Position numbers and translations under genes: made by a program
Notes under the pieces: generated by a model
What the model was told of the DNA's origin: nothing
Database searches by the model: none
Seen by the model: the letters and a program-made list of their open reading frames with translations, nothing else
Part shown: one piece after another, positions 1-64,000 of the stretch
How positions within the stretch are numbered: the stretch's first letter is position 1
How the letters are laid out: each line of letters starts with the position of its first letter
NCBI GenBank assembly: GCA_023391635.1
Contig: JAEWAQ010000058.1
Location: 89,429-153,428 of the forward strand
Direction: 5' to 3'
Length of the DNA stretch: 64,000 nucleotides
From: Bacillota bacterium
GTDB lineage: Bacteria; Bacillota; Bacilli; Paenibacillales; Paenibacillaceae

Positions 1-1
1 A

Positions 2-1393
2 GGCGTCGTTGTGGAGGCGAGATCGGATTCTTTCGATTTGCAACTGCCGGATGACGTCGAATACCGATTGATCAAGGGCCAATTGATCTTTACGTTCGGC
101 GGCAGGCAAGAGGCGGTGTGGGGGTTCGACGACATCGATCCCGTGACGAAGGCGCATGCCTATCAGAGCGGGGACCGGATCAGCTGGAGGGCCTTCAAGA
201 AGCTGACGCTTCAAGAGATCGGGCCCGGCCGCATCCGGGTCGGGGGAGAGCTGAAGCATCGTCCCCGTGTGGGCAACGTGATTGCGATGCGGTTCGGGAG
301 AAGAGAGAATCCCGGCATCTTCCTGAAGGACTGCACGGACGCCCGGATCGAACAGGTGGCCATTCACCATGCGCCAGGGATGGGGCTGGTGGCGCAGCGC
401 TGCACGAATATTCAATTGCAAGCCCTGGACGTTAAGCTGCGACCGGGCACAAGCCGCGTCGTAACGGCTACGGCAGATGCGACCCATTTCACCAACTGCC
501 GCGGCCTGATTGAGATGACCCACTGCTTGTTCGAGAACCAGCTGGACGATCCGTGCAATGTCCATGGGATCTATGGGCAGATCACGGACCTGATCGCTCC
601 GGACACCTTCTTGCTCAAGCTTGTCCATGGGATGCAGAAGGGCGTCGAAATCGTGGCTGCCGGCGACCTCATCCAGTTCGTGCGTCACGATTCCTTGCTC
701 GGATTTGCGACGGCTTCCGTGCAGACGGTGGAACCGATCAGCGGCGACTATAGCATCGTTACCGTAGACAAGCTTCCGAGCGGCGTAAAGGTAGGCGATG
801 TGATCGAGAACCTGACCTGGGTTGCCGACCTGACGGTGCGCCATTGCGAGGTGAGAGCCAACCGGGCGAGAGGATTCCTGATCACGACACCGGGCAAGGT
901 GCTGCTCGAGCATAACGTAATCAGCGCGCCGGGAGCGGGGATCAAAATATCGGGAGACGCGAATTCGTGGTATGAATCGGGGGCGGTGCGGGATGTGACA
1001 ATTCGTCACAACACGTTCCTGGATTGCAATTACTGCTGCCCGGATTGGGGGAGGGCCGTGATCGATATCGATCCCGAGATCGAACGGCCGGACCTTAACG
1101 CGGCGTGCTACCATCGGAATATTCGCATCGAGAACAATGAATTCCGCACCTTCGATAGGGGGCTTGTGTACGGGCATTCCATCGACGGCTTTATATTCAA
1201 GAACAATATCGTCAGGCGGAGCGGCAGCTATCCCATGCATCGGACAATGGAATATGCGATAGAACTTCAGGCCGTTATGAACACGGAGATATCCGGCAAC
1301 GAATGGCATGACGGAGAAGCCAAGGCGCGCTTGAACGGCACCGCGTATGACTTGGGAAGAGAGGGTGGTTTTGAAAATGAAACAGGTGTGTGA
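2..1393 (+). CDS. right-handed parallel beta-helix repeat protein, putative glycoside hydrolase; 5' end probably outside the window
   Basis: The frame is open from the window edge, with no in-frame stop before the GTG at 11. Repeated beta-helix rung motifs are present (NVHGIYGQ, ARGFLITTPGKVLLEHNVISAPGAGIKISGD, VRDVTIRHNTFLDC, NIRIENNEF, FIFKNNIV). A GH110/GH28-like assignment is only a guess. Confidence 0.55.
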   Translation, partial: GVVVEARSDSFDLQLPDDVEYRLIKGQLIFTFGGRQEAVWGFDDIDPVTKAHAYQSGDRISWRAFKKLTLQEIGPGRIRVGGELKHRPRVGNVIAMRFGRRENPGIFLKDCTDARIEQVAIHHAPGMGLVAQRCTNIQLQALDVKLRPGTSRVVTATADATHFTNCRGLIEMTHCLFENQLDDPCNVHGIYGQITDLIAPDTFLLKLVHGMQKGVEIVAAGDLIQFVRHDSLLGFATASVQTVEPISGDYSIVTVDKLPSGVKVGDVIENLTWVADLTVRHCEVRANRARGFLITTPGKVLLEHNVISAPGAGIKISGDANSWYESGAVRDVTIRHNTFLDCNYCCPDWGRAVIDIDPEIERPDLNAACYHRNIRIENNEFRTFDRGLVYGHSIDGFIFKNNIVRRSGSYPMHRTMEYAIELQAVMNTEISGNEWHDGEAKARLNGTAYDLGREGGFENETGV

Positions 1394-3641
1394 ACGGGCA
1401 ACGATTACGCGAAACGGTTATTCCTGGGTGCTGGAGAACGGCGCATTGAAGGCCATCCTGACGTTCGAGAGCGGTTCGATCAAGCTGGTGAGCTTCGTCA
1501 ACAAGCTTGCAGACGCCGATTATGTGAATTCGGACGATCCCGGGTATTTATTCTATTTCGATTGCGAAGGCACGGACTTCTATTCGGATGACGGCGGCTG
1601 GACATTGGGGGAAGCGGCCGAGCATGCCATCGAGCAATATGGACGGACATGGGGCGAAGAACTGGTCCTCACCTTAACCCGAACACAGGGGCGCCGAATG
1701 CAAGTCAGAGCTGTCTTTCAAATCTACGATGAAGATGCGGGCATCAGAATGCAATGCTGGTTGAAGAACCTCGGGGACGAATGCCTGCGAATCTCCGAAT
1801 CGGACCTGATGGGCTGGAAGCTTGCCAACCGCCCTTGTGACATCCATTATGTAGAAAACAGCCTGACGTGGAAGATGACGAGGGGGAAGCTTGCGAACGG
1901 CAAGCGAAACGCGGTGGTCGTATACGATACGGGCGACGGATGGGTGCTGACGCCGGAAAACAACTACAGCACCTCCCTGCAGCCCGGGGCGTATACGGGG
2001 ACTTCCGCCCATCCTTTCCTGAAGATCGATCTGTGGGAGGATGGCGAGACGGTCAAGGTTTCCACCGATCCGCTCGCGCTGCAGGCGGTTATCCGGCCGA
2101 ATGAAGAGCTCGAATATTTGGCGGTTAACATCGAGGTGTTCCAAGGAGATGTATGGGACGCACGGCTCGCCGCGGCCAAGCATCTGCGCCGGCGGTACAA
2201 GTTCCATGACCCTTCCCGAATATTGAGCGTGAACGACTGGTTCTTCCGGGCCAAGCGCACGGAAGCTTATTATCGCGACGTGATGGTGCCGGCGCTGGTC
2301 GAGATGGGGTTCGACAAGCTGCTCATCGATGACTTGTGGAATACCCCGACCCGGGACGATACGGACGTTGTGGCCGCGTTATCGCAGGATTTGCCGAAGT
2401 TCGCCGCATGGATCCGGGAACAAGGCCTCGGGATCGGCTATTGGTTCGCGTTGACGGGAGACGAATGGGGGCTCGGCAGGGACTTGGCCGATCCGGCTCA
2501 AATCGATTTCAAGCGGCGACAGATGGAAGAAGTGCTGATCGGGCAATACTTGAGCAGCTGGCAGCAGATCGATCTGGGCGAACTCTGGAAGACGGACACG
2601 CCTACCGCGTACAGTCATCCTTCGGACTCCGTCTACCGCAAATGGCTGGGGGTCCGATCCTATATGAATCATATCGCGCATCAATATCCTTCATTCCTGA
2701 TGCAGACGACCTGCGAGCTGGAGAACCCCGTCGTCACGGACCAATCCGTCGGCCTAATGCATCTGCCGGATAACGGAATTGCGGGGTTGTTCTGGGGCGG
2801 GGTTCGAACTTATCAGAAGGATGACAAAAATTACGATCACTATCATCCGGTTCGCAACTTGTTTGGCTATTTCGGCCTGTTCCCTTCCGAAGGGATGCTG
2901 GACTTCTGGAACACTCGCACTTGGCGAGGGACGGTCGCCCAGTTCTATTCGTTCCTGGCGGGCAGGCATATTAGCATTTATGACGATCCGGGCGAATTCG
3001 ACGCCCCGACCCGCTATCGCTTGAAGCGGTTCAACGAATGGCGGAACAATGCCCGAATCAAATCTGTGCTGAATGAGATCGTCTTGCCGATTCCCCGCGC
3101 CAGCATAGGCACCGTGAACGACGACACCGATATCCATTCCTGGATGTTCAGAAGCCAGGATCGATCGCAGGCACTGATGATCGTACTCGACGAACGAAAC
3201 GACGCCTTCTCGAGCTTCTCCCAGCCCGTGAGATGGTTGAGCGAGCATAAGCGGTATTTGGTGCAGGACATTACGCTCAGCGACGAAGGCCAGTTTCAAT
3301 ATCATTTTATCGGCTTGTTTGATGGGGCGGAATTGCGTGCGAACGGTCTTGAAGTAGACGAACGGATCCAGACAACCGGCGTTCGCGCTTACTGGTTCCA
3401 GGAGCGTAACGAATGCCTGAAGCAGGTCGTGTATGCGGACGACCGCATCCACTCTTATGAGGAAGCGATGGATGATGATACGCTAAGCCTGAACGTGCAC
3501 GGAACCTCCGATGCTCGCGGCCAATTGATGGTGTACAACGGCGCGAACCGTGAAGTTCAAGTCATCGATGTGGAATGGGATGCGCCTGGTCAAACGGATG
3601 GCCCGATCTCCAAGATCCACAGCAAAGAGTTGCGGGTATAA
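1377..3641 (+). CDS. GH36-like (clan GH-D) alpha-galactosidase-type glycoside hydrolase, leaderless
   Basis: ATG 1377 has a GAGGGTGG SD 8 nt upstream, whereas the ORF-track start at 1347 has none. The protein is about 750 aa. FDKLLIDDLWNTPTRDD resembles the DDGW active-site strand of GH27/36 enzymes. No signal peptide. Confidence 0.5.
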   Translation: MKQVCERATITRNGYSWVLENGALKAILTFESGSIKLVSFVNKLADADYVNSDDPGYLFYFDCEGTDFYSDDGGWTLGEAAEHAIEQYGRTWGEELVLTLTRTQGRRMQVRAVFQIYDEDAGIRMQCWLKNLGDECLRISESDLMGWKLANRPCDIHYVENSLTWKMTRGKLANGKRNAVVVYDTGDGWVLTPENNYSTSLQPGAYTGTSAHPFLKIDLWEDGETVKVSTDPLALQAVIRPNEELEYLAVNIEVFQGDVWDARLAAAKHLRRRYKFHDPSRILSVNDWFFRAKRTEAYYRDVMVPALVEMGFDKLLIDDLWNTPTRDDTDVVAALSQDLPKFAAWIREQGLGIGYWFALTGDEWGLGRDLADPAQIDFKRRQMEEVLIGQYLSSWQQIDLGELWKTDTPTAYSHPSDSVYRKWLGVRSYMNHIAHQYPSFLMQTTCELENPVVTDQSVGLMHLPDNGIAGLFWGGVRTYQKDDKNYDHYHPVRNLFGYFGLFPSEGMLDFWNTRTWRGTVAQFYSFLAGRHISIYDDPGEFDAPTRYRLKRFNEWRNNARIKSVLNEIVLPIPRASIGTVNDDTDIHSWMFRSQDRSQALMIVLDERNDAFSSFSQPVRWLSEHKRYLVQDITLSDEGQFQYHFIGLFDGAELRANGLEVDERIQTTGVRAYWFQERNECLKQVVYADDRIHSYEEAMDDDTLSLNVHGTSDARGQLMVYNGANREVQVIDVEWDAPGQTDGPISKIHSKELRV

Positions 3642-3642
3642 G

Positions 3643-5217
3643 ATGGAGACGAGCGCCGAAACGCGATTGGCGATAGCTCCGCTGTTTACGGACGGGATGG
3701 TGCTGCAGCGGGGCAAACCGCTCGCCGTGTGGGGAACCGGACCGGAAGGCGGGCAGGTAAGCGTCGGATTGGTCGGGCAATCCGCCCGGACGGTTGTCCG
3801 GCATAGGGAGTGGCGGGTTGATCTTGCGCCTATGGAAGCGGGCGGACCCTATCACTTGGAGGTACGCTGCGATGTGGCGGCAGCAGCCATACGGATTCGG
3901 GACGTATTGGTCGGAGAAGTATGGCTGGCGGCGGGCCAATCCAACATGGTGCAGCCGCTGCTCGTCACCGAAGGAGGCGTGCAGGCGTCGTCCCGTGCTT
4001 GCGATCCCGGCATTCGCTTCTTCACCGTACCGCGCAGGCCGTTTCCGAACGCGCAGGTGCCGGGCTGGGACTTTATTGGCACAATGTCCAGCGATGCCGC
4101 CTGGCAGACTTGCGCGCCGGAGACGGCGTTGTCATTCTCCGCGATCGGCTTTCACTTTGCGGACATCCTCCGTCCGGCGCTCGACGTACCTGTCGGCATC
4201 ATCAGCTGCAACTGGGGCGCGACGCCGGCACAAGCCTGGATGAGCGAGCGTCATCTGGAGCAGGACCCGATGCTGCGGCCGCTGCTCGCGAATTATCGCC
4301 TATATGAGGAGAAGCTTGATCTTACGGTCTATGAGCAGGCGCATGACCGATATATCGAAGCCATGCATCGTTTGATCGCCGAGCGGGGAGACATTGAGCG
4401 CAAAGTCCGGGAGCTGGGGCTGTCCGGCTATCGGAAATGGGTGACCGACCATCCTCTCGTATGGCCGGATCAGCCTTACGGTCCGAAGCATCCCGAGAGG
4501 CCGTGCGGGCTGTATGATACGATGCTGTGCACGATTATTCCTTATTCCATTCGGGGCGTGCTGTGGTACCAGGGCGAAAATCATGCGATGAGGCCGTCGG
4601 AAGCCTCGCTCTACCGGCATTTGCTGGAAGGTTTGATCGCGGGTTGGCGCGAGGATTGGCGCGATCCGTCGCTGCCGTTCCTCATCGTACAGCTGCCCGG
4701 ATACGAGCCGCAGCTGGATCCGAATGGCGACGGGTGGTCGCTCATCCGTGAAGCGCAGCAGGAGACAGTCGCTCGAACGCCGAATACGGCGCTGATCGCG
4801 ACGCTCGATTGCGGAGAGTGCGGCGATATTCACCCGGTCGATAAGCGCACGGTAGCGGAACGGCTGACGCTTGCCGCAAGATGCGTGGCTTACGGGGAGC
4901 CCGTCCGCTTCGAAGGCCCGCGTTTCCTTCCGGTTGCGGAGTATCACGGACATTCGGCATGGCTGCGATTCGATCCGCGCGGGGAGCCGCCTACGGTTAC
5001 GGACGGCTGCCTAAGCGGGTTTGAAGTTTGCGGCGCCGACGGGATCTATTATCCGGCAGAAGCGCGGTTCGCGGGGAGCTCGGATGGCATTGCGGTCGAA
5101 GTTTCCTGCAAGCAAGTGCCGCAGCCGACCGCTGTCCGTTACGCTTGGGGCAATATGCCGGAGTGGAGCATAGCGGGAATGAACGGAATCCCCGCCGCTC
5201 CCCAGGTTTTCGTTTAG
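3643..5217 (+). CDS. sialate O-acetylesterase-like (SASA/DUF303-type) carbohydrate esterase, leaderless
   Basis: VWLAAGQSNM nucleophile motif and the GVLWYQGENH block. ATG 3643 lies 2 nt after the upstream TAA; the ORF-track 5' extension overlaps the previous gene. Confidence 0.7.
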   Translation: METSAETRLAIAPLFTDGMVLQRGKPLAVWGTGPEGGQVSVGLVGQSARTVVRHREWRVDLAPMEAGGPYHLEVRCDVAAAAIRIRDVLVGEVWLAAGQSNMVQPLLVTEGGVQASSRACDPGIRFFTVPRRPFPNAQVPGWDFIGTMSSDAAWQTCAPETALSFSAIGFHFADILRPALDVPVGIISCNWGATPAQAWMSERHLEQDPMLRPLLANYRLYEEKLDLTVYEQAHDRYIEAMHRLIAERGDIERKVRELGLSGYRKWVTDHPLVWPDQPYGPKHPERPCGLYDTMLCTIIPYSIRGVLWYQGENHAMRPSEASLYRHLLEGLIAGWREDWRDPSLPFLIVQLPGYEPQLDPNGDGWSLIREAQQETVARTPNTALIATLDCGECGDIHPVDKRTVAERLTLAARCVAYGEPVRFEGPRFLPVAEYHGHSAWLRFDPRGEPPTVTDGCLSGFEVCGADGIYYPAEARFAGSSDGIAVEVSCKQVPQPTAVRYAWGNMPEWSIAGMNGIPAAPQVFV

Positions 5218-5306
5218 ATCGGATCGCTTCGAACGGTCCTGCCATCGCCGTGTTCGAAATATGCCGACTGTCAGTATACAATGGGATAGCGGGGGGTGGC
5301 TGGCAG

Positions 5307-7109
5307 ATGCGGATAAGAAAGCCCCAATTCAAGCTGAAAACGAAATTGCTGCTGCTCTATTTTCTGACCATCTTCATTCCGCTGTTGGTGACGGGTCAAA
5401 TTATTTTGTCCGTATCGGGCAGCAAAATTATCGAACAGACGACGAATATCACGCAAGACAGCTCGCGGCAGGCGGCGACGAACATTCAAACCTTGTTGAA
5501 TGAGTATATCGATATCGTCAATCGCTTAAGCTTCGACCAGACGTTGAACAACTACTTGAACCCGGAGCGGGTGTACAAAGACGAACTGGAGAGCATCGAC
5601 GCTTACTCGCTCTATTTGAAGCCCGTCACGTTCTACGATTTCAACTATAAAGAGACGTCGGCCAAGCTGCGCATTTATTTCTTGAACACCACGCTGCTCC
5701 AGGACCTGGAGACGTTCATTCATGCCGATCCGGAAATTCAGAGCCTGAAGGTCTACAAGGAAGCCATTGCCGGCAAGGGAGATCTGGTCTGGGGAAGGAA
5801 CGACAATATCATCTACCTGGCCAGGAGCATGTCCAACAGCAACGGGATGCTGTCTGCGGTCCTCTCTGTTCAAATATCGGTGAATCGCCTGCATTCATTA
5901 ATCATGGAACGCGGCGAGAGCGAGAGCATGACCTTCATCGTCGATCCGGAGGGCCGCATCATTACGGCCAATACGACCGATTATGAGAATCTCGCGTCGA
6001 ACGATGAGCTCTTCTCCAGACCGGAAGCGGAAACCTCGTTCGACATTCAGGATCAGGCAACAGGCCGATCGTACAAGGTGCTGGTGGAGAAGATCGGTAA
6101 CGCCAGCTTCTATCCGGATTGGCGGTTGTACACCCTCATTCCGCTGGACCGGCTCATCAACGAGGAACGGCAGATCCGCAATTTGGGGCTGATCGTGATC
6201 GCGGCAGGGCTGCTGCTCTCGTTCGGCATATCGATGCTGACGCTCGATCGAATTACTTCGCGGGTGAAAGCTTTGGTCAAGCAGATGCAGGTCGTGAAGA
6301 ACGGAAACTTGGCCAAACTGGAGGATAAAGGATCATCCGACGAGATCGGGGCTTTGACGAAGAACTTCAACGTGATGATCGAAAGCTTGCAGCAATCCCA
6401 CTACGAGAATTATGAAGTGAACCTGAAGCTGAAGGACATTACGATCAAGAAGCAGGAAGCGGAGCTGTACGCGCTGCAAAGTCAGATCAATCCTCACTTT
6501 CTGTTCAATACGTTGGAATCGATTCGGATGGGATTGCATAACAAGGGCGATACGGAGACGTCTGTCATCGTGCTCAACCTGTCCAAGCTGTTCCGCAGCA
6601 TGTTGAATTGGCAAGGCGAGTTCATTACTCTGCGGGAAGAGATCGAGCTGGCGAAAGAATATTTGAGCATTCAGAAGTATCGATTCGCGGACAAGCTGAA
6701 TTACGTCATCTCGCTCCCGAAGGAACTGGAGAATGCGTACATTCCCAAGCTTACGCTGCAGCCGATCGTGGAAAATGCCGTGAAGCACGGGATCGAGGAG
6801 ATATCCAGAGATGGGATGATTCAAGTAGCCGTACAGGCTGACGGCCCCGACAGGATGGAAATCCGGGTAGAGGACAACGGAATCGGCTTTGCCCCTGCAA
6901 CGCTTCGCCGCATACAGGAAGAGCTTCTATCTCATGATATGAAGAAGAGCGGCAGCATCGGGCTGAAGAACGTCCATGATCGTCTCGTGCTGCATTTCGG
7001 CGATAGCTGCGGCATTCACCTGGAGAGCGATTCGGAGGGGACGCGAGTACGGATCAAGCTGCCTATCATTTACGACAGCAAGACGAAATTAGGTGAACAG
7101 GATGTTTAG
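5307..7109 (+). CDS. YesM-type sensor histidine kinase (2 TM, HAMP, His_kinase, HATPase_c)
   Basis: ATG 5307 follows a GGGGGGTGG SD. N-terminal TM helix (LLLLYFLTIFIPLLV) and second TM plus HAMP. LQSQINPHFLFNTL H-box of the LytS/YesM type. VEDNGIGF ATPase block. Confidence 0.85.
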   Translation: MRIRKPQFKLKTKLLLLYFLTIFIPLLVTGQIILSVSGSKIIEQTTNITQDSSRQAATNIQTLLNEYIDIVNRLSFDQTLNNYLNPERVYKDELESIDAYSLYLKPVTFYDFNYKETSAKLRIYFLNTTLLQDLETFIHADPEIQSLKVYKEAIAGKGDLVWGRNDNIIYLARSMSNSNGMLSAVLSVQISVNRLHSLIMERGESESMTFIVDPEGRIITANTTDYENLASNDELFSRPEAETSFDIQDQATGRSYKVLVEKIGNASFYPDWRLYTLIPLDRLINEERQIRNLGLIVIAAGLLLSFGISMLTLDRITSRVKALVKQMQVVKNGNLAKLEDKGSSDEIGALTKNFNVMIESLQQSHYENYEVNLKLKDITIKKQEAELYALQSQINPHFLFNTLESIRMGLHNKGDTETSVIVLNLSKLFRSMLNWQGEFITLREEIELAKEYLSIQKYRFADKLNYVISLPKELENAYIPKLTLQPIVENAVKHGIEEISRDGMIQVAVQADGPDRMEIRVEDNGIGFAPATLRRIQEELLSHDMKKSGSIGLKNVHDRLVLHFGDSCGIHLESDSEGTRVRIKLPIIYDSKTKLGEQDV

Positions 7110-8304
7110 AGCCATTATCGTGGACGACGAACCGCAAATTCGCAAAGGGCTGCGAACGATCATTTCCTGGGAAACGGCCGGTTTCGTCATCATTGGCGAA
7201 GCGGCAGACGGCGATGAAGCGCTAAGCTTGATTGCGCGGCAACCGCCCGACCTTGTCATTACGGATGTCAAAATGCCGCATAAGGACGGAATCGAGCTGT
7301 CCAGACAAATTCAACGGAAGTATCCGGATATCGCGGTCTTGATCTTAAGCGGGTACAATCAGTTTACTTATGCGAAGGAAGCGATGAAGTACGGTGTCGT
7401 GGATTACATTCTGAAGCCGGTCGATCCCGAGGAGCTGATGGGTATTCTGGGGCAGCTGTACAGGAAGCTGTCGCATTCCGTGCAGCTTAAGCTGGAAAAT
7501 CGGCAAGTCGTCAAGACGATGAAAAACGCCTTGTTCGGCAAGTTGATTCGCGGTGAATTAACCGCGAAGCCTTATGAAGCGGCGGCAGCGGTCGGGGTAG
7601 AGCTGCGAAATACGGATGTCTATCGCATGATCGCCATCTCCGTGGATCGCTATGATGAAATCCTGTCTGTATCCGGCGAAGAGCTCGCGTTGAAGCGATT
7701 TGCCATCGAGAATGTCATTGGAGAATTGATCGGCAGCCGCGGCTATTTATTCGAAATTTCGGAGAGGTGCTACGGCTGTCTGGCGGTTGAATCCGCAGCC
7801 GACCACGAAGCGGACGGCGATCTTTTTCGTCTTGCCGACCGTATGGCGGATGCCATTCAACGCTATGTGAAAGAGCCTGCCTCTGTAGGTGTAGGCTCCG
7901 CCGTGACGGGGATCGAGCAAATTCAGGAATCGTGCCTGGAAGCGCTGCAGATGGCGGAGTATCGGCGGCGGGGGCTCGGCGATCCCGAGAAGCGGATTCG
8001 CGCAGCCGTGGAATACGTGGACAGCCACTACAAGAACGATCTGAATTTGAAGGGAATGGCGCGGCTGTTTCATTATAACGCTGTCTATTTCGGGCAGCTG
8101 TTCAAGAAGGAAACCGACTATTATTTTAACGATTACTTGAATCAAGTCCGCATCACGCATGCTTGCAGGATGCTCGAGCAGACCGATCTTTCGGCGTCTG
8201 AAATTTCGGAGCGGGTCGGTTATAAGTATGTCGATCATTTCTACCGCCATTTTAAGCTCATCAAAGGCATGACGCCGGGCAAATACCGCGAAACCGGGAA
8301 ATGA
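7102..8304 (+). CDS. YesN-type response regulator with C-terminal AraC HTH
   Basis: Receiver motifs (AIIVDDE, DLVITDVKMP, LKP) and a C-terminal AraC-type HTH (SASEISERVGYKYVDHFYRHFKLIKGMTPGKYR). ATG 7102 overlaps the kinase stop; GTG 7093 is an alternative start. Confidence 0.85.
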   Translation: MFRAIIVDDEPQIRKGLRTIISWETAGFVIIGEAADGDEALSLIARQPPDLVITDVKMPHKDGIELSRQIQRKYPDIAVLILSGYNQFTYAKEAMKYGVVDYILKPVDPEELMGILGQLYRKLSHSVQLKLENRQVVKTMKNALFGKLIRGELTAKPYEAAAAVGVELRNTDVYRMIAISVDRYDEILSVSGEELALKRFAIENVIGELIGSRGYLFEISERCYGCLAVESAADHEADGDLFRLADRMADAIQRYVKEPASVGVGSAVTGIEQIQESCLEALQMAEYRRRGLGDPEKRIRAAVEYVDSHYKNDLNLKGMARLFHYNAVYFGQLFKKETDYYFNDYLNQVRITHACRMLEQTDLSASEISERVGYKYVDHFYRHFKLIKGMTPGKYRETGK

Positions 8305-8470
8305 CGGCGATCGAGGACGCTTTGCTTGTATTTCTGAAGAAGAGGCCGCCCTGTTGCGCATCCTCGAAATAAATCCAACTTCCAGCCCGTCTTTGGCCGT
8401 CCGGCCCGAGGCGGGCTTTTGCTGTCCCGGGCAATCGCCTGCATCGCACAACCATGCCCCTCTCCTCCCA

Positions 8471-8575
8471 CGCCGCACGGCAGCAGACTCGCACCGCACG
8501 ACAGCAAACCTGCACCACACAACAGCAGGCTCTCACCGCACGGCAGCAAACCCACACCGCACGGCAGCAAACCCG
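8471..8575. repeat. five head-to-tail 21-bp tandem repeats (consensus CACCGCACGGCAGCAAACCCN)
   Basis: Hand-aligned units at 8471, 8492, 8513, 8534 and 8555. Units 4 and 5 differ by 1 nt; unit 3 is the most diverged. The array is intergenic, between the response regulator and the ABC permease. Confidence 0.85.
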
Positions 8576-8588
8576 CATTGCGGGTTTT
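8569..8588 (+). terminator. short hairpin at the end of the repeat array (AAACCCGC-ATTG-GCGGGTTT)
   Basis: 8-bp perfect stem and 4-nt loop. The T-run is partly inside the stem. It could terminate the response-regulator transcript. Confidence 0.35.
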
Positions 8589-8665
8589 GACACTTTTCTG
8601 AGCGGATTTGCGTGTGTGTTCCCTCGCGGGAATCGGATACGATTCATAAGGAAGGGGGTGAGTCG

Positions 8666-9550
8666 ATGCGGATGCGGCAACAATGGCGCGAATGGGGGTA
8701 CCATCTCTATATGGTAGGCCCCGCAATAATCTGTTTGCTGGTTGTGATCATGGTTCCTTTTGCCATGGGGGGATACTACTCGCTTACGTCCTGGAACGGC
8801 ATCAGCGGCGAGAAAAGCTGGGTCGGCTGGGACAATTACATCCGAATCTTTACGGAAGACGTTCAGTTCTTCAACTCGTTCAAGTTTACGCTGCAGTTCA
8901 CCGCCGTTTCCCTGGTGCTGACCAACCTGCTGGCCTTCGTGCTGGCGCTGGGACTGACGCAGGCGCTCAAGACGGTAAGCCTGCTGCGCGCTTCCTTCTT
9001 CGTGCCGAACGTGCTGGGCGGGATCTTGCTGGGATTTATATGGCGATTTATTTTCACCAACGTATTCGCCGACATCGGCGAACAGACCGGGATCGGATTG
9101 TTCGGCCTGCAATGGCTCGGCACCTCGTCAACGGGCTTCTGGGCGATGATCATCGTGTACGGCTGGCTCATCACCGGTTATTTGATGATTATTTACGTCA
9201 CGGCGCTGCAAGGGCTGGACCCGTCGATCCTGGAAGCGGCCAAGATCGACGGCACATCGTACATGCAATCGCTGTTCCGTATTGTGCTGCCGCTTGTCGT
9301 GCCGGCGTTCACCATCTGCCTGTTTCTGTCGCTGTCCATCGCGTTCAAGGTGTTCGATCTCAATCTGGCGTTGACCAATGGCGGTCCGTTCAACTCCACG
9401 CAGATGGTAGCGCACAATATTTATGCCGAAGCGTTCCAGAAGAACAGGTTCGGGCTTGGCAGCGCGAAGGCTTTCCTCTTCTTCGTCGCCGTTGCCTTGC
9501 TGTCGCTTGCGCAAGTGATGTTCACGAGAAAAAGGGAGGTGAGCCTGTGA
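8666..9550 (+). CDS. CUT1 sugar ABC transporter permease (MalF/UgpA-like)
   Basis: ATG 8666 follows a GGAAGGGGGTGA SD. Multiple TM segments and the EAA loop (EAAKIDGTSYMQSLFRIVLPL). Confidence 0.85.
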   Translation: MRMRQQWREWGYHLYMVGPAIICLLVVIMVPFAMGGYYSLTSWNGISGEKSWVGWDNYIRIFTEDVQFFNSFKFTLQFTAVSLVLTNLLAFVLALGLTQALKTVSLLRASFFVPNVLGGILLGFIWRFIFTNVFADIGEQTGIGLFGLQWLGTSSTGFWAMIIVYGWLITGYLMIIYVTALQGLDPSILEAAKIDGTSYMQSLFRIVLPLVVPAFTICLFLSLSIAFKVFDLNLALTNGGPFNSTQMVAHNIYAEAFQKNRFGLGSAKAFLFFVAVALLSLAQVMFTRKREVSL

Positions 9551-10383
9551 CCGTCCTGCGGCGCTTCCCCGCCAGATTGCTGTTGCTGGAACTGCTGCTC
9601 CTGCTGCTGGCGCTGTTGTTCTTGTACCCGTTCTACCTGATCGCGATCAATTCCTTCAAAAGCTTCGATCAAATTATGCTCGATACGATCGGCTGGCCTG
9701 ACCGCATTTCGTGGGAAAATTACGCCAAGGCATGGGTCGCGACCAACTTTCCCAGGGTGCTGCTCAATTCGACGCTCATTACTGTGCTGTCCCTTGCCGG
9801 ACTGGTCGTGATCGCCTCCATGGCGGCATGGCGCCTGACGCGTTATCCGGGCCGATGGAGCCATATGCTGTTTCTCCTGTTCGTGTCCGCCATGATCATC
9901 CCGTTCCAGTCGATCATGCTGCCACTGGTCGAAGTAGGCAAGCGGCTTGGCCTGATGGACAGCATCGCAGGACTTGTATTCATGTACTTTGGCTTCTGCA
10001 TATCGCTAAGCGTCTTTCTGTTCAGCGGCTTCGTCAAGTCCATCCCGGCCGAAGTGGAGGAAGCGGGGTATATCGACGGATGCACGACGCACACTTTGTA
10101 CTGGAGAATCGTATTTCCTTTGTTGAAGCCGGTCACGGCGACGGTGCTGATCCTGAACGGGCTGCACATCTGGAACGACTTTCTGATGCCGCTGTTGATG
10201 CTGCGGAGCAAGGAGCTTCACACCATTCCGATCGCGACGTTCTCGTTCTTCTCCCAATACGAGCGAAGATGGGACATGGCGCTGCCGATGCTGGTCATGT
10301 CGCTCATGCCGATGCTGGTCTTCTTCCTCTTCACGCAGAAGTATATGATCAAGGGGGTGATGTCCGGCTCCATTAAAGGGTAA
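9547..10383 (+). CDS. CUT1 sugar ABC transporter permease (MalG/UgpE-like)
   Basis: GTG 9547 overlaps the upstream TGA (GTGA), with an AAAGGGAGG SD. EAA loop (EEAGYIDGCTTHTLYWRIVFPLLKP). Confidence 0.8.
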   Translation: MTVLRRFPARLLLLELLLLLLALLFLYPFYLIAINSFKSFDQIMLDTIGWPDRISWENYAKAWVATNFPRVLLNSTLITVLSLAGLVVIASMAAWRLTRYPGRWSHMLFLLFVSAMIIPFQSIMLPLVEVGKRLGLMDSIAGLVFMYFGFCISLSVFLFSGFVKSIPAEVEEAGYIDGCTTHTLYWRIVFPLLKPVTATVLILNGLHIWNDFLMPLLMLRSKELHTIPIATFSFFSQYERRWDMALPMLVMSLMPMLVFFLFTQKYMIKGVMSGSIKG

Positions 10384-10434
10384 ACCGCGTGCATGAATCG
10401 GACAACTGAATTCGACCCAAGGGAGGAAACGGCA

Positions 10435-11745
10435 ATGAACGGCAGAAAAAAATACGGACTGCTAACATCGGTCATCTTGATGGTCCTGTTGACCGCTTGC
10501 GGCGGCGGGAGCGCGAGCAATACGGAAGGAAACGGCGCGAAGGATGGGCAGGCAAGCCAGCCTGCAAGCTCTGCGGACAGCGCCAAGCTGCAAGTTTTTC
10601 ATTACAAGATTGAAGTGGCCGAACAATGGGAAGCGATGTCGCGCGAATTCGAGCGGGAGCATCCCGGCATTATTGTCGACTCCGACATCATAGGCGGCGG
10701 GGCCGACTGGCATACCAATTTGCAAACCAGATTCGGCGCCGGCATGGGCCCGGACATCTTCGTCGTCGACGGTCCCAGCATGATGGAGCTCTACAAGGAT
10801 CGATTGACGGACCTGTCGAACGAACCGTGGGTCAAGGAGGCGTTCCCCTTCGCCCTGGAGACGTTCTCCCGCGACGGCAAGCTGCTCGGCATGCCTTACA
10901 CGATGTCCGGATACGGTCTTGTTTACAACAAGGAGTTGTTCAAGCAAGCGGGTATTACCGAGGAGCCTCACACGTTGTCCCAACTGCGCGAAGCCGCAGA
11001 GAAGCTGCAGGCCATCGGCGTAACGCCTTTCGGCAATGCTTACGGCGAAGCATGGGTGCTGGGGCAGCAGCAATTCAATGTCGCCTTTGCCCAACAGCCG
11101 GATCCCATTCAATTCATGGCATCGCTTAGAGACAAAACCGCTACTATCGCAGGCAATTCGATTTTCAAAGACTATGAGCAGTTTCTCCAGCTCACGTTGG
11201 AATACGGGAATCCCAATCCGGTCACCGCCGATTATAATTCCGTGCTCAGCATGTTCGCCAAGGGCGAGGTTGCCATCATTCACCAAGGATACTGGATCGA
11301 GCCGACGATCAACAAGTCCAACCCGGATCTGCATATGGGCATGTTCCCTGTGCCGATCAATGACGATGCCGGGCAGATGAACCGGCTGCCGACGGCAGCT
11401 TCCTTCGCCTTCGTCATCAACAATGAATCGAAGCACATCGAGGAAGCCAAGACGTTCCTGAACTGGTTGGTTTCATCGGAGACGGGCCAGCGCTATTTTA
11501 CGGAGGAGTTCAGGTTTCTCCCGACATTCAGCCACATCAACATGAAAGATCCGGGAGAGTTGGGACAAATCGTGCTGGATTATTCCCAGGACAACCGCAC
11601 GATTCCATGGACCTTCTCGCTCTGGCCCAATGGCGCGTTTCAGGAATTTTTCAGCATCAAGCAAGGCTATATTGCGAACCAATACAATTATGATACAATG
11701 CTGGAAAAACTGGACGCGGTGTGGTCCGATCTGAGCCAGCCGTAA
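10435..11745 (+). CDS. extracellular solute-binding lipoprotein (ABC sugar SBP, family 1)
   Basis: ATG 10435 follows AAGGGAGGAA. Signal peptide plus lipobox (VILMVLLTACGGG). Typical SBP size of about 436 aa. Confidence 0.85.
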   Translation: MNGRKKYGLLTSVILMVLLTACGGGSASNTEGNGAKDGQASQPASSADSAKLQVFHYKIEVAEQWEAMSREFEREHPGIIVDSDIIGGGADWHTNLQTRFGAGMGPDIFVVDGPSMMELYKDRLTDLSNEPWVKEAFPFALETFSRDGKLLGMPYTMSGYGLVYNKELFKQAGITEEPHTLSQLREAAEKLQAIGVTPFGNAYGEAWVLGQQQFNVAFAQQPDPIQFMASLRDKTATIAGNSIFKDYEQFLQLTLEYGNPNPVTADYNSVLSMFAKGEVAIIHQGYWIEPTINKSNPDLHMGMFPVPINDDAGQMNRLPTAASFAFVINNESKHIEEAKTFLNWLVSSETGQRYFTEEFRFLPTFSHINMKDPGELGQIVLDYSQDNRTIPWTFSLWPNGAFQEFFSIKQGYIANQYNYDTMLEKLDAVWSDLSQP

Positions 11746-11836
11746 CCTGATCGGTTTCGCCGGACAGCCCCCGCTGCCGGCGGAGCCGATTCGCCGTCTG
11801 TCTGCCGCGCATACTGCCACCCGGAGGAAGGCCGCC

Positions 11837-13630
11837 ATGAGGTTCATTCGATCCAGCATTCGCAACAAGATGGTTCTGGCGCTGATGATCGTGACGATCA
11901 TCCCGTTCTCGCTGTCCCTGATGGCGACCTATTTCCAAACGAAGCAGAATGTGTATCGCAGCGCGGTTCACGCCAATTCCGACTTGCTGTCGAACGCCAG
12001 CTTGTTGTTCGCCTTGTATCTGGAGCAAGTCAGCCAAAGCAGTCTGCTGCCTTACGGCAAAGTCCGGATGATGGATTTCATTCGTACCGGCATCCCGGAT
12101 CTGAATTTCGAAAAGCTGAGCCGAATGGATGAGACCTTGCAGACGATCTTGCACGCGAGCGATTCGTTCCGGTCGGTCAAGCTCTACAGCCTGGCGTCCA
12201 ATCAAGAATTTCATATCTCGAGGATGAGCGCGATCCGCATTGGCGCGCAAGAACAACGCGATTCGTACATGCGCTTGTTCTTGGAGGCGATGGACAATCC
12301 CTATTACGTTCATATCCGTCCCGAGCCTGGGCTGGCCCCTGCGGCATCGCCGACCGTTTATTTTCAGCGGGCCTATATTTATTCGCCTCAAAAAACGTTC
12401 ATCGGCTTCCTCTCCATCGAGCTTGACAGGCAACTGCTTAAGCAACTGAGTGAAAATCTGTTCACCCCGGGCGAGAGCGATGTTTACGTCCTGAACAATC
12501 AGGGGGAAGTCGTCTATACCTCCGACACGCAGGCGGATCGCGAATCCGGCTTGTTCGGGGAAATCAAAGACAGGCCGGACGGGAACGGCCATATGGAATG
12601 GGAGCGCGAAGGCGCCAGAAGCCTGATCCACTACAGGAGGCTCGGCGATCACCTCGGCGGGCTCATTCTCGTCAAGAAAACGTCGATCGATGCGATGATG
12701 CAAGACGGCAGGAATGTGATGAAAGTGCAAGCAGGCCTCATCCTGGCTACCTTCTCCCTTGTGCTGATCACGGTTGTGCTCGTATCGGTGCGCATCGTAT
12801 CGCCGATTCGGCGGCTTGTTCGCCATATTCGAAAAATTAAAGCGGGCGCCATGGAGGACGAGCTCAGCTATCTGGGCCAGGACGAGATTGGCGTGCTGGG
12901 CAACGAATTCAATGCGATGATGCGGCAGATCAAGCACCTGATCCGGACGGAGTACGAGTTGAAGCTGCGCAACAAGATCAATGAGCTGAAGGCACTCCAG
13001 GCGCAGATCAACCCGCACTTTCTCCATAACGCGCTGCAATCCATTGCAGGGGTGGTGTACGATTCACAGGATAAGAAGGCGTACCGGCTCGTCGCCTCCT
13101 TGTCCCGCATGCTGCGATTCAGCATGGATCAGACGGAAACCAGCGTGACGCTCGAGCGCGAGATGGCGCATGTGCGCGCCTATCTGGAGCTGCAGCAGCA
13201 CAGGTTCGAGAGCGATTTGACCGTGTATTTCGATCTGGACCCGTCAGTGCTCCATTGTTCGGTACCCAAAATGTCGATCCAGCCCCTGGTTGAAAATTAT
13301 TTCAAGCATGCATTTCACAAGCATCACAAGCAAGGGATGCTGCGAATAACGGGGACGATCCGGGGAGATCGGGCGATATTGACGGTTTCCGATAACGGGT
13401 GCGGCATGACGCAGGCGAAGATCGACAGCATCGGCGAGGCGATGCGTTCGCCTTCCACTCGTCAGGACAGCGAGATCGGCTTGCTGAACATTTTGCAGCG
13501 TTTCCGGTTGATCTATGGGGACGACTTCCAATACGAGCTGGCCAACAATCGGGACGGAGGCCTTGATGTGATGCTAAGCTTCCCGGCGATATCTTTGCCG
13601 GACGGCAGCGAGGAGGGCGCAGGGTCATGA
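11837..13630 (+). CDS. YesM-type sensor histidine kinase
   Basis: GGAGGAAGG SD. Two TM segments, a HAMP region, ALQAQINPHFLHNAL H-box and VSDNGCGM ATPase block. Confidence 0.85.
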   Translation: MRFIRSSIRNKMVLALMIVTIIPFSLSLMATYFQTKQNVYRSAVHANSDLLSNASLLFALYLEQVSQSSLLPYGKVRMMDFIRTGIPDLNFEKLSRMDETLQTILHASDSFRSVKLYSLASNQEFHISRMSAIRIGAQEQRDSYMRLFLEAMDNPYYVHIRPEPGLAPAASPTVYFQRAYIYSPQKTFIGFLSIELDRQLLKQLSENLFTPGESDVYVLNNQGEVVYTSDTQADRESGLFGEIKDRPDGNGHMEWEREGARSLIHYRRLGDHLGGLILVKKTSIDAMMQDGRNVMKVQAGLILATFSLVLITVVLVSVRIVSPIRRLVRHIRKIKAGAMEDELSYLGQDEIGVLGNEFNAMMRQIKHLIRTEYELKLRNKINELKALQAQINPHFLHNALQSIAGVVYDSQDKKAYRLVASLSRMLRFSMDQTETSVTLEREMAHVRAYLELQQHRFESDLTVYFDLDPSVLHCSVPKMSIQPLVENYFKHAFHKHHKQGMLRITGTIRGDRAILTVSDNGCGMTQAKIDSIGEAMRSPSTRQDSEIGLLNILQRFRLIYGDDFQYELANNRDGGLDVMLSFPAISLPDGSEEGAGS

Positions 13631-15234
13631 AGATGCTGATCGTGGATGATGAGCGGCATGTTCGAACGCTGTTGAAGAAGATGCTGAACGTGGCGGAACT
13701 GGGCATTACCGCATTGCTGGAAGCGGGCAGCGTCGACGAAGCCTTGCGCCTGATCGAGCGGCACAGGCCGGCGATCATCTTGACGGATATGCAAATGCCC
13801 GAAACCGACGGGACTTCCTTGTTGAAAGCAATGGAAAATTGCGCTTACCCGCACAAGATGATTGTCATCAGCGCGTATGACCATTTTCAATACATGCGAA
13901 GCGCCATTCAGGGAGGAAGCTTCGACTACCTCATGAAGCCGGTTGACGAACAGGAATTGAATCATTGTCTGGCCCGGGCGATCGAGGAATTGCAGGAAGA
14001 ACAGCGCCGGAGCAACCGGGCGGCCGTCAACCAGCAGCGATTGCACGAAACGCAGGACCATTACCGGGATTCGCTGCTCACGCAATGCGTGTATCGCGAC
14101 GTTATGCTGCGACAGCATTCGCAACAAATACAGGAGATGCTCGGCTTCGATCGCGGGACGGCTTATTGTCTCGTCGCCCTGCACGTGGACTTGCGGGCTG
14201 AAGGGTTGAGCGACCGGTTCGGCGACCGGCAGGATCTGTTGTATTACGCCGTGCTTAACGCAGCCAACGAAATGATAGGCGCGCCCGATGGAGCCATCGC
14301 TTTTCGCAACTTAAGAAAAGAAGGCATTATTGTGCTGATTGTGGAGGATGTCGGGCAAGCATGGTGCTGGGCGGAAGAGATTGTCCGCTTCATCCGGGCA
14401 CGGCTGCAAGCGCCGGCCTGCGCTTATGTCAGCGAGCCTTCGGTCTTTCCTGACCGATTCTCAGCTCTGTATCAGCAGACCGAGCATATGGCCCACTCAG
14501 TCAACTTGCTCTCGCCCGCCTCTGCGGTCTATCGCCTGGAAGATGCCGGGGAGAACTCCCTAGTCTCCCTGATGTCGGAAAAGAGCCGGTTAGGGCTCAT
14601 TCTTGGCTTCGGCGATCTCGCCGGACTGGAAGACTATGCTGCCAACCTGATTCAAGCTGTGATCGGCAGCGGTGTGCTGCAAAGAAAACAATTAAGGTTA
14701 TGGGAGCAGGAATTGCGGTCTCTATGGGAGCAAATGCTTCACGGGCACCCGGATACGATGGTCACTGGCGGAGCGGACGAGCCATTCGCTCTGCCTGTCT
14801 GGCAAAGCCTGAAGGGCGTCTTCGATCTGGAAGCGTTGAAGGAGAAGCTGGTCGCTGGCCTGCACCGTCTTCAGACACGCATGCGCGCCAGGAATGCCGG
14901 GAAACAGTCCGAGCTGCTCGTCCATATCAAAAAAGCGATTGACGAACATGAGTATGTAACGCTGAACCTGAAGACGCTGTCGGACGATGTGCACTATACG
15001 CCGGATTACTTGTCCCGCCTGTTCAGGGTTCACTACGGTGTCAGCATAAAGGATTATATGAATCGGAAGCGAATGGCTTATGCCTGTGAATTGCTGACCG
15101 GCACCGAGCTGAAAATTTCCGAAGTGTCCGAGCGTCTCGGATTCGCGGATGAAAAGCATTTTAGCAAAGCCTTCAAAAAAACGATCGGCCAACGCCCTTC
15201 GCAATATCGACAACAGTTTCAAACCAAAGCCTGA
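13627..15234 (+). CDS. YesN-type response regulator with AraC HTH
   Basis: ATGA overlap with the kinase stop. Receiver motifs (MLIVDDE, AIILTDMQMP, MKP). C-terminal AraC HTH (ISEVSERLGFADEKHFSKAFKKTIGQRPSQYR). Confidence 0.85.
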   Translation: MKMLIVDDERHVRTLLKKMLNVAELGITALLEAGSVDEALRLIERHRPAIILTDMQMPETDGTSLLKAMENCAYPHKMIVISAYDHFQYMRSAIQGGSFDYLMKPVDEQELNHCLARAIEELQEEQRRSNRAAVNQQRLHETQDHYRDSLLTQCVYRDVMLRQHSQQIQEMLGFDRGTAYCLVALHVDLRAEGLSDRFGDRQDLLYYAVLNAANEMIGAPDGAIAFRNLRKEGIIVLIVEDVGQAWCWAEEIVRFIRARLQAPACAYVSEPSVFPDRFSALYQQTEHMAHSVNLLSPASAVYRLEDAGENSLVSLMSEKSRLGLILGFGDLAGLEDYAANLIQAVIGSGVLQRKQLRLWEQELRSLWEQMLHGHPDTMVTGGADEPFALPVWQSLKGVFDLEALKEKLVAGLHRLQTRMRARNAGKQSELLVHIKKAIDEHEYVTLNLKTLSDDVHYTPDYLSRLFRVHYGVSIKDYMNRKRMAYACELLTGTELKISEVSERLGFADEKHFSKAFKKTIGQRPSQYRQQFQTKA

Positions 15235-15251
15235 AGGGAGAGACGATAACG

Positions 15252-16061
15252 CTGAACGGGAATGAAATCGAAGCCGTTGTTCTGGATTTGGACGGGACCA
15301 TTCTGCGAAGCGATCTGACCATCGCGCAGGAAACCGTCGAAGCCGTGCGGCGATTAAGAGATCGGGGAATCGCCGTCTATATCGCGACAGGCAGACTGCC
15401 GAGGGCATGCCGGCACTATCATCGCAAGCTTGGACTGGATACGCCGATGATTTGCGCCAATGGCGCCATTATTTATGACTGCGCGCAAGATCATGTGCGG
15501 GTCCATCAGACGATCTCGCCGCTTCATTCGCGAGCAATTCTGGCAGACTTGCGGGGCAGGTCGCGCAATATTCTGTCTTTTCATCTGTCGGATTACTATT
15601 GCATGATCGAAGACGAGTTGGTGAGCAGGTGGACCGATCTTTACGCCACGCCGCCGCGCTATGTGGGAGACTACAGCGATCGTTTGCAGCATGAGATTAC
15701 GAAGATGGAAGTGTTCCTGGAAGACGGTTCCGCGTGGTTTCAGCCGACCGGCGATATGCAGTGGCAATCGTCTGTGAATGTATATGCCGGCCCGGGTTAT
15801 GTCGAGATTGTTCCCCGGACGGCGTCCAAATGGCTCGCTTTGCAAGTGCTGCTTGCGCAGCAAGGGATTCGGCCGGACCATACGGCCGCGTTCGGAGACA
15901 GCGACAACGACCTGGAGATGCTGACTTCCGTCGGCATCGGGGTGGCGATGGGCAATGCCCCCGCCCGGATTCGGGCACGCGTGCAGTCAGTCGCCTTATC
16001 CAACGAGGATCACGGCGTTGCCTGTAAAATAAACGAGTGGTTGGAGGGAGCATGCAGGTGA
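15252..16061 (+). CDS. Cof-type HAD-IIB phosphatase (start codon uncertain; probably non-canonical)
   Basis: HAD motif I (VVLDLDGTIL), YIATGR, and FGDSDNDLEML...GVAMGNA. The first canonical start (TTG 15288) falls inside motif I, so the true start must be upstream. CTG 15252 lies 9 nt after AAGGGAGAG. Confidence 0.6.
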   Translation: MNGNEIEAVVLDLDGTILRSDLTIAQETVEAVRRLRDRGIAVYIATGRLPRACRHYHRKLGLDTPMICANGAIIYDCAQDHVRVHQTISPLHSRAILADLRGRSRNILSFHLSDYYCMIEDELVSRWTDLYATPPRYVGDYSDRLQHEITKMEVFLEDGSAWFQPTGDMQWQSSVNVYAGPGYVEIVPRTASKWLALQVLLAQQGIRPDHTAAFGDSDNDLEMLTSVGIGVAMGNAPARIRARVQSVALSNEDHGVACKINEWLEGACR

Positions 16062-16966
16062 AACCTTCCGCGGACTTCTTCAGCATCATCGTGATTCCCG
16101 ATACGCAAGGCATGGCGCTTGCGCATCCGGAGTTGTATCGACGGTTGGGGAGCAGCGTCGCAAACCGCATCAGGGAGCTTCCGGTCAAGGCGGTGCTGCA
16201 TGTGGGCGACCTCGTGGATAACGGAGCGGACGACGAGACGCAATATCGAACGGCATACGGCGCGCTTGGCCCGATCATGCAATCGGGCGTGCCCTGCCTG
16301 TTTGCGATAGGCAATCACGATTACGACAACCTGGTGGCGCTCGATCGATCAAGTACCATGTTCAACCGTTATTTCGGCATCGGGAACTATGCCGGAAAGA
16401 CGTGGTTCGGCGGCGTCTATGAGGAAGGGCGTGCGGAGAACGCCTACCTGCTCATCAGGGAACCGCGCTGTTCGCTGCTCGTCCTGAGTCTTGAGTTCGG
16501 CCCCCGCGACGAGGTACTGGAGTGGGCGGATCACGTGATGGCAGCCCATGCGGATTGCAATGTGGTGATCGTGACGCATAGCTACCTGCACCCGCGCGGG
16601 CATCGGGTCACGGCAGCGGACGAGCTGCACCCGACGAGCTATTGCGGTTCGCGGGACGGCAATGACGGGCAAGCGATGTGGGAAAAGTCGTTATGCAAAC
16701 ATCCCAACCTGGTCGCCGTATTTTCCGGCCATCATGTGCCCGGGCATGTGAGCGCACGGGTGGATCGGGGAGCGGCCGGACAATCCGTAGCGCAGGTTTT
16801 TCAAAACTGGCAGCTGGAACCGCTCGGAGGAGCGGGCAGGTACCGGATCGCCGACTTTTACCCGCATGAGGGCAAGCTCGGGCTGTCCGTGTACAACGCC
16901 GCCGCCGACCGATACGAGCACGAGGACGGCTACGAGGCAGTTCTGCCGATCCGCCTGTTACCCTGA
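16052..16966 (+). CDS. calcineurin-like metallophosphoesterase
   Basis: Motifs VIPDTQG, HVGDLVDNG, GNHDYD and VVIVTHSYLH. GGAGGGAG SD upstream. Overlaps the HAD stop by 10 nt. Confidence 0.75.
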   Translation: MQVKPSADFFSIIVIPDTQGMALAHPELYRRLGSSVANRIRELPVKAVLHVGDLVDNGADDETQYRTAYGALGPIMQSGVPCLFAIGNHDYDNLVALDRSSTMFNRYFGIGNYAGKTWFGGVYEEGRAENAYLLIREPRCSLLVLSLEFGPRDEVLEWADHVMAAHADCNVVIVTHSYLHPRGHRVTAADELHPTSYCGSRDGNDGQAMWEKSLCKHPNLVAVFSGHHVPGHVSARVDRGAAGQSVAQVFQNWQLEPLGGAGRYRIADFYPHEGKLGLSVYNAAADRYEHEDGYEAVLPIRLLP

Positions 16967-17008
16967 CGTTGATTCATATTTCTTGGGCAGTATAATAAAT
17001 AAAACTCA

Positions 17009-17400
17009 TTAAGCGGCCTTTGTCCTGTACTCCATGGGGCTTAGGCCGTTTAATTTTGCTTCCCGGCCCAACCAAACCGGGCATTTCCGGCTCGCAGGGG
17101 CTCCGAGCGCCGAGTTACCCAACCCAATTCGCCACTTGCTGCGGCGTAGAGGGCTCATGTCGCTTTTTCTTCCTGCGGATGACCCGATTGAATGCATTCC
17201 GCACGAAGCGTCGCTCTTTCGCATAGCCATCCATCGCAACGGAACACAGAGCCTTTATCCGGTGAAGAGGGTTCGCTCTGGATTTCAACGGAACCTAGGG
17301 CCGTTATTCCGCGGTTTTACAGTGATTTTGGCAACGTTTGTCGCTGATAAAGGCCTGTCGTTCCGTTAGCTATTCCAAAACACCGTGTACAGCCGATTAA
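17009..17400 (-). mobile_element. degenerate transposase (integrase-core, IS3-like) C-terminal remnant
   Basis: The minus-strand reading ends ...GREAKLNGLSPMEYRTKAA*, which is typical of transposase C-termini of this class. Upstream pieces (ERATLRAECI, GLGNSALG) are spread over three frames with stops. No intact ORF and no inverted repeats were identified. Confidence 0.4.
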
Positions 17401-17467
17401 GGCTTCTGGGTTCCGTTACGCTGCCTGCACAGGTTGTTTGGCCCGATCCACTATAATTCGACAGTCT

Positions 17468-18099
17468 CTAAATGCTGTTTAACAGCTCTTTTTGCAGGCT
17501 CAGGAAATAGTTCTTCACCGTTTGCCATTCAAGCGGCCGAAGCATCCGGGGCATAGGCTCTTGTTCTGCATCGTCGAAATAAACCAGGCTTTTGACAATG
17601 TGATAGTAGTTGATCGTGCGCTGTGGAAACTTGCTCGACAGACATTGCAGCAAGGATATAATCGTGACGCCGTTGCGCTCGAGTTCGTATAGATCGATGA
17701 AATCTTTTCTGGCCCCGCGCTGGCTGCAATCAATTTCATGGTCCCAATGTCTGTTAGGGAAGCGATACGCAAACCGGGTATTTCAATGGAAGTGATGACC
17801 GATTCAAGCAGAGGACTCGCATAATGGAGCCAGGTAACTTGAACGCCTTCGAAAATGCCGTGAAAAGTACCCGGCTTCGCCTCTGTAACGAGGAGGTTTC
17901 CTTGGCCAGCCAAGGTATTTTCAATTTGATCGGGAGAAAAGTGATCAGATGTAAACCAGTCGAAATCGATCGATTCACGATGGCCAAGCAAGAGAGCCAG
18001 TGCGGTGCCGCCGGCAAGATAACAATCAGGTACGGGAGGGGACTCGAGGATTTGCTTTAGAACGGACTGCCTGGCATGATCGATGACGTTCCAAAACAA
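17468..18099 (-). pseudogene. AbiEii/DUF1814-type nucleotidyltransferase (type IV TA toxin-like), interrupted by a 1-nt frameshift
   Basis: The N-terminal frame gives YLAGGTALALLLGHRESIDFDWF...IGTMKLIAAS. The conserved continuation, RGARKDFIDLYELERNGVTIISLL...YFDDAEQEPMP, is in another frame. The span is 632 nt (3n+2). TTG start 18099 follows an AAGGAGGAGGAA SD. Confidence 0.7.
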
Positions 18100-18362
18100 C
18101 GCATTTCCTCCTCCTTGAGGTTGAAATAATATTGCCAGTACCTTGCTGTTTTCCTGGACAAGTTGCGGCTTATCTGAACAGTCTGCCTAATATCAGCCTC
18201 CGAATAGGTTTCAAACAGCCAATGAAGCGTATGATGATCCCCTTCGTTCAGGAGGCGTTCAATAATAAAGCGTTGGTGTCGGGTCAGTTCCAATTGATCG
18301 ATATGGACATCCCAGAAGAATGGACCGAAGTCAGCCGGAATAGGTACGTGCGGTTCAACCAT
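18057..18362 (-). CDS. small partner protein upstream of the AbiEii-like gene (putative antitoxin-like; family not named)
   Basis: ATG 18362 follows an AGGAGAGG SD. Motifs FFWDVHIDQLELTRHQRFIIERLLNEGD...HWLFETY. Overlaps the start of the NTase gene by 43 nt. Confidence 0.5.
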   Translation of the reverse strand: MVEPHVPIPADFGPFFWDVHIDQLELTRHQRFIIERLLNEGDHHTLHWLFETYSEADIRQTVQISRNLSRKTARYWQYYFNLKEEEMRCFGTSSIMPGSPF

Positions 18363-18552
18363 CGGATCCTCTCCTGAGTCAGACTTTTTACTACTACTAT
18401 TATTGTACGATTTTGAGAGCGCCAAACCAAGCCTTTCTATAGTTTATCCAATGCCTATCTTTATTACGTGGAATGTTGCAGGCGGAGCTTCGTTTTATAA
18501 TTTAGCCATAAGAGCCGGAACCATCGGCAAAGAGAAAGAAAGGAACTATCGA

Positions 18553-19452
18553 ATGGCGAGAAAACAATATTACCCCTATCTGATCATGACGGTTCCATTC
18601 TTTTTATTGGTTGTGCTGTTCAATTACGTTCCTCTATGGGGATGGGTGCTCGCTTTTGTGGATTATTCGCCGGGCAGGAGCATTGTCGATTCTCCATTCG
18701 CCGGACTCAAGTATTTCCGCCAATTGTTCGACAGCACTTCCGATTTCCGGTTGGTGCTGCGCAATACGCTCGTTCTCAGCTTTCTGCAATTGATGCTGAC
18801 GCCGCTGCCGGTCATACTGGCGATCATGATTACGAATGTTCGCAAGCGCTGGTATTCCAGGATCGTCCAGACGGTAACTTCTTTTCCGCACTTTACGTCC
18901 TGGATTATCGTATATTCCGTGTTCTTCGCGTTCTTCTCCATCGATGACGGCGCCTTGAACAAGCTGCTGTACAGCACGCTTCATTGGATCGGCGAGCCGA
19001 CGAACCTGCTGGCTGACGCGAGATACTCCTGGTGGATGATGACCTTCGCCACCTTATGGAAGACAGCCGGCTGGACGGCGATCATCTATATCGCGGCCAT
19101 TACCGGCATCGATCAGGAGCAATATCAGGCGGCAGAGGTGGATGGCGCGAATCGCTGGCAGCAAGCGCTGCACATTACCGTGCCGGGAATCATGCCGACC
19201 TTCACCATTCTGCTGTTGATCAATATCGGCAATATGCTCAATATCGGATTCGACCAATATTACGTGTTTCATAATGCGCTCGTTCATGATCGGATCGAGG
19301 TGATCGACACGTACACCTATCGGATCGGACTTACGCAGCTTAATTTCTCCTATGCGACCGCTGCAGGCATTTTCAAATCGTTCGTCAGCATCACTTTGCT
19401 CTTTGCGGCGAACCGCTTTTCCAAATTGGCAACCGGGCATTCCATCATGTAA
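18553..19452 (+). CDS. LplB-type sugar ABC transporter permease
   Basis: ATG 18553. TM-rich, with the EAA loop (QAAEVDGANRWQQALHITVPGI). The ORF-track 5' extension has no support. Confidence 0.85.
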   Translation: MARKQYYPYLIMTVPFFLLVVLFNYVPLWGWVLAFVDYSPGRSIVDSPFAGLKYFRQLFDSTSDFRLVLRNTLVLSFLQLMLTPLPVILAIMITNVRKRWYSRIVQTVTSFPHFTSWIIVYSVFFAFFSIDDGALNKLLYSTLHWIGEPTNLLADARYSWWMMTFATLWKTAGWTAIIYIAAITGIDQEQYQAAEVDGANRWQQALHITVPGIMPTFTILLLINIGNMLNIGFDQYYVFHNALVHDRIEVIDTYTYRIGLTQLNFSYATAAGIFKSFVSITLLFAANRFSKLATGHSIM

Positions 19453-19470
19453 AGAAAGGAGAGGCTTGTC

Positions 19471-20358
19471 ATGCAACACATTCGGCTCAAGCCGGGAGAG
19501 CGGGCGTTCGATGTATTGAATGTGGTCGTTCTGGGCCTGTTCGGACTGTTAACCTTCTATCCGTTCTATTATATCTTCATCTACTCGATCAGCGACCCGA
19601 CGGAAGCGCTGCGGGGCGTATACCTGCTGCCGCGAGGGTTCAGCCTGGACAACTATCGTCAGCTGTTTCAGGAACAGAACATTTTGTGGGCATTCTTCAT
19701 CTCGGCTTCGAGAACCGTGCTGGGAACGATTGCTACGCTCATCGGCTGCACGATATTCTCCTATGGCATCAGCAAGCCGTTCCTGCCCGGCCGCAAATTG
19801 ATGTACGGCACCGTGATCGTCACCATGTATATCAGCCCCGGGATCATTCCCTTGTACCTGACCATGAAAGAGTACGGATTGTATAACAATTTCCTGGTCT
19901 ACATCTTGCCCAGCGTCGTTCTCGCCTTCTACGTCATCTTGATTAAAACCTACATGGAGGATATCCCCAAGGAGATGGAGGAGTCCGCCATGGTGGATGG
20001 GTCCACCGCCTTTCAGACGCTGTGGAAGATCATCTTGCCCTTGTGCACGCCGGTGCTGGCCACCGTGGCGATCTTCAATGCCGTGAATCAATGGAACACT
20101 TGGGTGGACAATTTATATTTGGCGCCGACACCGGGGCTGCAGACGCTGCAATTGCTGCTCTACGCCTACGTGAATCAACAGAATGCGGCGATGTCGATGG
20201 TGACCAGTGCCAGCATGTCCCAGCACGCCATCGTGCTGACGCCGACTTCCGTGCAGATGACGATCACCTTCGTGGCGACCTTGCCGATTCTGCTGGTGTA
20301 TCCGTTCATGCAGCGATATTTTCTGAAAGGCATCATGCTCGGAGCGGTGAAAGGCTGA
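19471..20358 (+). CDS. LplC-type sugar ABC transporter permease
   Basis: AAGGAGAGG SD and the EAA loop (EESAMVDGSTAFQTLWKIILPL). Confidence 0.85.
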   Translation: MQHIRLKPGERAFDVLNVVVLGLFGLLTFYPFYYIFIYSISDPTEALRGVYLLPRGFSLDNYRQLFQEQNILWAFFISASRTVLGTIATLIGCTIFSYGISKPFLPGRKLMYGTVIVTMYISPGIIPLYLTMKEYGLYNNFLVYILPSVVLAFYVILIKTYMEDIPKEMEESAMVDGSTAFQTLWKIILPLCTPVLATVAIFNAVNQWNTWVDNLYLAPTPGLQTLQLLLYAYVNQQNAAMSMVTSASMSQHAIVLTPTSVQMTITFVATLPILLVYPFMQRYFLKGIMLGAVKG

Positions 20359-20440
20359 AATCAGGTCGGCTCCAGGCATCGATGGTATCGATATCGCGGG
20401 CGACAGCCCTTGATATAAAGATCTTATCAGGAGGGTTCAT

Positions 20441-22165
20441 ATGAAGAAAGGTCTATTGATCGCACTCGCTTTGATCTTGTTGGCAGCCGTGATCGGTTGC
20501 AGCAGCAGCTCGAATAATAGCGGGGGCGAAACGTCGAGCTCGCCGAAGGGTGCTTCGGGAAGTCCCTCTGCTCCTGCGGAGGAGCCTGTCACTCTGACGA
20601 TCTTCGGGGGAAGCGGAGCGGTGACAGAGCCGTTTCAGAATGACGACGTCATGGTTGAATTGCAGAAACGTACGAACGTGAAGCTCGACTTCACGGCGAA
20701 CCTGAATGTAACGGATGCTTCGCAGAAGCTTGCGGTCATGCTGGCGGGCAGGGATCTGCCGGACATCGTGATCTTCAACGCACTGACCGATCGCGATAAG
20801 GTATACAACTCCGGGCAAGCGATGCCGCTCGACGATCTGGTGGCGCAGTACGGGCCGGACATCCAGAAGAATGCGGGAGACGCTCTGGCGCTGTACAAAA
20901 AGATGAATTCCGACGACACGCACAGCTTATACTATTTGCCCGGCAAGGTAGGCGGGAACGACTACGCGCCGCTAATCAACCAGAATGCCTGGAATTTGCG
21001 CTGGGATTTGTACAAGCAATTGAACGATCCGAAGCTGGATACGCTGGACGATCTGCTGAATGTGCTGGAGAGCATGATGAAGCTGGAACCGACGAACAAA
21101 CTCGACAAGAAAAATTACGGTCTGGGACTGAACTTGTCGGACGATTGGGGCCAACTGATGATCGACAAGGCGACGGCCAATATGAGGGGCATGGTCCAAG
21201 CCAACTACAACGACTGGTATTATGATATGAGCAACAAGAAGATCACGCCTCGCGTATCCGATCCAGACAGCATCTTCTGGGAGTCGATGAAATTTTATAA
21301 CACCGCTTATCAAAGAGGAATTCTGGACCCGGAATCGGCCACGCTGAAGTTCAACGCGATCTCCGAGAAGTACAAGACGGGCAGATACTTCGCTTCTACT
21401 GCTTATTGGTCGCTCGCGGGCGTAGATAACCAGTTCATTGCAGACGGGCAACCAGAGAAGGGGTTCGTGCCGTTCCTGATCGATAACAACAAAGACAATA
21501 TCTATATCGTGCAAGAGTTCTCCAGCGGCGATCAGTTCCAAATGTTCATTCCGAAAAACAGCAAGCATCCGGAAGCCGCGATGAAATTCATTAATTACTT
21601 GTACACGTACGAAGGCGCGAAGCTGCTTCTGAACGGCGTGGAAGGCAAACAGTACGATGTGGTCGACGGAGTGCCTATGTTGAAAGATGAAGAGATCCAA
21701 GCCAGGCAGACCGATCCGAATCATTATCTGAAGACGGGCGCCGGCAAGTACTACCATTTGTCTCGCTTCACGCCGCAAGAAGACCCGGATGGCGTGCCCG
21801 TAGACTTCGCGAATATACCGGCAACCTTGAAGAAGACGGCGCTGCCCGTACAATTGGACTTCATGCAGCACTTCGGATACGACTCGGTCAACGAGGCGTT
21901 CACGAATATTCCGAACTATAAGTTCGACACGTCCTTGATGAACGCGGTCAACCCGGAGCCGGGGTCTGATATCCAGGCGAAGAAGGAGCAATTGGATGCT
22001 TACCTGGTTGCCAATATCGCCAAGGTGATCTATCAGAAGACGGATGACGCCTACGAGAAGGCCAAGAAGGACTTCCTGGATGCCTATAATTCCAAGGGCG
22101 CCGCTGAAGTGTTCGATTACTACAAGAAGGAATACGACGAATTGGCGTCCAGCCTGGGTCAATAA
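20441..22165 (+). CDS. LplA-type large extracellular solute-binding lipoprotein
   Basis: Signal peptide plus lipobox (LLAAVIGCSSSS). At 574 aa it has the size typical of LplA-type SBPs. Confidence 0.85.
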   Translation: MKKGLLIALALILLAAVIGCSSSSNNSGGETSSSPKGASGSPSAPAEEPVTLTIFGGSGAVTEPFQNDDVMVELQKRTNVKLDFTANLNVTDASQKLAVMLAGRDLPDIVIFNALTDRDKVYNSGQAMPLDDLVAQYGPDIQKNAGDALALYKKMNSDDTHSLYYLPGKVGGNDYAPLINQNAWNLRWDLYKQLNDPKLDTLDDLLNVLESMMKLEPTNKLDKKNYGLGLNLSDDWGQLMIDKATANMRGMVQANYNDWYYDMSNKKITPRVSDPDSIFWESMKFYNTAYQRGILDPESATLKFNAISEKYKTGRYFASTAYWSLAGVDNQFIADGQPEKGFVPFLIDNNKDNIYIVQEFSSGDQFQMFIPKNSKHPEAAMKFINYLYTYEGAKLLLNGVEGKQYDVVDGVPMLKDEEIQARQTDPNHYLKTGAGKYYHLSRFTPQEDPDGVPVDFANIPATLKKTALPVQLDFMQHFGYDSVNEAFTNIPNYKFDTSLMNAVNPEPGSDIQAKKEQLDAYLVANIAKVIYQKTDDAYEKAKKDFLDAYNSKGAAEVFDYYKKEYDELASSLGQ

Positions 22166-22225
22166 CAGGTTGCTGGAAGGTGGGGTTGCGCATCGCGCTG
22201 CGGCCTCGCCTTCCGTTGCGTTGAA

Positions 22226-22253
22226 TTGCAATATTAGATTATAATGTTATAAT
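22226..22253 (+). promoter_or_regulatory. sigmaA-like promoter with embedded operator (TTGCAA-16-TATAAT), copy 1
   Basis: Sequence TTGCAATATTAGATTATAATGTTATAAT. It matches the copy at 25362-25389 at 24 of 28 positions. It contains the direct/palindromic TTATAA-TG-TTATAA and lies 52 nt upstream of the FGGY kinase ATG. Confidence 0.55.
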
Positions 22254-22304
22254 GAATTTTAAATCATAGATGGAAGAACTCCGAGATGGAGGAGGCCGGG
22301 CCGC

Positions 22305-23819
22305 ATGCTGGTGCTGGGGATCGATATCGGAACGACCAATACGAAGGCGGTCCTGATGAGCGGCGATAAGCCGGAAGTTGTGGCTGCATCCGCAGCCTCG
22401 TACGCCATGCGATACCTCGGAGATGGGGGAGTGGAGCAGGACCCGCTTGACTGGTGGCGGGCGGTGTGCGACGTGATCGCAAGCTTCGGGAGGCAGGGTT
22501 ACCCGCTTGACCGGATCGAGGCCATCGCGGTTAGCGGGCATGGCTGCTCGCTGGTTGCGGTAGACGAAGCCGGAGAAGTTCTGCGGCCTGCCATCAGTTC
22601 GCTGGACACGCGCTGCAGCCCGCAGACGGCAGCAATCCGGCAATCCGCCGGCGACCGGATTCTGGAGATCAACGGCAACAGCGTGGGGGCTTTCAACTTC
22701 GAGCCCAAGCTGCTATGGTTGAAGGAGAATGAACCTTCCGTCTATGAACGCATGCCTTGCTTTCTGTCGCCTGCTTCGTACATTAACTATCGATTAACGG
22801 GCCGCAAAGCGATGAACGTCTCCGATGGCGGAATCGGCATGGCCTACGACCGGAGGAGCGGCGGACAGTGGTCGAGCGCGATTATTGGGTCGATGGGACT
22901 CGACGCCGAGAAGTTCCCGCCGCTTGCGGCGTGCGGCGAGCCGATCGGTCGCGTGACCCGCAGGGCGGCGCAGGAGACCGGATTGCCGGAGCATGCCGTA
23001 GTGCTGGGCGGCGGCGAGGACACAAGCTCTGCGGCGTTGTCGATGGGAGTAGTTTCTCCCAGGCAAGCCTACCTGTCCCTGGGGACGCAGGGGACCGTCG
23101 GCGTCTGCACGGACAGGTTCGCCGTCCGTCCGGAAATTCTCGGCTTCCCTCACGTGCTGGAAGGAAGAAGCTTGCTTAGCGGCTCGATGAGCACCTGCGG
23201 CGGCGGGATGCAGTGGTTGATCCGGGAATGGTATCGCGATTACTCGGAACGTTTCTCGTCTGACGGCGAGGTATTGCAGGCCGTGATGGAAGATTGCCGC
23301 CGTACGAATCCCGGCGCGGGAGGCTTGTTGTTCCTGCCGTACTTGTCCGGCGAGCTGCATCCGATACTGGACGAGAAGGCGGCGGGCGTGTTCTTCGGAC
23401 TGAAGCTGCATCATACGCGTCAGGACATGGCACGCTCGGTGATGGAGGGGGCGGCGCATGCGATCGCGCACAACCTCAAGTATGCCGAGATGGTTGCCGG
23501 CGAGGTTGAAGAACTGAACGCCGTGGGCGGCCCAACGAGAAGCGAGCTATGGTGCCAGGCGATCGCCGATATTACCGGCAAGCCTGTCCGGGTAGCGGGC
23601 ACGGCGGATTCGTCGGCGGGTGCGCCGCTGGGCAACGCGATGCTGGCGCTGGCCGCTTTGACCGGCCAGCGGGCCGAAGATCTTGCAGCGCCCCTGCTTC
23701 TGGGCGGGAGAACCTACGAGCCGCGCGAGGCGGTGCGCCCCATGTATAAGGAGCAGCATGCCATCTACCTGAAGTTGTATCCAAGACTGAAAGACCTGTA
23801 CGCGCTGTTGCCATCCTGA
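22305..23819 (+). CDS. FGGY-family carbohydrate kinase (xylulokinase-like)
   Basis: LGIDIGTTNTKAV phosphate-1 motif, FGGY N- and C-domain length (504 aa), and a GGAGGAGG SD. Confidence 0.85.
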   Translation: MLVLGIDIGTTNTKAVLMSGDKPEVVAASAASYAMRYLGDGGVEQDPLDWWRAVCDVIASFGRQGYPLDRIEAIAVSGHGCSLVAVDEAGEVLRPAISSLDTRCSPQTAAIRQSAGDRILEINGNSVGAFNFEPKLLWLKENEPSVYERMPCFLSPASYINYRLTGRKAMNVSDGGIGMAYDRRSGGQWSSAIIGSMGLDAEKFPPLAACGEPIGRVTRRAAQETGLPEHAVVLGGGEDTSSAALSMGVVSPRQAYLSLGTQGTVGVCTDRFAVRPEILGFPHVLEGRSLLSGSMSTCGGGMQWLIREWYRDYSERFSSDGEVLQAVMEDCRRTNPGAGGLLFLPYLSGELHPILDEKAAGVFFGLKLHHTRQDMARSVMEGAAHAIAHNLKYAEMVAGEVEELNAVGGPTRSELWCQAIADITGKPVRVAGTADSSAGAPLGNAMLALAALTGQRAEDLAAPLLLGGRTYEPREAVRPMYKEQHAIYLKLYPRLKDLYALLPS

Positions 23820-23836
23820 AGCAAGGAGTTGACCGA

Positions 23837-24577
23837 ATGAAGCTGGACAAGTCGAGTCCTGTTCCCTTGTATCACCAGTTGAAGGAGAAGCTGATCCAGC
23901 TGATCGAGAGCAAGTACGAGCCGAATAGCCTGCTCCCGACCGAATCGGAATTCGAGCGCATGTTCGGCGTCAGCAGAATGACGGTTCGACTCGCCATGAA
24001 TGCGCTCGTAGAGGAAGGGCTCGTCGTCAGACAGCAGGGACGCGGCACATTCGTCCAGAGCCCGAAGATCACGCACAGCCTGACATCCGTTACGAGTTGG
24101 ACTCAGCAGATGAAAGAGCGGGGATTTACGCCGCAGACCGTGAAGACCGAGCTCGATCTGGCAGCGCCTCCGAGGAAGATCGCGCAGATGCTGGGCATTT
24201 CCGGCGATGAGCGGGTCGTGAGGTTGAAGCGGCTGCGTTATGCGAACGACGAGCCGATGTGCATCATGATCAACTATCTGGTGGAGAAGCGCGTGCCCGG
24301 CTTTGTCGAAGGGGGCTTCCAGGAAGAGTCGCTGTACCGGTATTTGGAGCGTGAATACCGGTTGTCGATTGCGGAGGCGCACGAGAACGTCGAAGCGCGC
24401 GAAGCTTCGGAGCATGAGGCGGAAGAGCTGAAGATCGCGCCATATTCGCCTGTCTTGTTCGTTACCCGTTTGTCGTTCCTCCCCGACCGTACGCCGTTTG
24501 AAGTCGTGTATCTGACTTCGCGGGCCGATCGGTATCAGTATCAGATCATCCTGCAATCGCAGGGAGGTGACAGATGA
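23837..24577 (+). CDS. GntR-family regulator, HutC subfamily (wHTH + UTRA)
   Basis: LPTESEFERMFGVSRMTVRLAMNALVEEGLVVRQQGRGTFV followed by a UTRA-length C-terminal domain. Confidence 0.85.
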   Translation: MKLDKSSPVPLYHQLKEKLIQLIESKYEPNSLLPTESEFERMFGVSRMTVRLAMNALVEEGLVVRQQGRGTFVQSPKITHSLTSVTSWTQQMKERGFTPQTVKTELDLAAPPRKIAQMLGISGDERVVRLKRLRYANDEPMCIMINYLVEKRVPGFVEGGFQEESLYRYLEREYRLSIAEAHENVEAREASEHEAEELKIAPYSPVLFVTRLSFLPDRTPFEVVYLTSRADRYQYQIILQSQGGDR

Positions 24578-25348
24578 ATGAGACTGCGGGGGAAGTTGGC
24601 GCTCGTAACGGGAGCGGGCAGCGGCTTGGGCGGCGGCATTGCCCGTGCGTATGCGCGCCAAGGCGCGGAGGTGTTGGTTGCGGACCGCCATGCGGACGAC
24701 GCGGAACGAACCGCTGCCGATATCGTCCGTGAAGGCGGGCAGGCTGCCGCGATTGCTGCCGACATCTCCCGGACGGAAGAGATTCGACAGATGTTCGCAG
24801 AGGTAAAAAGCCGTTACGGACGCCTTGATATACTGGTGAACAATGCGGGCGTGACCGGAAGGTCGCTCGGAGACGGTCCTGTGGATGCTTGCTCGGAAGA
24901 GGCGTGGGACCTGATCGCCGGGACCAACCTGCGCGGCACCTTCATGTGCTGCAAGTACGGCTTGCCGCTTATGCTGGAGCAGGGCAGCGGCGCCATCGTC
25001 AACATGTCCTCCGTATTGGGATTGGTCGGCTGCCAGGATACCTTCGTTAGCCATGCTTATCAGACGACAAAGGCGGGCATTATCGGATTGACGCGATCGA
25101 TCGCGGCTTATTATGCCAAATTCGGCATCCGGGCCAACGCGCTGGCTCCGGGGCTGATGGCGACGAAGGCGACGGAGAAAGTATCCGGGATGGAAGATGC
25201 GATGGCGTTCGTCCGTCGGATGCAGCCGCTCGGGGAACTGGGCGACGCAGAAGATGTGGCGATGGCGGCGGTCTATCTGGCCTCCGACGAAGCGGCTTTT
25301 GTCACCGGCCAAGTGTTGGCCGTCGATGGCGGCTGGACGGTGCAGTAG
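24578..25348 (+). CDS. SDR-family oxidoreductase
   Basis: TGAGSGLG cofactor motif, NNAG, and YQTTK (YxxxK). Confidence 0.85.
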   Translation: MRLRGKLALVTGAGSGLGGGIARAYARQGAEVLVADRHADDAERTAADIVREGGQAAAIAADISRTEEIRQMFAEVKSRYGRLDILVNNAGVTGRSLGDGPVDACSEEAWDLIAGTNLRGTFMCCKYGLPLMLEQGSGAIVNMSSVLGLVGCQDTFVSHAYQTTKAGIIGLTRSIAAYYAKFGIRANALAPGLMATKATEKVSGMEDAMAFVRRMQPLGELGDAEDVAMAAVYLASDEAAFVTGQVLAVDGGWTVQ

Positions 25349-25361
25349 GAGAGGGTCTATT

Positions 25362-25389
25362 TTGCTTTATAAGATTATAATGTTATATT
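25362..25389 (+). promoter_or_regulatory. sigmaA-like promoter with embedded operator (TTGCTT-16-TATATT), copy 2
   Basis: Sequence TTGCTTTATAAGATTATAATGTTATATT. It shares the 16-mer AGATTATAATGTTATA with copy 1 and lies 30 nt upstream of the SIS gene ATG. Confidence 0.55.
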
Positions 25390-25418
25390 CAATCGACAAT
25401 ATCAAGGGAGAGAATGAC

Positions 25419-26180
25419 ATGCGCAAAATGCGGTTTATGGACGAAGCGAGAAAGCTGATCGACAAGATTGAAGCTACACAGGCAGAGAAGCTGGAGCAAG
25501 CGGCCGAGCTGTACGCGAACGCCATCGCGAATGACGGGCTGGTTCATCTGTACGGCAACGGCCATTCGGGGATCGGCGTCTATGAGACGTTCCCGCGCAT
25601 CGGCAGCATGGTCGGCTTTCATCCGCTGATCGAGCAGTCGTTGGTCAACTATTCTGCGGTGGTGGGGCTTAATGGGCTGCGGCAAAATCAGCATCTGGAG
25701 AGACTGGAAGGGTTCGCCGAGCAAATTCTCGTCAACTTCGACTTTGGTCCGCACGACGTCATCGTCTGCTTTTCGAGCACCGGCATTAACGGCGTTGTCG
25801 TCGACATGGCCCTGGGCGCCAAGAAGCGCGGGCTGAAAGTGATCGCGGTCACCTCGGTGGAGCATCAGATGGCGACAGAGTCACGTCATAGCTCGGGTAA
25901 GCGCCTCTGCGAGATTGCCGATGTCGTAATCGATAACTGCACGCCGCCCGGCGATGCGATGATTCACATCGACGGATTGGATGCACCGGTCAGCCCCGGC
26001 TCATCGCTCGCAGCCGTCACGATCGTACAGACGCTGAACGCGATGACCGCAGAGAAGCTCCTGGAGCGCGGGTACAAGCCGATCGTGCTGCCGAGCATGC
26101 ATTTCAAAGGCGATACGAGCGTGAACGAGACGATCGATCTCTACTATTCGGAGACAAAACGCCGTTATAAGAACATCTAA
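25419..26180 (+). CDS. SIS-domain protein (UPF0309-like sugar-phosphate isomerase/binding fold)
   Basis: ATG 25419 follows AAGGGAGAG. LVHLYGNGHSG and FSSTGINGVVVD SIS motifs. Confidence 0.7.
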   Translation: MRKMRFMDEARKLIDKIEATQAEKLEQAAELYANAIANDGLVHLYGNGHSGIGVYETFPRIGSMVGFHPLIEQSLVNYSAVVGLNGLRQNQHLERLEGFAEQILVNFDFGPHDVIVCFSSTGINGVVVDMALGAKKRGLKVIAVTSVEHQMATESRHSSGKRLCEIADVVIDNCTPPGDAMIHIDGLDAPVSPGSSLAAVTIVQTLNAMTAEKLLERGYKPIVLPSMHFKGDTSVNETIDLYYSETKRRYKNI

Positions 26181-26223
26181 TCGCTGCCAAGGCAAGCATG
26201 ATGAAGGCAAGGAGGGGACGACG

Positions 26224-27552
26224 ATGCAGATCGTCATCAAGGATGTTCCGCTGCTCTGGAAGACCGATATCGTAGTTGTAGGCGCAGGATCGGCCGGCAT
26301 TACGGCTGCCATAGCCGCAGCGAGAACAGGCAAGCTTGTTACGCTCGTGGAAAGGTACGGATTCCCGGGCGGCATCAGCACCGGGGTGCTGGATACATTC
26401 TATGGGTTCTACACGCCTGGAGAACGAAGCCGCAAAATTGTCGGCGGCGTGCCGGACGATATGCTGAAGCGTCTCTATGCGGAGAAAGCGGCAATGAAGC
26501 GGGGAAATTCCTTCGGCTATCTCGGCATCGGCATTACCTACGATCCGGAGCTGTTGAAGTGCGTATGGGAGGACATGGCGGTGGAAGCGGGCGTACGGGT
26601 GCTCTACCATTCGTTCTGCACGGATGTCCTGATGGAAGGCAACCGGGTTGCCGGGGTGATCGTCGACGGCAAGCAAGGGCTGATGAAAATCGAGGCCGAT
26701 GTCGTCATCGATGCTTCCGGCGATGCGGATGTCGCTTGGCGAGCGGGAGCGGCATTCGAGAAAGCGGGAGAGCTCAGCCCGGCGCAGACGCTGACGACGA
26801 CATTCCGCTTGGCTCATGTCGATTACGCCCAGGCGACGGCGCTGCCGAAGAAAGAGTTGGAGCGCCTCATGCGGGAGGCCAATGCGAGCGGCTTGTATCA
26901 GCTTCCCCGCGAGGAAGGTTCGATCCACGTGACACCGATCCCTGGCGTCATGCTGGCGATCATGACGAAGATGGACGGCTACGATCCTTGCGATCCCGTC
27001 TCGCTGACACAGGCGGAAATCAAAGGCCGCAGGCAAGCGAGAGAGTATATCCGATTCCTTCGAGACAAGGTGCCAGGATACGAGCAAGCCGCTCTGATCA
27101 ACTTGAGCGTGCAGACGGGGATTCGCGAGACGAGGAGAATTTACGGGGAATACCGGCTCACGAAAGAAGATGTAGTGGAGATTCGCAAGTTCGACGATGC
27201 GATCGGGCAATGCGGCGCTCCGATCGAGGACCACCGCGGAGGGAAAGGGACGCATTGGGAGCTGCTTGCCGAAGGCGCAGCGTATGATATTCCTTACCGG
27301 ACGCTGGTGCCGCAGCAGATCGACGGGCTGCTCGTGGCCGGGCGCTGCTTCTCGGCGACGCATGAGGCGCATGCTTCCTGCCGCAGCATGGCGCAGTGCA
27401 TGGCGATGGGGCAAGCGGCGGGAATGGCAGCTTCGACGGCGCTCGATCAGAAGGTCATGCCTCGCGAGGTGGATATCGGGCTTGTCCAGAACCGGCTTGT
27501 GGCGATGGGCGCCGTGTTATACGACAGTCAGAACGGGGAGGATGTAGGATGA
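26224..27552 (+). CDS. FAD-dependent oxidoreductase (GIDA/FAD_oxidored-like)
   Basis: DIVVVGAGSAGITAAIAAARTGKLVTLVERYGFPGG dinucleotide fold. AAGGAGGGG SD. Confidence 0.75.
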   Translation: MQIVIKDVPLLWKTDIVVVGAGSAGITAAIAAARTGKLVTLVERYGFPGGISTGVLDTFYGFYTPGERSRKIVGGVPDDMLKRLYAEKAAMKRGNSFGYLGIGITYDPELLKCVWEDMAVEAGVRVLYHSFCTDVLMEGNRVAGVIVDGKQGLMKIEADVVIDASGDADVAWRAGAAFEKAGELSPAQTLTTTFRLAHVDYAQATALPKKELERLMREANASGLYQLPREEGSIHVTPIPGVMLAIMTKMDGYDPCDPVSLTQAEIKGRRQAREYIRFLRDKVPGYEQAALINLSVQTGIRETRRIYGEYRLTKEDVVEIRKFDDAIGQCGAPIEDHRGGKGTHWELLAEGAAYDIPYRTLVPQQIDGLLVAGRCFSATHEAHASCRSMAQCMAMGQAAGMAASTALDQKVMPREVDIGLVQNRLVAMGAVLYDSQNGEDVG

Positions 27553-28241
27553 TCGAGTGGATCCGACTGACGAGCGAGAGCATCCGGGGCATCGACAGAC
27601 AGCTGCCGGTCATCGTGCCGGTCGGGCTGGTGGAGGCGCACGGACCGCATCTGACGCTCGGACTCGACATGGATACGGCGGTTTATTTCTCCCGCAGGGT
27701 GGCGGAAGCATCGGGCGCGATTCTCGCGCCGGCCATCCATTATGGTTTCGCGGACGAGATGAAGGAATATCCCGGTACGGTGGGGGTAAGGGCGGAGACG
27801 TTGGCTCTCGTCGTGCAGGATATAAGCGAGTTGTTCATCTATCACGGCTTCAAGAAAGTGATCTTCCTCAGCGGGCACGGAGCCAATAAGCTCGGCTGCG
27901 AGTTGGGCTTCTACAAGGTGTGGGAGAAGTATCCCGACTTCAAGCCCGCTTGCTGGAATTGGTGGTCGGATGCAGGAGTAACCGGCATTCATCATGCGGA
28001 CAAGGGCGAGACGGAGGTGGCGCATGCGGTCGGGTCGCCCGTCCATGCCGACCGGATCAAGGACTACAGCTTCAAGAAGCCTTGGCATAAAGTGCGATCG
28101 CGCTTCGCTGTAGAGCCCGAATCGGGCGGAATCAACGGCAAGCCGAGCGAGTACGATCCGGCGGAGGGAGCCCGCATTCGCGAGCAAGTCGTCCGTGTGT
28201 TAACGGATAAAGTGATGGAGGCAATCGGCGACAAGGAATAG
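27549..28241 (+). CDS. creatininase-fold (cyclic amidohydrolase family) protein
   Basis: ATGA overlap with the upstream stop. VPVGLVEAHGPHLTLGLD and LSGHGAN motifs are typical of the creatininase family. Confidence 0.7.
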   Translation: MIEWIRLTSESIRGIDRQLPVIVPVGLVEAHGPHLTLGLDMDTAVYFSRRVAEASGAILAPAIHYGFADEMKEYPGTVGVRAETLALVVQDISELFIYHGFKKVIFLSGHGANKLGCELGFYKVWEKYPDFKPACWNWWSDAGVTGIHHADKGETEVAHAVGSPVHADRIKDYSFKKPWHKVRSRFAVEPESGGINGKPSEYDPAEGARIREQVVRVLTDKVMEAIGDKE

Positions 28242-28291
28242 GCGGAATCGCGATCGAATGGGGCGATTTCCGGGGATTTCGGGCAAACAAG

Positions 28292-28329
28292 GGCACCTCG
28301 CGAGTCCTCTTACGAGGTGCCTTTGTTGT
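28292..28329 (+). terminator. rho-independent terminator of the 25.4-28.2 kb operon
   Basis: GGCACCTCG-(12 nt)-CGAGGTGCC followed by TTTGTTGT. Confidence 0.7.
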
Positions 28330-28381
28330 CGTAACATCAGAAATTGTGTCGCAGAGGCACTAATCTCACCTCAGCCGCGCC

Positions 28382-28433
28382 AATTCACCAAAAAGGACTG
28401 TCAGGGTGCCCTGACGGTCCTTTTTGGTGAATT
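28382..28433. terminator. bidirectional terminator (about 52-nt near-perfect palindrome)
   Basis: AATTCACCAAAAAGGACTGTCAGGG-TG-CCCTGACGGTCCTTTTTGGTGAATT. There are A/T runs on both sides. It sits immediately 3' of thrC on the minus strand. Confidence 0.75.
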
Positions 28434-28443
28434 GCGGTATGCT

Positions 28444-29850
28444 TCAGAAGAACTGCTCCAGTTGCGCCTTGATTTCGGCTGTCTCGCCGCCAACAACGGT
28501 CCGGGATTGCGGCTTGTCGAACAGCGCGGCGATCTGCGGCGGGTACTCCTGCCGGATGCCGCGCAGCCGGATCGCTTCGTCGAACTTGGCCGGGTGGGCA
28601 GTTGACAGCGCTACGGTGGCCTCGTCCGCGTATGCGAGCCGGTCTGCCGCCGCCACGCCGCACGCCGTGTGCGGGTCGAGCAGGTAGCCGTGCTGTTCGT
28701 GATACTCGCTGATCGTGTCCAGGCATTCCTCATTGCGGACGCTGTAGGCGGCGAAGTCGGCCTGCACCTGCCGCAGCTTGTCGGCGGGTACGCTCAGCCG
28801 GCCTTCTGCCTTGAACTGCGCCATCACCGCGGCCGTCGCCCCTGCATCCTCTCCATAGAGATAGTAGAGGTACCGCTCGAAGTTGCTCGCCACCTGAATA
28901 TCCATCGACGGGCTATACGTGCCGCGGAATTCGCCCGGCTCATACACGCCTTCGTTCACGAACCGCTCCAGGATGTTGTTCTCATTGGTCGCCAGCACGA
29001 GCTTGCCGATCGGCAACCCCATGCGCTTCGCCAGATAGCCCGCGAAGATATCGCCGAAATTGCCCGTCGGCACGCTGAAGTTGACCGCTTGGCCTGCTGC
29101 CGCCGTCGGGACGATCCCTTGCTCCGCAAGCCGGAAGTAGGCGTAGAAGTAGTACACCGTCTGCGCGAGAATGCGCGCGATGTTAATCGAATTGATCGCC
29201 CGCAGATGATAACGCCGCTTGAACTCGACGTCCGCGAACAGCTCCTTGATCATGCGCTGGCAGTCGTCGAAGGTGCCTTCCACCGCAAGGTTCAGCACGT
29301 TGTCGTCGCCGACCGTCGTCATTTGCAGCTCCTGCACTTTGCTGACTTTGCCGTTCGGGTGCAGGATGCAGATGCGGATGCCTTCCTTGCCGCGCACGCC
29401 CTCGATTGCCGAAGCTCCTGTGTCTCCGCTCGTCGCCCCGAGAATGTGGATGATTGAATCCTTTTTCCGCGAAATGTAAGCATAGAGATTGCCCAGGAAC
29501 TGCAGAGCCACGTCCTTGAAGGCGAACGTCGGGCCGTGGAACAGCTCCAGCACATGCAGCCCGTCACGCAGCGGGCGCACCGGCGTGACGCCGGGATCGC
29601 GGAACGTTCCGTAGCTGTCGTCCACGAGCCGCTTCAGATCGGCACGCGGAATCTCGTCGCCCACATAGAGCGAGAACACCTCGAGCGCGAGGTCCTGGTA
29701 AGACAACTTCTGCCACTGGCGGAGCGTGTCCGCGGCCACCTGCGGAATGCGCTGCGGTACGAGCAAGCCGCCGTCGTCGGCCAGCCCCATGAGCACCGCG
29801 TCGATGAACCCGATGGGGGCCACTTGCCCCCGCGTGCTGATATATGCCAT
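28444..29850 (-). CDS. thrC: threonine synthase, long type
   Basis: N-terminus MAYISTRG...GGLLVP, PLP lysine context (GPTFAFKD) and SGDTG motif, about 468 aa. ATG 29850 follows an AGGTGA SD; TTG 29856 is an alternative start. Confidence 0.85.
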   Translation of the reverse strand: MAYISTRGQVAPIGFIDAVLMGLADDGGLLVPQRIPQVAADTLRQWQKLSYQDLALEVFSLYVGDEIPRADLKRLVDDSYGTFRDPGVTPVRPLRDGLHVLELFHGPTFAFKDVALQFLGNLYAYISRKKDSIIHILGATSGDTGASAIEGVRGKEGIRICILHPNGKVSKVQELQMTTVGDDNVLNLAVEGTFDDCQRMIKELFADVEFKRRYHLRAINSINIARILAQTVYYFYAYFRLAEQGIVPTAAAGQAVNFSVPTGNFGDIFAGYLAKRMGLPIGKLVLATNENNILERFVNEGVYEPGEFRGTYSPSMDIQVASNFERYLYYLYGEDAGATAAVMAQFKAEGRLSVPADKLRQVQADFAAYSVRNEECLDTISEYHEQHGYLLDPHTACGVAAADRLAYADEATVALSTAHPAKFDEAIRLRGIRQEYPPQIAALFDKPQSRTVVGGETAEIKAQLEQFF

Positions 29851-30058
29851 GTCCAATCACCTGACTCCTTTAAATAGGGAGTTTGCAGGGCAAACTCTCA
29901 CCTCTCGTGCATTATTACGCTATTGTAACAAATCGAGCGGCATTTTGCGATTGGCTGTCGCAGCCTCTCGATGTTTACATCGTTCAATCATTATGTTATG
30001 TTTTGCTTTATAAAACCAATGTTTCCACTAATAAAACAAAGTGAAAGGGGCGCCTCAA

Positions 30059-30454
30059 ATGTCTCAGCTCATCCATACCGAACGCGCGCCGTCGTTCCCG
30101 TTGCCATTCTCCCAAGCTTTGCGCGCGGGCGATTTCGTGTACGTGTCCGGCCAAGTCGGCGTCGACCCGCAAACCCGCCAAGTGGTGGGAGGCAAGATCG
30201 AGGAGCAGACCGAGCGGTGTCTGCGGAATATCGAAGCGATATTGAACGAAGCCGGATTGACGCTCGATCATGTGATCAAGGTGAATGCGTATTTGTCGCA
30301 CTCGGAGGATTTCCCGGGTTATAACCGGACGTATGAGCAAATCATGAAGCGCCCGTTTCCGACACGCACTTCCGTGCAGAGCGGCATCGGCGATTACTTG
30401 ATCGAGATCGACGTCGTCGCTTACGCGCTTGCGAAACGCGGTGAGCAGGCATGA
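30059..30454 (+). CDS. RidA/YjgF-family reactive-intermediate deaminase
   Basis: APSFPLPFSQALRAGDFVYVSGQVG and the C-terminal IEIDVVA motif. About 131 aa. Confidence 0.85.
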   Translation: MSQLIHTERAPSFPLPFSQALRAGDFVYVSGQVGVDPQTRQVVGGKIEEQTERCLRNIEAILNEAGLTLDHVIKVNAYLSHSEDFPGYNRTYEQIMKRPFPTRTSVQSGIGDYLIEIDVVAYALAKRGEQA

Positions 30455-31926
30455 CACTCCGGATCGCCGTTGCGGGGATTTATCATGAAACGAATACGTT
30501 CGCGCCCGGGCGTACGGTTCTCGCGCAGTTTGCGGACGAAAGGACCGAAGGCCTCGAGGCGTTCCGGCAGCGTTACGGCGGGACCCGCACTTCGATGGGC
30601 GGGGTGATCGATGCCGCGCTTCGTCAAGGGGCCGAACTGGTGCCCGGCTTGTATGCGGCCGCGACGCCGAGCGGCATGGTTGAGGCAGCGGCGGCCGATG
30701 CCTTAATTGATGATGTTGTGCGTTCGGTCGACCCTGGCGCATCCGGTCTTGTGCTGATTATGCACGGAGCGATGGTAGCCGAACAATACGAAGATTTCGA
30801 AGGGGAATGCTTAACCAGGCTGCGGGCGCGGTTCGGCCGCGAATTTCCGATCGCGATGACAATCGACCTGCATGCCAACATCAGCCGGGAAATGGCGCGG
30901 CTGGCGGACATCATAGTCGGCTATGATACATACCCCCATGTAGATATGTATGAAAGGGTGATTGAGGCTTTCGATCTGCTCGTCCGGCGTATTCGCGGTG
31001 AAGTCTCGCCTTCGCGTTCCTATGCGCACACCGGCATGCTGGTCGTCCCGCAGGCGATGATGACGGCCGAAGGCAGCATGAAGGCGTTGATGGACCGGGC
31101 GTTCGAGATCGAATCGGGCGATGCCCGCGTTCTGAATGTAACGGTGGCTGGAGGGTTTCCCTACAGCGATGTTGAGGATGCCGGTATGTCGTTCGTCGTC
31201 ACGACGGATGACGCCCCGGAGTTGGCCGACCGCTATGCGGCGGAATTGGCGGAGACGGCGGTACGCCTGAGAGAGACCTTCGGGGTCGTGCACTTGCCGC
31301 CAGAAGAAGCAGTCGCGGCGGCGCTGGCGGAGCCCTTCGGGCCTGTCATTCTCGCGGAAGGATCGGACAATGTCGGAGGAGGAGCGCCGGCCGACGCCAC
31401 GCATTTGCTTGCGCGTTTGACGAATGTCGCTCGGCCTGCCCTCATCGTTATCCGGGACGAGGAAGCCGTTGCGCTAGCGTTTCGACTGGGAGTCGGCGCC
31501 GAGTTCGAAGGAGAGATCGGTGGCAAGAGCGACGAGCTCCACGGCAGCCCGGTATCCGTGAAGGGAAAGATCCGCTTGCTGTTCGACGGCCGTTATCGCC
31601 ATGTCGGCCCCTACATGACCGGCCAACAGGCGGATATGGGAAAGACGGCGGTTCTCTCGTGCGGGATGCTGACGATCGTGTTGACCGAGAAGCGGACGGC
31701 ACCTTGGGATTTGGGGCATGTTCGCAGCGTCGGCCTTTGGCCGGATGATTTCAAGATCATCGTCGCCAAGTCGGCCATCGCCTGGCAGACTGCCTTCGGT
31801 TCGTTCGCCAAACGCGTCATTCACGTCGACTCACCAGGCTGCTGCAGCGCGAATCTCCGGCATTTCGAATATCGCCGCGTCCGCAGGCCGATCTATCCGC
31901 TGGACGAACGGGAGCGCGGCAGCTGA
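30451..31926 (+). CDS. M81-family metallopeptidase (MlrC-like)
   Basis: ATGA overlap with the RidA stop. The N-terminal IAVAGIYHETNTFAP is typical of the MlrC/DUF1485 family. 491 aa. Confidence 0.75.
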   Translation: MTLRIAVAGIYHETNTFAPGRTVLAQFADERTEGLEAFRQRYGGTRTSMGGVIDAALRQGAELVPGLYAAATPSGMVEAAAADALIDDVVRSVDPGASGLVLIMHGAMVAEQYEDFEGECLTRLRARFGREFPIAMTIDLHANISREMARLADIIVGYDTYPHVDMYERVIEAFDLLVRRIRGEVSPSRSYAHTGMLVVPQAMMTAEGSMKALMDRAFEIESGDARVLNVTVAGGFPYSDVEDAGMSFVVTTDDAPELADRYAAELAETAVRLRETFGVVHLPPEEAVAAALAEPFGPVILAEGSDNVGGGAPADATHLLARLTNVARPALIVIRDEEAVALAFRLGVGAEFEGEIGGKSDELHGSPVSVKGKIRLLFDGRYRHVGPYMTGQQADMGKTAVLSCGMLTIVLTEKRTAPWDLGHVRSVGLWPDDFKIIVAKSAIAWQTAFGSFAKRVIHVDSPGCCSANLRHFEYRRVRRPIYPLDERERGS

Positions 31927-32014
31927 AACGGAATATCGGAAGCGGAAACGGGAATGCGGGAAAACCGGATTCGGGTTGACAGAGCTCGTAGGGTAGAGTA
32001 CGTTATAGTCATAT

Positions 32015-32025
32015 TGGTAATACCA
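32015..32025 (+). promoter_or_regulatory. FadR/GntR-type palindromic operator, copy 1 (TGGTAATACCA)
   Basis: Perfect inverted repeat followed by TACTATTATTAA. It lies 33 nt downstream of TTGACA (31976-31981) and 206 nt upstream of the YesS-like gene. Confidence 0.6.
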
Positions 32026-32220
32026 TACTATTATTAACGTCGTTAGCCGGCGGCATACGGCCAATGGATGCCATCCGCATTTCGTGGAGGTCCAATTACC
32101 CGCATGCTATAATGGGAGCAATTCAGCAGCGCCGACTCCCCAAGCATCCCTATCCGACAGCCGCTTGTCGGGCATGGTTTTGGAGAATAGTTTGGAACCG
32201 CTCTCACGGAGGGTGAACGC

Positions 32221-34446
32221 ATGAATCGTCAGACACGGGATTCGCACGGTTTGAGAAACCTATCCTATAAACGCCGCCTGACGCTCATCGTCTTGTTGCT
32301 CAGCGTCATTCCCGTGTTGGTGCTCGGCATGTTCTCCTCGACGAATGCGGCATCGATCGTGCAACAGGAAGTCGACCGCAACCATCTGATGGTCCTGCGC
32401 CAAATTCAGAATCAATTCGATCAGTTTATGAAAAGCATGGACCGCACATCCTTTCAAATTGCCAGCAACAGCATTGTCGAGAAGTCGGTCGAAATCGGCC
32501 CGATCAGCAAAGATTTGGGCTATACGTTCGGCGCGATCGACGTGATCAGAAAAACCCGCAGCACGCAGGAAATCCATTTCGACGTATCGTTGGTATACAT
32601 GCATGAAGAGCAAGTGTACTCAACACGCTACGGTTTTGTCGATTTGACCGATTTTCCTTATCGCGACCTGCTGAATTCGGTCGGCTTCCGGTTCGATTCG
32701 ACGGTCGTCGTACCGCCGGAAGCCGGTCAACGCATGCATGAACTGCTCATCGTACGCCCTGTCCCCGCCTTTTATTCGGACCGCCCGGATGGTATTCTCG
32801 TCTTCCATATAGATCCCTCTCAGCTGATTGGGATACTGGAGCAGGTCGAATTGGGCCATAACGGAAAAATTCTGATTGCGGATGAACAGGGCACGGTCGT
32901 ATTCAGCCAGAATGCGGCGGAGATCGGATCGCGGATCTCGGCAACGTCGGAACCGTTCATGATTCGGAAGCCGACGGCCGAAGCCGGTTCGGGGGGAGCC
33001 TCTGCGGAAGAAGCCGGCAAAGTATCCATGAATGGCGACGATTATCTCGTCGCTTCGGTCCGTTCATCCTTTAACGACTGGTCGTATATCGCGATTACGC
33101 CTTACAAGGAGTTGACCAAGAAGGCGGGGGGAGTGCGCCGATTCACGCTCGGCCTGGCGGGCTCGCTCGTGGGCTTGGCCGTGTTGTTGGCGCTCTTCGG
33201 TTCGAATCGGCTGTATTCCCCCATCCAGCGGATGCAGCAGAAATTGCAGGGGGAATTCCGCGAACAGCTGCCGTATCTTCGGGATTCGATTTTCCTTCAA
33301 CTGGTGAGAGGCGAGATGTCCGAGAACGAAATTCGCGACAAGACGGAACGTTACGGCTTGCTGTTGAAAGGTTCGCGTTTCTATGTATGCCTTGTGGAAA
33401 TGGACGATTTCGCCCGATTCAAGCAAAAGTACAAGGAAAACGACCGTTCCCTGATGATCTATGCCCAGCGCAAAATGTTGGAGGAATTGTGCGAGAGCGA
33501 GCTTTCCTGCGTGACGGTATCCCCGCTGCCGAACCAGGTTGCCGTGCTGATCGGCACGAAAGACGCCAGCGAGCGGGCGGATGAGACCGTGCGCCGGAAG
33601 GCGATGGAATTCCGGAGCAATATTCAGAACTACTTCCGCCTGTCGGTTACCGTGGCGCTCAGTCAGGCATGTCGGGACTACACCGGAATCAGCGAGGCGT
33701 ATCAGGAGGCGTCCGATCTGATCGGTTACCGGATGCTGCTCGGCAGCGAGCAATTGATCGGGCACGAATCCGTCAGAATGCCGCTCGGGACTTCGGGGCA
33801 TTCGCTGATCGAACTGAAGAAGCAAATTTTGGCGGCGATGGCGAAGGGGGACGATGCCGAAGCGAAGGCCATTTTGTCGGCGCTGATCGAAGCGATGCCG
33901 CAACAGATGCATAATGCCGAATCCGTGCTGGGCACGTTCGCTTATCTGATCGGGGAATTCGACCGGCTCGTGCGCGAATGGAGCGATGGCAGCGGGGAAT
34001 TGGATACGAAGGAGCTGTACAAGCAATTGCTGGCCATGTCATCGCTGGCCGAGACGGAGCGTTGGTTCGCGGAGACGGTATTTCCGCTCGTCATGAATGC
34101 GCTGCAAGACGCGAACCTGCCGAAACGAACGAAGCTGGTCCAGCAGGTGCTGCAATATATTCACTTGCATTACGACACGGACCTGAGCTTGCAGCTAGTG
34201 GCCGATACGTTCGGGATGACGCCCCCGCAGTTAAGCCGGTTGTTCCGCGAAGAGCGCAACGAGTCGTTCAGCGACTATGTCCTGCGCTGCCGGATCGAGA
34301 AAGCGAAGGAATGGCTTACCCATACCGAAATGCCGATTCGGGAAATCGCGGAACGTTTGCGCTACGCCTCCGTCCAAAATTTCACCCGGATCTTCAAACA
34401 GATGACGAACGAGCCTCCCGGTCATTACCGGAAGAAATCCCGATAA
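32221..34446 (+). CDS. YesS-like membrane-associated AraC-family regulator
   Basis: N-terminal TM (LTLIVLLLSVIPVLVLGMF), an extracytoplasmic sensor-like region and a second TM. C-terminal AraC HTH (IREIAERLRYASVQNFTRIFKQMTNEPPGHYRK). 741 aa. Confidence 0.8.
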   Translation: MNRQTRDSHGLRNLSYKRRLTLIVLLLSVIPVLVLGMFSSTNAASIVQQEVDRNHLMVLRQIQNQFDQFMKSMDRTSFQIASNSIVEKSVEIGPISKDLGYTFGAIDVIRKTRSTQEIHFDVSLVYMHEEQVYSTRYGFVDLTDFPYRDLLNSVGFRFDSTVVVPPEAGQRMHELLIVRPVPAFYSDRPDGILVFHIDPSQLIGILEQVELGHNGKILIADEQGTVVFSQNAAEIGSRISATSEPFMIRKPTAEAGSGGASAEEAGKVSMNGDDYLVASVRSSFNDWSYIAITPYKELTKKAGGVRRFTLGLAGSLVGLAVLLALFGSNRLYSPIQRMQQKLQGEFREQLPYLRDSIFLQLVRGEMSENEIRDKTERYGLLLKGSRFYVCLVEMDDFARFKQKYKENDRSLMIYAQRKMLEELCESELSCVTVSPLPNQVAVLIGTKDASERADETVRRKAMEFRSNIQNYFRLSVTVALSQACRDYTGISEAYQEASDLIGYRMLLGSEQLIGHESVRMPLGTSGHSLIELKKQILAAMAKGDDAEAKAILSALIEAMPQQMHNAESVLGTFAYLIGEFDRLVREWSDGSGELDTKELYKQLLAMSSLAETERWFAETVFPLVMNALQDANLPKRTKLVQQVLQYIHLHYDTDLSLQLVADTFGMTPPQLSRLFREERNESFSDYVLRCRIEKAKEWLTHTEMPIREIAERLRYASVQNFTRIFKQMTNEPPGHYRKKSR

Positions 34447-34489
34447 GATGCATGCCCGCTGCTTGCATTCCCCTTCGAACCATCACTTG

Positions 34490-34530
34490 AAACCCGCGTC
34501 GCTACGGCGATATCGCGGGTTTTTTCTTTT
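34490..34530 (+). terminator. rho-independent terminator after the YesS-like gene
   Basis: AAACCCGCG-(15 nt)-CGCGGGTTT followed by TTTTCTTTT. Confidence 0.8.
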
Positions 34531-34654
34531 GCGCAACGTTATTGTTCTTTATAAACGGGCGGCCTGCTCAAATGAAAATTGCGCTGTATTTCAACAAGTC
34601 TTATGCTGATGCCGTGAATCCGAAATGCGAGCCGAGATGGGAACAGGAGCCATG

Positions 34655-36019
34655 ATGGAAGAGGTGAAGCGCGCATGGTTAACCGTCGATTGCGCAGCGA
34701 GTGACATGCGTATCGTGCAGCATCATTACCGGACGCGTCGGGAACCGCTGATGACGCCGTTCGGTTTCAAAGGCAGATTTGTGCGGGAGTTATGGCAACC
34801 GCACGTACATCTTCAGGACGAGTCGGGCCGTTCGGCTGTCGGCATGGGCGTTCAAAGCCCGCTTTGGTGCGACGCGGCCATGTTCGCGCGGTTGGGCGAG
34901 ACCGAAAGCAACGACTGGATGGAACGGCTGACGCGATATGCGTTAACCGCGGCTGCGGAACTGGAATTCAAGCACCCGCTCGATCTGATGGACCAACTCG
35001 TTCCGATCGTTTACCGGCATGCGGCCGACCGGCTCGGCCATGATCGAATCAGCCGCACGTTCGTGCTAAACGCCGTGACCTGCATCGACCATGCGGCTTG
35101 GTCCCTCTATGCGCAATCCTGCGGAGAAGTTTCCTTGTTCCGTCTGGTGCCCGATCCCTGGAAAGGCGGATTGCCGCATCGGCATTCCGCGACGGCCAGC
35201 ATTCCGGTCATTCCGTACGGCATGACCGGCGGCGAGATCGCCAAGCTGCTGGAAGCCGGGTACTTCGTGCTCAAGATCAAGCTCGGCTCGGACCCCGAAG
35301 GCGACGGCGATCCCGTGAAGATGCTGGAATGGGATCAGGCCCGGCTTGCCCAGATTCACGAGCTGGCCAACCGATACGAGGCGCAGGGCCATGCGGACAA
35401 CTCCATTGTTTATTACTTGGACGCGAATGGAAGATACGACAGGAAAGAACGGTTGCTGCGGCTGCTCGAACACGCTCAATCGATCGGAGCATGGGACCGG
35501 CTTGTCTTATTCGAGGAACCGCTGCCCGAAACCAATCAGGAAGATTTGCGCGACATTCCCGTTCGGTTCGCGGCGGATGAACGCGTGCATAGCGAACAGG
35601 ATGCGCTGATCTGCCTGCAGCAGGGCTATCGGGCATTCGCCCTGAAGCCGGTCGCCAAGACGATGAGCTTCAGTCTGCAAATCGCCAGATTGGCTGCCGA
35701 GCATCAGGCCCCTTGTTTCTGCGCCGACCTGACCGCCAGCCCCGTGCTCGTCGATTGGACCAAGCTTCTCTCCGGCCATTTGGCGCCGCTGCCCGGGTTC
35801 CGCGGGGGGTTGACGGAAACGAACGGCGCCCAAAACTACAAGCGGTGGGCAGAAATGCGTTCCGAACACCCGATGAGGGGCGCTTCGTGGACCCAAGCCC
35901 GGCAAGGCTCGTTCGAACTGTCGGAGCGGTTCTATGCTTGCAGCGGAGGCGCGCTTCTGCATGGCGACGGAAGCTCGGTTACGGATAAGTCGACTTACGG
36001 GAAGGAGGGGCAGCCATGA
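34655..36019 (+). CDS. enolase-superfamily enzyme (MLE/MR-like epimerase, racemase or dehydratase)
   Basis: Barrel ligand pattern LKIKLG (KxK), YLDANGRY (Asp), LFEEPLP (Glu), FAADERV (Asp) and ALKPVAK (Lys). The start is ambiguous among 34625, 34637, 34652 and 34655; AGGAG at 34645 favours 34655. Confidence 0.65.
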   Translation: MEEVKRAWLTVDCAASDMRIVQHHYRTRREPLMTPFGFKGRFVRELWQPHVHLQDESGRSAVGMGVQSPLWCDAAMFARLGETESNDWMERLTRYALTAAAELEFKHPLDLMDQLVPIVYRHAADRLGHDRISRTFVLNAVTCIDHAAWSLYAQSCGEVSLFRLVPDPWKGGLPHRHSATASIPVIPYGMTGGEIAKLLEAGYFVLKIKLGSDPEGDGDPVKMLEWDQARLAQIHELANRYEAQGHADNSIVYYLDANGRYDRKERLLRLLEHAQSIGAWDRLVLFEEPLPETNQEDLRDIPVRFAADERVHSEQDALICLQQGYRAFALKPVAKTMSFSLQIARLAAEHQAPCFCADLTASPVLVDWTKLLSGHLAPLPGFRGGLTETNGAQNYKRWAEMRSEHPMRGASWTQARQGSFELSERFYACSGGALLHGDGSSVTDKSTYGKEGQP

Positions 36020-36945
36020 CCCGGTTGAAGTTCGGGATTGTGGACCTGGATACTTCCCATCCCGGGGAATTCGTTCCGATCATCCGATCGATGGGACATG
36101 AGGTGACCGCCGTGTACGACAGCGGCACGATATACCCGGCAGGCTATGCGGAAGCATTTGCCGGACAGCACGGGATCCGCATTGTGGCGGAAAGTCTGGA
36201 GAATATGGCCGAACATGTCGACGTGGCCCTGATCTGCGGGTGCAACTGGGACTTGCATGTAGGGCAGGCGCTGCCGTTCCTGTCCGCCGACAAAGGGATA
36301 TTGATCGATAAGCCGATGGCGGGGAACATCCGGGACTTGCTCCGAATCGCGGATTTCGCGAAAGACGGCGCCCGAATCGCGGGCGGTTCCTCCTTGCGGG
36401 TCTGCTACGAGGCGCGGGAATGGTCGGAGCTGCACGGATCGTCCGCGAGCTGGGTGTACGGGATAACCGGCTGCGGAGTGGACGAGTTCAATTACGGGAT
36501 CCATGGCTATGCGCTGCTTCACGGCCTGCTGGGCAGCGGGTTTGCAAGCGCCCGGTATTTGGGCACTTCCTTGCAGGATCAATTCGAATTGGAATGGGCC
36601 GACGGAAGACGGGGCATCGTCAGCATCGGCAAGGCCGATTCCTATCTGCCTTTCCATGCATCCGTGGTGACCGGCCGGGGCGTGCACCAGATTCAAGTGG
36701 ACAGCGGCAAGCTCTATCAAGCCTTGATCGAGCACGCGCTGCCGATCCTAAGCGGCGAATCGCCGGCGTCCATCCCGCCGGAGGCGTTGATCGCGCCCGA
36801 ACTGTCGGCTCTTGCGGCCAAGCGGTCCAAAGAGCTCGGGGGCGTACGCGTCCATGTCCGGGATATTCCGCTGGACGATCGCGGATTCGACGGCGCGGCA
36901 TTCGCCGCCGCCTATCGCAAACAAAAATCGAACAAAGAGGGTTGA
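36016..36945 (+). CDS. atypical Gfo/Idh/MocA-like protein (glycine-rich loop replaced by GIVDLDTSH)
   Basis: ATGA overlap with the enolase-family stop. N-terminus KFGIVDLDTSHPGEF and an ILIDKPMA (EKP-like) motif. 309 aa. Confidence 0.55.
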   Translation: MTRLKFGIVDLDTSHPGEFVPIIRSMGHEVTAVYDSGTIYPAGYAEAFAGQHGIRIVAESLENMAEHVDVALICGCNWDLHVGQALPFLSADKGILIDKPMAGNIRDLLRIADFAKDGARIAGGSSLRVCYEAREWSELHGSSASWVYGITGCGVDEFNYGIHGYALLHGLLGSGFASARYLGTSLQDQFELEWADGRRGIVSIGKADSYLPFHASVVTGRGVHQIQVDSGKLYQALIEHALPILSGESPASIPPEALIAPELSALAAKRSKELGGVRVHVRDIPLDDRGFDGAAFAAAYRKQKSNKEG

Positions 36946-36950
36946 GTGCA

Positions 36951-37931
36951 GTGCGTGAATTCAAAGTCGGCATAATCGGCTGCGGAATGCTCGGCAGGAC
37001 GCATGCGGCGTGCATCAAGGAACTGGAGCATATGAAACCGTACGCTTACTGCGACATCCATCTTCCGAGCGCCCAAAAACTGCTGGAGCAGTTCGGGGGC
37101 AGAATAGCGACGTCCGAAGTGGAGGAACTGCTCGCCGATCCGGACATCGACGTGCTCTATATTACGACCCAACACGATACCCATGCGGAATTGTGCATCC
37201 GGGCGCTCGGGGCCGGCAAGCATGTGTTGGTGGAAAAGCCGATGGCAATGACGGTCGAGGACTGCGTGCGGATCGGCGAAGCGGTCAAGGCGACCGGGAA
37301 GAAATTGTTCACGGCGTATAAAATGCGCTATTACGATATGCTTCTGAAAGCCAAATCGTTGATTCCCGAACCGGTGATGGTGGTTATGCAAATGATGGAC
37401 GATCGATGGGGGACGGGCACGTGGCCCAACGATCCGGTGAAGGGCGGAGGGAACGTCCTGAGCCAAGGCTGCCATTCCACGGACGTGCTGCGGTTTATCG
37501 CGGGAGGCAATCCGACGGAAGTGTATGCGGCGGGAGGAAATTATTATCAGGAGAGCGGAGTCGTCGATAATTTGACAGCCGTGTTCCGCTTCGACAACGG
37601 CGTCGCCGGTACTTTAATTCAAGGAGATTGCAGCTGTCCGCCGTTTACGAGCAAATTTTTCATGCAGATTTTCGCCGAACGCAAATCGATTACGCTATCC
37701 GACCGGTTGACCCGGCTGACCTATGCGGAAGAAGGCCGCGAGCCGGTCGTTTACGAAGGGACGGAATCCGGATTCCTGGAAGAGAACCGGGCGTTCGAAG
37801 CTTGCCTGGTCCAGGATGCTCCGCCGCCGATCGACCATATTGACGGCTTGTATTCGACCTTGATGGTGCTGCAAGCGTTTCAATCTCTCAAAACCGGCAA
37901 ACCGGAAAAAATATCTTCGATCGTGGAATAG
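36951..37931 (+). CDS. Gfo/Idh/MocA-family NAD(P)-dependent oxidoreductase
   Basis: GTG 36951 follows AGAGGG. KVGIIGCGMLGRTH Rossmann loop and the VLVEKPMA motif. The ORF-track 5' extension (36420-36950) overlaps the previous gene in another frame. Confidence 0.8.
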   Translation: MREFKVGIIGCGMLGRTHAACIKELEHMKPYAYCDIHLPSAQKLLEQFGGRIATSEVEELLADPDIDVLYITTQHDTHAELCIRALGAGKHVLVEKPMAMTVEDCVRIGEAVKATGKKLFTAYKMRYYDMLLKAKSLIPEPVMVVMQMMDDRWGTGTWPNDPVKGGGNVLSQGCHSTDVLRFIAGGNPTEVYAAGGNYYQESGVVDNLTAVFRFDNGVAGTLIQGDCSCPPFTSKFFMQIFAERKSITLSDRLTRLTYAEEGREPVVYEGTESGFLEENRAFEACLVQDAPPPIDHIDGLYSTLMVLQAFQSLKTGKPEKISSIVE

Positions 37932-37979
37932 GGGCCATGATGGCGCGTCGTCTCAGGACAGATCGATCTATGAAGGGGA

Positions 37980-40754
37980 ATGAACGACATGACGTTAGGC
38001 CGCATCGGAAAAACGAACGCCATCCGGGAATCCGGGTTCGAGGCGTTCCGCCGGGGAACGTTCGGCCAAGCGGGGCAGAACCTGTACGTATCCCGCGCCG
38101 GAACGATTCAGCGCATCCATCACTTCGATGTCAACGGCGACGGATATATCGATCTGCCGTTCGCCAACTCGCATGATGACGATACTAGGGTTCCGGTATA
38201 CATCTATCGGGAGCCCGCGGTCAGCCAGGAACGTCTGGAATTGCCCACCGACGGCGGCTATGCCGCCGCGATGGGGGACCTCAATGGCGACGGCTACGAT
38301 GATCTGGTCATTGCCAATCAGTATGACGGCGTATCCAACGAGGTGTATGCGCAAATCTATTATGGATCGGCCGAAGGCTTCAGCGCCAAGCGGATGCTGA
38401 AGCTGTGGGCTCCCTCCTCCAAAGACGTGGAGATCGGGGATTTCAACGGCGACGGCAGGCCCGACATCGCGCTGATCAGCCGGGAGAGGCTGCGGATTTT
38501 TTACCAAGGAGAGCATGGCTTTGCTTCGGGCGGTTATACGGATGTCGACCTGCCGCACGATCTGGAGTCCATCGTGTCCGCCGATCTGGACGGCGACGGG
38601 TACGCCGACCTGGTCACCCGCTCCAGCGACCGGTCGATCGCGGTGTATTGGGGAGGCCCGGACGGGATTCGCGCGGACAGACGGACGAAGCTGGACAAGG
38701 GCTTGTCCGGGGAAGGCCCGATCGGGGCCGGGATCGATCAGGCGGCAAGCGGCGCGGGAGGCGGATCGCTGTTCGTATACGCCGTGCCGGCGAGGCCCCG
38801 GTTGAAGGTCGTCGCGCTGCATGGCCGTCCGCATCTGTTCGTATGCAAGGGTGAACGGTCGTTGTTCATTCCGTTCGGCGCGAACCGCGAAGCCGGGGAA
38901 CCGCTTGTTCTGGACAGCGGGGAGGCGATGAGCGCGGCCGTGGGAGACATCCGGGGAAACGGCGGGCAGGATATCGTGCTGGCTTCGCGGCAGACCGACG
39001 AACGGGGCGGGCAGCGATCCTGGATTTACTGGGACGGGCAGGGCGGTTACGCGAACGAATGGCGGACTGCCGTCCCGACGAACGGCGCCAACGATGTGAT
39101 CATCGGCCGGCTAAGCGGCGAAGAAGGCGGCTGCGAGGATATCGTCTTCTGTCAGGACAAGACGGAGGAGTGGTACAGCCATCATTCCTTGCTCTACAGG
39201 GGGACCCAGGCAGGCTTCGACCAGACGCCGGTCCGGCTGGAAACCCACTGTGCCTTGGATGCGTTCATCACCCGCGGTTCGGCCGGGAAGCCGCCGCAGC
39301 TCGTGTTCCTGAACCATCTCTCCAACCGGATATTAGGCAACGTATCGTCTTCTATCTATTTGGGCGGGCCCGACGGGTTCTCGCCGGAACGCAGAGAATC
39401 GTTGCCGGGCTGGGCCGCGACGGAAGTGCGAGCTTGCGATTTCAACGATGACGGGCACGTCGACCTGCTCGTGGTGAACAGCAATGAAAACGCGCTGCAT
39501 CTCGACAGAGGCTCCTACCTCTACTATGGCGGCCCGGAGGGATTTTCCCCGGACCGTCGGGTGGAATTGCCCACTAGATACAACATGAGCTCTTGCTGCG
39601 CGGATCTGAACAGGGACGGGTACCTGGACCTGCTCGCCGCAGGATTCAGCAACAACGAATTGCTCATCTTCTACGGGTCCGAGCGGGGGTTTGCGGATGA
39701 GCCGAAACGGATCAAGCTGGACATCGAGGGGATCGTCTTCGACAATCCGCGGTTCATGACGTTGGCCGATTTCGACCGCGATGGCTGGCTGGATCTCGTG
39801 ATTCCCGAATGCGGCCCCTCCGGCAAGACGATCATTTTGTGGGGCGGCCCCGATGGGTTCGATACGAGCCGGGCGACCTTGCTGCATACCGGCCCGACCA
39901 TCTCTTCGCGGGCGGCCGACCTGAACGGCAATGGCTGGCTGGATCTGATCGTCGGCGGGTACAAGGGCGACGATCCCGCCGATCCGTACAGCACCTTCGT
40001 TTATATTTACTGGGGCGGCCCGGAAGGCTTCTCGGGCGATCGCCGAACGCAGCTTCCGGCCAGCTTCGCGGCGGATATCGCGATCGCCGACTTCAACAAC
40101 GACGGCATATTGGACATCTTCGTCGCCTGTTACCATGGCTTGCGGAGCCGGGACATCGACTCCTTCATCTACTGGGGCAGTCCGGGCGGCCTCTATTCCG
40201 AGTTCAACCGGACGGCCCTGCCGCATCATTCGGCTGCCGGAGCGTTAGCCGCCGATTTCAACGAAGACGGATCCATCGACTTAGCAGTCGCCAATCACAA
40301 GACGCACGGCAACCATCCCGGCATGTCGTATGTGTGGTGGAACGGCCCCGACGGGTTTACCGATCGCCGGGTAACCAAGCTTCCGACCGTCGGCCCGCAC
40401 GGGATGACCCACTCGGATGTCGGCAATATCGCCGATCGCGGAGACGAAGAGTTCTACGAATCAAGACCGATCGAACTGCCGGAAAACGCACGAGTCGCCG
40501 GCATCTCATGGGTAGCGGAAATCCCGGCGAAAACGTGGGTGAAGGCGCAAATCCGAACCGCTTCCGGCGAGTCGGAATTGAATGACGCTCCCTGGGAAGG
40601 GCCGGACGGCGCGGGCAGCTGGTTCGAGCAGGGCGGCGAAATCGCCGCCAGCCTCCCGTCCGGCAAGTGGGTCCAGCACCGGTTGGCGCTGGGGGCGATC
40701 AACAGCGGCAGTACGCCACGTGTAAGCGAGGTTGCCATTCTGCTGGGAGAATAG
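37980..40754 (+). CDS. leaderless FG-GAP/VCBS-type beta-propeller repeat protein (about 12-14 blades) with a C-terminal beta-sandwich-like tail
   Basis: At least 11 clear DxNxDGxxD motifs (DVNGDGYID, DLNGDGYDD, DFNGDGRPD, DLDGDGYAD, DFNDDGHVD, DLNRDGYLD, DFDRDGWLD, DLNGNGWLD, DFNNDGILD, DFNEDGSID and others). Each is followed by a (Y/W)(Y/W)GGP(D/E)GF motif. There is no signal peptide or TM. ATG 37989 is an alternative start. Confidence 0.8.
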   Translation: MNDMTLGRIGKTNAIRESGFEAFRRGTFGQAGQNLYVSRAGTIQRIHHFDVNGDGYIDLPFANSHDDDTRVPVYIYREPAVSQERLELPTDGGYAAAMGDLNGDGYDDLVIANQYDGVSNEVYAQIYYGSAEGFSAKRMLKLWAPSSKDVEIGDFNGDGRPDIALISRERLRIFYQGEHGFASGGYTDVDLPHDLESIVSADLDGDGYADLVTRSSDRSIAVYWGGPDGIRADRRTKLDKGLSGEGPIGAGIDQAASGAGGGSLFVYAVPARPRLKVVALHGRPHLFVCKGERSLFIPFGANREAGEPLVLDSGEAMSAAVGDIRGNGGQDIVLASRQTDERGGQRSWIYWDGQGGYANEWRTAVPTNGANDVIIGRLSGEEGGCEDIVFCQDKTEEWYSHHSLLYRGTQAGFDQTPVRLETHCALDAFITRGSAGKPPQLVFLNHLSNRILGNVSSSIYLGGPDGFSPERRESLPGWAATEVRACDFNDDGHVDLLVVNSNENALHLDRGSYLYYGGPEGFSPDRRVELPTRYNMSSCCADLNRDGYLDLLAAGFSNNELLIFYGSERGFADEPKRIKLDIEGIVFDNPRFMTLADFDRDGWLDLVIPECGPSGKTIILWGGPDGFDTSRATLLHTGPTISSRAADLNGNGWLDLIVGGYKGDDPADPYSTFVYIYWGGPEGFSGDRRTQLPASFAADIAIADFNNDGILDIFVACYHGLRSRDIDSFIYWGSPGGLYSEFNRTALPHHSAAGALAADFNEDGSIDLAVANHKTHGNHPGMSYVWWNGPDGFTDRRVTKLPTVGPHGMTHSDVGNIADRGDEEFYESRPIELPENARVAGISWVAEIPAKTWVKAQIRTASGESELNDAPWEGPDGAGSWFEQGGEIAASLPSGKWVQHRLALGAINSGSTPRVSEVAILLGE

Positions 40755-40783
40755 TAGAAACGATGGAAGGAGGTGCAGCACGG

Positions 40784-41683
40784 ATGGTAGCCAGACGGTT
40801 GCGTAAGGATTGGCTGTTGCTCATGATCGGGGTTCCGGGCTTATTGTATTATTTGATTTACCGATTCGTCCCGATGCTCGGCCTTGTGATCGGCTTTAAG
40901 GATTACAGCCCGTTTCTCGGTTTTTTCGACAGCCCTTGGGTCGGGATGCGGCATTTTCGCGCGATCTTCGCGGAGCCGGAAGTAATGAACGTGTTGTGGA
41001 ATACGCTCGTCATTTCCTTTTTGCAAATCGTATTCGCTTTCCCGATCCCGATCGTGCTGGCGCTGACATTGAATGAGGTACGTCATCGGATGTTCAAGAG
41101 GGTCGTTCAAACGGTGATCTATTTGCCGCATTTTCTATCCTGGGTTGTCGTGGTCGGCATCTTCGTCTTCTTCTTGCAGGGCAACGGTCTGGTGAACGGG
41201 GCGTTAAAGAGCCTGTTCGGCATGTCCCCGGTGCCGTTCCTAACCGACCCGGTGCTGTTCAGGCCGTTGATCGTGCTGCAGGTCATATGGAAGGAGGCCG
41301 GCTGGGGAACGATCATCTTCCTGGCGGCGCTCGCCGGCGTCAATCAGCAGTTGTACGAAGCGGCCACGATGGATGGCGCGAACCGATGGCGCCAGGCGTG
41401 GCACATCACGCTGCCGTCCATCCGCGGCACGATCGTCATCTTGCTTATCTTGCGGCTCGGCAGCGTGCTCGATGTCGGATTCGAGCAGATCTTCCTGATG
41501 CTCAATCCGTTTAACAAAGAGTCCGGCAACGTGTTGGATACCTATGTGTACTACAAAGGAATCGAGCAGTCCGATTTCAGCTTCGCGACGGCGGTCGGAT
41601 TGTTGAAAGGGATCGTAGGACTCATTTTGGTCAGCACGGCGAACCTGTTGTCCAAGAAATGGGGAGAAGACGGTATCTTTTGA
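40784..41683 (+). CDS. LplB-type sugar ABC transporter permease
   Basis: ATG 40784 follows GGAAGGAGGTG. EAA loop (EAATMDGANRWRQAWHITLPSI). Confidence 0.85.
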   Translation: MVARRLRKDWLLLMIGVPGLLYYLIYRFVPMLGLVIGFKDYSPFLGFFDSPWVGMRHFRAIFAEPEVMNVLWNTLVISFLQIVFAFPIPIVLALTLNEVRHRMFKRVVQTVIYLPHFLSWVVVVGIFVFFLQGNGLVNGALKSLFGMSPVPFLTDPVLFRPLIVLQVIWKEAGWGTIIFLAALAGVNQQLYEAATMDGANRWRQAWHITLPSIRGTIVILLILRLGSVLDVGFEQIFLMLNPFNKESGNVLDTYVYYKGIEQSDFSFATAVGLLKGIVGLILVSTANLLSKKWGEDGIF

Positions 41684-41718
41684 GTTCGCGATGAGGAACG
41701 GGAAGGAGAGGGCCGTCC

Positions 41719-42597
41719 ATGCGCACGAAGGCTGGTCGCCGAAACAAAGGCATCGGTTGGTTCGACGGGTTCAACTATTCGTTATTGTTCGTGATTGCGC
41801 TCATCATGTTGTTTCCCTTTTTATACGTGCTTTCCATATCCGTATCGTCGTACAAGGATTATTTGCAGCACGGCTTCACGATCATCCCGAAATCGTTCGT
41901 TCTGGATGCGTACGAATACATTCTGGCCTCTCCGCGGTTCGTTCGCTCCTTGTTCGTGACGGCGGAAATCACGGTCATCGGGACATTGGTGAACCTGCTC
42001 TTCACCTCGACGTTCGCGTACATGCTCGCCCGTCCGATCGTCGGCCAACGCATCATGATGTTTCTGGTCGTGTTTACCTTGTTGTTCTCTGCCGGGATGA
42101 TTCCGACCTATCTCGTGGTGAAGGAGACGGGCCTGCTCAATTCGATCTGGGCACTCATCATTCCGGTCGCGATCAGCTCCTTCAACCTGGTCGTCATGCG
42201 CCAATTTTTCCTCCATATCCCGGAAGAGCTGAACGAAGCGGCCATCATCGACGGAGCGAACGATTTGCATATTTTCGCGAAGATCATCCTTCCGTTATCG
42301 AAACCGGCATTGGCCGCGTTCGGCTTATTCTATGCGGTCACGCATTGGAACAATTATTTCACGGGCATTTTGTATTTGAACGATCCGGCCGACTGGCCTA
42401 TACAGGTCATCCTCCGGCAGATCGTGATCGTGAACGAACCGCTGGCCGCGCTCAATATGCCCAGGGAATTCGCTCCGCCGGGGGAAACGGTGCAGATGGC
42501 CGCGACGCTGCTCGCCACGCTGCCGATCTTGATCGTCTATCCGTTTCTGCAAAAACATTTCGTCAAGGGGGTGATGCTGGGATCGGTCAAGGGATAA
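41719..42597 (+). CDS. LplC-type sugar ABC transporter permease
   Basis: GGAAGGAGAGG SD and the EAA loop (NEAAIIDGANDLHIFAKIILPL). Confidence 0.85.
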   Translation: MRTKAGRRNKGIGWFDGFNYSLLFVIALIMLFPFLYVLSISVSSYKDYLQHGFTIIPKSFVLDAYEYILASPRFVRSLFVTAEITVIGTLVNLLFTSTFAYMLARPIVGQRIMMFLVVFTLLFSAGMIPTYLVVKETGLLNSIWALIIPVAISSFNLVVMRQFFLHIPEELNEAAIIDGANDLHIFAKIILPLSKPALAAFGLFYAVTHWNNYFTGILYLNDPADWPIQVILRQIVIVNEPLAALNMPREFAPPGETVQMAATLLATLPILIVYPFLQKHFVKGVMLGSVKG

Positions 42598-42670
42598 GTC
42601 GTATTACAATGGGAACAGGGTGCAAGGCGATTTTTGCAAGGCCAATCAACTTCAGGAGGGGATTACGTCC

Positions 42671-44308
42671 ATGATGAAACGAAATAAAGGATGGTTCATC
42701 GCGGTGGTTTGTTTTCTGTTGGTACTGACAGCTTGTTCCTCCGGGTCGGGCAATTCCGGCTCATCTGCCGGCAGCCCGTCGGCCGGAGAGCAGCCGACCG
42801 CAACGAATTCGCCTTCGGCGAGCGCGGATAACGGCAATGACGGCCATGACCGCAGCAAGAAATTTACGATCACCGCGATTGACTTTCGATACCCGGCCGC
42901 CATTCCGCCGGCAACGGGCCGCGGATTGGATATGATCAACGAAAAATTCAATATCGATTTCAAGCCGCAATTTGTCGTCATCAACGATTACATGCAGAAG
43001 TTAAGCGCCAACGTCGCTTCCGGCGAGGTGCCCGACATCATGACGATGGAAGGTCCGATCGCCAACTATTACAAGTGGGCCAAGCAAGGGGCCTTCTTGC
43101 CGTTAAACGATTATATCGACCAGTACCCGACGTTAAAGCTCGTTCCGGATTACGTATGGAAATCGATGACGCTTGACGGCAAAATCTACGCGATTCCGCG
43201 TTATTACCCGTCCTCTTATTTGGGGTCGCCGATCATCCGTCAAGACTGGCTCGACAAGCTCGGCCTGAAGATGCCGACCAACTACGAAGAGCTGAAGGAA
43301 GTGGCCCTCGCCTTCACGAAGAACGATCCCGACGGCAACAACAAACAGGATACTTACGGCATCGCGATTTCCGAATACATCAACCCGGCTTATGAATTGG
43401 GCGGCTACTGGGAATTCCGCTCCTGGTACCATCAGGATGAGGCGGGCAACTACATCCCGAACTTCATCTCCGATGCGCGCAAAGAGCATATCGAATGGTT
43501 GGCCGGCCTGGAGAAGGAAGGGGCGTTGACGCCGAATTCCGCCGTCGTCAATGCTTCGCAAGCAACCAAAGATTTCTTCTCCGGCAAAGCGGGGATCTGG
43601 ATCGGCTCTCCGCGAGGGATGGATGAAGCGGCGTACAACGAGCTGCTGAAGATCAACCCGGGGGCGAAGATCGAACCGATCGGGCCGTTCGTCGCTCCGG
43701 ACGGCGAACAGGGATTCATGGCGTATAAGGCGTACTATGGCATGACGATGTTGAGCGCTGAGCTGGCCAAAGATCCCGACAAGCTGCATCGCGCACTCGA
43801 GTTTCTGGACTTCGGCCGCACGTTCTATCCGCTCGACGAACGGAACAAGAGCAATCCGGATTATGACTGGATGTACGGCAATGAAGGAACCGGCTATAAG
43901 GTCGAGGACGGCGCCGTCAAGGCGGAAAGCGCGGAGAAGGGGCTGGCTCCGGTCAACTTCTACATCGACGGGCTCATGTGGGCGCCGAGCGATGACGCGA
44001 ACGAGTACTCCAAAACGTATAAATCGCCGGTGGTCAAAGAGCTGGCCGAAAAACTGGAGAATATGCACAAGAACACGAAGCATTTCATCAACCCGATCTA
44101 CCAGATTTTCTCGGATACTTATATTTCCAAAGGCTCGGAACTGGATATGTTCCTGTACGAAGAGCAGACGAAGATGATCTTCGGACAACGGCCGATCAGC
44201 GATTGGGGCAAGATGGTCCAGGAGTGGAAAGACAAGGGCGGCGACAAGCTGATCCAGGAAGTCAATGAATCGATGAAGGCAAACGGCGTAAAAGGCGAGT
44301 ATCGGTAG
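42671..44308 (+). CDS. LplA-type large extracellular solute-binding lipoprotein
   Basis: ATG 42671 follows CAGGAGGGG. Signal peptide plus lipobox (FLLVLTACSSGS). About 545 aa. Confidence 0.85.
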   Translation: MMKRNKGWFIAVVCFLLVLTACSSGSGNSGSSAGSPSAGEQPTATNSPSASADNGNDGHDRSKKFTITAIDFRYPAAIPPATGRGLDMINEKFNIDFKPQFVVINDYMQKLSANVASGEVPDIMTMEGPIANYYKWAKQGAFLPLNDYIDQYPTLKLVPDYVWKSMTLDGKIYAIPRYYPSSYLGSPIIRQDWLDKLGLKMPTNYEELKEVALAFTKNDPDGNNKQDTYGIAISEYINPAYELGGYWEFRSWYHQDEAGNYIPNFISDARKEHIEWLAGLEKEGALTPNSAVVNASQATKDFFSGKAGIWIGSPRGMDEAAYNELLKINPGAKIEPIGPFVAPDGEQGFMAYKAYYGMTMLSAELAKDPDKLHRALEFLDFGRTFYPLDERNKSNPDYDWMYGNEGTGYKVEDGAVKAESAEKGLAPVNFYIDGLMWAPSDDANEYSKTYKSPVVKELAEKLENMHKNTKHFINPIYQIFSDTYISKGSELDMFLYEEQTKMIFGQRPISDWGKMVQEWKDKGGDKLIQEVNESMKANGVKGEYR

Positions 44309-44386
44309 CATCCGCGGGTTCAGACGCAGGAACGGCATGGTCAGGCGAAGTTCGATCACATTTTCCATTTGAACGAGGTGCTGAAC

Positions 44387-47300
44387 ATGAAAATCGGGTT
44401 TATCCGCAAGTTGTTGATCGCCGCGTTGGCAGCAGGGCTTGTTCTCCCGGTTGGAACCATGCCGCTTCATGCGAACGTTGCCGATGGGACGGGCGCTCCC
44501 GCTCTCCTCGGCACGTTCCCGGCGTTGTTCGAGGATGATGCCGACAATATGCAGCAGGCCGGTTGGTCGTTAAGCCAGCCGCCCGAAAGCGGCGTATATG
44601 CGACGGATGCGAGCCATTCGCTCGGCAACCCGAACTTGATCGAGATGAAGCCGGTCGATCCGGGCCAATATTTGTTCTACGGCGACAAGTCGGCCAGCGA
44701 CGGCGTTCGCTATACGATGATGACCAAGTCTGTGGCGATCGGCGATGGCGCATGGACACTCGAGTTCTCCGCCCGCATCGTCGACCTGGTGAAGCCCAAG
44801 CAGTACCCGGCGGAGCGCGGCATTCTGTTCATCGTTTATGCCAATGAGAAGCGGTACCAGGTCTCCTTCAACTCGATGAACAAACTGTACGGCTTGACCA
44901 ACACCCATGGGACGACATTCCAGGACAAGGAGATCGAGTATCCGCAAGACGATGCCTTCCATCAATGGGAAATCACCTTCGACGGATTGCAGACGGTATC
45001 GATCAAGCTGGACGGAATCAAAGTGGCCGCTTTCACCGGCATCGCGCTGCCGGCGTCCGGGCGCAACGACAGCATCGTCATCGGCAACTTGCCGCTGGAC
45101 TGGGAAGCCGGGACGAACGAAGTTTATTTCGATCATTTCAAGTTTTACAAGGGCAATCCGGACATCTATGTGCAAGATGACGCCGATTCCTTGGCGGATG
45201 CCGGCTGGACCCGCTTTCAAGCTCCGATCGACGGGGTGTATGTCACGGACTCCGGCGGTTCGCTCGGCAACCCGAACGGGGCGGCCATGCTGCCCGTCCC
45301 TGCCGGACAGTATTTGTTCTATGGCGATCAGCGGGCCAGCGATCTGAACAAGTATAGCTACATCAGCCAAAGCGTGCCTATAGGCGCGGGGGCATGGGAG
45401 CTTGGGTTTTCGGCGAAATTCAGCCAGTTGATGACCCCTGCGCGTTATCTGGCCGAGCGGGGCGTGTTCTTCGACATCCGCGCCAACGAGAAGCGCTACA
45501 AGATCGCGTTCAACTCCGGCAATCGCATCGTGGCCCAGGTCGGGTCCGGCAGCGCGGTGGATGTCAGGGAAGTGAATATGCCGGGCGATGACCTGTTCCA
45601 TTCCTGGAAGATTGCCTACGATGGCGTGAATGCCGTATCGGTCAGCGTCGATGGCGTCGTTCTGGCTCGATTCGAGAACATCGCGGGAACGGTAAACGCC
45701 GCGGACGGCATGTACATCTTCAATGCTCCGCTCGATTGGCAAGCCGGCGCGAATGAAGTTTACTTCGAGGATATCCGTTTGAGCAAGTCCGTGATGGGCA
45801 ACCCGAATGTCCTGATCGACGATGACGGGGCGGGGTTCCCGGCGATGAACTGGCAGGTCGATGCCCCGGCGGCGAATGCTTATTTCACGGACTACAGGAA
45901 GACGAACGGCAGCGTTGCGGGCATGAAGTCGGCAGCCGAAGGCACCTATGTGACCTATGCGGCAGCGGGGAGCGGCCAAGCGATGCAGCTATCCAAGCAG
46001 GTGGCGATCGGAGGCGCGCCATGGGCGTTGGAGTTCGATGCCCGGATCCAGTCCGAGGTCATGCTGGATGACGCGGTTGGCGATCCTGCCAAGGGGCTCG
46101 GCATGGAAATCGCCGCAGACGGCAAGCTGTACCGGTTCGTCTGGCAGGATGGCGATCGATTGCGATTGCTGAAAGCCGATGGCAGTTACGATTCCGTGCA
46201 GCTGACGATGCCTGACGCCCAGCAAATCCACCGGTGGGGCGTCGCCTACGATCAGCAACAGATCATCCTTTCGCTCGATGGCGTGAAACTCGGCAGCTGG
46301 CAAGGGCTCGGCTTGGCCCAGGCCGGTCCGGATCGGGCGCGCCTATACAACGATGCGACCGGGGCGGTAACCGGCGCGACGGAAGCCGTCATCGACCGCA
46401 TCCGATTGGTGAAAAACACGCTGCCGGAATGGGCGCGGTTCGCTCCCGTCATCACGAGCGTATCCGTATTGCCGACTTCCTCCCAAGCAAGCGGCATCGA
46501 GACGGTCGTTTCCATTCTCGACGCGAACCCGTTGTCCTATCAGGATGGTTCGCTGCAGGTGGAAGCGAGCTTGCGGCAGGACGGGACCCTGATTGCCAGC
46601 GGGCTGCAAGCGGCGACCGGGCCGGCCGTATCCGTTCGGTTGGATGCCGTGCCGGCGACCGGACGGATGGAATTGACCATCCGAATGCTGCACGACGGCA
46701 ACGAACTGACGGCGTATACGCGGAATATCGAAGTGTATCCGACGGCTGCCGTGCTGGCGCCCGGACAGCAAGCGACAGCGGCAGGCGGTGCGGCGACGAT
46801 CGGCGCGGCTTATCTGTACACCGCCATGGCGGATGTGTGGGACGAGACGGCAAACGCCGCGTTCGAGAAGGGAACCTCCGGCTGGGAGACGGCCACGTAT
46901 CAATATGAAGGAACCGCGGAGGGCGGCGTCTTCCTGGAGAATGTCGGCGCTGCGCATACGCTCAGCTTGCCGATCAACCTGAACGGCTGGTTCGGCGTTT
47001 ACGTCGGCTACGTGACGGGGACCGAACAGATCGTCGTCGGCGACGGTACGCAGGAGCAGACGGTGACGGTCGGGGGCGGCTTATCCGGCTCCGGTCCATC
47101 CTATGGCAACAAGGCCATTGCGGAAGCCTTCGCCTTCGCTTCCGAGTTTCAGGATGGAACCGTTACCCTGAAGACAGCGGGCGGGAAGCAGGCGCGGATC
47201 GCCTACGTGAAGCTCAAAGAGCTGACCCTGGAGGAGATTGCTCTCTATGCGGAGGCGGACGAATCCGCAACCGGCGGCGGGAAGCGGGTCGTTTACAACA

Positions 47301-49756
47301 ACGACGGTTACAGCGATTTTACTTCGGGATTGTATGCGGACGAAACGAAGTTGACGGATTATGCCGTGGATCTGCTTGCCGGCCAGGACGTGGAATCGAT
47401 CTATTGGTCGCTGGGCGCCACGATGATGATCATTCGCGACAGTCCGACGGCACTGAAGCCTTATGCGAACCTGACACCCGAGCAGGAAGCGCTGATGCGG
47501 TCCGATGACATTGTGGGAATGAACCTGATAAACCAGTTGATCGACAGCGGCAAAGATCCGTTGGCGCTCGTAGCCGGACGGGCGGAAGAGCTCGGGATGA
47601 ACGGATTTGCCTCCTTGCGGATGAACGCCTTCTACAATCAAGGGGAACATCCTTATTTGAACGGGGCGCGCTATGAGGAGTTTGCGAACAAGGGGTATTT
47701 GCAGCTATTGAGCGACGGCTCCCAAAGCTTCCGAATGAGCTATGCCTATCCCGAATTCCGCCAATTCATCAAGGATGTGCTGGTGGAAGCCGCCTTCGCG
47801 ACGAACGATCAGGGCCAGCAGGTCGTGTCCGGCGTGGAGCTTGACTTCAACCGCTATCCGGACCTGTTCGGCAGCGAAGCGGCGGGCCTGTCGACGGCGA
47901 CGATCCTGACCGATTTCCTGCGCGAATTGCGTACGGCATTGCCAGGCAAGCAAATCGCGGTGCGCGTTCCTTATTATCCGGTCGCGGTGATCGATTTGCC
48001 AACCTGGATCGCGGACGGTCTGATCGACATTCTCATTCCGTCCACGATTGGCCATGAAGATTTCTTCCGCAATATCGATGAGTTCGCCGACTTGGTGGAA
48101 GGGACGAATGTGAAGCTGTATGGCGGCATCATAGGGACGTTGTCCGGCCACGAAATCACCAAGATCGAGGAAGAACTGCAGAAGCGCGGCATTCCGGTTA
48201 CCTCCGGCTTCAATTACGTGAGCAAACAGCAGTATCTGCTGCGGGCGCACCAGTTCTATGAAGCCGGATACGATGGCATCTATATTTTCAATAACTGGCG
48301 CGGGACGGCGGCGAACGGCGAAGTCATTCGCGGTTTGTTGGGCGACAAGGTGAAAGTGAAGAAGTGGCATGCGTTCGCATATCCGGCCGAATGGACGCAA
48401 AACAGCGTTTACGTCGAGGGGGCGCCGCGCAGCTTGTTGTTCAATGACGATGCCGCCAGCTTGAAAGACACGAATTGGCGAGCGACGGCGCCGCAGCCGG
48501 GCGTGTACATGACCGATTTCGCGAATACGCTCGGGAACCCGCAGGGAGTGGCTCTGAAGCCGGTGCCGGAGGGCCAATACCTGATCTATGGCGACGGAAG
48601 CTCGAGCGGCAAGTGGGGTTCGATGATTCGCCCGCTGGCGATCGGTTCAGGGCCTTGGAAGATGGAATTCTCCGCGCGATTCGCCGATCTGATGACCCCG
48701 GCCAATTATTTGCCGGACCGCGGCATCCTGTTCCGGGTGAATGCGAACGGAGCGAAGTTCGTGCTGGCGTTCAACTCGTATGACCCTGCTACCGGCCAGG
48801 CCAAGGTCACTTTCCGCGGCGATCAGGCCTATCGTAATGTCGGCACTTATCCGATCCAGATGCCTGGCGATGACCAGTTGCACGCGTGGGAGATTCGTTA
48901 CGACGGGGAATCGGCCGTGTCGCTCTGGCTGGATGGGTCGAAGATCGCGGAGCATGCCGGGATGGGCTTCGCAGACCCGAATCCGGAACAGATCGAGATT
49001 GCCTCGATTCCGCTGGACAGGGTGTCCGGTACGAATGAACTGTATATCGACCACATTCGTTTCTCCAAACTGATCGCGGCGACCGGCATCGGATTGACGC
49101 CGGCGGAATTGGAACTGCAGGCAGGGGAAGATTACCGCCTGGCTGTCGCGTTTACGCCGGAGCATGCGACCGATAAGCGCGTGGTATGGACATCGGACAA
49201 TGAAGAAGTGGCGACTGTAGACGCAACGGGACGGGTCTTCGCGATTTCGCCTGGCCTGGCGCAGATCACGGCAACGGCCGTCGACGGCGGATGGACCGCG
49301 ACGAGCGCGGTGACGGTGACCGCGGTGCCCGTACCCGTCAGCATCCAACTGCATATGGATGCCGACCGGATCGCGTTCGGCCAGCAAGCGACGGTGACCG
49401 GCGCCGTCTACGATGCCGAGGGGGTTGGCTTGGCGGGCATTACGGTCCGCCTGACCGCTTCGGCCGGCACGATCGATCCTGCAGCGATCGCAACCGGCGA
49501 AGACGGGGCGTTCTCCGCCCTGTTCCTGGCGCCGAATCATGCCGGATCCATCCAAGTGACGGCTGTCGTGCCCGGCACGGATGCTGCCGGCCAGGCCACC
49601 GTGCAGGTGTGCCCTGCGGTTCAGGTGCGGAGCGGACCATCGGCGCCGCAAGAAGCGAAAGGCAATTGCCGCCGGCTTCCGATGGAAGCGAGCCTGACGG
49701 TACCCGACAAGGCGGAAGCCAGGCTGCCGGAATCCGATCCGGCTTTGCAGCCCTGA
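44387..49756 (+). CDS. 1789-aa secreted multi-module protein: four paralogous beta-sandwich (LamG/ConA-like?) modules of about 210 aa, a central non-repeat TIM-barrel-like region, a Big_2 Ig domain and a further Ig-like domain
   Basis: ATG 44387 follows GAGGTG. Signal peptide MKIGFIRKLLIAALAAGLVLPVGTMPLHA. Internal paralogous modules lie at about 44528-45150, 45150-45790, 45794-46420 and 48430-49075, and share DDAxSLxDxGW...LGNP...GQYLxYGD...GxGxWxxEFSA(R/K)...ERGxxF...NE(V/L)YxDxI. Big_2-like segment LTPAELELQAGEDYRLAVAFTPEHATDKRVVWTSDNEEVATVDATGRVFAISPGLAQITA at about 49081-49320. Confidence 0.7.
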   Translation: MKIGFIRKLLIAALAAGLVLPVGTMPLHANVADGTGAPALLGTFPALFEDDADNMQQAGWSLSQPPESGVYATDASHSLGNPNLIEMKPVDPGQYLFYGDKSASDGVRYTMMTKSVAIGDGAWTLEFSARIVDLVKPKQYPAERGILFIVYANEKRYQVSFNSMNKLYGLTNTHGTTFQDKEIEYPQDDAFHQWEITFDGLQTVSIKLDGIKVAAFTGIALPASGRNDSIVIGNLPLDWEAGTNEVYFDHFKFYKGNPDIYVQDDADSLADAGWTRFQAPIDGVYVTDSGGSLGNPNGAAMLPVPAGQYLFYGDQRASDLNKYSYISQSVPIGAGAWELGFSAKFSQLMTPARYLAERGVFFDIRANEKRYKIAFNSGNRIVAQVGSGSAVDVREVNMPGDDLFHSWKIAYDGVNAVSVSVDGVVLARFENIAGTVNAADGMYIFNAPLDWQAGANEVYFEDIRLSKSVMGNPNVLIDDDGAGFPAMNWQVDAPAANAYFTDYRKTNGSVAGMKSAAEGTYVTYAAAGSGQAMQLSKQVAIGGAPWALEFDARIQSEVMLDDAVGDPAKGLGMEIAADGKLYRFVWQDGDRLRLLKADGSYDSVQLTMPDAQQIHRWGVAYDQQQIILSLDGVKLGSWQGLGLAQAGPDRARLYNDATGAVTGATEAVIDRIRLVKNTLPEWARFAPVITSVSVLPTSSQASGIETVVSILDANPLSYQDGSLQVEASLRQDGTLIASGLQAATGPAVSVRLDAVPATGRMELTIRMLHDGNELTAYTRNIEVYPTAAVLAPGQQATAAGGAATIGAAYLYTAMADVWDETANAAFEKGTSGWETATYQYEGTAEGGVFLENVGAAHTLSLPINLNGWFGVYVGYVTGTEQIVVGDGTQEQTVTVGGGLSGSGPSYGNKAIAEAFAFASEFQDGTVTLKTAGGKQARIAYVKLKELTLEEIALYAEADESATGGGKRVVYNNDGYSDFTSGLYADETKLTDYAVDLLAGQDVESIYWSLGATMMIIRDSPTALKPYANLTPEQEALMRSDDIVGMNLINQLIDSGKDPLALVAGRAEELGMNGFASLRMNAFYNQGEHPYLNGARYEEFANKGYLQLLSDGSQSFRMSYAYPEFRQFIKDVLVEAAFATNDQGQQVVSGVELDFNRYPDLFGSEAAGLSTATILTDFLRELRTALPGKQIAVRVPYYPVAVIDLPTWIADGLIDILIPSTIGHEDFFRNIDEFADLVEGTNVKLYGGIIGTLSGHEITKIEEELQKRGIPVTSGFNYVSKQQYLLRAHQFYEAGYDGIYIFNNWRGTAANGEVIRGLLGDKVKVKKWHAFAYPAEWTQNSVYVEGAPRSLLFNDDAASLKDTNWRATAPQPGVYMTDFANTLGNPQGVALKPVPEGQYLIYGDGSSSGKWGSMIRPLAIGSGPWKMEFSARFADLMTPANYLPDRGILFRVNANGAKFVLAFNSYDPATGQAKVTFRGDQAYRNVGTYPIQMPGDDQLHAWEIRYDGESAVSLWLDGSKIAEHAGMGFADPNPEQIEIASIPLDRVSGTNELYIDHIRFSKLIAATGIGLTPAELELQAGEDYRLAVAFTPEHATDKRVVWTSDNEEVATVDATGRVFAISPGLAQITATAVDGGWTATSAVTVTAVPVPVSIQLHMDADRIAFGQQATVTGAVYDAEGVGLAGITVRLTASAGTIDPAAIATGEDGAFSALFLAPNHAGSIQVTAVVPGTDAAGQATVQVCPAVQVRSGPSAPQEAKGNCRRLPMEASLTVPDKAEARLPESDPALQP

Positions 49757-49793
49757 TCAGGCAGAAGATATAGGGAAACGATAAGAAGAGCAT

Positions 49794-49828
49794 CGGGCAG
49801 GCCCGCGATACGAGCAGGGGCCTGCCCG
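49794..49828 (+). terminator. hairpin terminator after the giant gene
   Basis: CGGGCAGGCCC-(12 nt)-GGGGCCTGCCCG. The downstream T-tract is weak. Confidence 0.55.
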
Positions 49829-49919
49829 GCTTCAGTTCCGCTTTGTTGTTCGTTGCTCGGACAGGATAAGCCCCGATTGACATCTTATGGGCGGTGGGGT
49901 ATTGTTGAATTTATATAAT

Positions 49920-49930
49920 TGGTAATACCA
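49920..49930 (+). promoter_or_regulatory. FadR/GntR-type palindromic operator, copy 2 (TGGTAATACCA)
   Basis: Immediately abuts a TATAAT hexamer (49914-49919), is followed by TAGTATGATTA, and lies 61 nt upstream of the sialidase-like ATG. Confidence 0.6.
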
Positions 49931-49980
49931 TAGTATGATTATGTTCCGTTTGACATCCATAGCTGAAAGGGAGTTCACCC

Positions 49981-51147
49981 ATGTCTGACAAGACGGCCCA
50001 ACCGATTCATATTGAAATCATCGATACAGGCCTTATTTTCCGCAACCCGCTGCCGCACGTGTACGCCCGGCATGCCTATTTTCCTTCGGTGCTTCAATTG
50101 GCGAACGGCGAGATGCTGGCATCGTTTACCGTCGGCCAAGCTTTCGAATCCGCCGACCTGCATACGGAACTGGCGCGTTCTTTCGACCAAGGCGTCACGT
50201 GGGCGCATGAAGGCCGCCTCTATCCAGGCACGCCGGATAGGGCCACTTCGGATACGTGCCGGCTGTCGCATGGCGCTGATGGAGAAGTGATCGCCTACGT
50301 CATTCGCCACGACCGTTCGCGGCCGGATTGCGGCTTCGTCAACCCGGATAATCTCGGTTTCGTCGAAACTGAGCAGTTGCTATTCCGGTCGTCTGACGGG
50401 GGGCGCACATGGAGCGATCCGCAGACGATCAATCCGCCGCTCGTCGGCCCGGCATTCGAAATGACTTCTCCGATCGTACCGTTGAAGGGCGGCACCTGGC
50501 TATTGCCGACCTGCACCTGGAGGGGATTCGACGGCTATTGCCCGAATGGCATGAAGATGGTCGCGTTCCGTTCAGAAGACCAGGGCAGGACTTGGCCGGA
50601 TTACATCGACGTCATGGCGGACGCCAGGGATATCGATATTTTCTGGGAGTCCAAGATGGTCGAACTGGCCGACGGCAGAGTGCTGGCTGCAGCCTGGGTC
50701 TATGACCGGGAAGCGGGGAAGGATCGGGACAATCACTACGCCATCACCCGCGGGGCGGGCATCGACAGCCCGTTTACGGAACCGCGGTCATGCGGGTTGA
50801 AGGGGCAAACGCTGAATATCATGGAAATTGCGCCCGGCCGGGTGTTGACCGTCTATCGCCGAACGGATGTGCCGGGCTTATGGGCCAATATTTCCCGGAT
50901 CGAAGGCGATCAATCGGTGAACGAATCGGAGCATCCGCTATGGGGCAGCGGCCGCACGGGGCTGACCGCCCATTCGGGCAACATGGCCGCGGATTTCACC
51001 GCCTTGCAGTTCGGCGCTCCATCGCTGATCCGGATGCATTCGAATGAAATATTCGTTTGTTTCTGGGCGGTCGAGGGCGGAGTCGGCAACATTCGCTGGA
51101 TCAAGCTTCGCATGACGGAATCCGGGAGTGGCCCGTCGGATGCGTAA
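49981..51147 (+). CDS. leaderless sialidase-like (GH33-type) six-bladed BNR/Asp-box propeller protein
   Basis: Three Asp-boxes (SFDQGVTW, SSDGGRTW, SEDQGRTW) and an N-terminal FRNP resembling the (F/Y)RIP arginine motif. 388 aa with no signal peptide. Confidence 0.6.
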   Translation: MSDKTAQPIHIEIIDTGLIFRNPLPHVYARHAYFPSVLQLANGEMLASFTVGQAFESADLHTELARSFDQGVTWAHEGRLYPGTPDRATSDTCRLSHGADGEVIAYVIRHDRSRPDCGFVNPDNLGFVETEQLLFRSSDGGRTWSDPQTINPPLVGPAFEMTSPIVPLKGGTWLLPTCTWRGFDGYCPNGMKMVAFRSEDQGRTWPDYIDVMADARDIDIFWESKMVELADGRVLAAAWVYDREAGKDRDNHYAITRGAGIDSPFTEPRSCGLKGQTLNIMEIAPGRVLTVYRRTDVPGLWANISRIEGDQSVNESEHPLWGSGRTGLTAHSGNMAADFTALQFGAPSLIRMHSNEIFVCFWAVEGGVGNIRWIKLRMTESGSGPSDA

Positions 51148-51204
51148 AGAGCATGACGATAGCGGATATCGTTCGAGAAGCGGCCAAGGAAGGGTGGGTC
51201 GGTC

Positions 51205-51984
51205 ATGATCATGGAACGGTTTTCCCTGCGGGGCAAGACGGCGTTCGTCACCGGAGGCGCCGGGCTATACGGAAGGCAAATCGTCAGGGCTCTGCATGAA
51301 GCGGGCGCCACCGTATATACGACTTCACGCAATCGGGAACGGCTGCGCGTGGTCGAGGAAAGCTTCCGGGAAGAGAATGTTGCGGTCCGCGCGCTGGAAA
51401 TGGACCTCGGAGACGAACGCTCCGTATTGACGGCGATCGAGCAGGCGGCCGAAGAGAGCGGGAGTTTGGATATCCTCGTCAACAATGCCGTCGAGCGCAC
51501 GATGAACGGATGGAAGGATCCGGTCGTGCATTTCGCTCGCAGCATGGAAGTTAACGCGACGGGATTGTTTGCCGTGACGCGAGCGGCGGCTGATCGGATG
51601 GCGAAACAAGGCGGCGGTTCGATCGTGAACATCGGTTCGATTCAGGGGATGGTCGGGGTCGATCTCACCTTGTATGAGGGCTTGGACTGGAGCAGCAGCC
51701 TTCCCGACTACTTCTTTCACAAGGGCGGAATGATCAATTTCACCCGCTTTGTCGCGAGTTATTACGGCATGCGGTCCGTCCGATGCAACTGCGTCAGCCC
51801 TGGCGGCCTGCGGTCCGGAGACCCGGATGAGCGGTTCGTCCGCCGCTATGAAGAGCGCACGATGCTGGGCCGGATGGCGAACGACACGGATCTGATGGGC
51901 ATTATCGTATTTTTGGCTTCGGATGCATCATCCTACATTACGGCTGCGAACATCCCCGTGGATGGCGGGTATACGGCCAAATGA
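51205..51984 (+). CDS. SDR-family oxidoreductase
   Basis: TGGAGLYG cofactor loop and an NNAV motif, with classical SDR length. ATG 51211 is an alternative start. Confidence 0.8.
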   Translation: MIMERFSLRGKTAFVTGGAGLYGRQIVRALHEAGATVYTTSRNRERLRVVEESFREENVAVRALEMDLGDERSVLTAIEQAAEESGSLDILVNNAVERTMNGWKDPVVHFARSMEVNATGLFAVTRAAADRMAKQGGGSIVNIGSIQGMVGVDLTLYEGLDWSSSLPDYFFHKGGMINFTRFVASYYGMRSVRCNCVSPGGLRSGDPDERFVRRYEERTMLGRMANDTDLMGIIVFLASDASSYITAANIPVDGGYTAK

Positions 51985-52628
51985 ATGGAGGCGAGCCCGA
52001 TTTCATGATAGGAACGATGAGAAAGCTGCTCGACGGAGAGAAGGCGCTGATCGTATGTATTGGCGATTCGATTACGGAGCAGAACCGCCATCTGCATGGC
52101 CATCTGAACTATGTCGGAATGCTGGACGAGAAGTTAACGGGGAAATATCCCCATCGCGTGTTCGTGTTCAATACCGGGATCAGCGGGAATACGGCAGGGG
52201 ACGTCGCGGAACGTCTCGAACGGGATGCCCTGCGGTTCAAGCCGGACCTGGTCGTCGTCATGCTGGGCATGAACGACAGTACCAGGGGGATGGACGGGCT
52301 CCCGGCATTTCAACGGAACTTGGAGGCGATTGCAAGCCGGATCGCGGCATCGGGCAGCGAGGTGCTCCTGATGACGCAAAATCCGCTGAATTTCGATCTG
52401 CCGGACAACGTGAGGATGCGCGGCAGTTATCCGTTATACGTCGATGCGATCAGGGAGATCGCGGCATCCCGCGAGATTCCGCTTTGCGATGTTCACCTTG
52501 CCTGGGAAGCGCATTTGTCGGAATTTCCCCATGATCGCTGGGTGTGGATGAATGATGAAATTCACCCGAATGAACACGGCCATCGGTTTATGGCGCGGGT
52601 ATTGTTGGATTATTTGAGCCATGCGTAA
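51981..52628 (+). CDS. SGNH/GDSL-family hydrolase (esterase)
   Basis: ATGA overlap with the SDR stop. Block I VCIGDSITE, block III LGMNDS and block V DEIHPN. Confidence 0.8.
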   Translation: MNGGEPDFMIGTMRKLLDGEKALIVCIGDSITEQNRHLHGHLNYVGMLDEKLTGKYPHRVFVFNTGISGNTAGDVAERLERDALRFKPDLVVVMLGMNDSTRGMDGLPAFQRNLEAIASRIAASGSEVLLMTQNPLNFDLPDNVRMRGSYPLYVDAIREIAASREIPLCDVHLAWEAHLSEFPHDRWVWMNDEIHPNEHGHRFMARVLLDYLSHA

Positions 52629-52670
52629 ACGAGACTCCCGGTCCGCTGAACGCACAAGGAGAGGAATCCG

Positions 52671-53621
52671 ATGAAGAGAACGACTCTGTCGGGCAGGTCC
52701 ATCCCGCCGATGACGCTGGGCACGGCGCAGCTGTCCATGGAATACGGCATCGCCAACCGGAGCGGCAAACCCGCCATGGATGAAAGCTTCCGCATCGTCC
52801 GCACCGCACTGGAAAGCGGGATTACGTGCTTCGATACGGCCAAGATATATGGGGATTCAGAACGGATACTGGGCGAGTTTATGGCAGCCGAGCCGGTCTT
52901 GGCGAGTGACGCCACGATCGTCACGAAAATCAAATTGAGCCCGCAGGCACCACTAGCCGGCGAGGAGCTTCGCAGACAGGTGACCGCCGAAGTGGAAGAT
53001 TGTCTGTCCAGGCTGCGGATGGCGAAGCTCCCTCTCTTGCTGCTGCATCAACCGGAAGACCTGCGGGGCCGCGGCGAGGAGATGGCCCGCATCCTTCGCG
53101 GTTTGAAGCAGGACGGCTTGATCGAGGCGGCGGGCGTATCCCTGGATTCGAATTCAGACGAACAGTATGATGTTTTCTGGCCGTTTATTCGCGACGATTT
53201 GTACGAGGCGATTCAAATCCCGATTAATTTGCTGGATCAACGGTTGATCCATAACGGAGCGCTCCGCAGCTTTGCCGATAGGGGCAAGGTGGTGTTTGCT
53301 CGCAGCGTGTTTTTGCAGGGATTGTTTTTCCTGGATGACGATCGGCTGCCTGAGCGGATCCGGGATGCGGCCCGCAAGCCTTTGAGGATGATACGGGAAT
53401 TGGCGGAGCAGGAAGGCATGAGCATCGCCCAATTGGCGGTATCCTTCGTGCGCGATATGCCGGAGATCGGCAGTCTCGTCGTTGGCGCGGAAACAGTGGA
53501 GCAAATGCGGAACAACGCCGTGCTGATGAACGGTCCGTCAATCGGAGAGCGAGCGCGATCCATCATGCTGAACGCATTCAAGAAGGTGCCGCGACAAGTA
53601 TATGTGACGACAATGTGGTGA
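52671..53621 (+). CDS. aldo/keto reductase
   Basis: LGTAQLSMEYG, FDTAKIYGDSE, and a 316-aa length typical of AKRs. AAGGAGAGG SD. Confidence 0.8.
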   Translation: MKRTTLSGRSIPPMTLGTAQLSMEYGIANRSGKPAMDESFRIVRTALESGITCFDTAKIYGDSERILGEFMAAEPVLASDATIVTKIKLSPQAPLAGEELRRQVTAEVEDCLSRLRMAKLPLLLLHQPEDLRGRGEEMARILRGLKQDGLIEAAGVSLDSNSDEQYDVFWPFIRDDLYEAIQIPINLLDQRLIHNGALRSFADRGKVVFARSVFLQGLFFLDDDRLPERIRDAARKPLRMIRELAEQEGMSIAQLAVSFVRDMPEIGSLVVGAETVEQMRNNAVLMNGPSIGERARSIMLNAFKKVPRQVYVTTMW

Positions 53622-53704
53622 TGCTTAGCCCGGAATTTATTCAAACTGCGGCCTGTTTAATCGGTTTGACATCGTTCGGACAGAGGAGTAATGTAGATTT
53701 AACA

Positions 53705-53715
53705 TGGTTTTACCA
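53705..53715 (+). promoter_or_regulatory. FadR/GntR-type palindromic operator, copy 3 (TGGTTTTACCA)
   Basis: Followed by TACTATTATTAA, identical to copy 1. It lies 33 nt downstream of TTGACA (53666-53671; TTGACA-17-TAATGT) and 90 nt upstream of the first FadR-type gene. Confidence 0.6.
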
Positions 53716-53794
53716 TACTATTATTAATTATCGAAATTCGCTTCTTAAGCTTCTTGCTTTTATATGGATTCGTTGGCGTTTGGAGGAATTCTGC

Positions 53795-54454
53795 ATGAAG
53801 GCGATTCGCAAGTCTACGCTTGTCGAGCAAGCCGGCGAGGCGATCAAGAGACATATCGAGCAGCATCGGCTGCGCCCGGGCCAGAAGCTGCCGTCCGAGA
53901 GGGAATGGGTCGAATCGCTGCAAGTGAGCCGGACCGCCGTACGCGAAGCTTTGAAATCGCTGGAACTCGTCGGCGTCGTTCGCCTGAAACCCGGAGACGG
54001 CATCTACGTCAGCGACCCAAGTTTACGGCATATTACTCGGCACGTAACCTTTCAATGGAAGACCGACAAGCGGAAGCTGAAGGAGCTTCTCGAAATCCGC
54101 AAAATATTGGAGCTTGGCGCCGTGGAGCTGGCCGTGGGCCATCGGGATTCCGAAGCCATCGGGGATATGGCGCGCTGGGTGGAGCGGATGGAGGCCAAAG
54201 TGAAAAAGCGGTTGCCGGCCGTGGAGGAAGATTTGGCTTTTCACCGCGCCTTGTTCCGGGCGACCGGCAATGAGACGATGCTGCAATTCAGCGAGATGCT
54301 GGCCGAATTTTTCCCGGAGTCGCATGAGGAGCCTTGCACCGAGACGACGCTGAACGAGCATCGGGAAATTTACGATCGATTGAAGCAAGGCGACGCGCCG
54401 GGAGCGAGACGGGTATTGGAGGCGCACCTCGATTCGCTGAAGACGACCTTATAG
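53795..54454 (+). CDS. GntR-family regulator, FadR subfamily (wHTH + FCD)
   Basis: ATG 53795 follows TGGAGGA. LPSEREWVESLQVSRTAVREALKSLELVGVVRLKPGDGIYV and an all-helical FCD-like C-terminal domain. Confidence 0.85.
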   Translation: MKAIRKSTLVEQAGEAIKRHIEQHRLRPGQKLPSEREWVESLQVSRTAVREALKSLELVGVVRLKPGDGIYVSDPSLRHITRHVTFQWKTDKRKLKELLEIRKILELGAVELAVGHRDSEAIGDMARWVERMEAKVKKRLPAVEEDLAFHRALFRATGNETMLQFSEMLAEFFPESHEEPCTETTLNEHREIYDRLKQGDAPGARRVLEAHLDSLKTTL

Positions 54455-54467
54455 AAAGGAAACGAGC

Positions 54468-55166
54468 ATGATGCTAGCGGAACACAACCTGGATCGTAAA
54501 ATGTTAAGTCAAATCGCCAGCGACCAATTGAAACAATTTATCGCTGACAACCGGTTGAAGCCCGGAGACCAGCTGCCGACGGAACGGGAGCTTGCCGAAC
54601 GGATGCAAGTCAGTCGGCCGGTCGTCCGCGAGGCGCTGAACCGGTTGGAGACACTGCAGTTGATCGTCAAAGTTCAGGGTAAAGGCATCTTCGTGGCCGA
54701 GCAAAATTTGCATACGTTCTTCGAACAGATCGTGACCTTCTGGGATTCGGCGGATATGGGGATGGAGAAACTGCTTGCTTTCCGGCTCATGCTAGAGCAA
54801 GCGGCCATGGAGGAAATCGCCGAACAAGCCGTGCCCGAAGATTACGGCAGGCTGGAAGCCATGGTGAAGGCTTCGGCCGAGCCCGCGATTGACGAAGGGA
54901 CGTTCGTGCGAATGGATGCCGACTTCCACGCCGAGTTGATCCGCTTGACCGGCAACGAGCTGTTCCACCAGCTGTCGTCCACCGTTGCGCGTTATTTCGC
55001 CATGCTGCAGCTCCGGCTGCCGTCGGAAGAAGCGAAATCCGGAGCCGACCGGGCCAGGACGATCGCCGATCATCGCAAGCTCATCGGCTTGCTGTCCGCC
55101 AAGCAGGTGAAGGATGCCAAGCAGTTATTGAAGGAGCATCTGCTGGACACGGGAACGCTCACCTGA
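54468..55166 (+). CDS. GntR-family regulator, FadR subfamily (second tandem paralogue)
   Basis: LPTERELAERMQVSRPVVREALNRLETLQLIVKVQGKGIFV and an FCD-like C-terminal domain. Confidence 0.85.
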   Translation: MMLAEHNLDRKMLSQIASDQLKQFIADNRLKPGDQLPTERELAERMQVSRPVVREALNRLETLQLIVKVQGKGIFVAEQNLHTFFEQIVTFWDSADMGMEKLLAFRLMLEQAAMEEIAEQAVPEDYGRLEAMVKASAEPAIDEGTFVRMDADFHAELIRLTGNELFHQLSSTVARYFAMLQLRLPSEEAKSGADRARTIADHRKLIGLLSAKQVKDAKQLLKEHLLDTGTLT

Positions 55167-55178
55167 ATGCCAGATAGC

Positions 55179-55198
55179 GACGAAACGGATGTTTCGTC
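55179..55198 (+). terminator. hairpin after the second FadR-type gene (GACGAAAC-GGAT-GTTTCGTC)
   Basis: 8-bp perfect stem and 4-nt loop, followed by an AT-rich stretch but only a weak U-tract. Confidence 0.45.
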
Positions 55199-55206
55199 AT
55201 TAAAAT

Positions 55207-55217
55207 TGGTATTACCA
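55207..55217 (+). promoter_or_regulatory. FadR/GntR-type palindromic operator, copy 4 (TGGTATTACCA)
   Basis: Followed by TACTATGTATTG. It lies 60 nt upstream of the ThrC-like gene. Confidence 0.6.
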
Positions 55218-55266
55218 TACTATGTATTGAAATTAGACACCATCTGATTGTATAGGAGCGAGCTGG

Positions 55267-56388
55267 ATGAGAGAGTTCCTGACGGCCGTAAACCGGCAGA
55301 AAGAGGGCATATGGCGATATGCCGACCTCTTGCCCGAAGTGGGGACGGAGCACCAGATCACGATGGGCGAAGGCGGAACGCCGCTTATCGCCAGCCGCCG
55401 CATCGCCGCCGAGCTGGGTCTGTCCTCACTGTATTTCAAGCTGGAGGGCAGCAATCCGACGGGTTCGTACAAGGACCGTATCTCGGCATTGGGGGTTTCC
55501 CGGGCGCTGCAACGGGGCAGGGTAGGCTGCATCGGTACCTCTTCCGGCAATGCGGGAGCGTCCGCAGCCGCCTATGCGGCCAGGGCGGGATTGCCGTATG
55601 CGCTGCTGGTGCTCGAACAGATCGCAGAGACGAAATTGATGCAGGCGGCCTTGCATGATGCGCAGATCATCAAAGTCAAAGGGTTCGGGACAAGCGCCGA
55701 AGTCGGCGACCGTGTGTTCCGCTTCATCGAGGAACAAGCGGAAAGCCTGGATCGGGAAGTGATGATTACCGCTTTCCGCTATAATCCCGTTGCGATGGAA
55801 GCCGTCAAGACGATTGCGTTCGAGCTGCTGGAGAAATTCGGAGAGAAGCTGCCGGATGCCGTTTTCGCGCCGGTCGGGGGCGGTGGATTGTTTACGGGGA
55901 TATGGAAAGGCTTCAAGGAGCTTCACGACCGTCAATGGATCGGCCGGATGCCCTTGATGGCGGCGGTCCAGTCGGAGGGCTGCTCCAACATTGCGCGTGC
56001 ATGGCAAGCTGGGGATGACCGGCCTGCGCCGGGGGATTCGACGTCAGGGATTTCCGGGCTGCAGGTGCCAAATCCGCCGGATGGGGAGTTGGTGCTGAAG
56101 GGGTTGAAGGAAGATGGCGGTTTCGCGGTAGCGGTGTCCGACGAAGAAGCGTGGGCATGGCAGGAACGGCTTGCGGCCGAGGAAGGAATCTGGTGCGAAC
56201 CGGCTGCAGCCGTCTCGTTGGCCGGAGTGAAGCGGGCTTTGGACGAAGGCAGGCTGACGCCGGGAGGAAGTGCGGTGTGCATTCTGACCGGCGCCGGCTA
56301 TAAAGACGTTCAGAGAGGGCAGGCCATGCTGCGGGCCAAGTCGGAAATTCCGCTGCTCGGCATGGACGAACTGATATCGACTTTGTAG
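55267..56388 (+). CDS. threonine-synthase-family (short type) PLP-dependent enzyme
   Basis: FKLEGSNPTGSYKDR (PLP lysine), GTSSGNAGASAAAYAARAG, and the GGGGL phosphate loop. Confidence 0.75.
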   Translation: MREFLTAVNRQKEGIWRYADLLPEVGTEHQITMGEGGTPLIASRRIAAELGLSSLYFKLEGSNPTGSYKDRISALGVSRALQRGRVGCIGTSSGNAGASAAAYAARAGLPYALLVLEQIAETKLMQAALHDAQIIKVKGFGTSAEVGDRVFRFIEEQAESLDREVMITAFRYNPVAMEAVKTIAFELLEKFGEKLPDAVFAPVGGGGLFTGIWKGFKELHDRQWIGRMPLMAAVQSEGCSNIARAWQAGDDRPAPGDSTSGISGLQVPNPPDGELVLKGLKEDGGFAVAVSDEEAWAWQERLAAEEGIWCEPAAAVSLAGVKRALDEGRLTPGGSAVCILTGAGYKDVQRGQAMLRAKSEIPLLGMDELISTL

Positions 56389-56405
56389 GAGAGGGGGCAT
56401 GGGCC

Positions 56406-57395
56406 GTGAAGAGGATAAAAGCCGGGTTGATCGGTCTCGGCCGCTTTGCCGAGCTGCATCTGCGGTGTCTGGATCAAATCGTGGACGTAGAGGTTGCGGC
56501 CGTTTGCGACGTCGACGCGGAGAGGGCGGATCGGGTTGCCCGCGCACGCGGCTGTAACTTTTATACCGATTGGAATCGAATGCTGGAACGGGAATCGCTC
56601 GACGCGATCCACGTCTTGACGCCGGAACACGCGCATGTCGAGCCGGCTGTTGCGGCGTTAAGAGACGGCTGCAGCGTCTTCGTGGAGAAGCCGCTCGCGC
56701 TTGACGTCGCTGGCGCCTGCCATATTCGGGACGTGGCGGGCGCCAGCGACGGCCTGCTTATGGTCGGCCACGTCTGCCGGTTCGACGTCCGTTATGCCCT
56801 GGCGATGGACGCTATCCGGCAAGGGAAGCTCGGGGCCGTGCGCTCCCTCTATGCCCGCCGGAACAATATGAATAAGTTTTTTCCGCTGTACCGCCGCACT
56901 CACCCCTTCTTCACGCTTGGCATTCACGATATCGATTTGTTCCGCTGGTTCACGAGCTCGAACGTAACGGAAGTGTACGCCCGGTCGGGGAAAGACGCGA
57001 ACGGGCATACCGACCTGGTCTGGGCGATGCTGAAATTCGAGAACGGAGTGATCGGTGTCGTGGAGAACCATTGGCTCCTGCCGGACGGAGCCCCTGCTTT
57101 CATGGATTCGGCCATGGAAATCGTGGGGGATGGCGGCATCTATCAGCTGCGCGAGCCCGATCAATCCGCCGTGCTGTGGAGCCGGAGCGAGACATTGGCG
57201 CCTCCGTTGTTCTCTTCGGGTGAACTGCACGGGAAGCTGACCGGGCCGCTGCTTGAGGAACTGCGTCATTTCTACGATTGCGTCGAACGCAACGCCGCAT
57301 CGGACATTTTGCTGCCGGATGACGCGGTGAAAGCGGTGGAAGTGGCGGAAGCTGTCGTCTGCTCCTGCGAGATCGGGCAGCCGGTGGTGCTCTAG
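56406..57395 (+). CDS. Gfo/Idh/MocA-family oxidoreductase
   Basis: GTG 56406 follows GGAGAGGGGG. KAGLIGLGRFAELH Rossmann loop and the VFVEKPLA motif. Confidence 0.8.
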   Translation: MKRIKAGLIGLGRFAELHLRCLDQIVDVEVAAVCDVDAERADRVARARGCNFYTDWNRMLERESLDAIHVLTPEHAHVEPAVAALRDGCSVFVEKPLALDVAGACHIRDVAGASDGLLMVGHVCRFDVRYALAMDAIRQGKLGAVRSLYARRNNMNKFFPLYRRTHPFFTLGIHDIDLFRWFTSSNVTEVYARSGKDANGHTDLVWAMLKFENGVIGVVENHWLLPDGAPAFMDSAMEIVGDGGIYQLREPDQSAVLWSRSETLAPPLFSSGELHGKLTGPLLEELRHFYDCVERNAASDILLPDDAVKAVEVAEAVVCSCEIGQPVVL

Positions 57396-57424
57396 CCTCG
57401 GCCGGAGACAAGGAGGGGATGGCC

Positions 57425-58159
57425 ATGAAGCTCGGCGAACGGATCTGTCTCGTCGGCAGCGGAGCGCTCGGCATGAACTTGACCAACGAATACGACTGCA
57501 ACGTGTATCTGCTCGATACCGGCGACGGCTTCGTCCTCGTAGATTGCGGTTCCGGCCTGGAATCGGAGCGCATACTCGGCGAGATTCGCCGGGACGGCAT
57601 CGATCCGGCCGGTATTACCCACATCGTCGTCACCCACGCGCACGCCGACCATGCCGGCGGTGCAGCGGGCCTGAGCCGTTCGACCGGCGCCGCCATCGTC
57701 TGCTCGCCGCAGACGGCCGCTATTCTCGGGAGCGGGGATGAGGCGGCGATCTATTTGCCGGAGAGCCGCAGGGCGGGTCTCTATCCGGAGGATTACCGGC
57801 TGGAGAGCTGTGTTCCCACGCTGACCGTCTCGCACCTGGAAGAGATGAAAGCGGGGGAGATCACCTTGCAATTCATCAGCGCGCCGGGGCACAGCGACGA
57901 TATGATTTGCTGTTACGTGAAGCAATGGCAGGCGTTGTTCTGCAGCGATCTGGTTTTCCATGGCGGCAGGATCGCGATGCTGCCAACGCCGGAGTTCTCC
58001 CTCTACCGGCTGTCGCAAAGCGTGCGGATATTGGCGGAGTACGCCATCGAAGGGTTGTACCCGGGACATTTGTCGCCTGTACGGACAGGCGGGGATCAAG
58101 TCGTCCGCAAGGTGAACGCGACCTTCGAATCCTTGAGAATCCCGCCGAATATCGTGTAA
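57425..58159 (+). CDS. MBL-fold metallo-hydrolase
   Basis: HAHADHAGG (HxHxDH) motif. AGGAGG at 57411 favours ATG 57425 over 57419. Confidence 0.8.
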   Translation: MKLGERICLVGSGALGMNLTNEYDCNVYLLDTGDGFVLVDCGSGLESERILGEIRRDGIDPAGITHIVVTHAHADHAGGAAGLSRSTGAAIVCSPQTAAILGSGDEAAIYLPESRRAGLYPEDYRLESCVPTLTVSHLEEMKAGEITLQFISAPGHSDDMICCYVKQWQALFCSDLVFHGGRIAMLPTPEFSLYRLSQSVRILAEYAIEGLYPGHLSPVRTGGDQVVRKVNATFESLRIPPNIV

Positions 58160-58188
58160 TTCAAACATGCTTGCGGAGGCAGGATCAG

Positions 58189-59199
58189 ATGACGAACATT
58201 CGACAGATATGCGCAGAACAATTCGATTACCGCAGCATGGCTGCGGGCAGCAAAGCCCATTACCTCGTCCGCTTCAGCGATGACGAACCGGACGCGGGCG
58301 CGATCCCCGCCGTCGTGGTCAAGGGGGAGCGGGAAGGCCCGACGCTGCTCGTGCTGGCCGCCGTCCACGGGGACGAGTATGAAGGCGTACGGGCGCTGAT
58401 CGAGCTGCTGCGTGCGATCAAGCCGAACGACGTGCTCGGCACGCTGGTCGCGGTTCCGATCGCCAATAAGTCCGCATATGCGAACGGTACGCGGGAATCC
58501 GCGGCGGACGGGTTGAATTTGGCCAGGGCATTTCCGGGCGACCCTCAGGGGACGTACACAAGGAAGCTGGCCTGGACGCTGAGGGAAAAGTTTATTTCGC
58601 GCGCCGATTTTTTATTGGATTTGCATAGCGGCGGAACGCACTATGCCATGCCTCCGCTTGTCGGGTATTACCACGATCCCGATAGCGAAGCGGGAAGGCG
58701 ATCCCGGACGGCGGCGGAAGCATTCGGAATGAACACCATCTGGGGACATTCCGTCATCGCGCCGGGAAGAACGATCAGCGCGGCGCAGGAACTCGGCATT
58801 CCCTGGCTGTATACGGAAGGATACGGCGGCCAGCGCATTCGCGAGGACGAACTGCGTTTGTACTACGACGGCGTGCTTCGTCTCTTGCAGCATTTGAACA
58901 TGTTGGCCGAGCCGCAGCGCTGGCTGAGCGCCCCGTTCGCGGGAGCGACGCACCGTTATTTGGGAGACGGTAATTTGGACCGATCGGCGACAGCCCGGTT
59001 GGACGGTTTCTTTGTGCCCGCTGTCCGTTTCCTGCAACAGGTGGAGGCGGGCGAGCGGATCGGAGGCATTTACGATTGTTATGGCCAGGAGCAGCAGTCC
59101 GTCATCAGCGAGCATGCGGGGCATGTCATGATGCTGAGAGAAGTTCCTTATACCCGCAAAGGCGATCCGCTGTATGTCCTTGCTACGGCTCGCCTATAG
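58189..59199 (+). CDS. succinylglutamate desuccinylase/aspartoacylase-family (M14-like) zinc deacylase
   Basis: ATG 58189 follows GGAGGCAGG. AAVHGDEYEG zinc motif, plus DLHSGG and AFPG motifs. Confidence 0.75.
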   Translation: MTNIRQICAEQFDYRSMAAGSKAHYLVRFSDDEPDAGAIPAVVVKGEREGPTLLVLAAVHGDEYEGVRALIELLRAIKPNDVLGTLVAVPIANKSAYANGTRESAADGLNLARAFPGDPQGTYTRKLAWTLREKFISRADFLLDLHSGGTHYAMPPLVGYYHDPDSEAGRRSRTAAEAFGMNTIWGHSVIAPGRTISAAQELGIPWLYTEGYGGQRIREDELRLYYDGVLRLLQHLNMLAEPQRWLSAPFAGATHRYLGDGNLDRSATARLDGFFVPAVRFLQQVEAGERIGGIYDCYGQEQQSVISEHAGHVMMLREVPYTRKGDPLYVLATARL

Positions 59200-59263
59200 G
59201 CGAAGTCCGGACCTGTTGTCGCTAGCGGGCGACTAGAATCATAACGATAAGGATGGGATAACC

Positions 59264-60157
59264 ATGAGAGCAGGATTTTACACGGCGTTGGGAACACCTC
59301 TGGACGACAACGGGGATTTCGTAGTTGCAAGCTTTCATATGCACGTGGAGGACCAAGTTGGCGCAGGAGCTTCAGGGCTCTTGGTGATGGGGTCCATGGG
59401 ACAGCAGGCGTCCGTGAAAAACAGCGAATTCGTGAAGATCGCCCGCACAGGGGTGGAAGCGGCGAAGGGAAGAAGCCCGGTATTCGCAGGAGTTATGGAT
59501 AATAGCTTCAGCCGGGTGATGGAACGGATTCGCGGCTTGGAAGGTTTGAAGCTGGATGGCGTCGTAGCCACCATGCCCTATTATTTCAAATTAAATCAGT
59601 CCGAGGCGCTGCGGTTTTTCACCGCGACCGCGCAAGCGTCTCCCTTTCCTGTATACCTGTACGATTTGCCGTCCGTCACGCAAACGAGGATCGAGCCCGC
59701 GACGTTGCTGGAACTCATGAAAGTGCCCAACATCGCCGGGATCAAGACCAATGACCTGAATCTGTCGCGAATGCTGCAGAAGGCGCATTTGCCGCCGGCC
59801 GCACCGGCGGATGGCGATTTCCAGCTCATGTTTAGCGGGCTGGACGTATTCGACATTGCCTACGGGTACGGCATCACCAAGCAGTTGGACGGCATGTTCG
59901 CTTGCACGGCTCCACTGACGAAGCGGCTATATGCTGCCCTGTCTTCCGCTCATCGAGAGGAGGCGGCTCAGATCTTGAACGATATCGTGAGGCTGCGGGA
60001 TCAACTGGTCGCCGTCGGCGTGTTCCCGGGATTCTCCCATGCGATGAACCTGCTCGGATTCAAAGGCAACTTCGCCCCCGATTATGCGGGCGTTCTGGAT
60101 GCGCAAGCCAAGGAAGCCGTAAGAGCTTGCATGCAGCAAATCGGATTGATCGATTAA
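59264..60157 (+). CDS. DapA/NanA-family class I aldolase (dihydrodipicolinate synthase family)
   Basis: YTALGTPLDDNG, VYLYDLPSVT (Tyr motif) and IAGIKTND (Schiff-base Lys context). The usual G(S/T)TGE reads GSMGQ here. Confidence 0.75.
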   Translation: MRAGFYTALGTPLDDNGDFVVASFHMHVEDQVGAGASGLLVMGSMGQQASVKNSEFVKIARTGVEAAKGRSPVFAGVMDNSFSRVMERIRGLEGLKLDGVVATMPYYFKLNQSEALRFFTATAQASPFPVYLYDLPSVTQTRIEPATLLELMKVPNIAGIKTNDLNLSRMLQKAHLPPAAPADGDFQLMFSGLDVFDIAYGYGITKQLDGMFACTAPLTKRLYAALSSAHREEAAQILNDIVRLRDQLVAVGVFPGFSHAMNLLGFKGNFAPDYAGVLDAQAKEAVRACMQQIGLID

Positions 60158-60261
60158 GCGAATCGGAACCATTCACGAGCTCCAGGAGCGGCAGCGTTGT
60201 CGTTTGCCCTCGATAGAGGTATGATGTCATCAGTAACGTTATGGAAATGAGGACATCGACA

Positions 60262-61323
60262 ATGGGCAAACCTTCTATATATGGAGTAACCGTCGATCGC
60301 CTTGCAGCATGGATGGCGGAACACGGGCACAAGAAATCCCGCGCGGCGCGCGTGTGGGAAGAATTGTACAGGGAGCGGACGACGGAGTTTGCGGAAATGA
60401 AAAGCGTTCGCGAGGAAGTCCGGGGGCTTCTGGCGGGGCATTGGCGGCTTGAGACGATGAGCGAGCATACGAAGCAGGAATCCGCCGATGGCACGGTCAA
60501 GTTTCTGTTTCGGCTGCAGGACGGCAATCTGATCGAAACCGTGCTCATGCGGCACAAGTTCGGTTTGTCCGTATGCGTGACGACGCAGGTGGGATGCAAT
60601 ATCGGCTGCAGCTTCTGCGCCAGCGGGCTGCGCGCCAAGAGCCGCGACCTCTCCGCGGGAGAGATCGTGGAGCAGATCATGCGGGTTCAGCTGTTCCTGG
60701 ATCAGACGGGCAGGGGTGAGCGCGTTACCCATATCGTCGTGATGGGCATCGGGGAGCCGTTCGACAATTATGCGAATCTGCTGGACTTCCTCGCGGTAGT
60801 GAAGCATGCGAAGGGGCTCGCGATCGGCCCGCGGCATATTACGGTGTCGACCAGCGGCCTCGCAGGCAAGATCGAAGAGTTCGCCGACGACGATCCGGGC
60901 GTCAACCTCGCGATCTCGCTGCATGCGCCGAACAACGAGCTGCGTACACGGATCATGAAGATCAACCGCGCCATTCCGATCGAGCGGCTCATGCAGGCGC
61001 TGGATTACTATCTGACCAAGCTCAAGCGGCGGGTAACGTTGGAATACATCATGCTGCGGGACGTAAACGACCGACCGGAGCATGCGGCGGAGCTGGCCGA
61101 TCTGATCGGCGATAGGGGCTCGCTCATCCAAGTGAACCTGATCCCGTACAATCCGGTGGACGAACATAGCCAGTACGGCCGGAGCCGGCAGGAGGCGATC
61201 GATGCCTTCTTCGACACGTTGAAGAAGCGGGACGTCCGCGTTAGCGTACGAGTAGAGCACGGCGCGGACATTGACGCCGCATGCGGGCAGCTGCGCAGCA
61301 AACAGCTCGCGGCCGGAGGTTGA
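60262..61323 (+). CDS. rlmN: 23S rRNA/tRNA adenine-C2 methyltransferase RlmN (radical SAM)
   Basis: KPSIYG N-terminus, GTVKFLFRLQDGNLIETVLMRH, VTTQVGCNIGCSFCASG (CxxxCxxC), VVMGIGEPFDNY and DIDAACGQL. By recall it is collinear with Bacillus RlmN. ATG 60262 follows GAGGA. Confidence 0.85.
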   Translation: MGKPSIYGVTVDRLAAWMAEHGHKKSRAARVWEELYRERTTEFAEMKSVREEVRGLLAGHWRLETMSEHTKQESADGTVKFLFRLQDGNLIETVLMRHKFGLSVCVTTQVGCNIGCSFCASGLRAKSRDLSAGEIVEQIMRVQLFLDQTGRGERVTHIVVMGIGEPFDNYANLLDFLAVVKHAKGLAIGPRHITVSTSGLAGKIEEFADDDPGVNLAISLHAPNNELRTRIMKINRAIPIERLMQALDYYLTKLKRRVTLEYIMLRDVNDRPEHAAELADLIGDRGSLIQVNLIPYNPVDEHSQYGRSRQEAIDAFFDTLKKRDVRVSVRVEHGADIDAACGQLRSKQLAAGG

Positions 61324-61406
61324 TCGCAAGCATTGGGTACAGCTACAGAACCCGATTGATGCAAGCCAGAGAAGACATCTTTGGCAATGCCGAAGGGCGC
61401 GGGGTT

Positions 61407-62798
61407 CTATCGCAGAGGCAAGCGCACTTCGAACGTCGTGCCGGCGCCGGGATGGCTGTCGACGCGGATCGTGCCGTTCACGGCATCGACAAGGCTCCGC
61501 GCGATCGCAAGCCCGAGGCCGTGTCCGGCGATCGACCGCAGTCTGGCTTGATCCTGACGGTAGAAGCGGTCGAAAATACGCGGCAAATCTTCGGGCGCGA
61601 TGCCGACACCGTTGTCTTGCACCGTCAGGACGATGTGGCGGGAACGCCGCTGTGCCGCTTCGGACAACGTGACCCGGACGCGCCCCTGCTCCGGCGTATA
61701 TTTCAACGCATTTTCTGCAAGGAGCACAATCAGTTGCTTCAGCCGCTCCTTGTCCCCCTGCACGATCCAGTCGGCCGGCGCGTCGATGCGCAAGTCAATG
61801 CGCTTGTCCCGCGCCATCTCCTGCAAAGGCTGAACGGCTGCCTCCGCGACATCCGATACGTTGAACGACTCGTTATGCAAAGCCATCGTGCCAGTCTCCG
61901 CGCGCGCCAGACTTAATAAGCCGACAATCATCTTCGTCATCGACGCGACTTCTGCCCGCATCCCCTCGATTGTGCGCTTGATGAAGGACAGCTCCGGGTC
62001 GGCGATACGCTCTTCCATTTGCAGCGCGTCCAGCGATGTCTGCAGCACCGCCAGCGGCGTGCGCAGCTCATGGGAAGCATCTGCGGCGAATTGCCGTTGG
62101 CGATCGTAGGACAGCGCAGCCTGCCTGATCGCCCGGCCGGACAAATAATGGCTCAGCCATAGCACCAATGCGAAGAACACGCCCGCCAGTACGACCAGAA
62201 GCCGGAGTAAATCGCGCAATAATCGCTGCTGTTCGCTCACTTGCTTGCCGATGTACAATTCCCCGATCACATCGCCCTGCCACATCAAGCGTCGACCCGT
62301 CATCAGGAACTCCGCTTGCTCATTGCTCACCGCACGCTCCTGTCCGATTGACGCCGGTTCGTCGTAAGTGGCCAAGCTGGCGCCGACAATCTTGTCTGTT
62401 TCCGTCAATACGTTGTTATTGCTAATCAATGCTAACGCCTGCGAGCGCAGCTCCGGCTGCAGCTCGTCGCCGAAGCGCAGCGCTCCGTCCATGAACAAGT
62501 AATAGAACGACTGGTCGGCACTGATGGCGAATGCGTCCTCCACCGTCTTCGGAGGCAGCCGCTTCGGATATTGCTCCTCGTCGATCCATTGCTGCAAAAT
62601 CCTCGCTTCCCGATCCGCGAGCCCGCGCAGCGACGCGTGTTGCCCGTTCCATATCCAGGCGTGAAGCAGCCCGTACACCACGACGATGAACATGCCGAGA
62701 AACAGCATCAACAGGCCGCTGTACTGCAACGTCAAGCGTCGGCGCATCCGCACGAATACATCCGGCAGCATGCGCGAGGGAGCGGGAGCGCTAATCAT
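61407..62798 (-). CDS. sensor histidine kinase (TM-sensor-TM, HAMP, HisKA, HATPase_c)
   Basis: FAADASHELRTPLAVL H-box and the VQDNGVGIAPEDLPRIFDRFYR and GHGLGLAIA ATPase boxes. Confidence 0.85.
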   Translation of the reverse strand: MISAPAPSRMLPDVFVRMRRRLTLQYSGLLMLFLGMFIVVVYGLLHAWIWNGQHASLRGLADREARILQQWIDEEQYPKRLPPKTVEDAFAISADQSFYYLFMDGALRFGDELQPELRSQALALISNNNVLTETDKIVGASLATYDEPASIGQERAVSNEQAEFLMTGRRLMWQGDVIGELYIGKQVSEQQRLLRDLLRLLVVLAGVFFALVLWLSHYLSGRAIRQAALSYDRQRQFAADASHELRTPLAVLQTSLDALQMEERIADPELSFIKRTIEGMRAEVASMTKMIVGLLSLARAETGTMALHNESFNVSDVAEAAVQPLQEMARDKRIDLRIDAPADWIVQGDKERLKQLIVLLAENALKYTPEQGRVRVTLSEAAQRRSRHIVLTVQDNGVGIAPEDLPRIFDRFYRQDQARLRSIAGHGLGLAIARSLVDAVNGTIRVDSHPGAGTTFEVRLPLR

Positions 62799-63462
62799 CG
62801 ATTTTGTAGCCTACCCCTCTGACACTGCGGATGACGTGCTGAGCGTCGATGTCCTTCAGCTTCTTGCGGATCAGCTTCACGATCGCATCGATCGACTTCA
62901 GATGTACGTCCGCCTCCAGGCCCCATACGCGATCGAGCAAGATCTCTCGCGTCAGGGTGCGCCCCTTGTTTTGCATAAGCAAATCCAGCACGCCAAACTC
63001 GCGCGGCGTCAACTGCACCGCTGTTCCGTCACGAATGACCTCCTGATTCGTCCGCTGCAGCTGCCACTGGCGATAGTGCACGGTCTCATCCTGCAGGGGC
63101 GCAAAGTTGCGGCGCTGCATCGTTCGCAGCCTGGCGAGCAGTTCCTCGACGGCATACGGCTTTACGACGTAATCGTCGGCTCCCGCATCCAGCCCGCGCA
63201 CGCGATCGGTCACGGCGTCCTTGGCGGTCAGCATCAGGATCGCTCCCCGATATCCGTTGCGGCGCAGCTCAAGGCAGGTCGTGCAGCCGTCGCCGTCCGG
63301 CATCATCCAGTCCAGGATGAGGACATCATAGGCGGAAGCCTGTGCGTAGTCGAACGCTTCCCGGCCTGTGGTGACCCAGTCCACGATCGCTCCTGTTTTG
63401 CGCAACACATGCGCCGTCAATTCTCCCAACCGAAGGTCGTCTTCGGCAAGCAATACTTTCAT
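62791..63462 (-). CDS. OmpR-family response regulator
   Basis: MKVLLAEDD, DVLILDWMMP and VKP receiver motifs, with a winged-helix C-terminus (LTPREFGVLDLLM...RGVGYKI). Overlaps the kinase start by 8 nt. Confidence 0.9.
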   Translation of the reverse strand: MKVLLAEDDLRLGELTAHVLRKTGAIVDWVTTGREAFDYAQASAYDVLILDWMMPDGDGCTTCLELRRNGYRGAILMLTAKDAVTDRVRGLDAGADDYVVKPYAVEELLARLRTMQRRNFAPLQDETVHYRQWQLQRTNQEVIRDGTAVQLTPREFGVLDLLMQNKGRTLTREILLDRVWGLEADVHLKSIDAIVKLIRKKLKDIDAQHVIRSVRGVGYKIDD

Positions 63463-63594
63463 TCGCTTTTCCCCGCTGTCCGCTTCGTCTTGTTTCCATT
63501 ATATCGGAGAGAAGCGTGCGTTTCACCCATTTTTCACCAAAACGACGTACGATGTTTTCAGGCAAGGAAGACAAATTTGAAAGGGTTGATCGAA

Positions 63595-64000
63595 ATGAAC
63601 AAGAAAAGTATGGCAGCAAAAGCTTCAATCGTGCTCTCGGTGGCATTGGCAAGCGTCCTTCTCATGGCATGCGTATCGGGGGCGGGCGGGACAGGCAAGC
63701 CTCAAGCGCCGAAGCCAACGGAATCCGCGACAGGTACGGCATTGTCGGCGCCTTCCGGGCGGACTCCGACAGGTGCAAACAGGCCGTCCGGTTCGCGGGA
63801 AACCGCTCCCGGCGGGGCAGCAGGACTGGCAAGCGACAACATCAGCACGACAACCGTTGGCGAATACACGGTAAAGATCACAGGCGGCTATGAGACGAAC
63901 CCGGTCGATCATGGCCGGCCGGTTATCCTGATCGCCTCCGCGCTCGGCGTATCGGAGGAAGTATTCCGGACCGCGTTCAGCGGCGTAACCCCTGCCGGGC
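63595..64000 (+). CDS. lipoprotein of unknown function, 3'-truncated by the window edge
   Basis: Hand translation from ATG 63595 gives MNKKSMAAKASIVLSVALASVLLMACVSGAGG (lipobox LMAC). This is followed by a low-complexity P/S/T/G linker and then GGYETNPVDHGRPVILIASALGV. There is no stop before the window end, so it is absent from the ORF track. It is divergent from the two-component system. Confidence 0.6.
   Translation, partial: MNKKSMAAKASIVLSVALASVLLMACVSGAGGTGKPQAPKPTESATGTALSAPSGRTPTGANRPSGSRETAPGGAAGLASDNISTTTVGEYTVKITGGYETNPVDHGRPVILIASALGVSEEVFRTAFSGVTPAG

Follow-up and report, generated by a model that had tools for sequence, protein, structure and literature searches.

What pathway is served by five genes of five different enzyme families that follow one another on the + strand at positions 55267-60157 of the window, a 64,000-nucleotide stretch of Paenibacillaceae DNA? 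Open reading frames and Pfam domain matches confirm the five genes, their families and their short spacing as a first, sequence-only reading had described them, and each motif quoted there (GSYKDR, HAHADH, HGDEYEG, DLHSGG and GSMGQ) is found in the translations. The gaps of 17, 29 and 64 nt given for the first, third and fourth intervals stand. The second is 23 or 29 nt, depending on whether the metallo-beta-lactamase-fold (MBL) gene starts at 57419 or at 57425; the earlier figure of 29 nt assumes a start at 57425, the second ATG, and this ATG is better spaced from its Shine-Dalgarno sequence. A GGAG-type ribosome-binding site precedes each of the five genes. Terminator-like matches within the block are no commoner than in shuffled sequence (10 observed compared to 10.7), and it is therefore plausible that the five genes are co-transcribed. 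We found no description of this gene combination in the searchable literature, in agreement with the first reading.

Related loci were recovered with the AstE/AspA-type protein alone as query; at E<=1e-10 it has 627 homologues, mostly from Paenibacillus. The order ThrC-Gfo-MBL-AstE is kept in about 23 of the 25 Paenibacillaceae loci, a conservation far beyond chance. Linkage of the ThrC-like and AstE-type genes extends to Acidobacteriota and Chloroflexota, with an SDR gene instead of the Gfo gene, a replacement also seen inside the block in loci L001 and L003 and in other phyla. Conservation as a unit thus holds for a four-gene core but not for the fifth gene, which is of the type found in the window in 6 of the 25 loci, NanA-like in 12 and neither in 7; the two types never occur together. 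The seven core-only loci lack both aldolase and sialic-acid genes up to a distance of 10 kb.

In the window this fifth gene (59264..60157, + strand) encodes a divergent class I pyruvate aldolase of the DHDPS/NanA family, 297 aa long (DHDPS, 108 bits), that misses every NCBIfam cutoff and that we call DapAw. As the first reading had noted, it retains the catalytic Lys and Tyr contexts (the equivalents of NanA Lys165 and Tyr137) together with a GSMGQ motif, in which Thr48 is replaced by Met; Glu192 is not kept, and the position of DHDPS Arg138, read directly from the sequence, is Val. Its orthologues in L005, L007, L008, L018, L022 and L025 are 53-57 % identical. The NanA-like gene of the other 12 loci lies directly after AstE, and its products share 34-38 % identity with E. 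coli NanA and retain GSTGE, Tyr137, Lys165 and Asp191-Glu192. Loci of relatives also contain a 1192-aa CBM32 + NedA-like + BNR_2 sialidase and YhcH/NanQ, and a NanY orthologue adjoins the block in some of them. This setting fits the earlier suggestion that the block breaks down an N-acylated amino-(sugar-)acid linked to N-acyl ulosonic acids.

We hypothesize, at about an even chance of being right, that the block encodes the core of a catabolic route for N-acyl-2-amino-2-deoxy sugars, one that is oxidative and non-phosphorylative and is tied to the use of sialic-acid-like (nonulosonic) sugars. Searchable literature yielded no published description of such a route. The first reading gave no order of steps; from the families, the context and chemical logic we infer the order dehydrogenase, lactonase, deacetylase and PLP lyase. 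The aldolase would act at one end, either at the entry, splitting an ulosonic acid into pyruvate and an N-acyl-hexosamine, which we slightly favour, or at the exit, splitting a 2-keto-3-deoxy acid. The proposed route mirrors the Ong pathway, in which N-acetylglucosaminate (GlcNAc1A) is treated as an N-acetyl-D-amino acid and converted to KDG by a deacetylase, a PLP deaminase and a RidA protein (PMC9537276; PMC12017989). The enzyme families of the block, however, differ from those of Ong. A manno-configured sugar would give an acid with the L configuration at C2 and would thus suit two families of the block whose characterised members use L-amino-acid derivatives.

The first step would fall to the Gfo/Idh/MocA NAD(P) oxidoreductase (56406..57395, + strand, GTG start, 329 aa), which has three Pfam domains (GFO_IDH_MocA plus C-terminal domains) and reaches no NCBIfam equivalog cutoff. 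We propose that it is an N-acyl-hexosamine 1-dehydrogenase that oxidises C1 to form a lactone, with N-acetylmannosamine (ManNAc), the product of sialate lyase, as the model substrate. N-acyl-D-mannosamine 1-dehydrogenase (EC 1.1.1.233) is known to produce a lactone. The MBL hydrolase (57425, or less likely 57419, to 58159, + strand; Lactamase_B, 92 bits; HAHADH) is the candidate lactonase that would open this lactone to an N-acetyl-hexosaminate, chemically an N-acetyl alpha-amino acid. It scores 73.5 against the B3 beta-lactamase model (cutoff 240) and is matched by the AidB lactonase model at 1e-11. MBL-fold sugar lactonases are uncommon. The closest structures of both proteins are uninformative, the PDB matches of the MBL protein being generic.

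One alternative explanation for the block is that its enzymes trim modified sialic acids before the lyase, the Gfo enzyme acting like NanOx/NanY on anhydro or unsaturated forms, the MBL hydrolase opening sialic-acid lactones and the AstE-type enzyme removing unusual N-acyl groups, with an ordinary Nan pathway elsewhere. The block does lie inside sialic-acid loci, an SGNH esterase adjoins it, and NanY/NanOx is itself a Gfo/Idh/MocA enzyme (E. coli annotation). We nevertheless consider trimming unlikely. The Gfo proteins of the block are only 22-29 % identical to NanY across loci (22 % to E. coli NanY/YjhC for that of the window), while true NanY orthologues (44-45 % identity) are separate genes in the same loci (L001, L011 and L012). 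A fold-type II PLP enzyme requires an alpha-amino acid, which sialic acid derivatives do not offer, and the presence of RidA and the occasional replacement by an OngC-type enzyme indicate that the pathway includes elimination or deamination. Nor are NanK and NanE encoded close by: a search of 81 loci to about 10 kb from the block gave no match for NanK and a single one for NanE.

For the N-acyl-hexosamine route, the third step would be the removal of the acetyl group to give a hexosaminate. We propose that the AstE/AspA-family zinc deacylase (58189..59199, + strand, 336 aa; AstE_AspA_cat, 99 bits) is this N-acetyl-hexosaminate deacetylase. AstE, ASPA and DoeB all act on N-acyl-L-amino acids. 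Residues invariant over 20 homologues include H60, E63, H146, N110, R113 and E210. Its only NCBIfam match is DoeB, and the DoeB structure 6twl is among its PDB matches together with 3cdx. This resemblance raises the possibility that an N-acetylated amino acid of the diamino or hydroxy type is broken down in an ectoine-like manner: the MBL protein or an M81 peptidase would hydrolyse a ring or amide, followed by a DoeB-like AstE, a DoeD-like aminotransferase and a EutB-like PLP dehydratase. The AstE-type gene often has a class III aminotransferase and RidA as neighbours, and Opp/Dpp-type transporters occur in some related loci. The DoeB score of 116.8 is, however, far under the cutoff of 402.7, the EutB models reach only 42-52 bits in NCBIfam searches of the block proteins, and DoeA/M24 hydrolase, Ehu and TRAP transporters are absent. 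The Paenibacillaceae context is instead one of sugar ABC importers, sialidases, NanA, NanQ and NanY, which makes an ectoine-like pathway quite improbable.

A RidA-M81-aminotransferase module accompanies the ThrC-like and AstE-type genes in many genomes. The window itself contains RidA (30041-30454, + strand; 108.9, cutoff 106.25) and an M81/MlrC-like metallopeptidase (30451-31926, + strand; Pfam M81; MlrC 180, cutoff 999), and has no aminotransferase. The recurrent M81 peptidase and class III aminotransferase, as well as the Cys/Met-type PLP genes in L001, would be superfluous in a route that simply leads from ManNAc to KDG. The block is also accompanied by RidA and by pyruvate aldolases of DHDPS or HpcH/HpaI type.

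The ThrC-family fold-type II PLP enzyme (55267..56388, + strand, 373 aa; PALP, 240 bits) has threonine synthases as its top PDB matches (1e-48 to 1e-54). Threonine synthase identity was nonetheless rejected: the motifs STGNT, NPxRxEGQKT and GNAGN, common to four solved threonine synthases, are replaced by SSGNA, NPVAMEAVKT and a dehydratase-like GGGGL loop. The same three substitutions are kept in 39 of 39 ThrC-like neighbours of AstE and extend to the nearest 50 %-identity clusters. We propose that the enzyme is a hexosaminate ammonia-lyase/dehydratase that would eliminate the 3-hydroxyl and amino groups to give a 2-keto-3-deoxy acid and ammonia, with KDG as the product from ManNAc; RidA may assist imine hydrolysis. 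To our knowledge no ThrC-family enzyme dehydrates a sugar acid. An OngC-type fold-III PLP enzyme ('D-ser_dehydrat') adjoins AstE in five loci, replacing ThrC in L010, L056 and L079 and accompanying it in L037 and L042.

Leaving-group elimination is within ThrC-family chemistry, and it is conceivable that the substrate is a glyco-amino acid or glycopeptide: M81 and the M14-like AstE would trim the peptide, the ThrC-like enzyme would beta-eliminate an O-linked glycan or phosphate from Ser/Thr, and Gfo and MBL would process the freed sugar. Two peptidase-clan families (M81 and the AstE fold), the Opp-type transporters of related loci and the glycan-degrading genes adjoining the block point this way. 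Against it, M81 lies outside the block and is missing from many loci, the adjacent NanA-like lyase and YhcH would be needless, and the threonine-synthase phosphate-site motif is lost. We regard glycopeptide breakdown as slightly more improbable than the ectoine-like pathway.

The catabolic N-acyl-hexosamine route would be under the control of two repressors. Two GntR/FCD regulator genes lie directly upstream of the block on the + strand (53798..54454, with NanR subfamily as best NCBIfam match at 121.5, and 54468..55166, NanR subfamily 115; cutoff 260 in both cases). The pair is syntenic with the block in relatives, and in Paenibacillus sp. MBLB4367 the unit GntR-GntR-PALP-Gfo-MBL-DHDPS-AstE is isolated among unrelated genes; the view that the five genes have no regulator of their own is therefore not upheld. 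A hairpin without a strong T-run, GACGAAAC-GGAT-GTTTCGTC (55179..55198, + strand), identified from sequence and fold 3' of the stop codon of the second regulator gene, may be a weak terminator parting the regulator genes from the block. The palindromic GntR/FadR-type operator (copy 4) is found as TTGGTATTACCA at 55206..55217, 49 nt before the first gene of the block.

Three related copies lie upstream of an AraC/dCache regulator gene (copy 1, 32014..32025), of an operon at 49981..53621 (copy 2, 49919) and of the first GntR/FCD gene (copy 3, 53704-53715). The operator pattern has 8 strand-matches in the window compared to 1.35 expected, a number reached in 0 of 100 shuffles. In relatives (L004, L005, L008, L011, L012, L018, L022, L023, L024 and L025), a palindrome of this type stands before genes for ThrC, GntR, SBP, SDR and sialidase. 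Through the TTGGTAnTACCA operator the two repressors would regulate the block, and the upstream glycan-uptake genes would be under the same operator; copies 1-3 appear to tie the 32-60 kb region into one regulon. This region contains an enolase-like gene, two Gfo genes, an FG-GAP protein, a 1795-aa surface protein and an ABC importer (40667-44308) that has this operator type as well. 'Transporter-less' is thus true of the five genes themselves but neither of the window nor of many relatives, where CUT1-type sugar ABC importers with the same operator flank the block.

FadR-type GntR repressors, ABC importers, secreted sialidases, esterases and RidA typify catabolic loci, and the block has no glycosyltransferase, nucleotidyltransferase or export genes, so that a biosynthetic cassette for an N-acyl amino-sugar acid or non-proteinogenic amino acid, with the aldolase and ThrC-like enzyme running synthetically, is highly improbable even though the DHDPS/NanA and ThrC families are classically biosynthetic and the L001 operon ends with a P450.

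By their Pfam domains, the four products of the + strand operon behind operator copy 2 are a BNR_2 sialidase-fold protein, an SDR, an SGNH esterase and an aldo/keto reductase; each of them is found again beside the block elsewhere. In Cohnella fermenti (L024), genes of NanA-like and YhcH type adjoin one whose product shares 62 % identity with the FG-GAP protein of the window. The exact sugar used in this window is uncertain. The window has no NanA, NanQ or NanY orthologue and its aldolase is divergent; it has no clear sialidase, only the BNR_2 protein with weak PDB matches (5hx0 at 5e-7 and sialidase 7lbu at 5e-5). If the proposed route is correct, the textbook sialic-acid pathway would have an alternative not described before, in which an N-acetyl amino sugar would be turned into an N-acetyl amino acid and then handled as an amino acid.

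The sequence-only reading had placed five + strand ORFs at 55267-60157, and ORF calls and Pfam recovered all of them in position. They encode a PALP (ThrC-like) protein (55267-56388, Pfam 240 bits), a Gfo/Idh/MocA protein with a GTG start (56406-57395, 83 bits for the N-terminal domain, 63 and 41 for the C-terminal domains), a Lactamase_B (MBL) protein (57419-58159, 92 bits), an AstE_AspA_cat protein (58189-59199, PF24827, 99 bits) and a DHDPS protein (59264-60157, 108 bits). The motifs it had listed (GSYKDR, HAHADH, HGDEYEG, DLHSGG and GSMGQ) are all found in the translations. The genes are separated by 17, 23 or 29, 29 and 64 nt, the 29-nt value reported earlier for the gap before the MBL gene matching a second ATG at 57425 with better Shine-Dalgarno spacing. 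A GGAG-type ribosome-binding site precedes each of the five genes, and terminator-like hairpins within the block show no excess over shuffled sequence. On the 3' side, translation of 60241-63462 suggests a + strand ORF resembling RlmN, the radical-SAM rRNA methyltransferase (CxxxCxxC motif), and, on the - strand, a putative histidine kinase/response regulator pair. A promoter-like site at 60197-60225, between the block and the RlmN-like ORF, suggests that the block transcript need not run on into this ORF.

Pfam identifies two GntR/FCD regulator genes (53798-54454 and 54468-55166) directly upstream of the block, which can be called regulator-less only if its immediate neighbours are ignored. 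The best curated match for both regulators is the NanR subfamily, with a score under its cutoff. The palindrome TTGGTA(A/T)TACCA (the operator; TTGGTAnTACCA sites) is present at four places in the window: at 55206, 49 nt before the first block gene, at 53704 before the first regulator gene, at 49919 before a BNR_2-SDR-SGNH-AKR operon and at 32014 before an AraC/dCache regulator gene. This amounts to 8 strand-matches compared to 1.35 expected, a number reached in none of 100 shuffles. The same regulon region holds an enolase-like gene, two further Gfo genes, a 924-aa FG-GAP protein, a 1795-aa surface protein and an ABC importer (40667-44308); the earlier label "transporter-less" is thus true of the five genes alone and fails for the region. 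In ten related loci the GntR operator type is found before SBP, GntR, ThrC, SDR and sialidase genes. A separate catabolic-looking cluster at 22305-28241 comprises FGGY sugar kinase, GntR/UTRA, SDR, SIS-domain, FAD_oxidored (PF12831) and creatininase-family amidohydrolase genes, with an ABC importer upstream of it (18403-22165).

A search with the AstE-type protein gives 627 homologues at E<=1e-10, Paenibacillus predominating. Twenty homologues were aligned and the alignment was used to recover 80 genomic loci with 10-kb flanks (designated by L numbers), which were compared by tblastn with the window proteins, by ORF calling and clustering and by Pfam/NCBIfam labels on cluster representatives. 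About 23 of 25 Paenibacillaceae/Bacillus loci keep the order ThrC-Gfo-MBL-AstE, with Gfo replaced by an SDR in L001 and L003, and most loci have the GntR pair 5' of the block. Paenibacillus sp. MBLB4367 carries GntR-GntR-PALP-Gfo-MBL-DHDPS-AstE isolated amid unrelated genes. Conservation as a unit holds for the four-gene core and does not extend to the fifth gene, which varies in kind among the 25 loci and is missing from some. A DHDPS-family gene is usually present and comes in two kinds, a NanA-like gene directly after AstE (12 loci) and the divergent type of the window (6 loci, orthologues 53-57 % identical). The two are never found together, and the seven loci with neither have the bare four-gene core. 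ThrC-like and AstE genes are still linked in Acidobacteriota and Chloroflexota, where their partners are SDR, MBL, M81, class III aminotransferase, RidA, BNR_2 and HpcH/HpaI- or DHDPS-type aldolases.

No specific model for a block protein exists in NCBIfam release 20, and none of the five reaches a specific equivalog cutoff except the ThrC-like protein with the old thrC model TIGR00260 (179.6, cutoff 167.1). The ThrC-like protein misses PRK08197 (248, cutoff 303) as well as PRK05638, PRK08329, PRK06450 and PRK06381. Its nearest solved relatives in a PDB sequence search are threonine synthases (E 1e-48 to 1e-54), with which it shares the fold, the best overall similarity of any family and the PLP-lysine motif S-x-K-D-R, present as GSYKDR and kept in 39 of 39 homologues. 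However, three motifs found in four solved threonine synthases differ in the window protein: STGNT reads SSGNA, NPxRxEGQKT reads NPVAMEAVKT and GNAGN reads GGGGL. All three changes are kept in the 39 ThrC-like neighbours of AstE and occur also in the nearest 50 %-identity clusters (of 1.84 billion representatives), with Ala at the Arg column in 9 of the top 14; canonical threonine-synthase motifs appear only further down that list. The Arg of NPxRxEGQKT is Arg160 in the Thermus threonine synthase, where it binds the substrate phosphate together with neighbouring residues. The GGGGL of the window protein is a tetraglycine loop like that of Ser/Thr dehydratases, in which this sequence forms the PLP-phosphate loop. 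Because the three shared motifs are changed throughout the clade, we predict a non-threonine-synthase family member suited to a non-phosphorylated substrate. We rejected a housekeeping threonine synthase on the motif loss, its clade-wide conservation and the context of the gene, which belongs to a catabolic operon. A further member of the threonine-synthase family, in the long form (Thr_synth_N + PALP + THR4_C, 470 aa), is encoded in the window at 28444-29856 on the - strand, directly upstream of and divergent from a RidA-M81 pair; this gene could be the housekeeping thrC or a different paralogue.

The AstE-type protein has the H-x-x-E...H zinc ligands and a conserved Glu, with H60, E63, H146 and E210 invariant in 20 homologues, residues that we take to correspond to the catalytic residues of ASPA. 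With its catalytic domain, zinc ligands and catalytic Glu, it is a predicted AstE/AspA zinc deacylase. The substrates of AstE and ASPA are N-acyl-L-amino acids, and DoeB, a characterised relative by NCBIfam and PDB matches, also acts on an N-acyl-L-amino acid; the score with the DoeB (N-acetyl-L-2,4-diaminobutyrate deacetylase) equivalog is 116.8, under the cutoff of 402.7. The MBL protein has the HAHADH metal site and misses the subclass B3 equivalog (73.5 vs 240), placing it, as a prediction, in the superfamily only and outside subclass B3 metallo-beta-lactamases. The Gfo protein shares 22 % identity with E. coli NanY over 255 aa. We rejected an assignment as NanY/YjhC/NanOx (2,7-anhydro-Neu5Ac oxidoreductase) on this low identity and on the presence of true orthologues (44-45 % identity) as separate genes in the same loci (L001, L011 and L012). 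PDB sequence searches with the five block proteins, the SDR and the BNR protein returned generic relatives only and nothing informative on the substrates of Gfo, MBL or SDR.

The fifth protein of the window keeps the Schiff-base Lys and catalytic Tyr equivalent to NanA Lys165 and Tyr137. The NanA motif GSTGE reads GSMGQ, Glu192 is not kept and the PRK04147 (NanA) score is 63.9 (cutoff 281), which rules out NanA. At the DHDPS Arg138 site, YNVPSRT in E. coli corresponds to YDLPSVT in the window protein. Arg138 of DapA binds aspartate semialdehyde, and the change at this position together with the TIGR00674 (DapA) score of 101.8 (cutoff 206) rules out DapA (4-hydroxy-tetrahydrodipicolinate synthase). 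With its altered sugar-binding residues, the protein may act on a substrate different from Neu5Ac. A role at the entry of the proposed pathway rather than its exit is slightly favoured because the window type is never found with the NanA-like gene and, in L025, adjoins YhcH where there is no NanA-like gene.

The NanA-like genes of the related loci are 34-38 % identical to E. coli NanA; they score 250.9 with the NanA model (cutoff 281) and keep GSTGE, Tyr137, Lys165 and Asp191-Glu192. The gene that follows in L004, L011, L012, L023 and L024 specifies a 1192-aa protein combining CBM32, NedA-like and BNR_2 domains, the predicted architecture of a secreted sialidase. L011 comes from Paenibacillus sp. 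FSL H7-0331 and L012 from P. periandrae, both with the NanA-linked layout. YhcH/NanQ genes are found in L004, L023, L024 and L025, YhcH being the Neu5Ac anomerase (PMC8141875; E. coli annotation). CUT1-type sugar ABC importers lie beside the block in many loci, and the PDB matches of a small BNR_2 protein from L022 and L025, two loci of the window type, are all sialidases. Within about 10 kb of the block, E. coli NanK has no match in 81 loci and NanE a single one, in L002. With NanA-like, sialidase, YhcH and NanY genes nearby, NanK absent and NanE found once, the four-gene core sits where ordinary nan loci have NanK/NanE (then NagA/NagB). The five sialidase loci have the features of a nan locus (sialidase, NanA, transporter, NanR-type regulator) apart from NanK and NanE. 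Of such features the window itself has only NanR-like regulators, a BNR_2 protein with a weak match to the sialidase fold, an SGNH esterase and the ABC importer; it has no orthologue of NanA, NanQ or NanY.

The 924-aa FG-GAP repeat protein (37980-40754) is 62 % identical to a Cohnella fermenti protein (L024 15505-18300) beside NanA-like and YhcH genes, and 30 % identical to one adjoining the block in an Acidobacteriota MAG (L043 1260-4118). Possibly the protein acts on glycans, in an as yet uncharacterised way, in connection with the block pathway. The 1795-aa surface protein (44369-49756) has C-terminal Big_2/Invasin as its only recognised domains, and its segment at about 47450-48613 resembles 500-aa proteins with a weak GH18 match, whose genes lie immediately before that of the ThrC-like protein in L006 and L013. 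In four Chloroflexota/Acidobacteriota MAGs (L029, L048, L050 and L064), sulfatases with an N-sulphoglucosamine sulphohydrolase C-terminal domain are found near the AstE-type gene, which again hints at amino sugars as the material handled by the gene set.

We propose, with middling confidence and from predicted protein families, gene context and chemical logic, that the block encodes an oxidative, non-phosphorylative route for N-acyl-hexosamines. Gfo (or SDR) would oxidise C1 of the N-acyl-hexosamine to a lactone, the MBL hydrolase would open the lactone, the AstE-type amidase would deacetylate the resulting N-acetyl-hexosaminate, and the ThrC-like enzyme would dehydrate and deaminate the hexosaminate to a 2-keto-3-deoxy acid and ammonia. 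The aldolase would act either at the entry, splitting an ulosonic acid into pyruvate and N-acyl-hexosamine, or at the exit, splitting the 2-keto-3-deoxy acid into pyruvate and an aldehyde. N-acyl-D-mannosamine 1-dehydrogenase (EC 1.1.1.233) is a known reaction matching the first step. With ManNAc as the substrate, the acid intermediate would be L-configured at C2, in keeping with the L substrates of the characterised members of these enzyme families, and the final product would be KDG.

Several partners fit the elimination/deamination step. RidA genes accompany the block in relatives and the window has one at 30041-30454 (108.9, cutoff 106.25); pyruvate aldolases for 2-keto-3-deoxy acids co-occur, both HpcH/HpaI types (similar to GarL and KDR aldolase) and DHDPS types. 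In five loci only (L010, L037, L042, L056 and L079), a fold-III PLP gene (Ala_racemase_N + D-ser_dehydrat) with the architecture of OngC-type deaminases adjoins AstE, accompanying or replacing the ThrC-like gene.

In the Ong pathway of Pseudoalteromonas, GlcNAc1A is processed by OngB and then OngC (+OngD/RidA) to KDG and on to KdgK; a D-aminoacylase, a PLP deaminase and RidA convert N-acetyl-D-glucosaminate to KDG in a manner "akin to D-amino acid catabolism" (PMC9537276, PMC12017989). The role proposed for the block is alike in that an N-acetyl-hexosaminate would be treated as an N-acetyl amino acid, deacetylated without prior phosphorylation and deaminated to a 2-keto-3-deoxy acid by a PLP enzyme with a RidA partner. 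The enzymes differ: OngB is an amidohydrolase-type D-aminoacylase and OngC a fold-III D-amino-acid deaminase, whereas the block has an AstE/AspA-type deacetylase and a fold-II ThrC-like PLP enzyme, and Pfam finds neither Ong type in the window block. Moreover Ong starts with an acid made extracellularly by LPMOs, without dehydrogenase or lactonase, and has a kinase as its last step; the configuration implied is D for Ong and L for the block, and the context is chitin for the former and sialic acid for the latter.

Dehydrogenase, lactonase, 2-keto-3-deoxy acid and pyruvate aldolase (of the DHDPS-type YjhH/YagE and HpcH/HpaI-type families) are also shared with the non-phosphorylative routes, namely Weimberg/Dahms, non-phosphorylative Entner-Doudoroff and the L-rhamnose/L-fucose diketo-hydrolase route. 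The proposed block substrate differs in bearing an acetamido group at C2, so that a deacetylase and a PLP lyase would replace the usual sugar-acid dehydratase. Canonical Nan pathways (NanA-NanK-NanE-NagA-NagB; NanL-NanE-RokA in Bacteroides) share with relatives of the block the sialidase, NanA-like, YhcH/NanQ and NanY genes, the NanR-like GntR regulators and the sugar importers. They differ in that ThrC-Gfo-MBL-AstE lies beside nanA in these relatives, and in that the proposed route would be oxidative and non-phosphorylative, ending in KDG and not fructose-6-phosphate. The block would therefore work like a hybrid of non-phosphorylative sugar oxidation and the deacetylate-and-deaminate logic of Ong, in a nan-type locus. 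On the features tested, its predicted proteins appear to fall outside the Ong, Nan, Doe/Eut, DapA and threonine synthase families. As the sequence-only reading had it, the combination appears not to be a described pathway: we found no description of it in the open literature on hexosaminate catabolism, Pse/Leg catabolism or Paenibacillus sialic-acid clusters.

A module of RidA, M81 (MlrC-like peptidase) and class III (HemL-like) aminotransferase recurs with ThrC-like and AstE genes across phyla (L002, L003, L008, L011, L012, L029, L037, L038, L043, L048, L058 and L078). In L003 the module and ThrC, MBL, SDR and AstE together make up a single tight operon. The window (30041-31926) has RidA and M81 and no aminotransferase. 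The Paenibacillus agricola locus (L001 55-12804) has an eleven-gene run of unknown-NanY-Gfo-Cys/Met-type PLP enzyme-NanA-like-aminotransferase-RidA-ThrC-like-MBL-SDR-AstE, hence three different PLP enzymes in one operon, followed after a gap of about 560 nt by a cytochrome P450 gene.

A simple ManNAc route leaves the RidA-M81-aminotransferase module and the Cys/Met-type PLP gene of L001 unexplained, and the true substrates could thus include di-N-acyl nonulosonic acids. It is conceivable, if improbable, that a wider gene set (ThrC-like, AstE, Gfo or SDR, MBL, M81, class III aminotransferase, RidA and DHDPS-/HpcH-type aldolase) serves to break down bacterial di-N-acyl nonulosonic acids of the legionaminic/pseudaminic type. 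A lyase would yield pyruvate and a 2,4-diacetamido-2,4,6-trideoxy-hexose, the hexose would be oxidised and its lactone opened to the acid, and AstE and M81 would strip both N-acyl groups. The ThrC-like enzyme would then eliminate the C2 amine, the aminotransferase would take the C4 amine and a final aldolase would release pyruvate and a C3 fragment; the divergent aldolase of the window would be the lyase for a non-Neu5Ac sugar. An ectoine-type pathway (DoeA-DoeD; EutB) was considered because DoeB is the best match of the AstE-type protein. Such a pathway likewise has an AstE-family deacetylase in DoeB, a fold-II PLP dehydratase in EutB and a class III aminotransferase in DoeD. We set it aside as the main reading given scores far under the equivalog cutoffs, a sugar context, other transporters and regulators and the absence of a DoeA-type hydrolase, the labels of the recurrent gene clusters in the loci including no M24/DoeA-type gene.

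A 2026 preprint names just two known uses of the ManNAc derived from sialic acids, the NanA-NanK-NanE and NanL-NanE-RokA pathways (PMC13228529). If the N-acyl-hexosamine route proposed here is true, this ManNAc would have a third fate in an oxidative, phosphorylation-free branch, which would consist of a Gfo dehydrogenase, an MBL lactonase, an aspartoacylase-like deacetylase and a threonine-synthase-like lyase. A clade widely mis-annotated as "threonine synthase" and an AstE/AspA clade would each gain a function, and the branch would provide candidate enzymes to make or detect hexosaminic acids and KDG. The Ong principle of a sugar acid treated as an amino acid would be widened from D- to L-configured acids. 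Such a route would also help explain the use of microbially derived sialic-acid-like sugars by soil Paenibacillaceae, Acidobacteriota and Chloroflexota.
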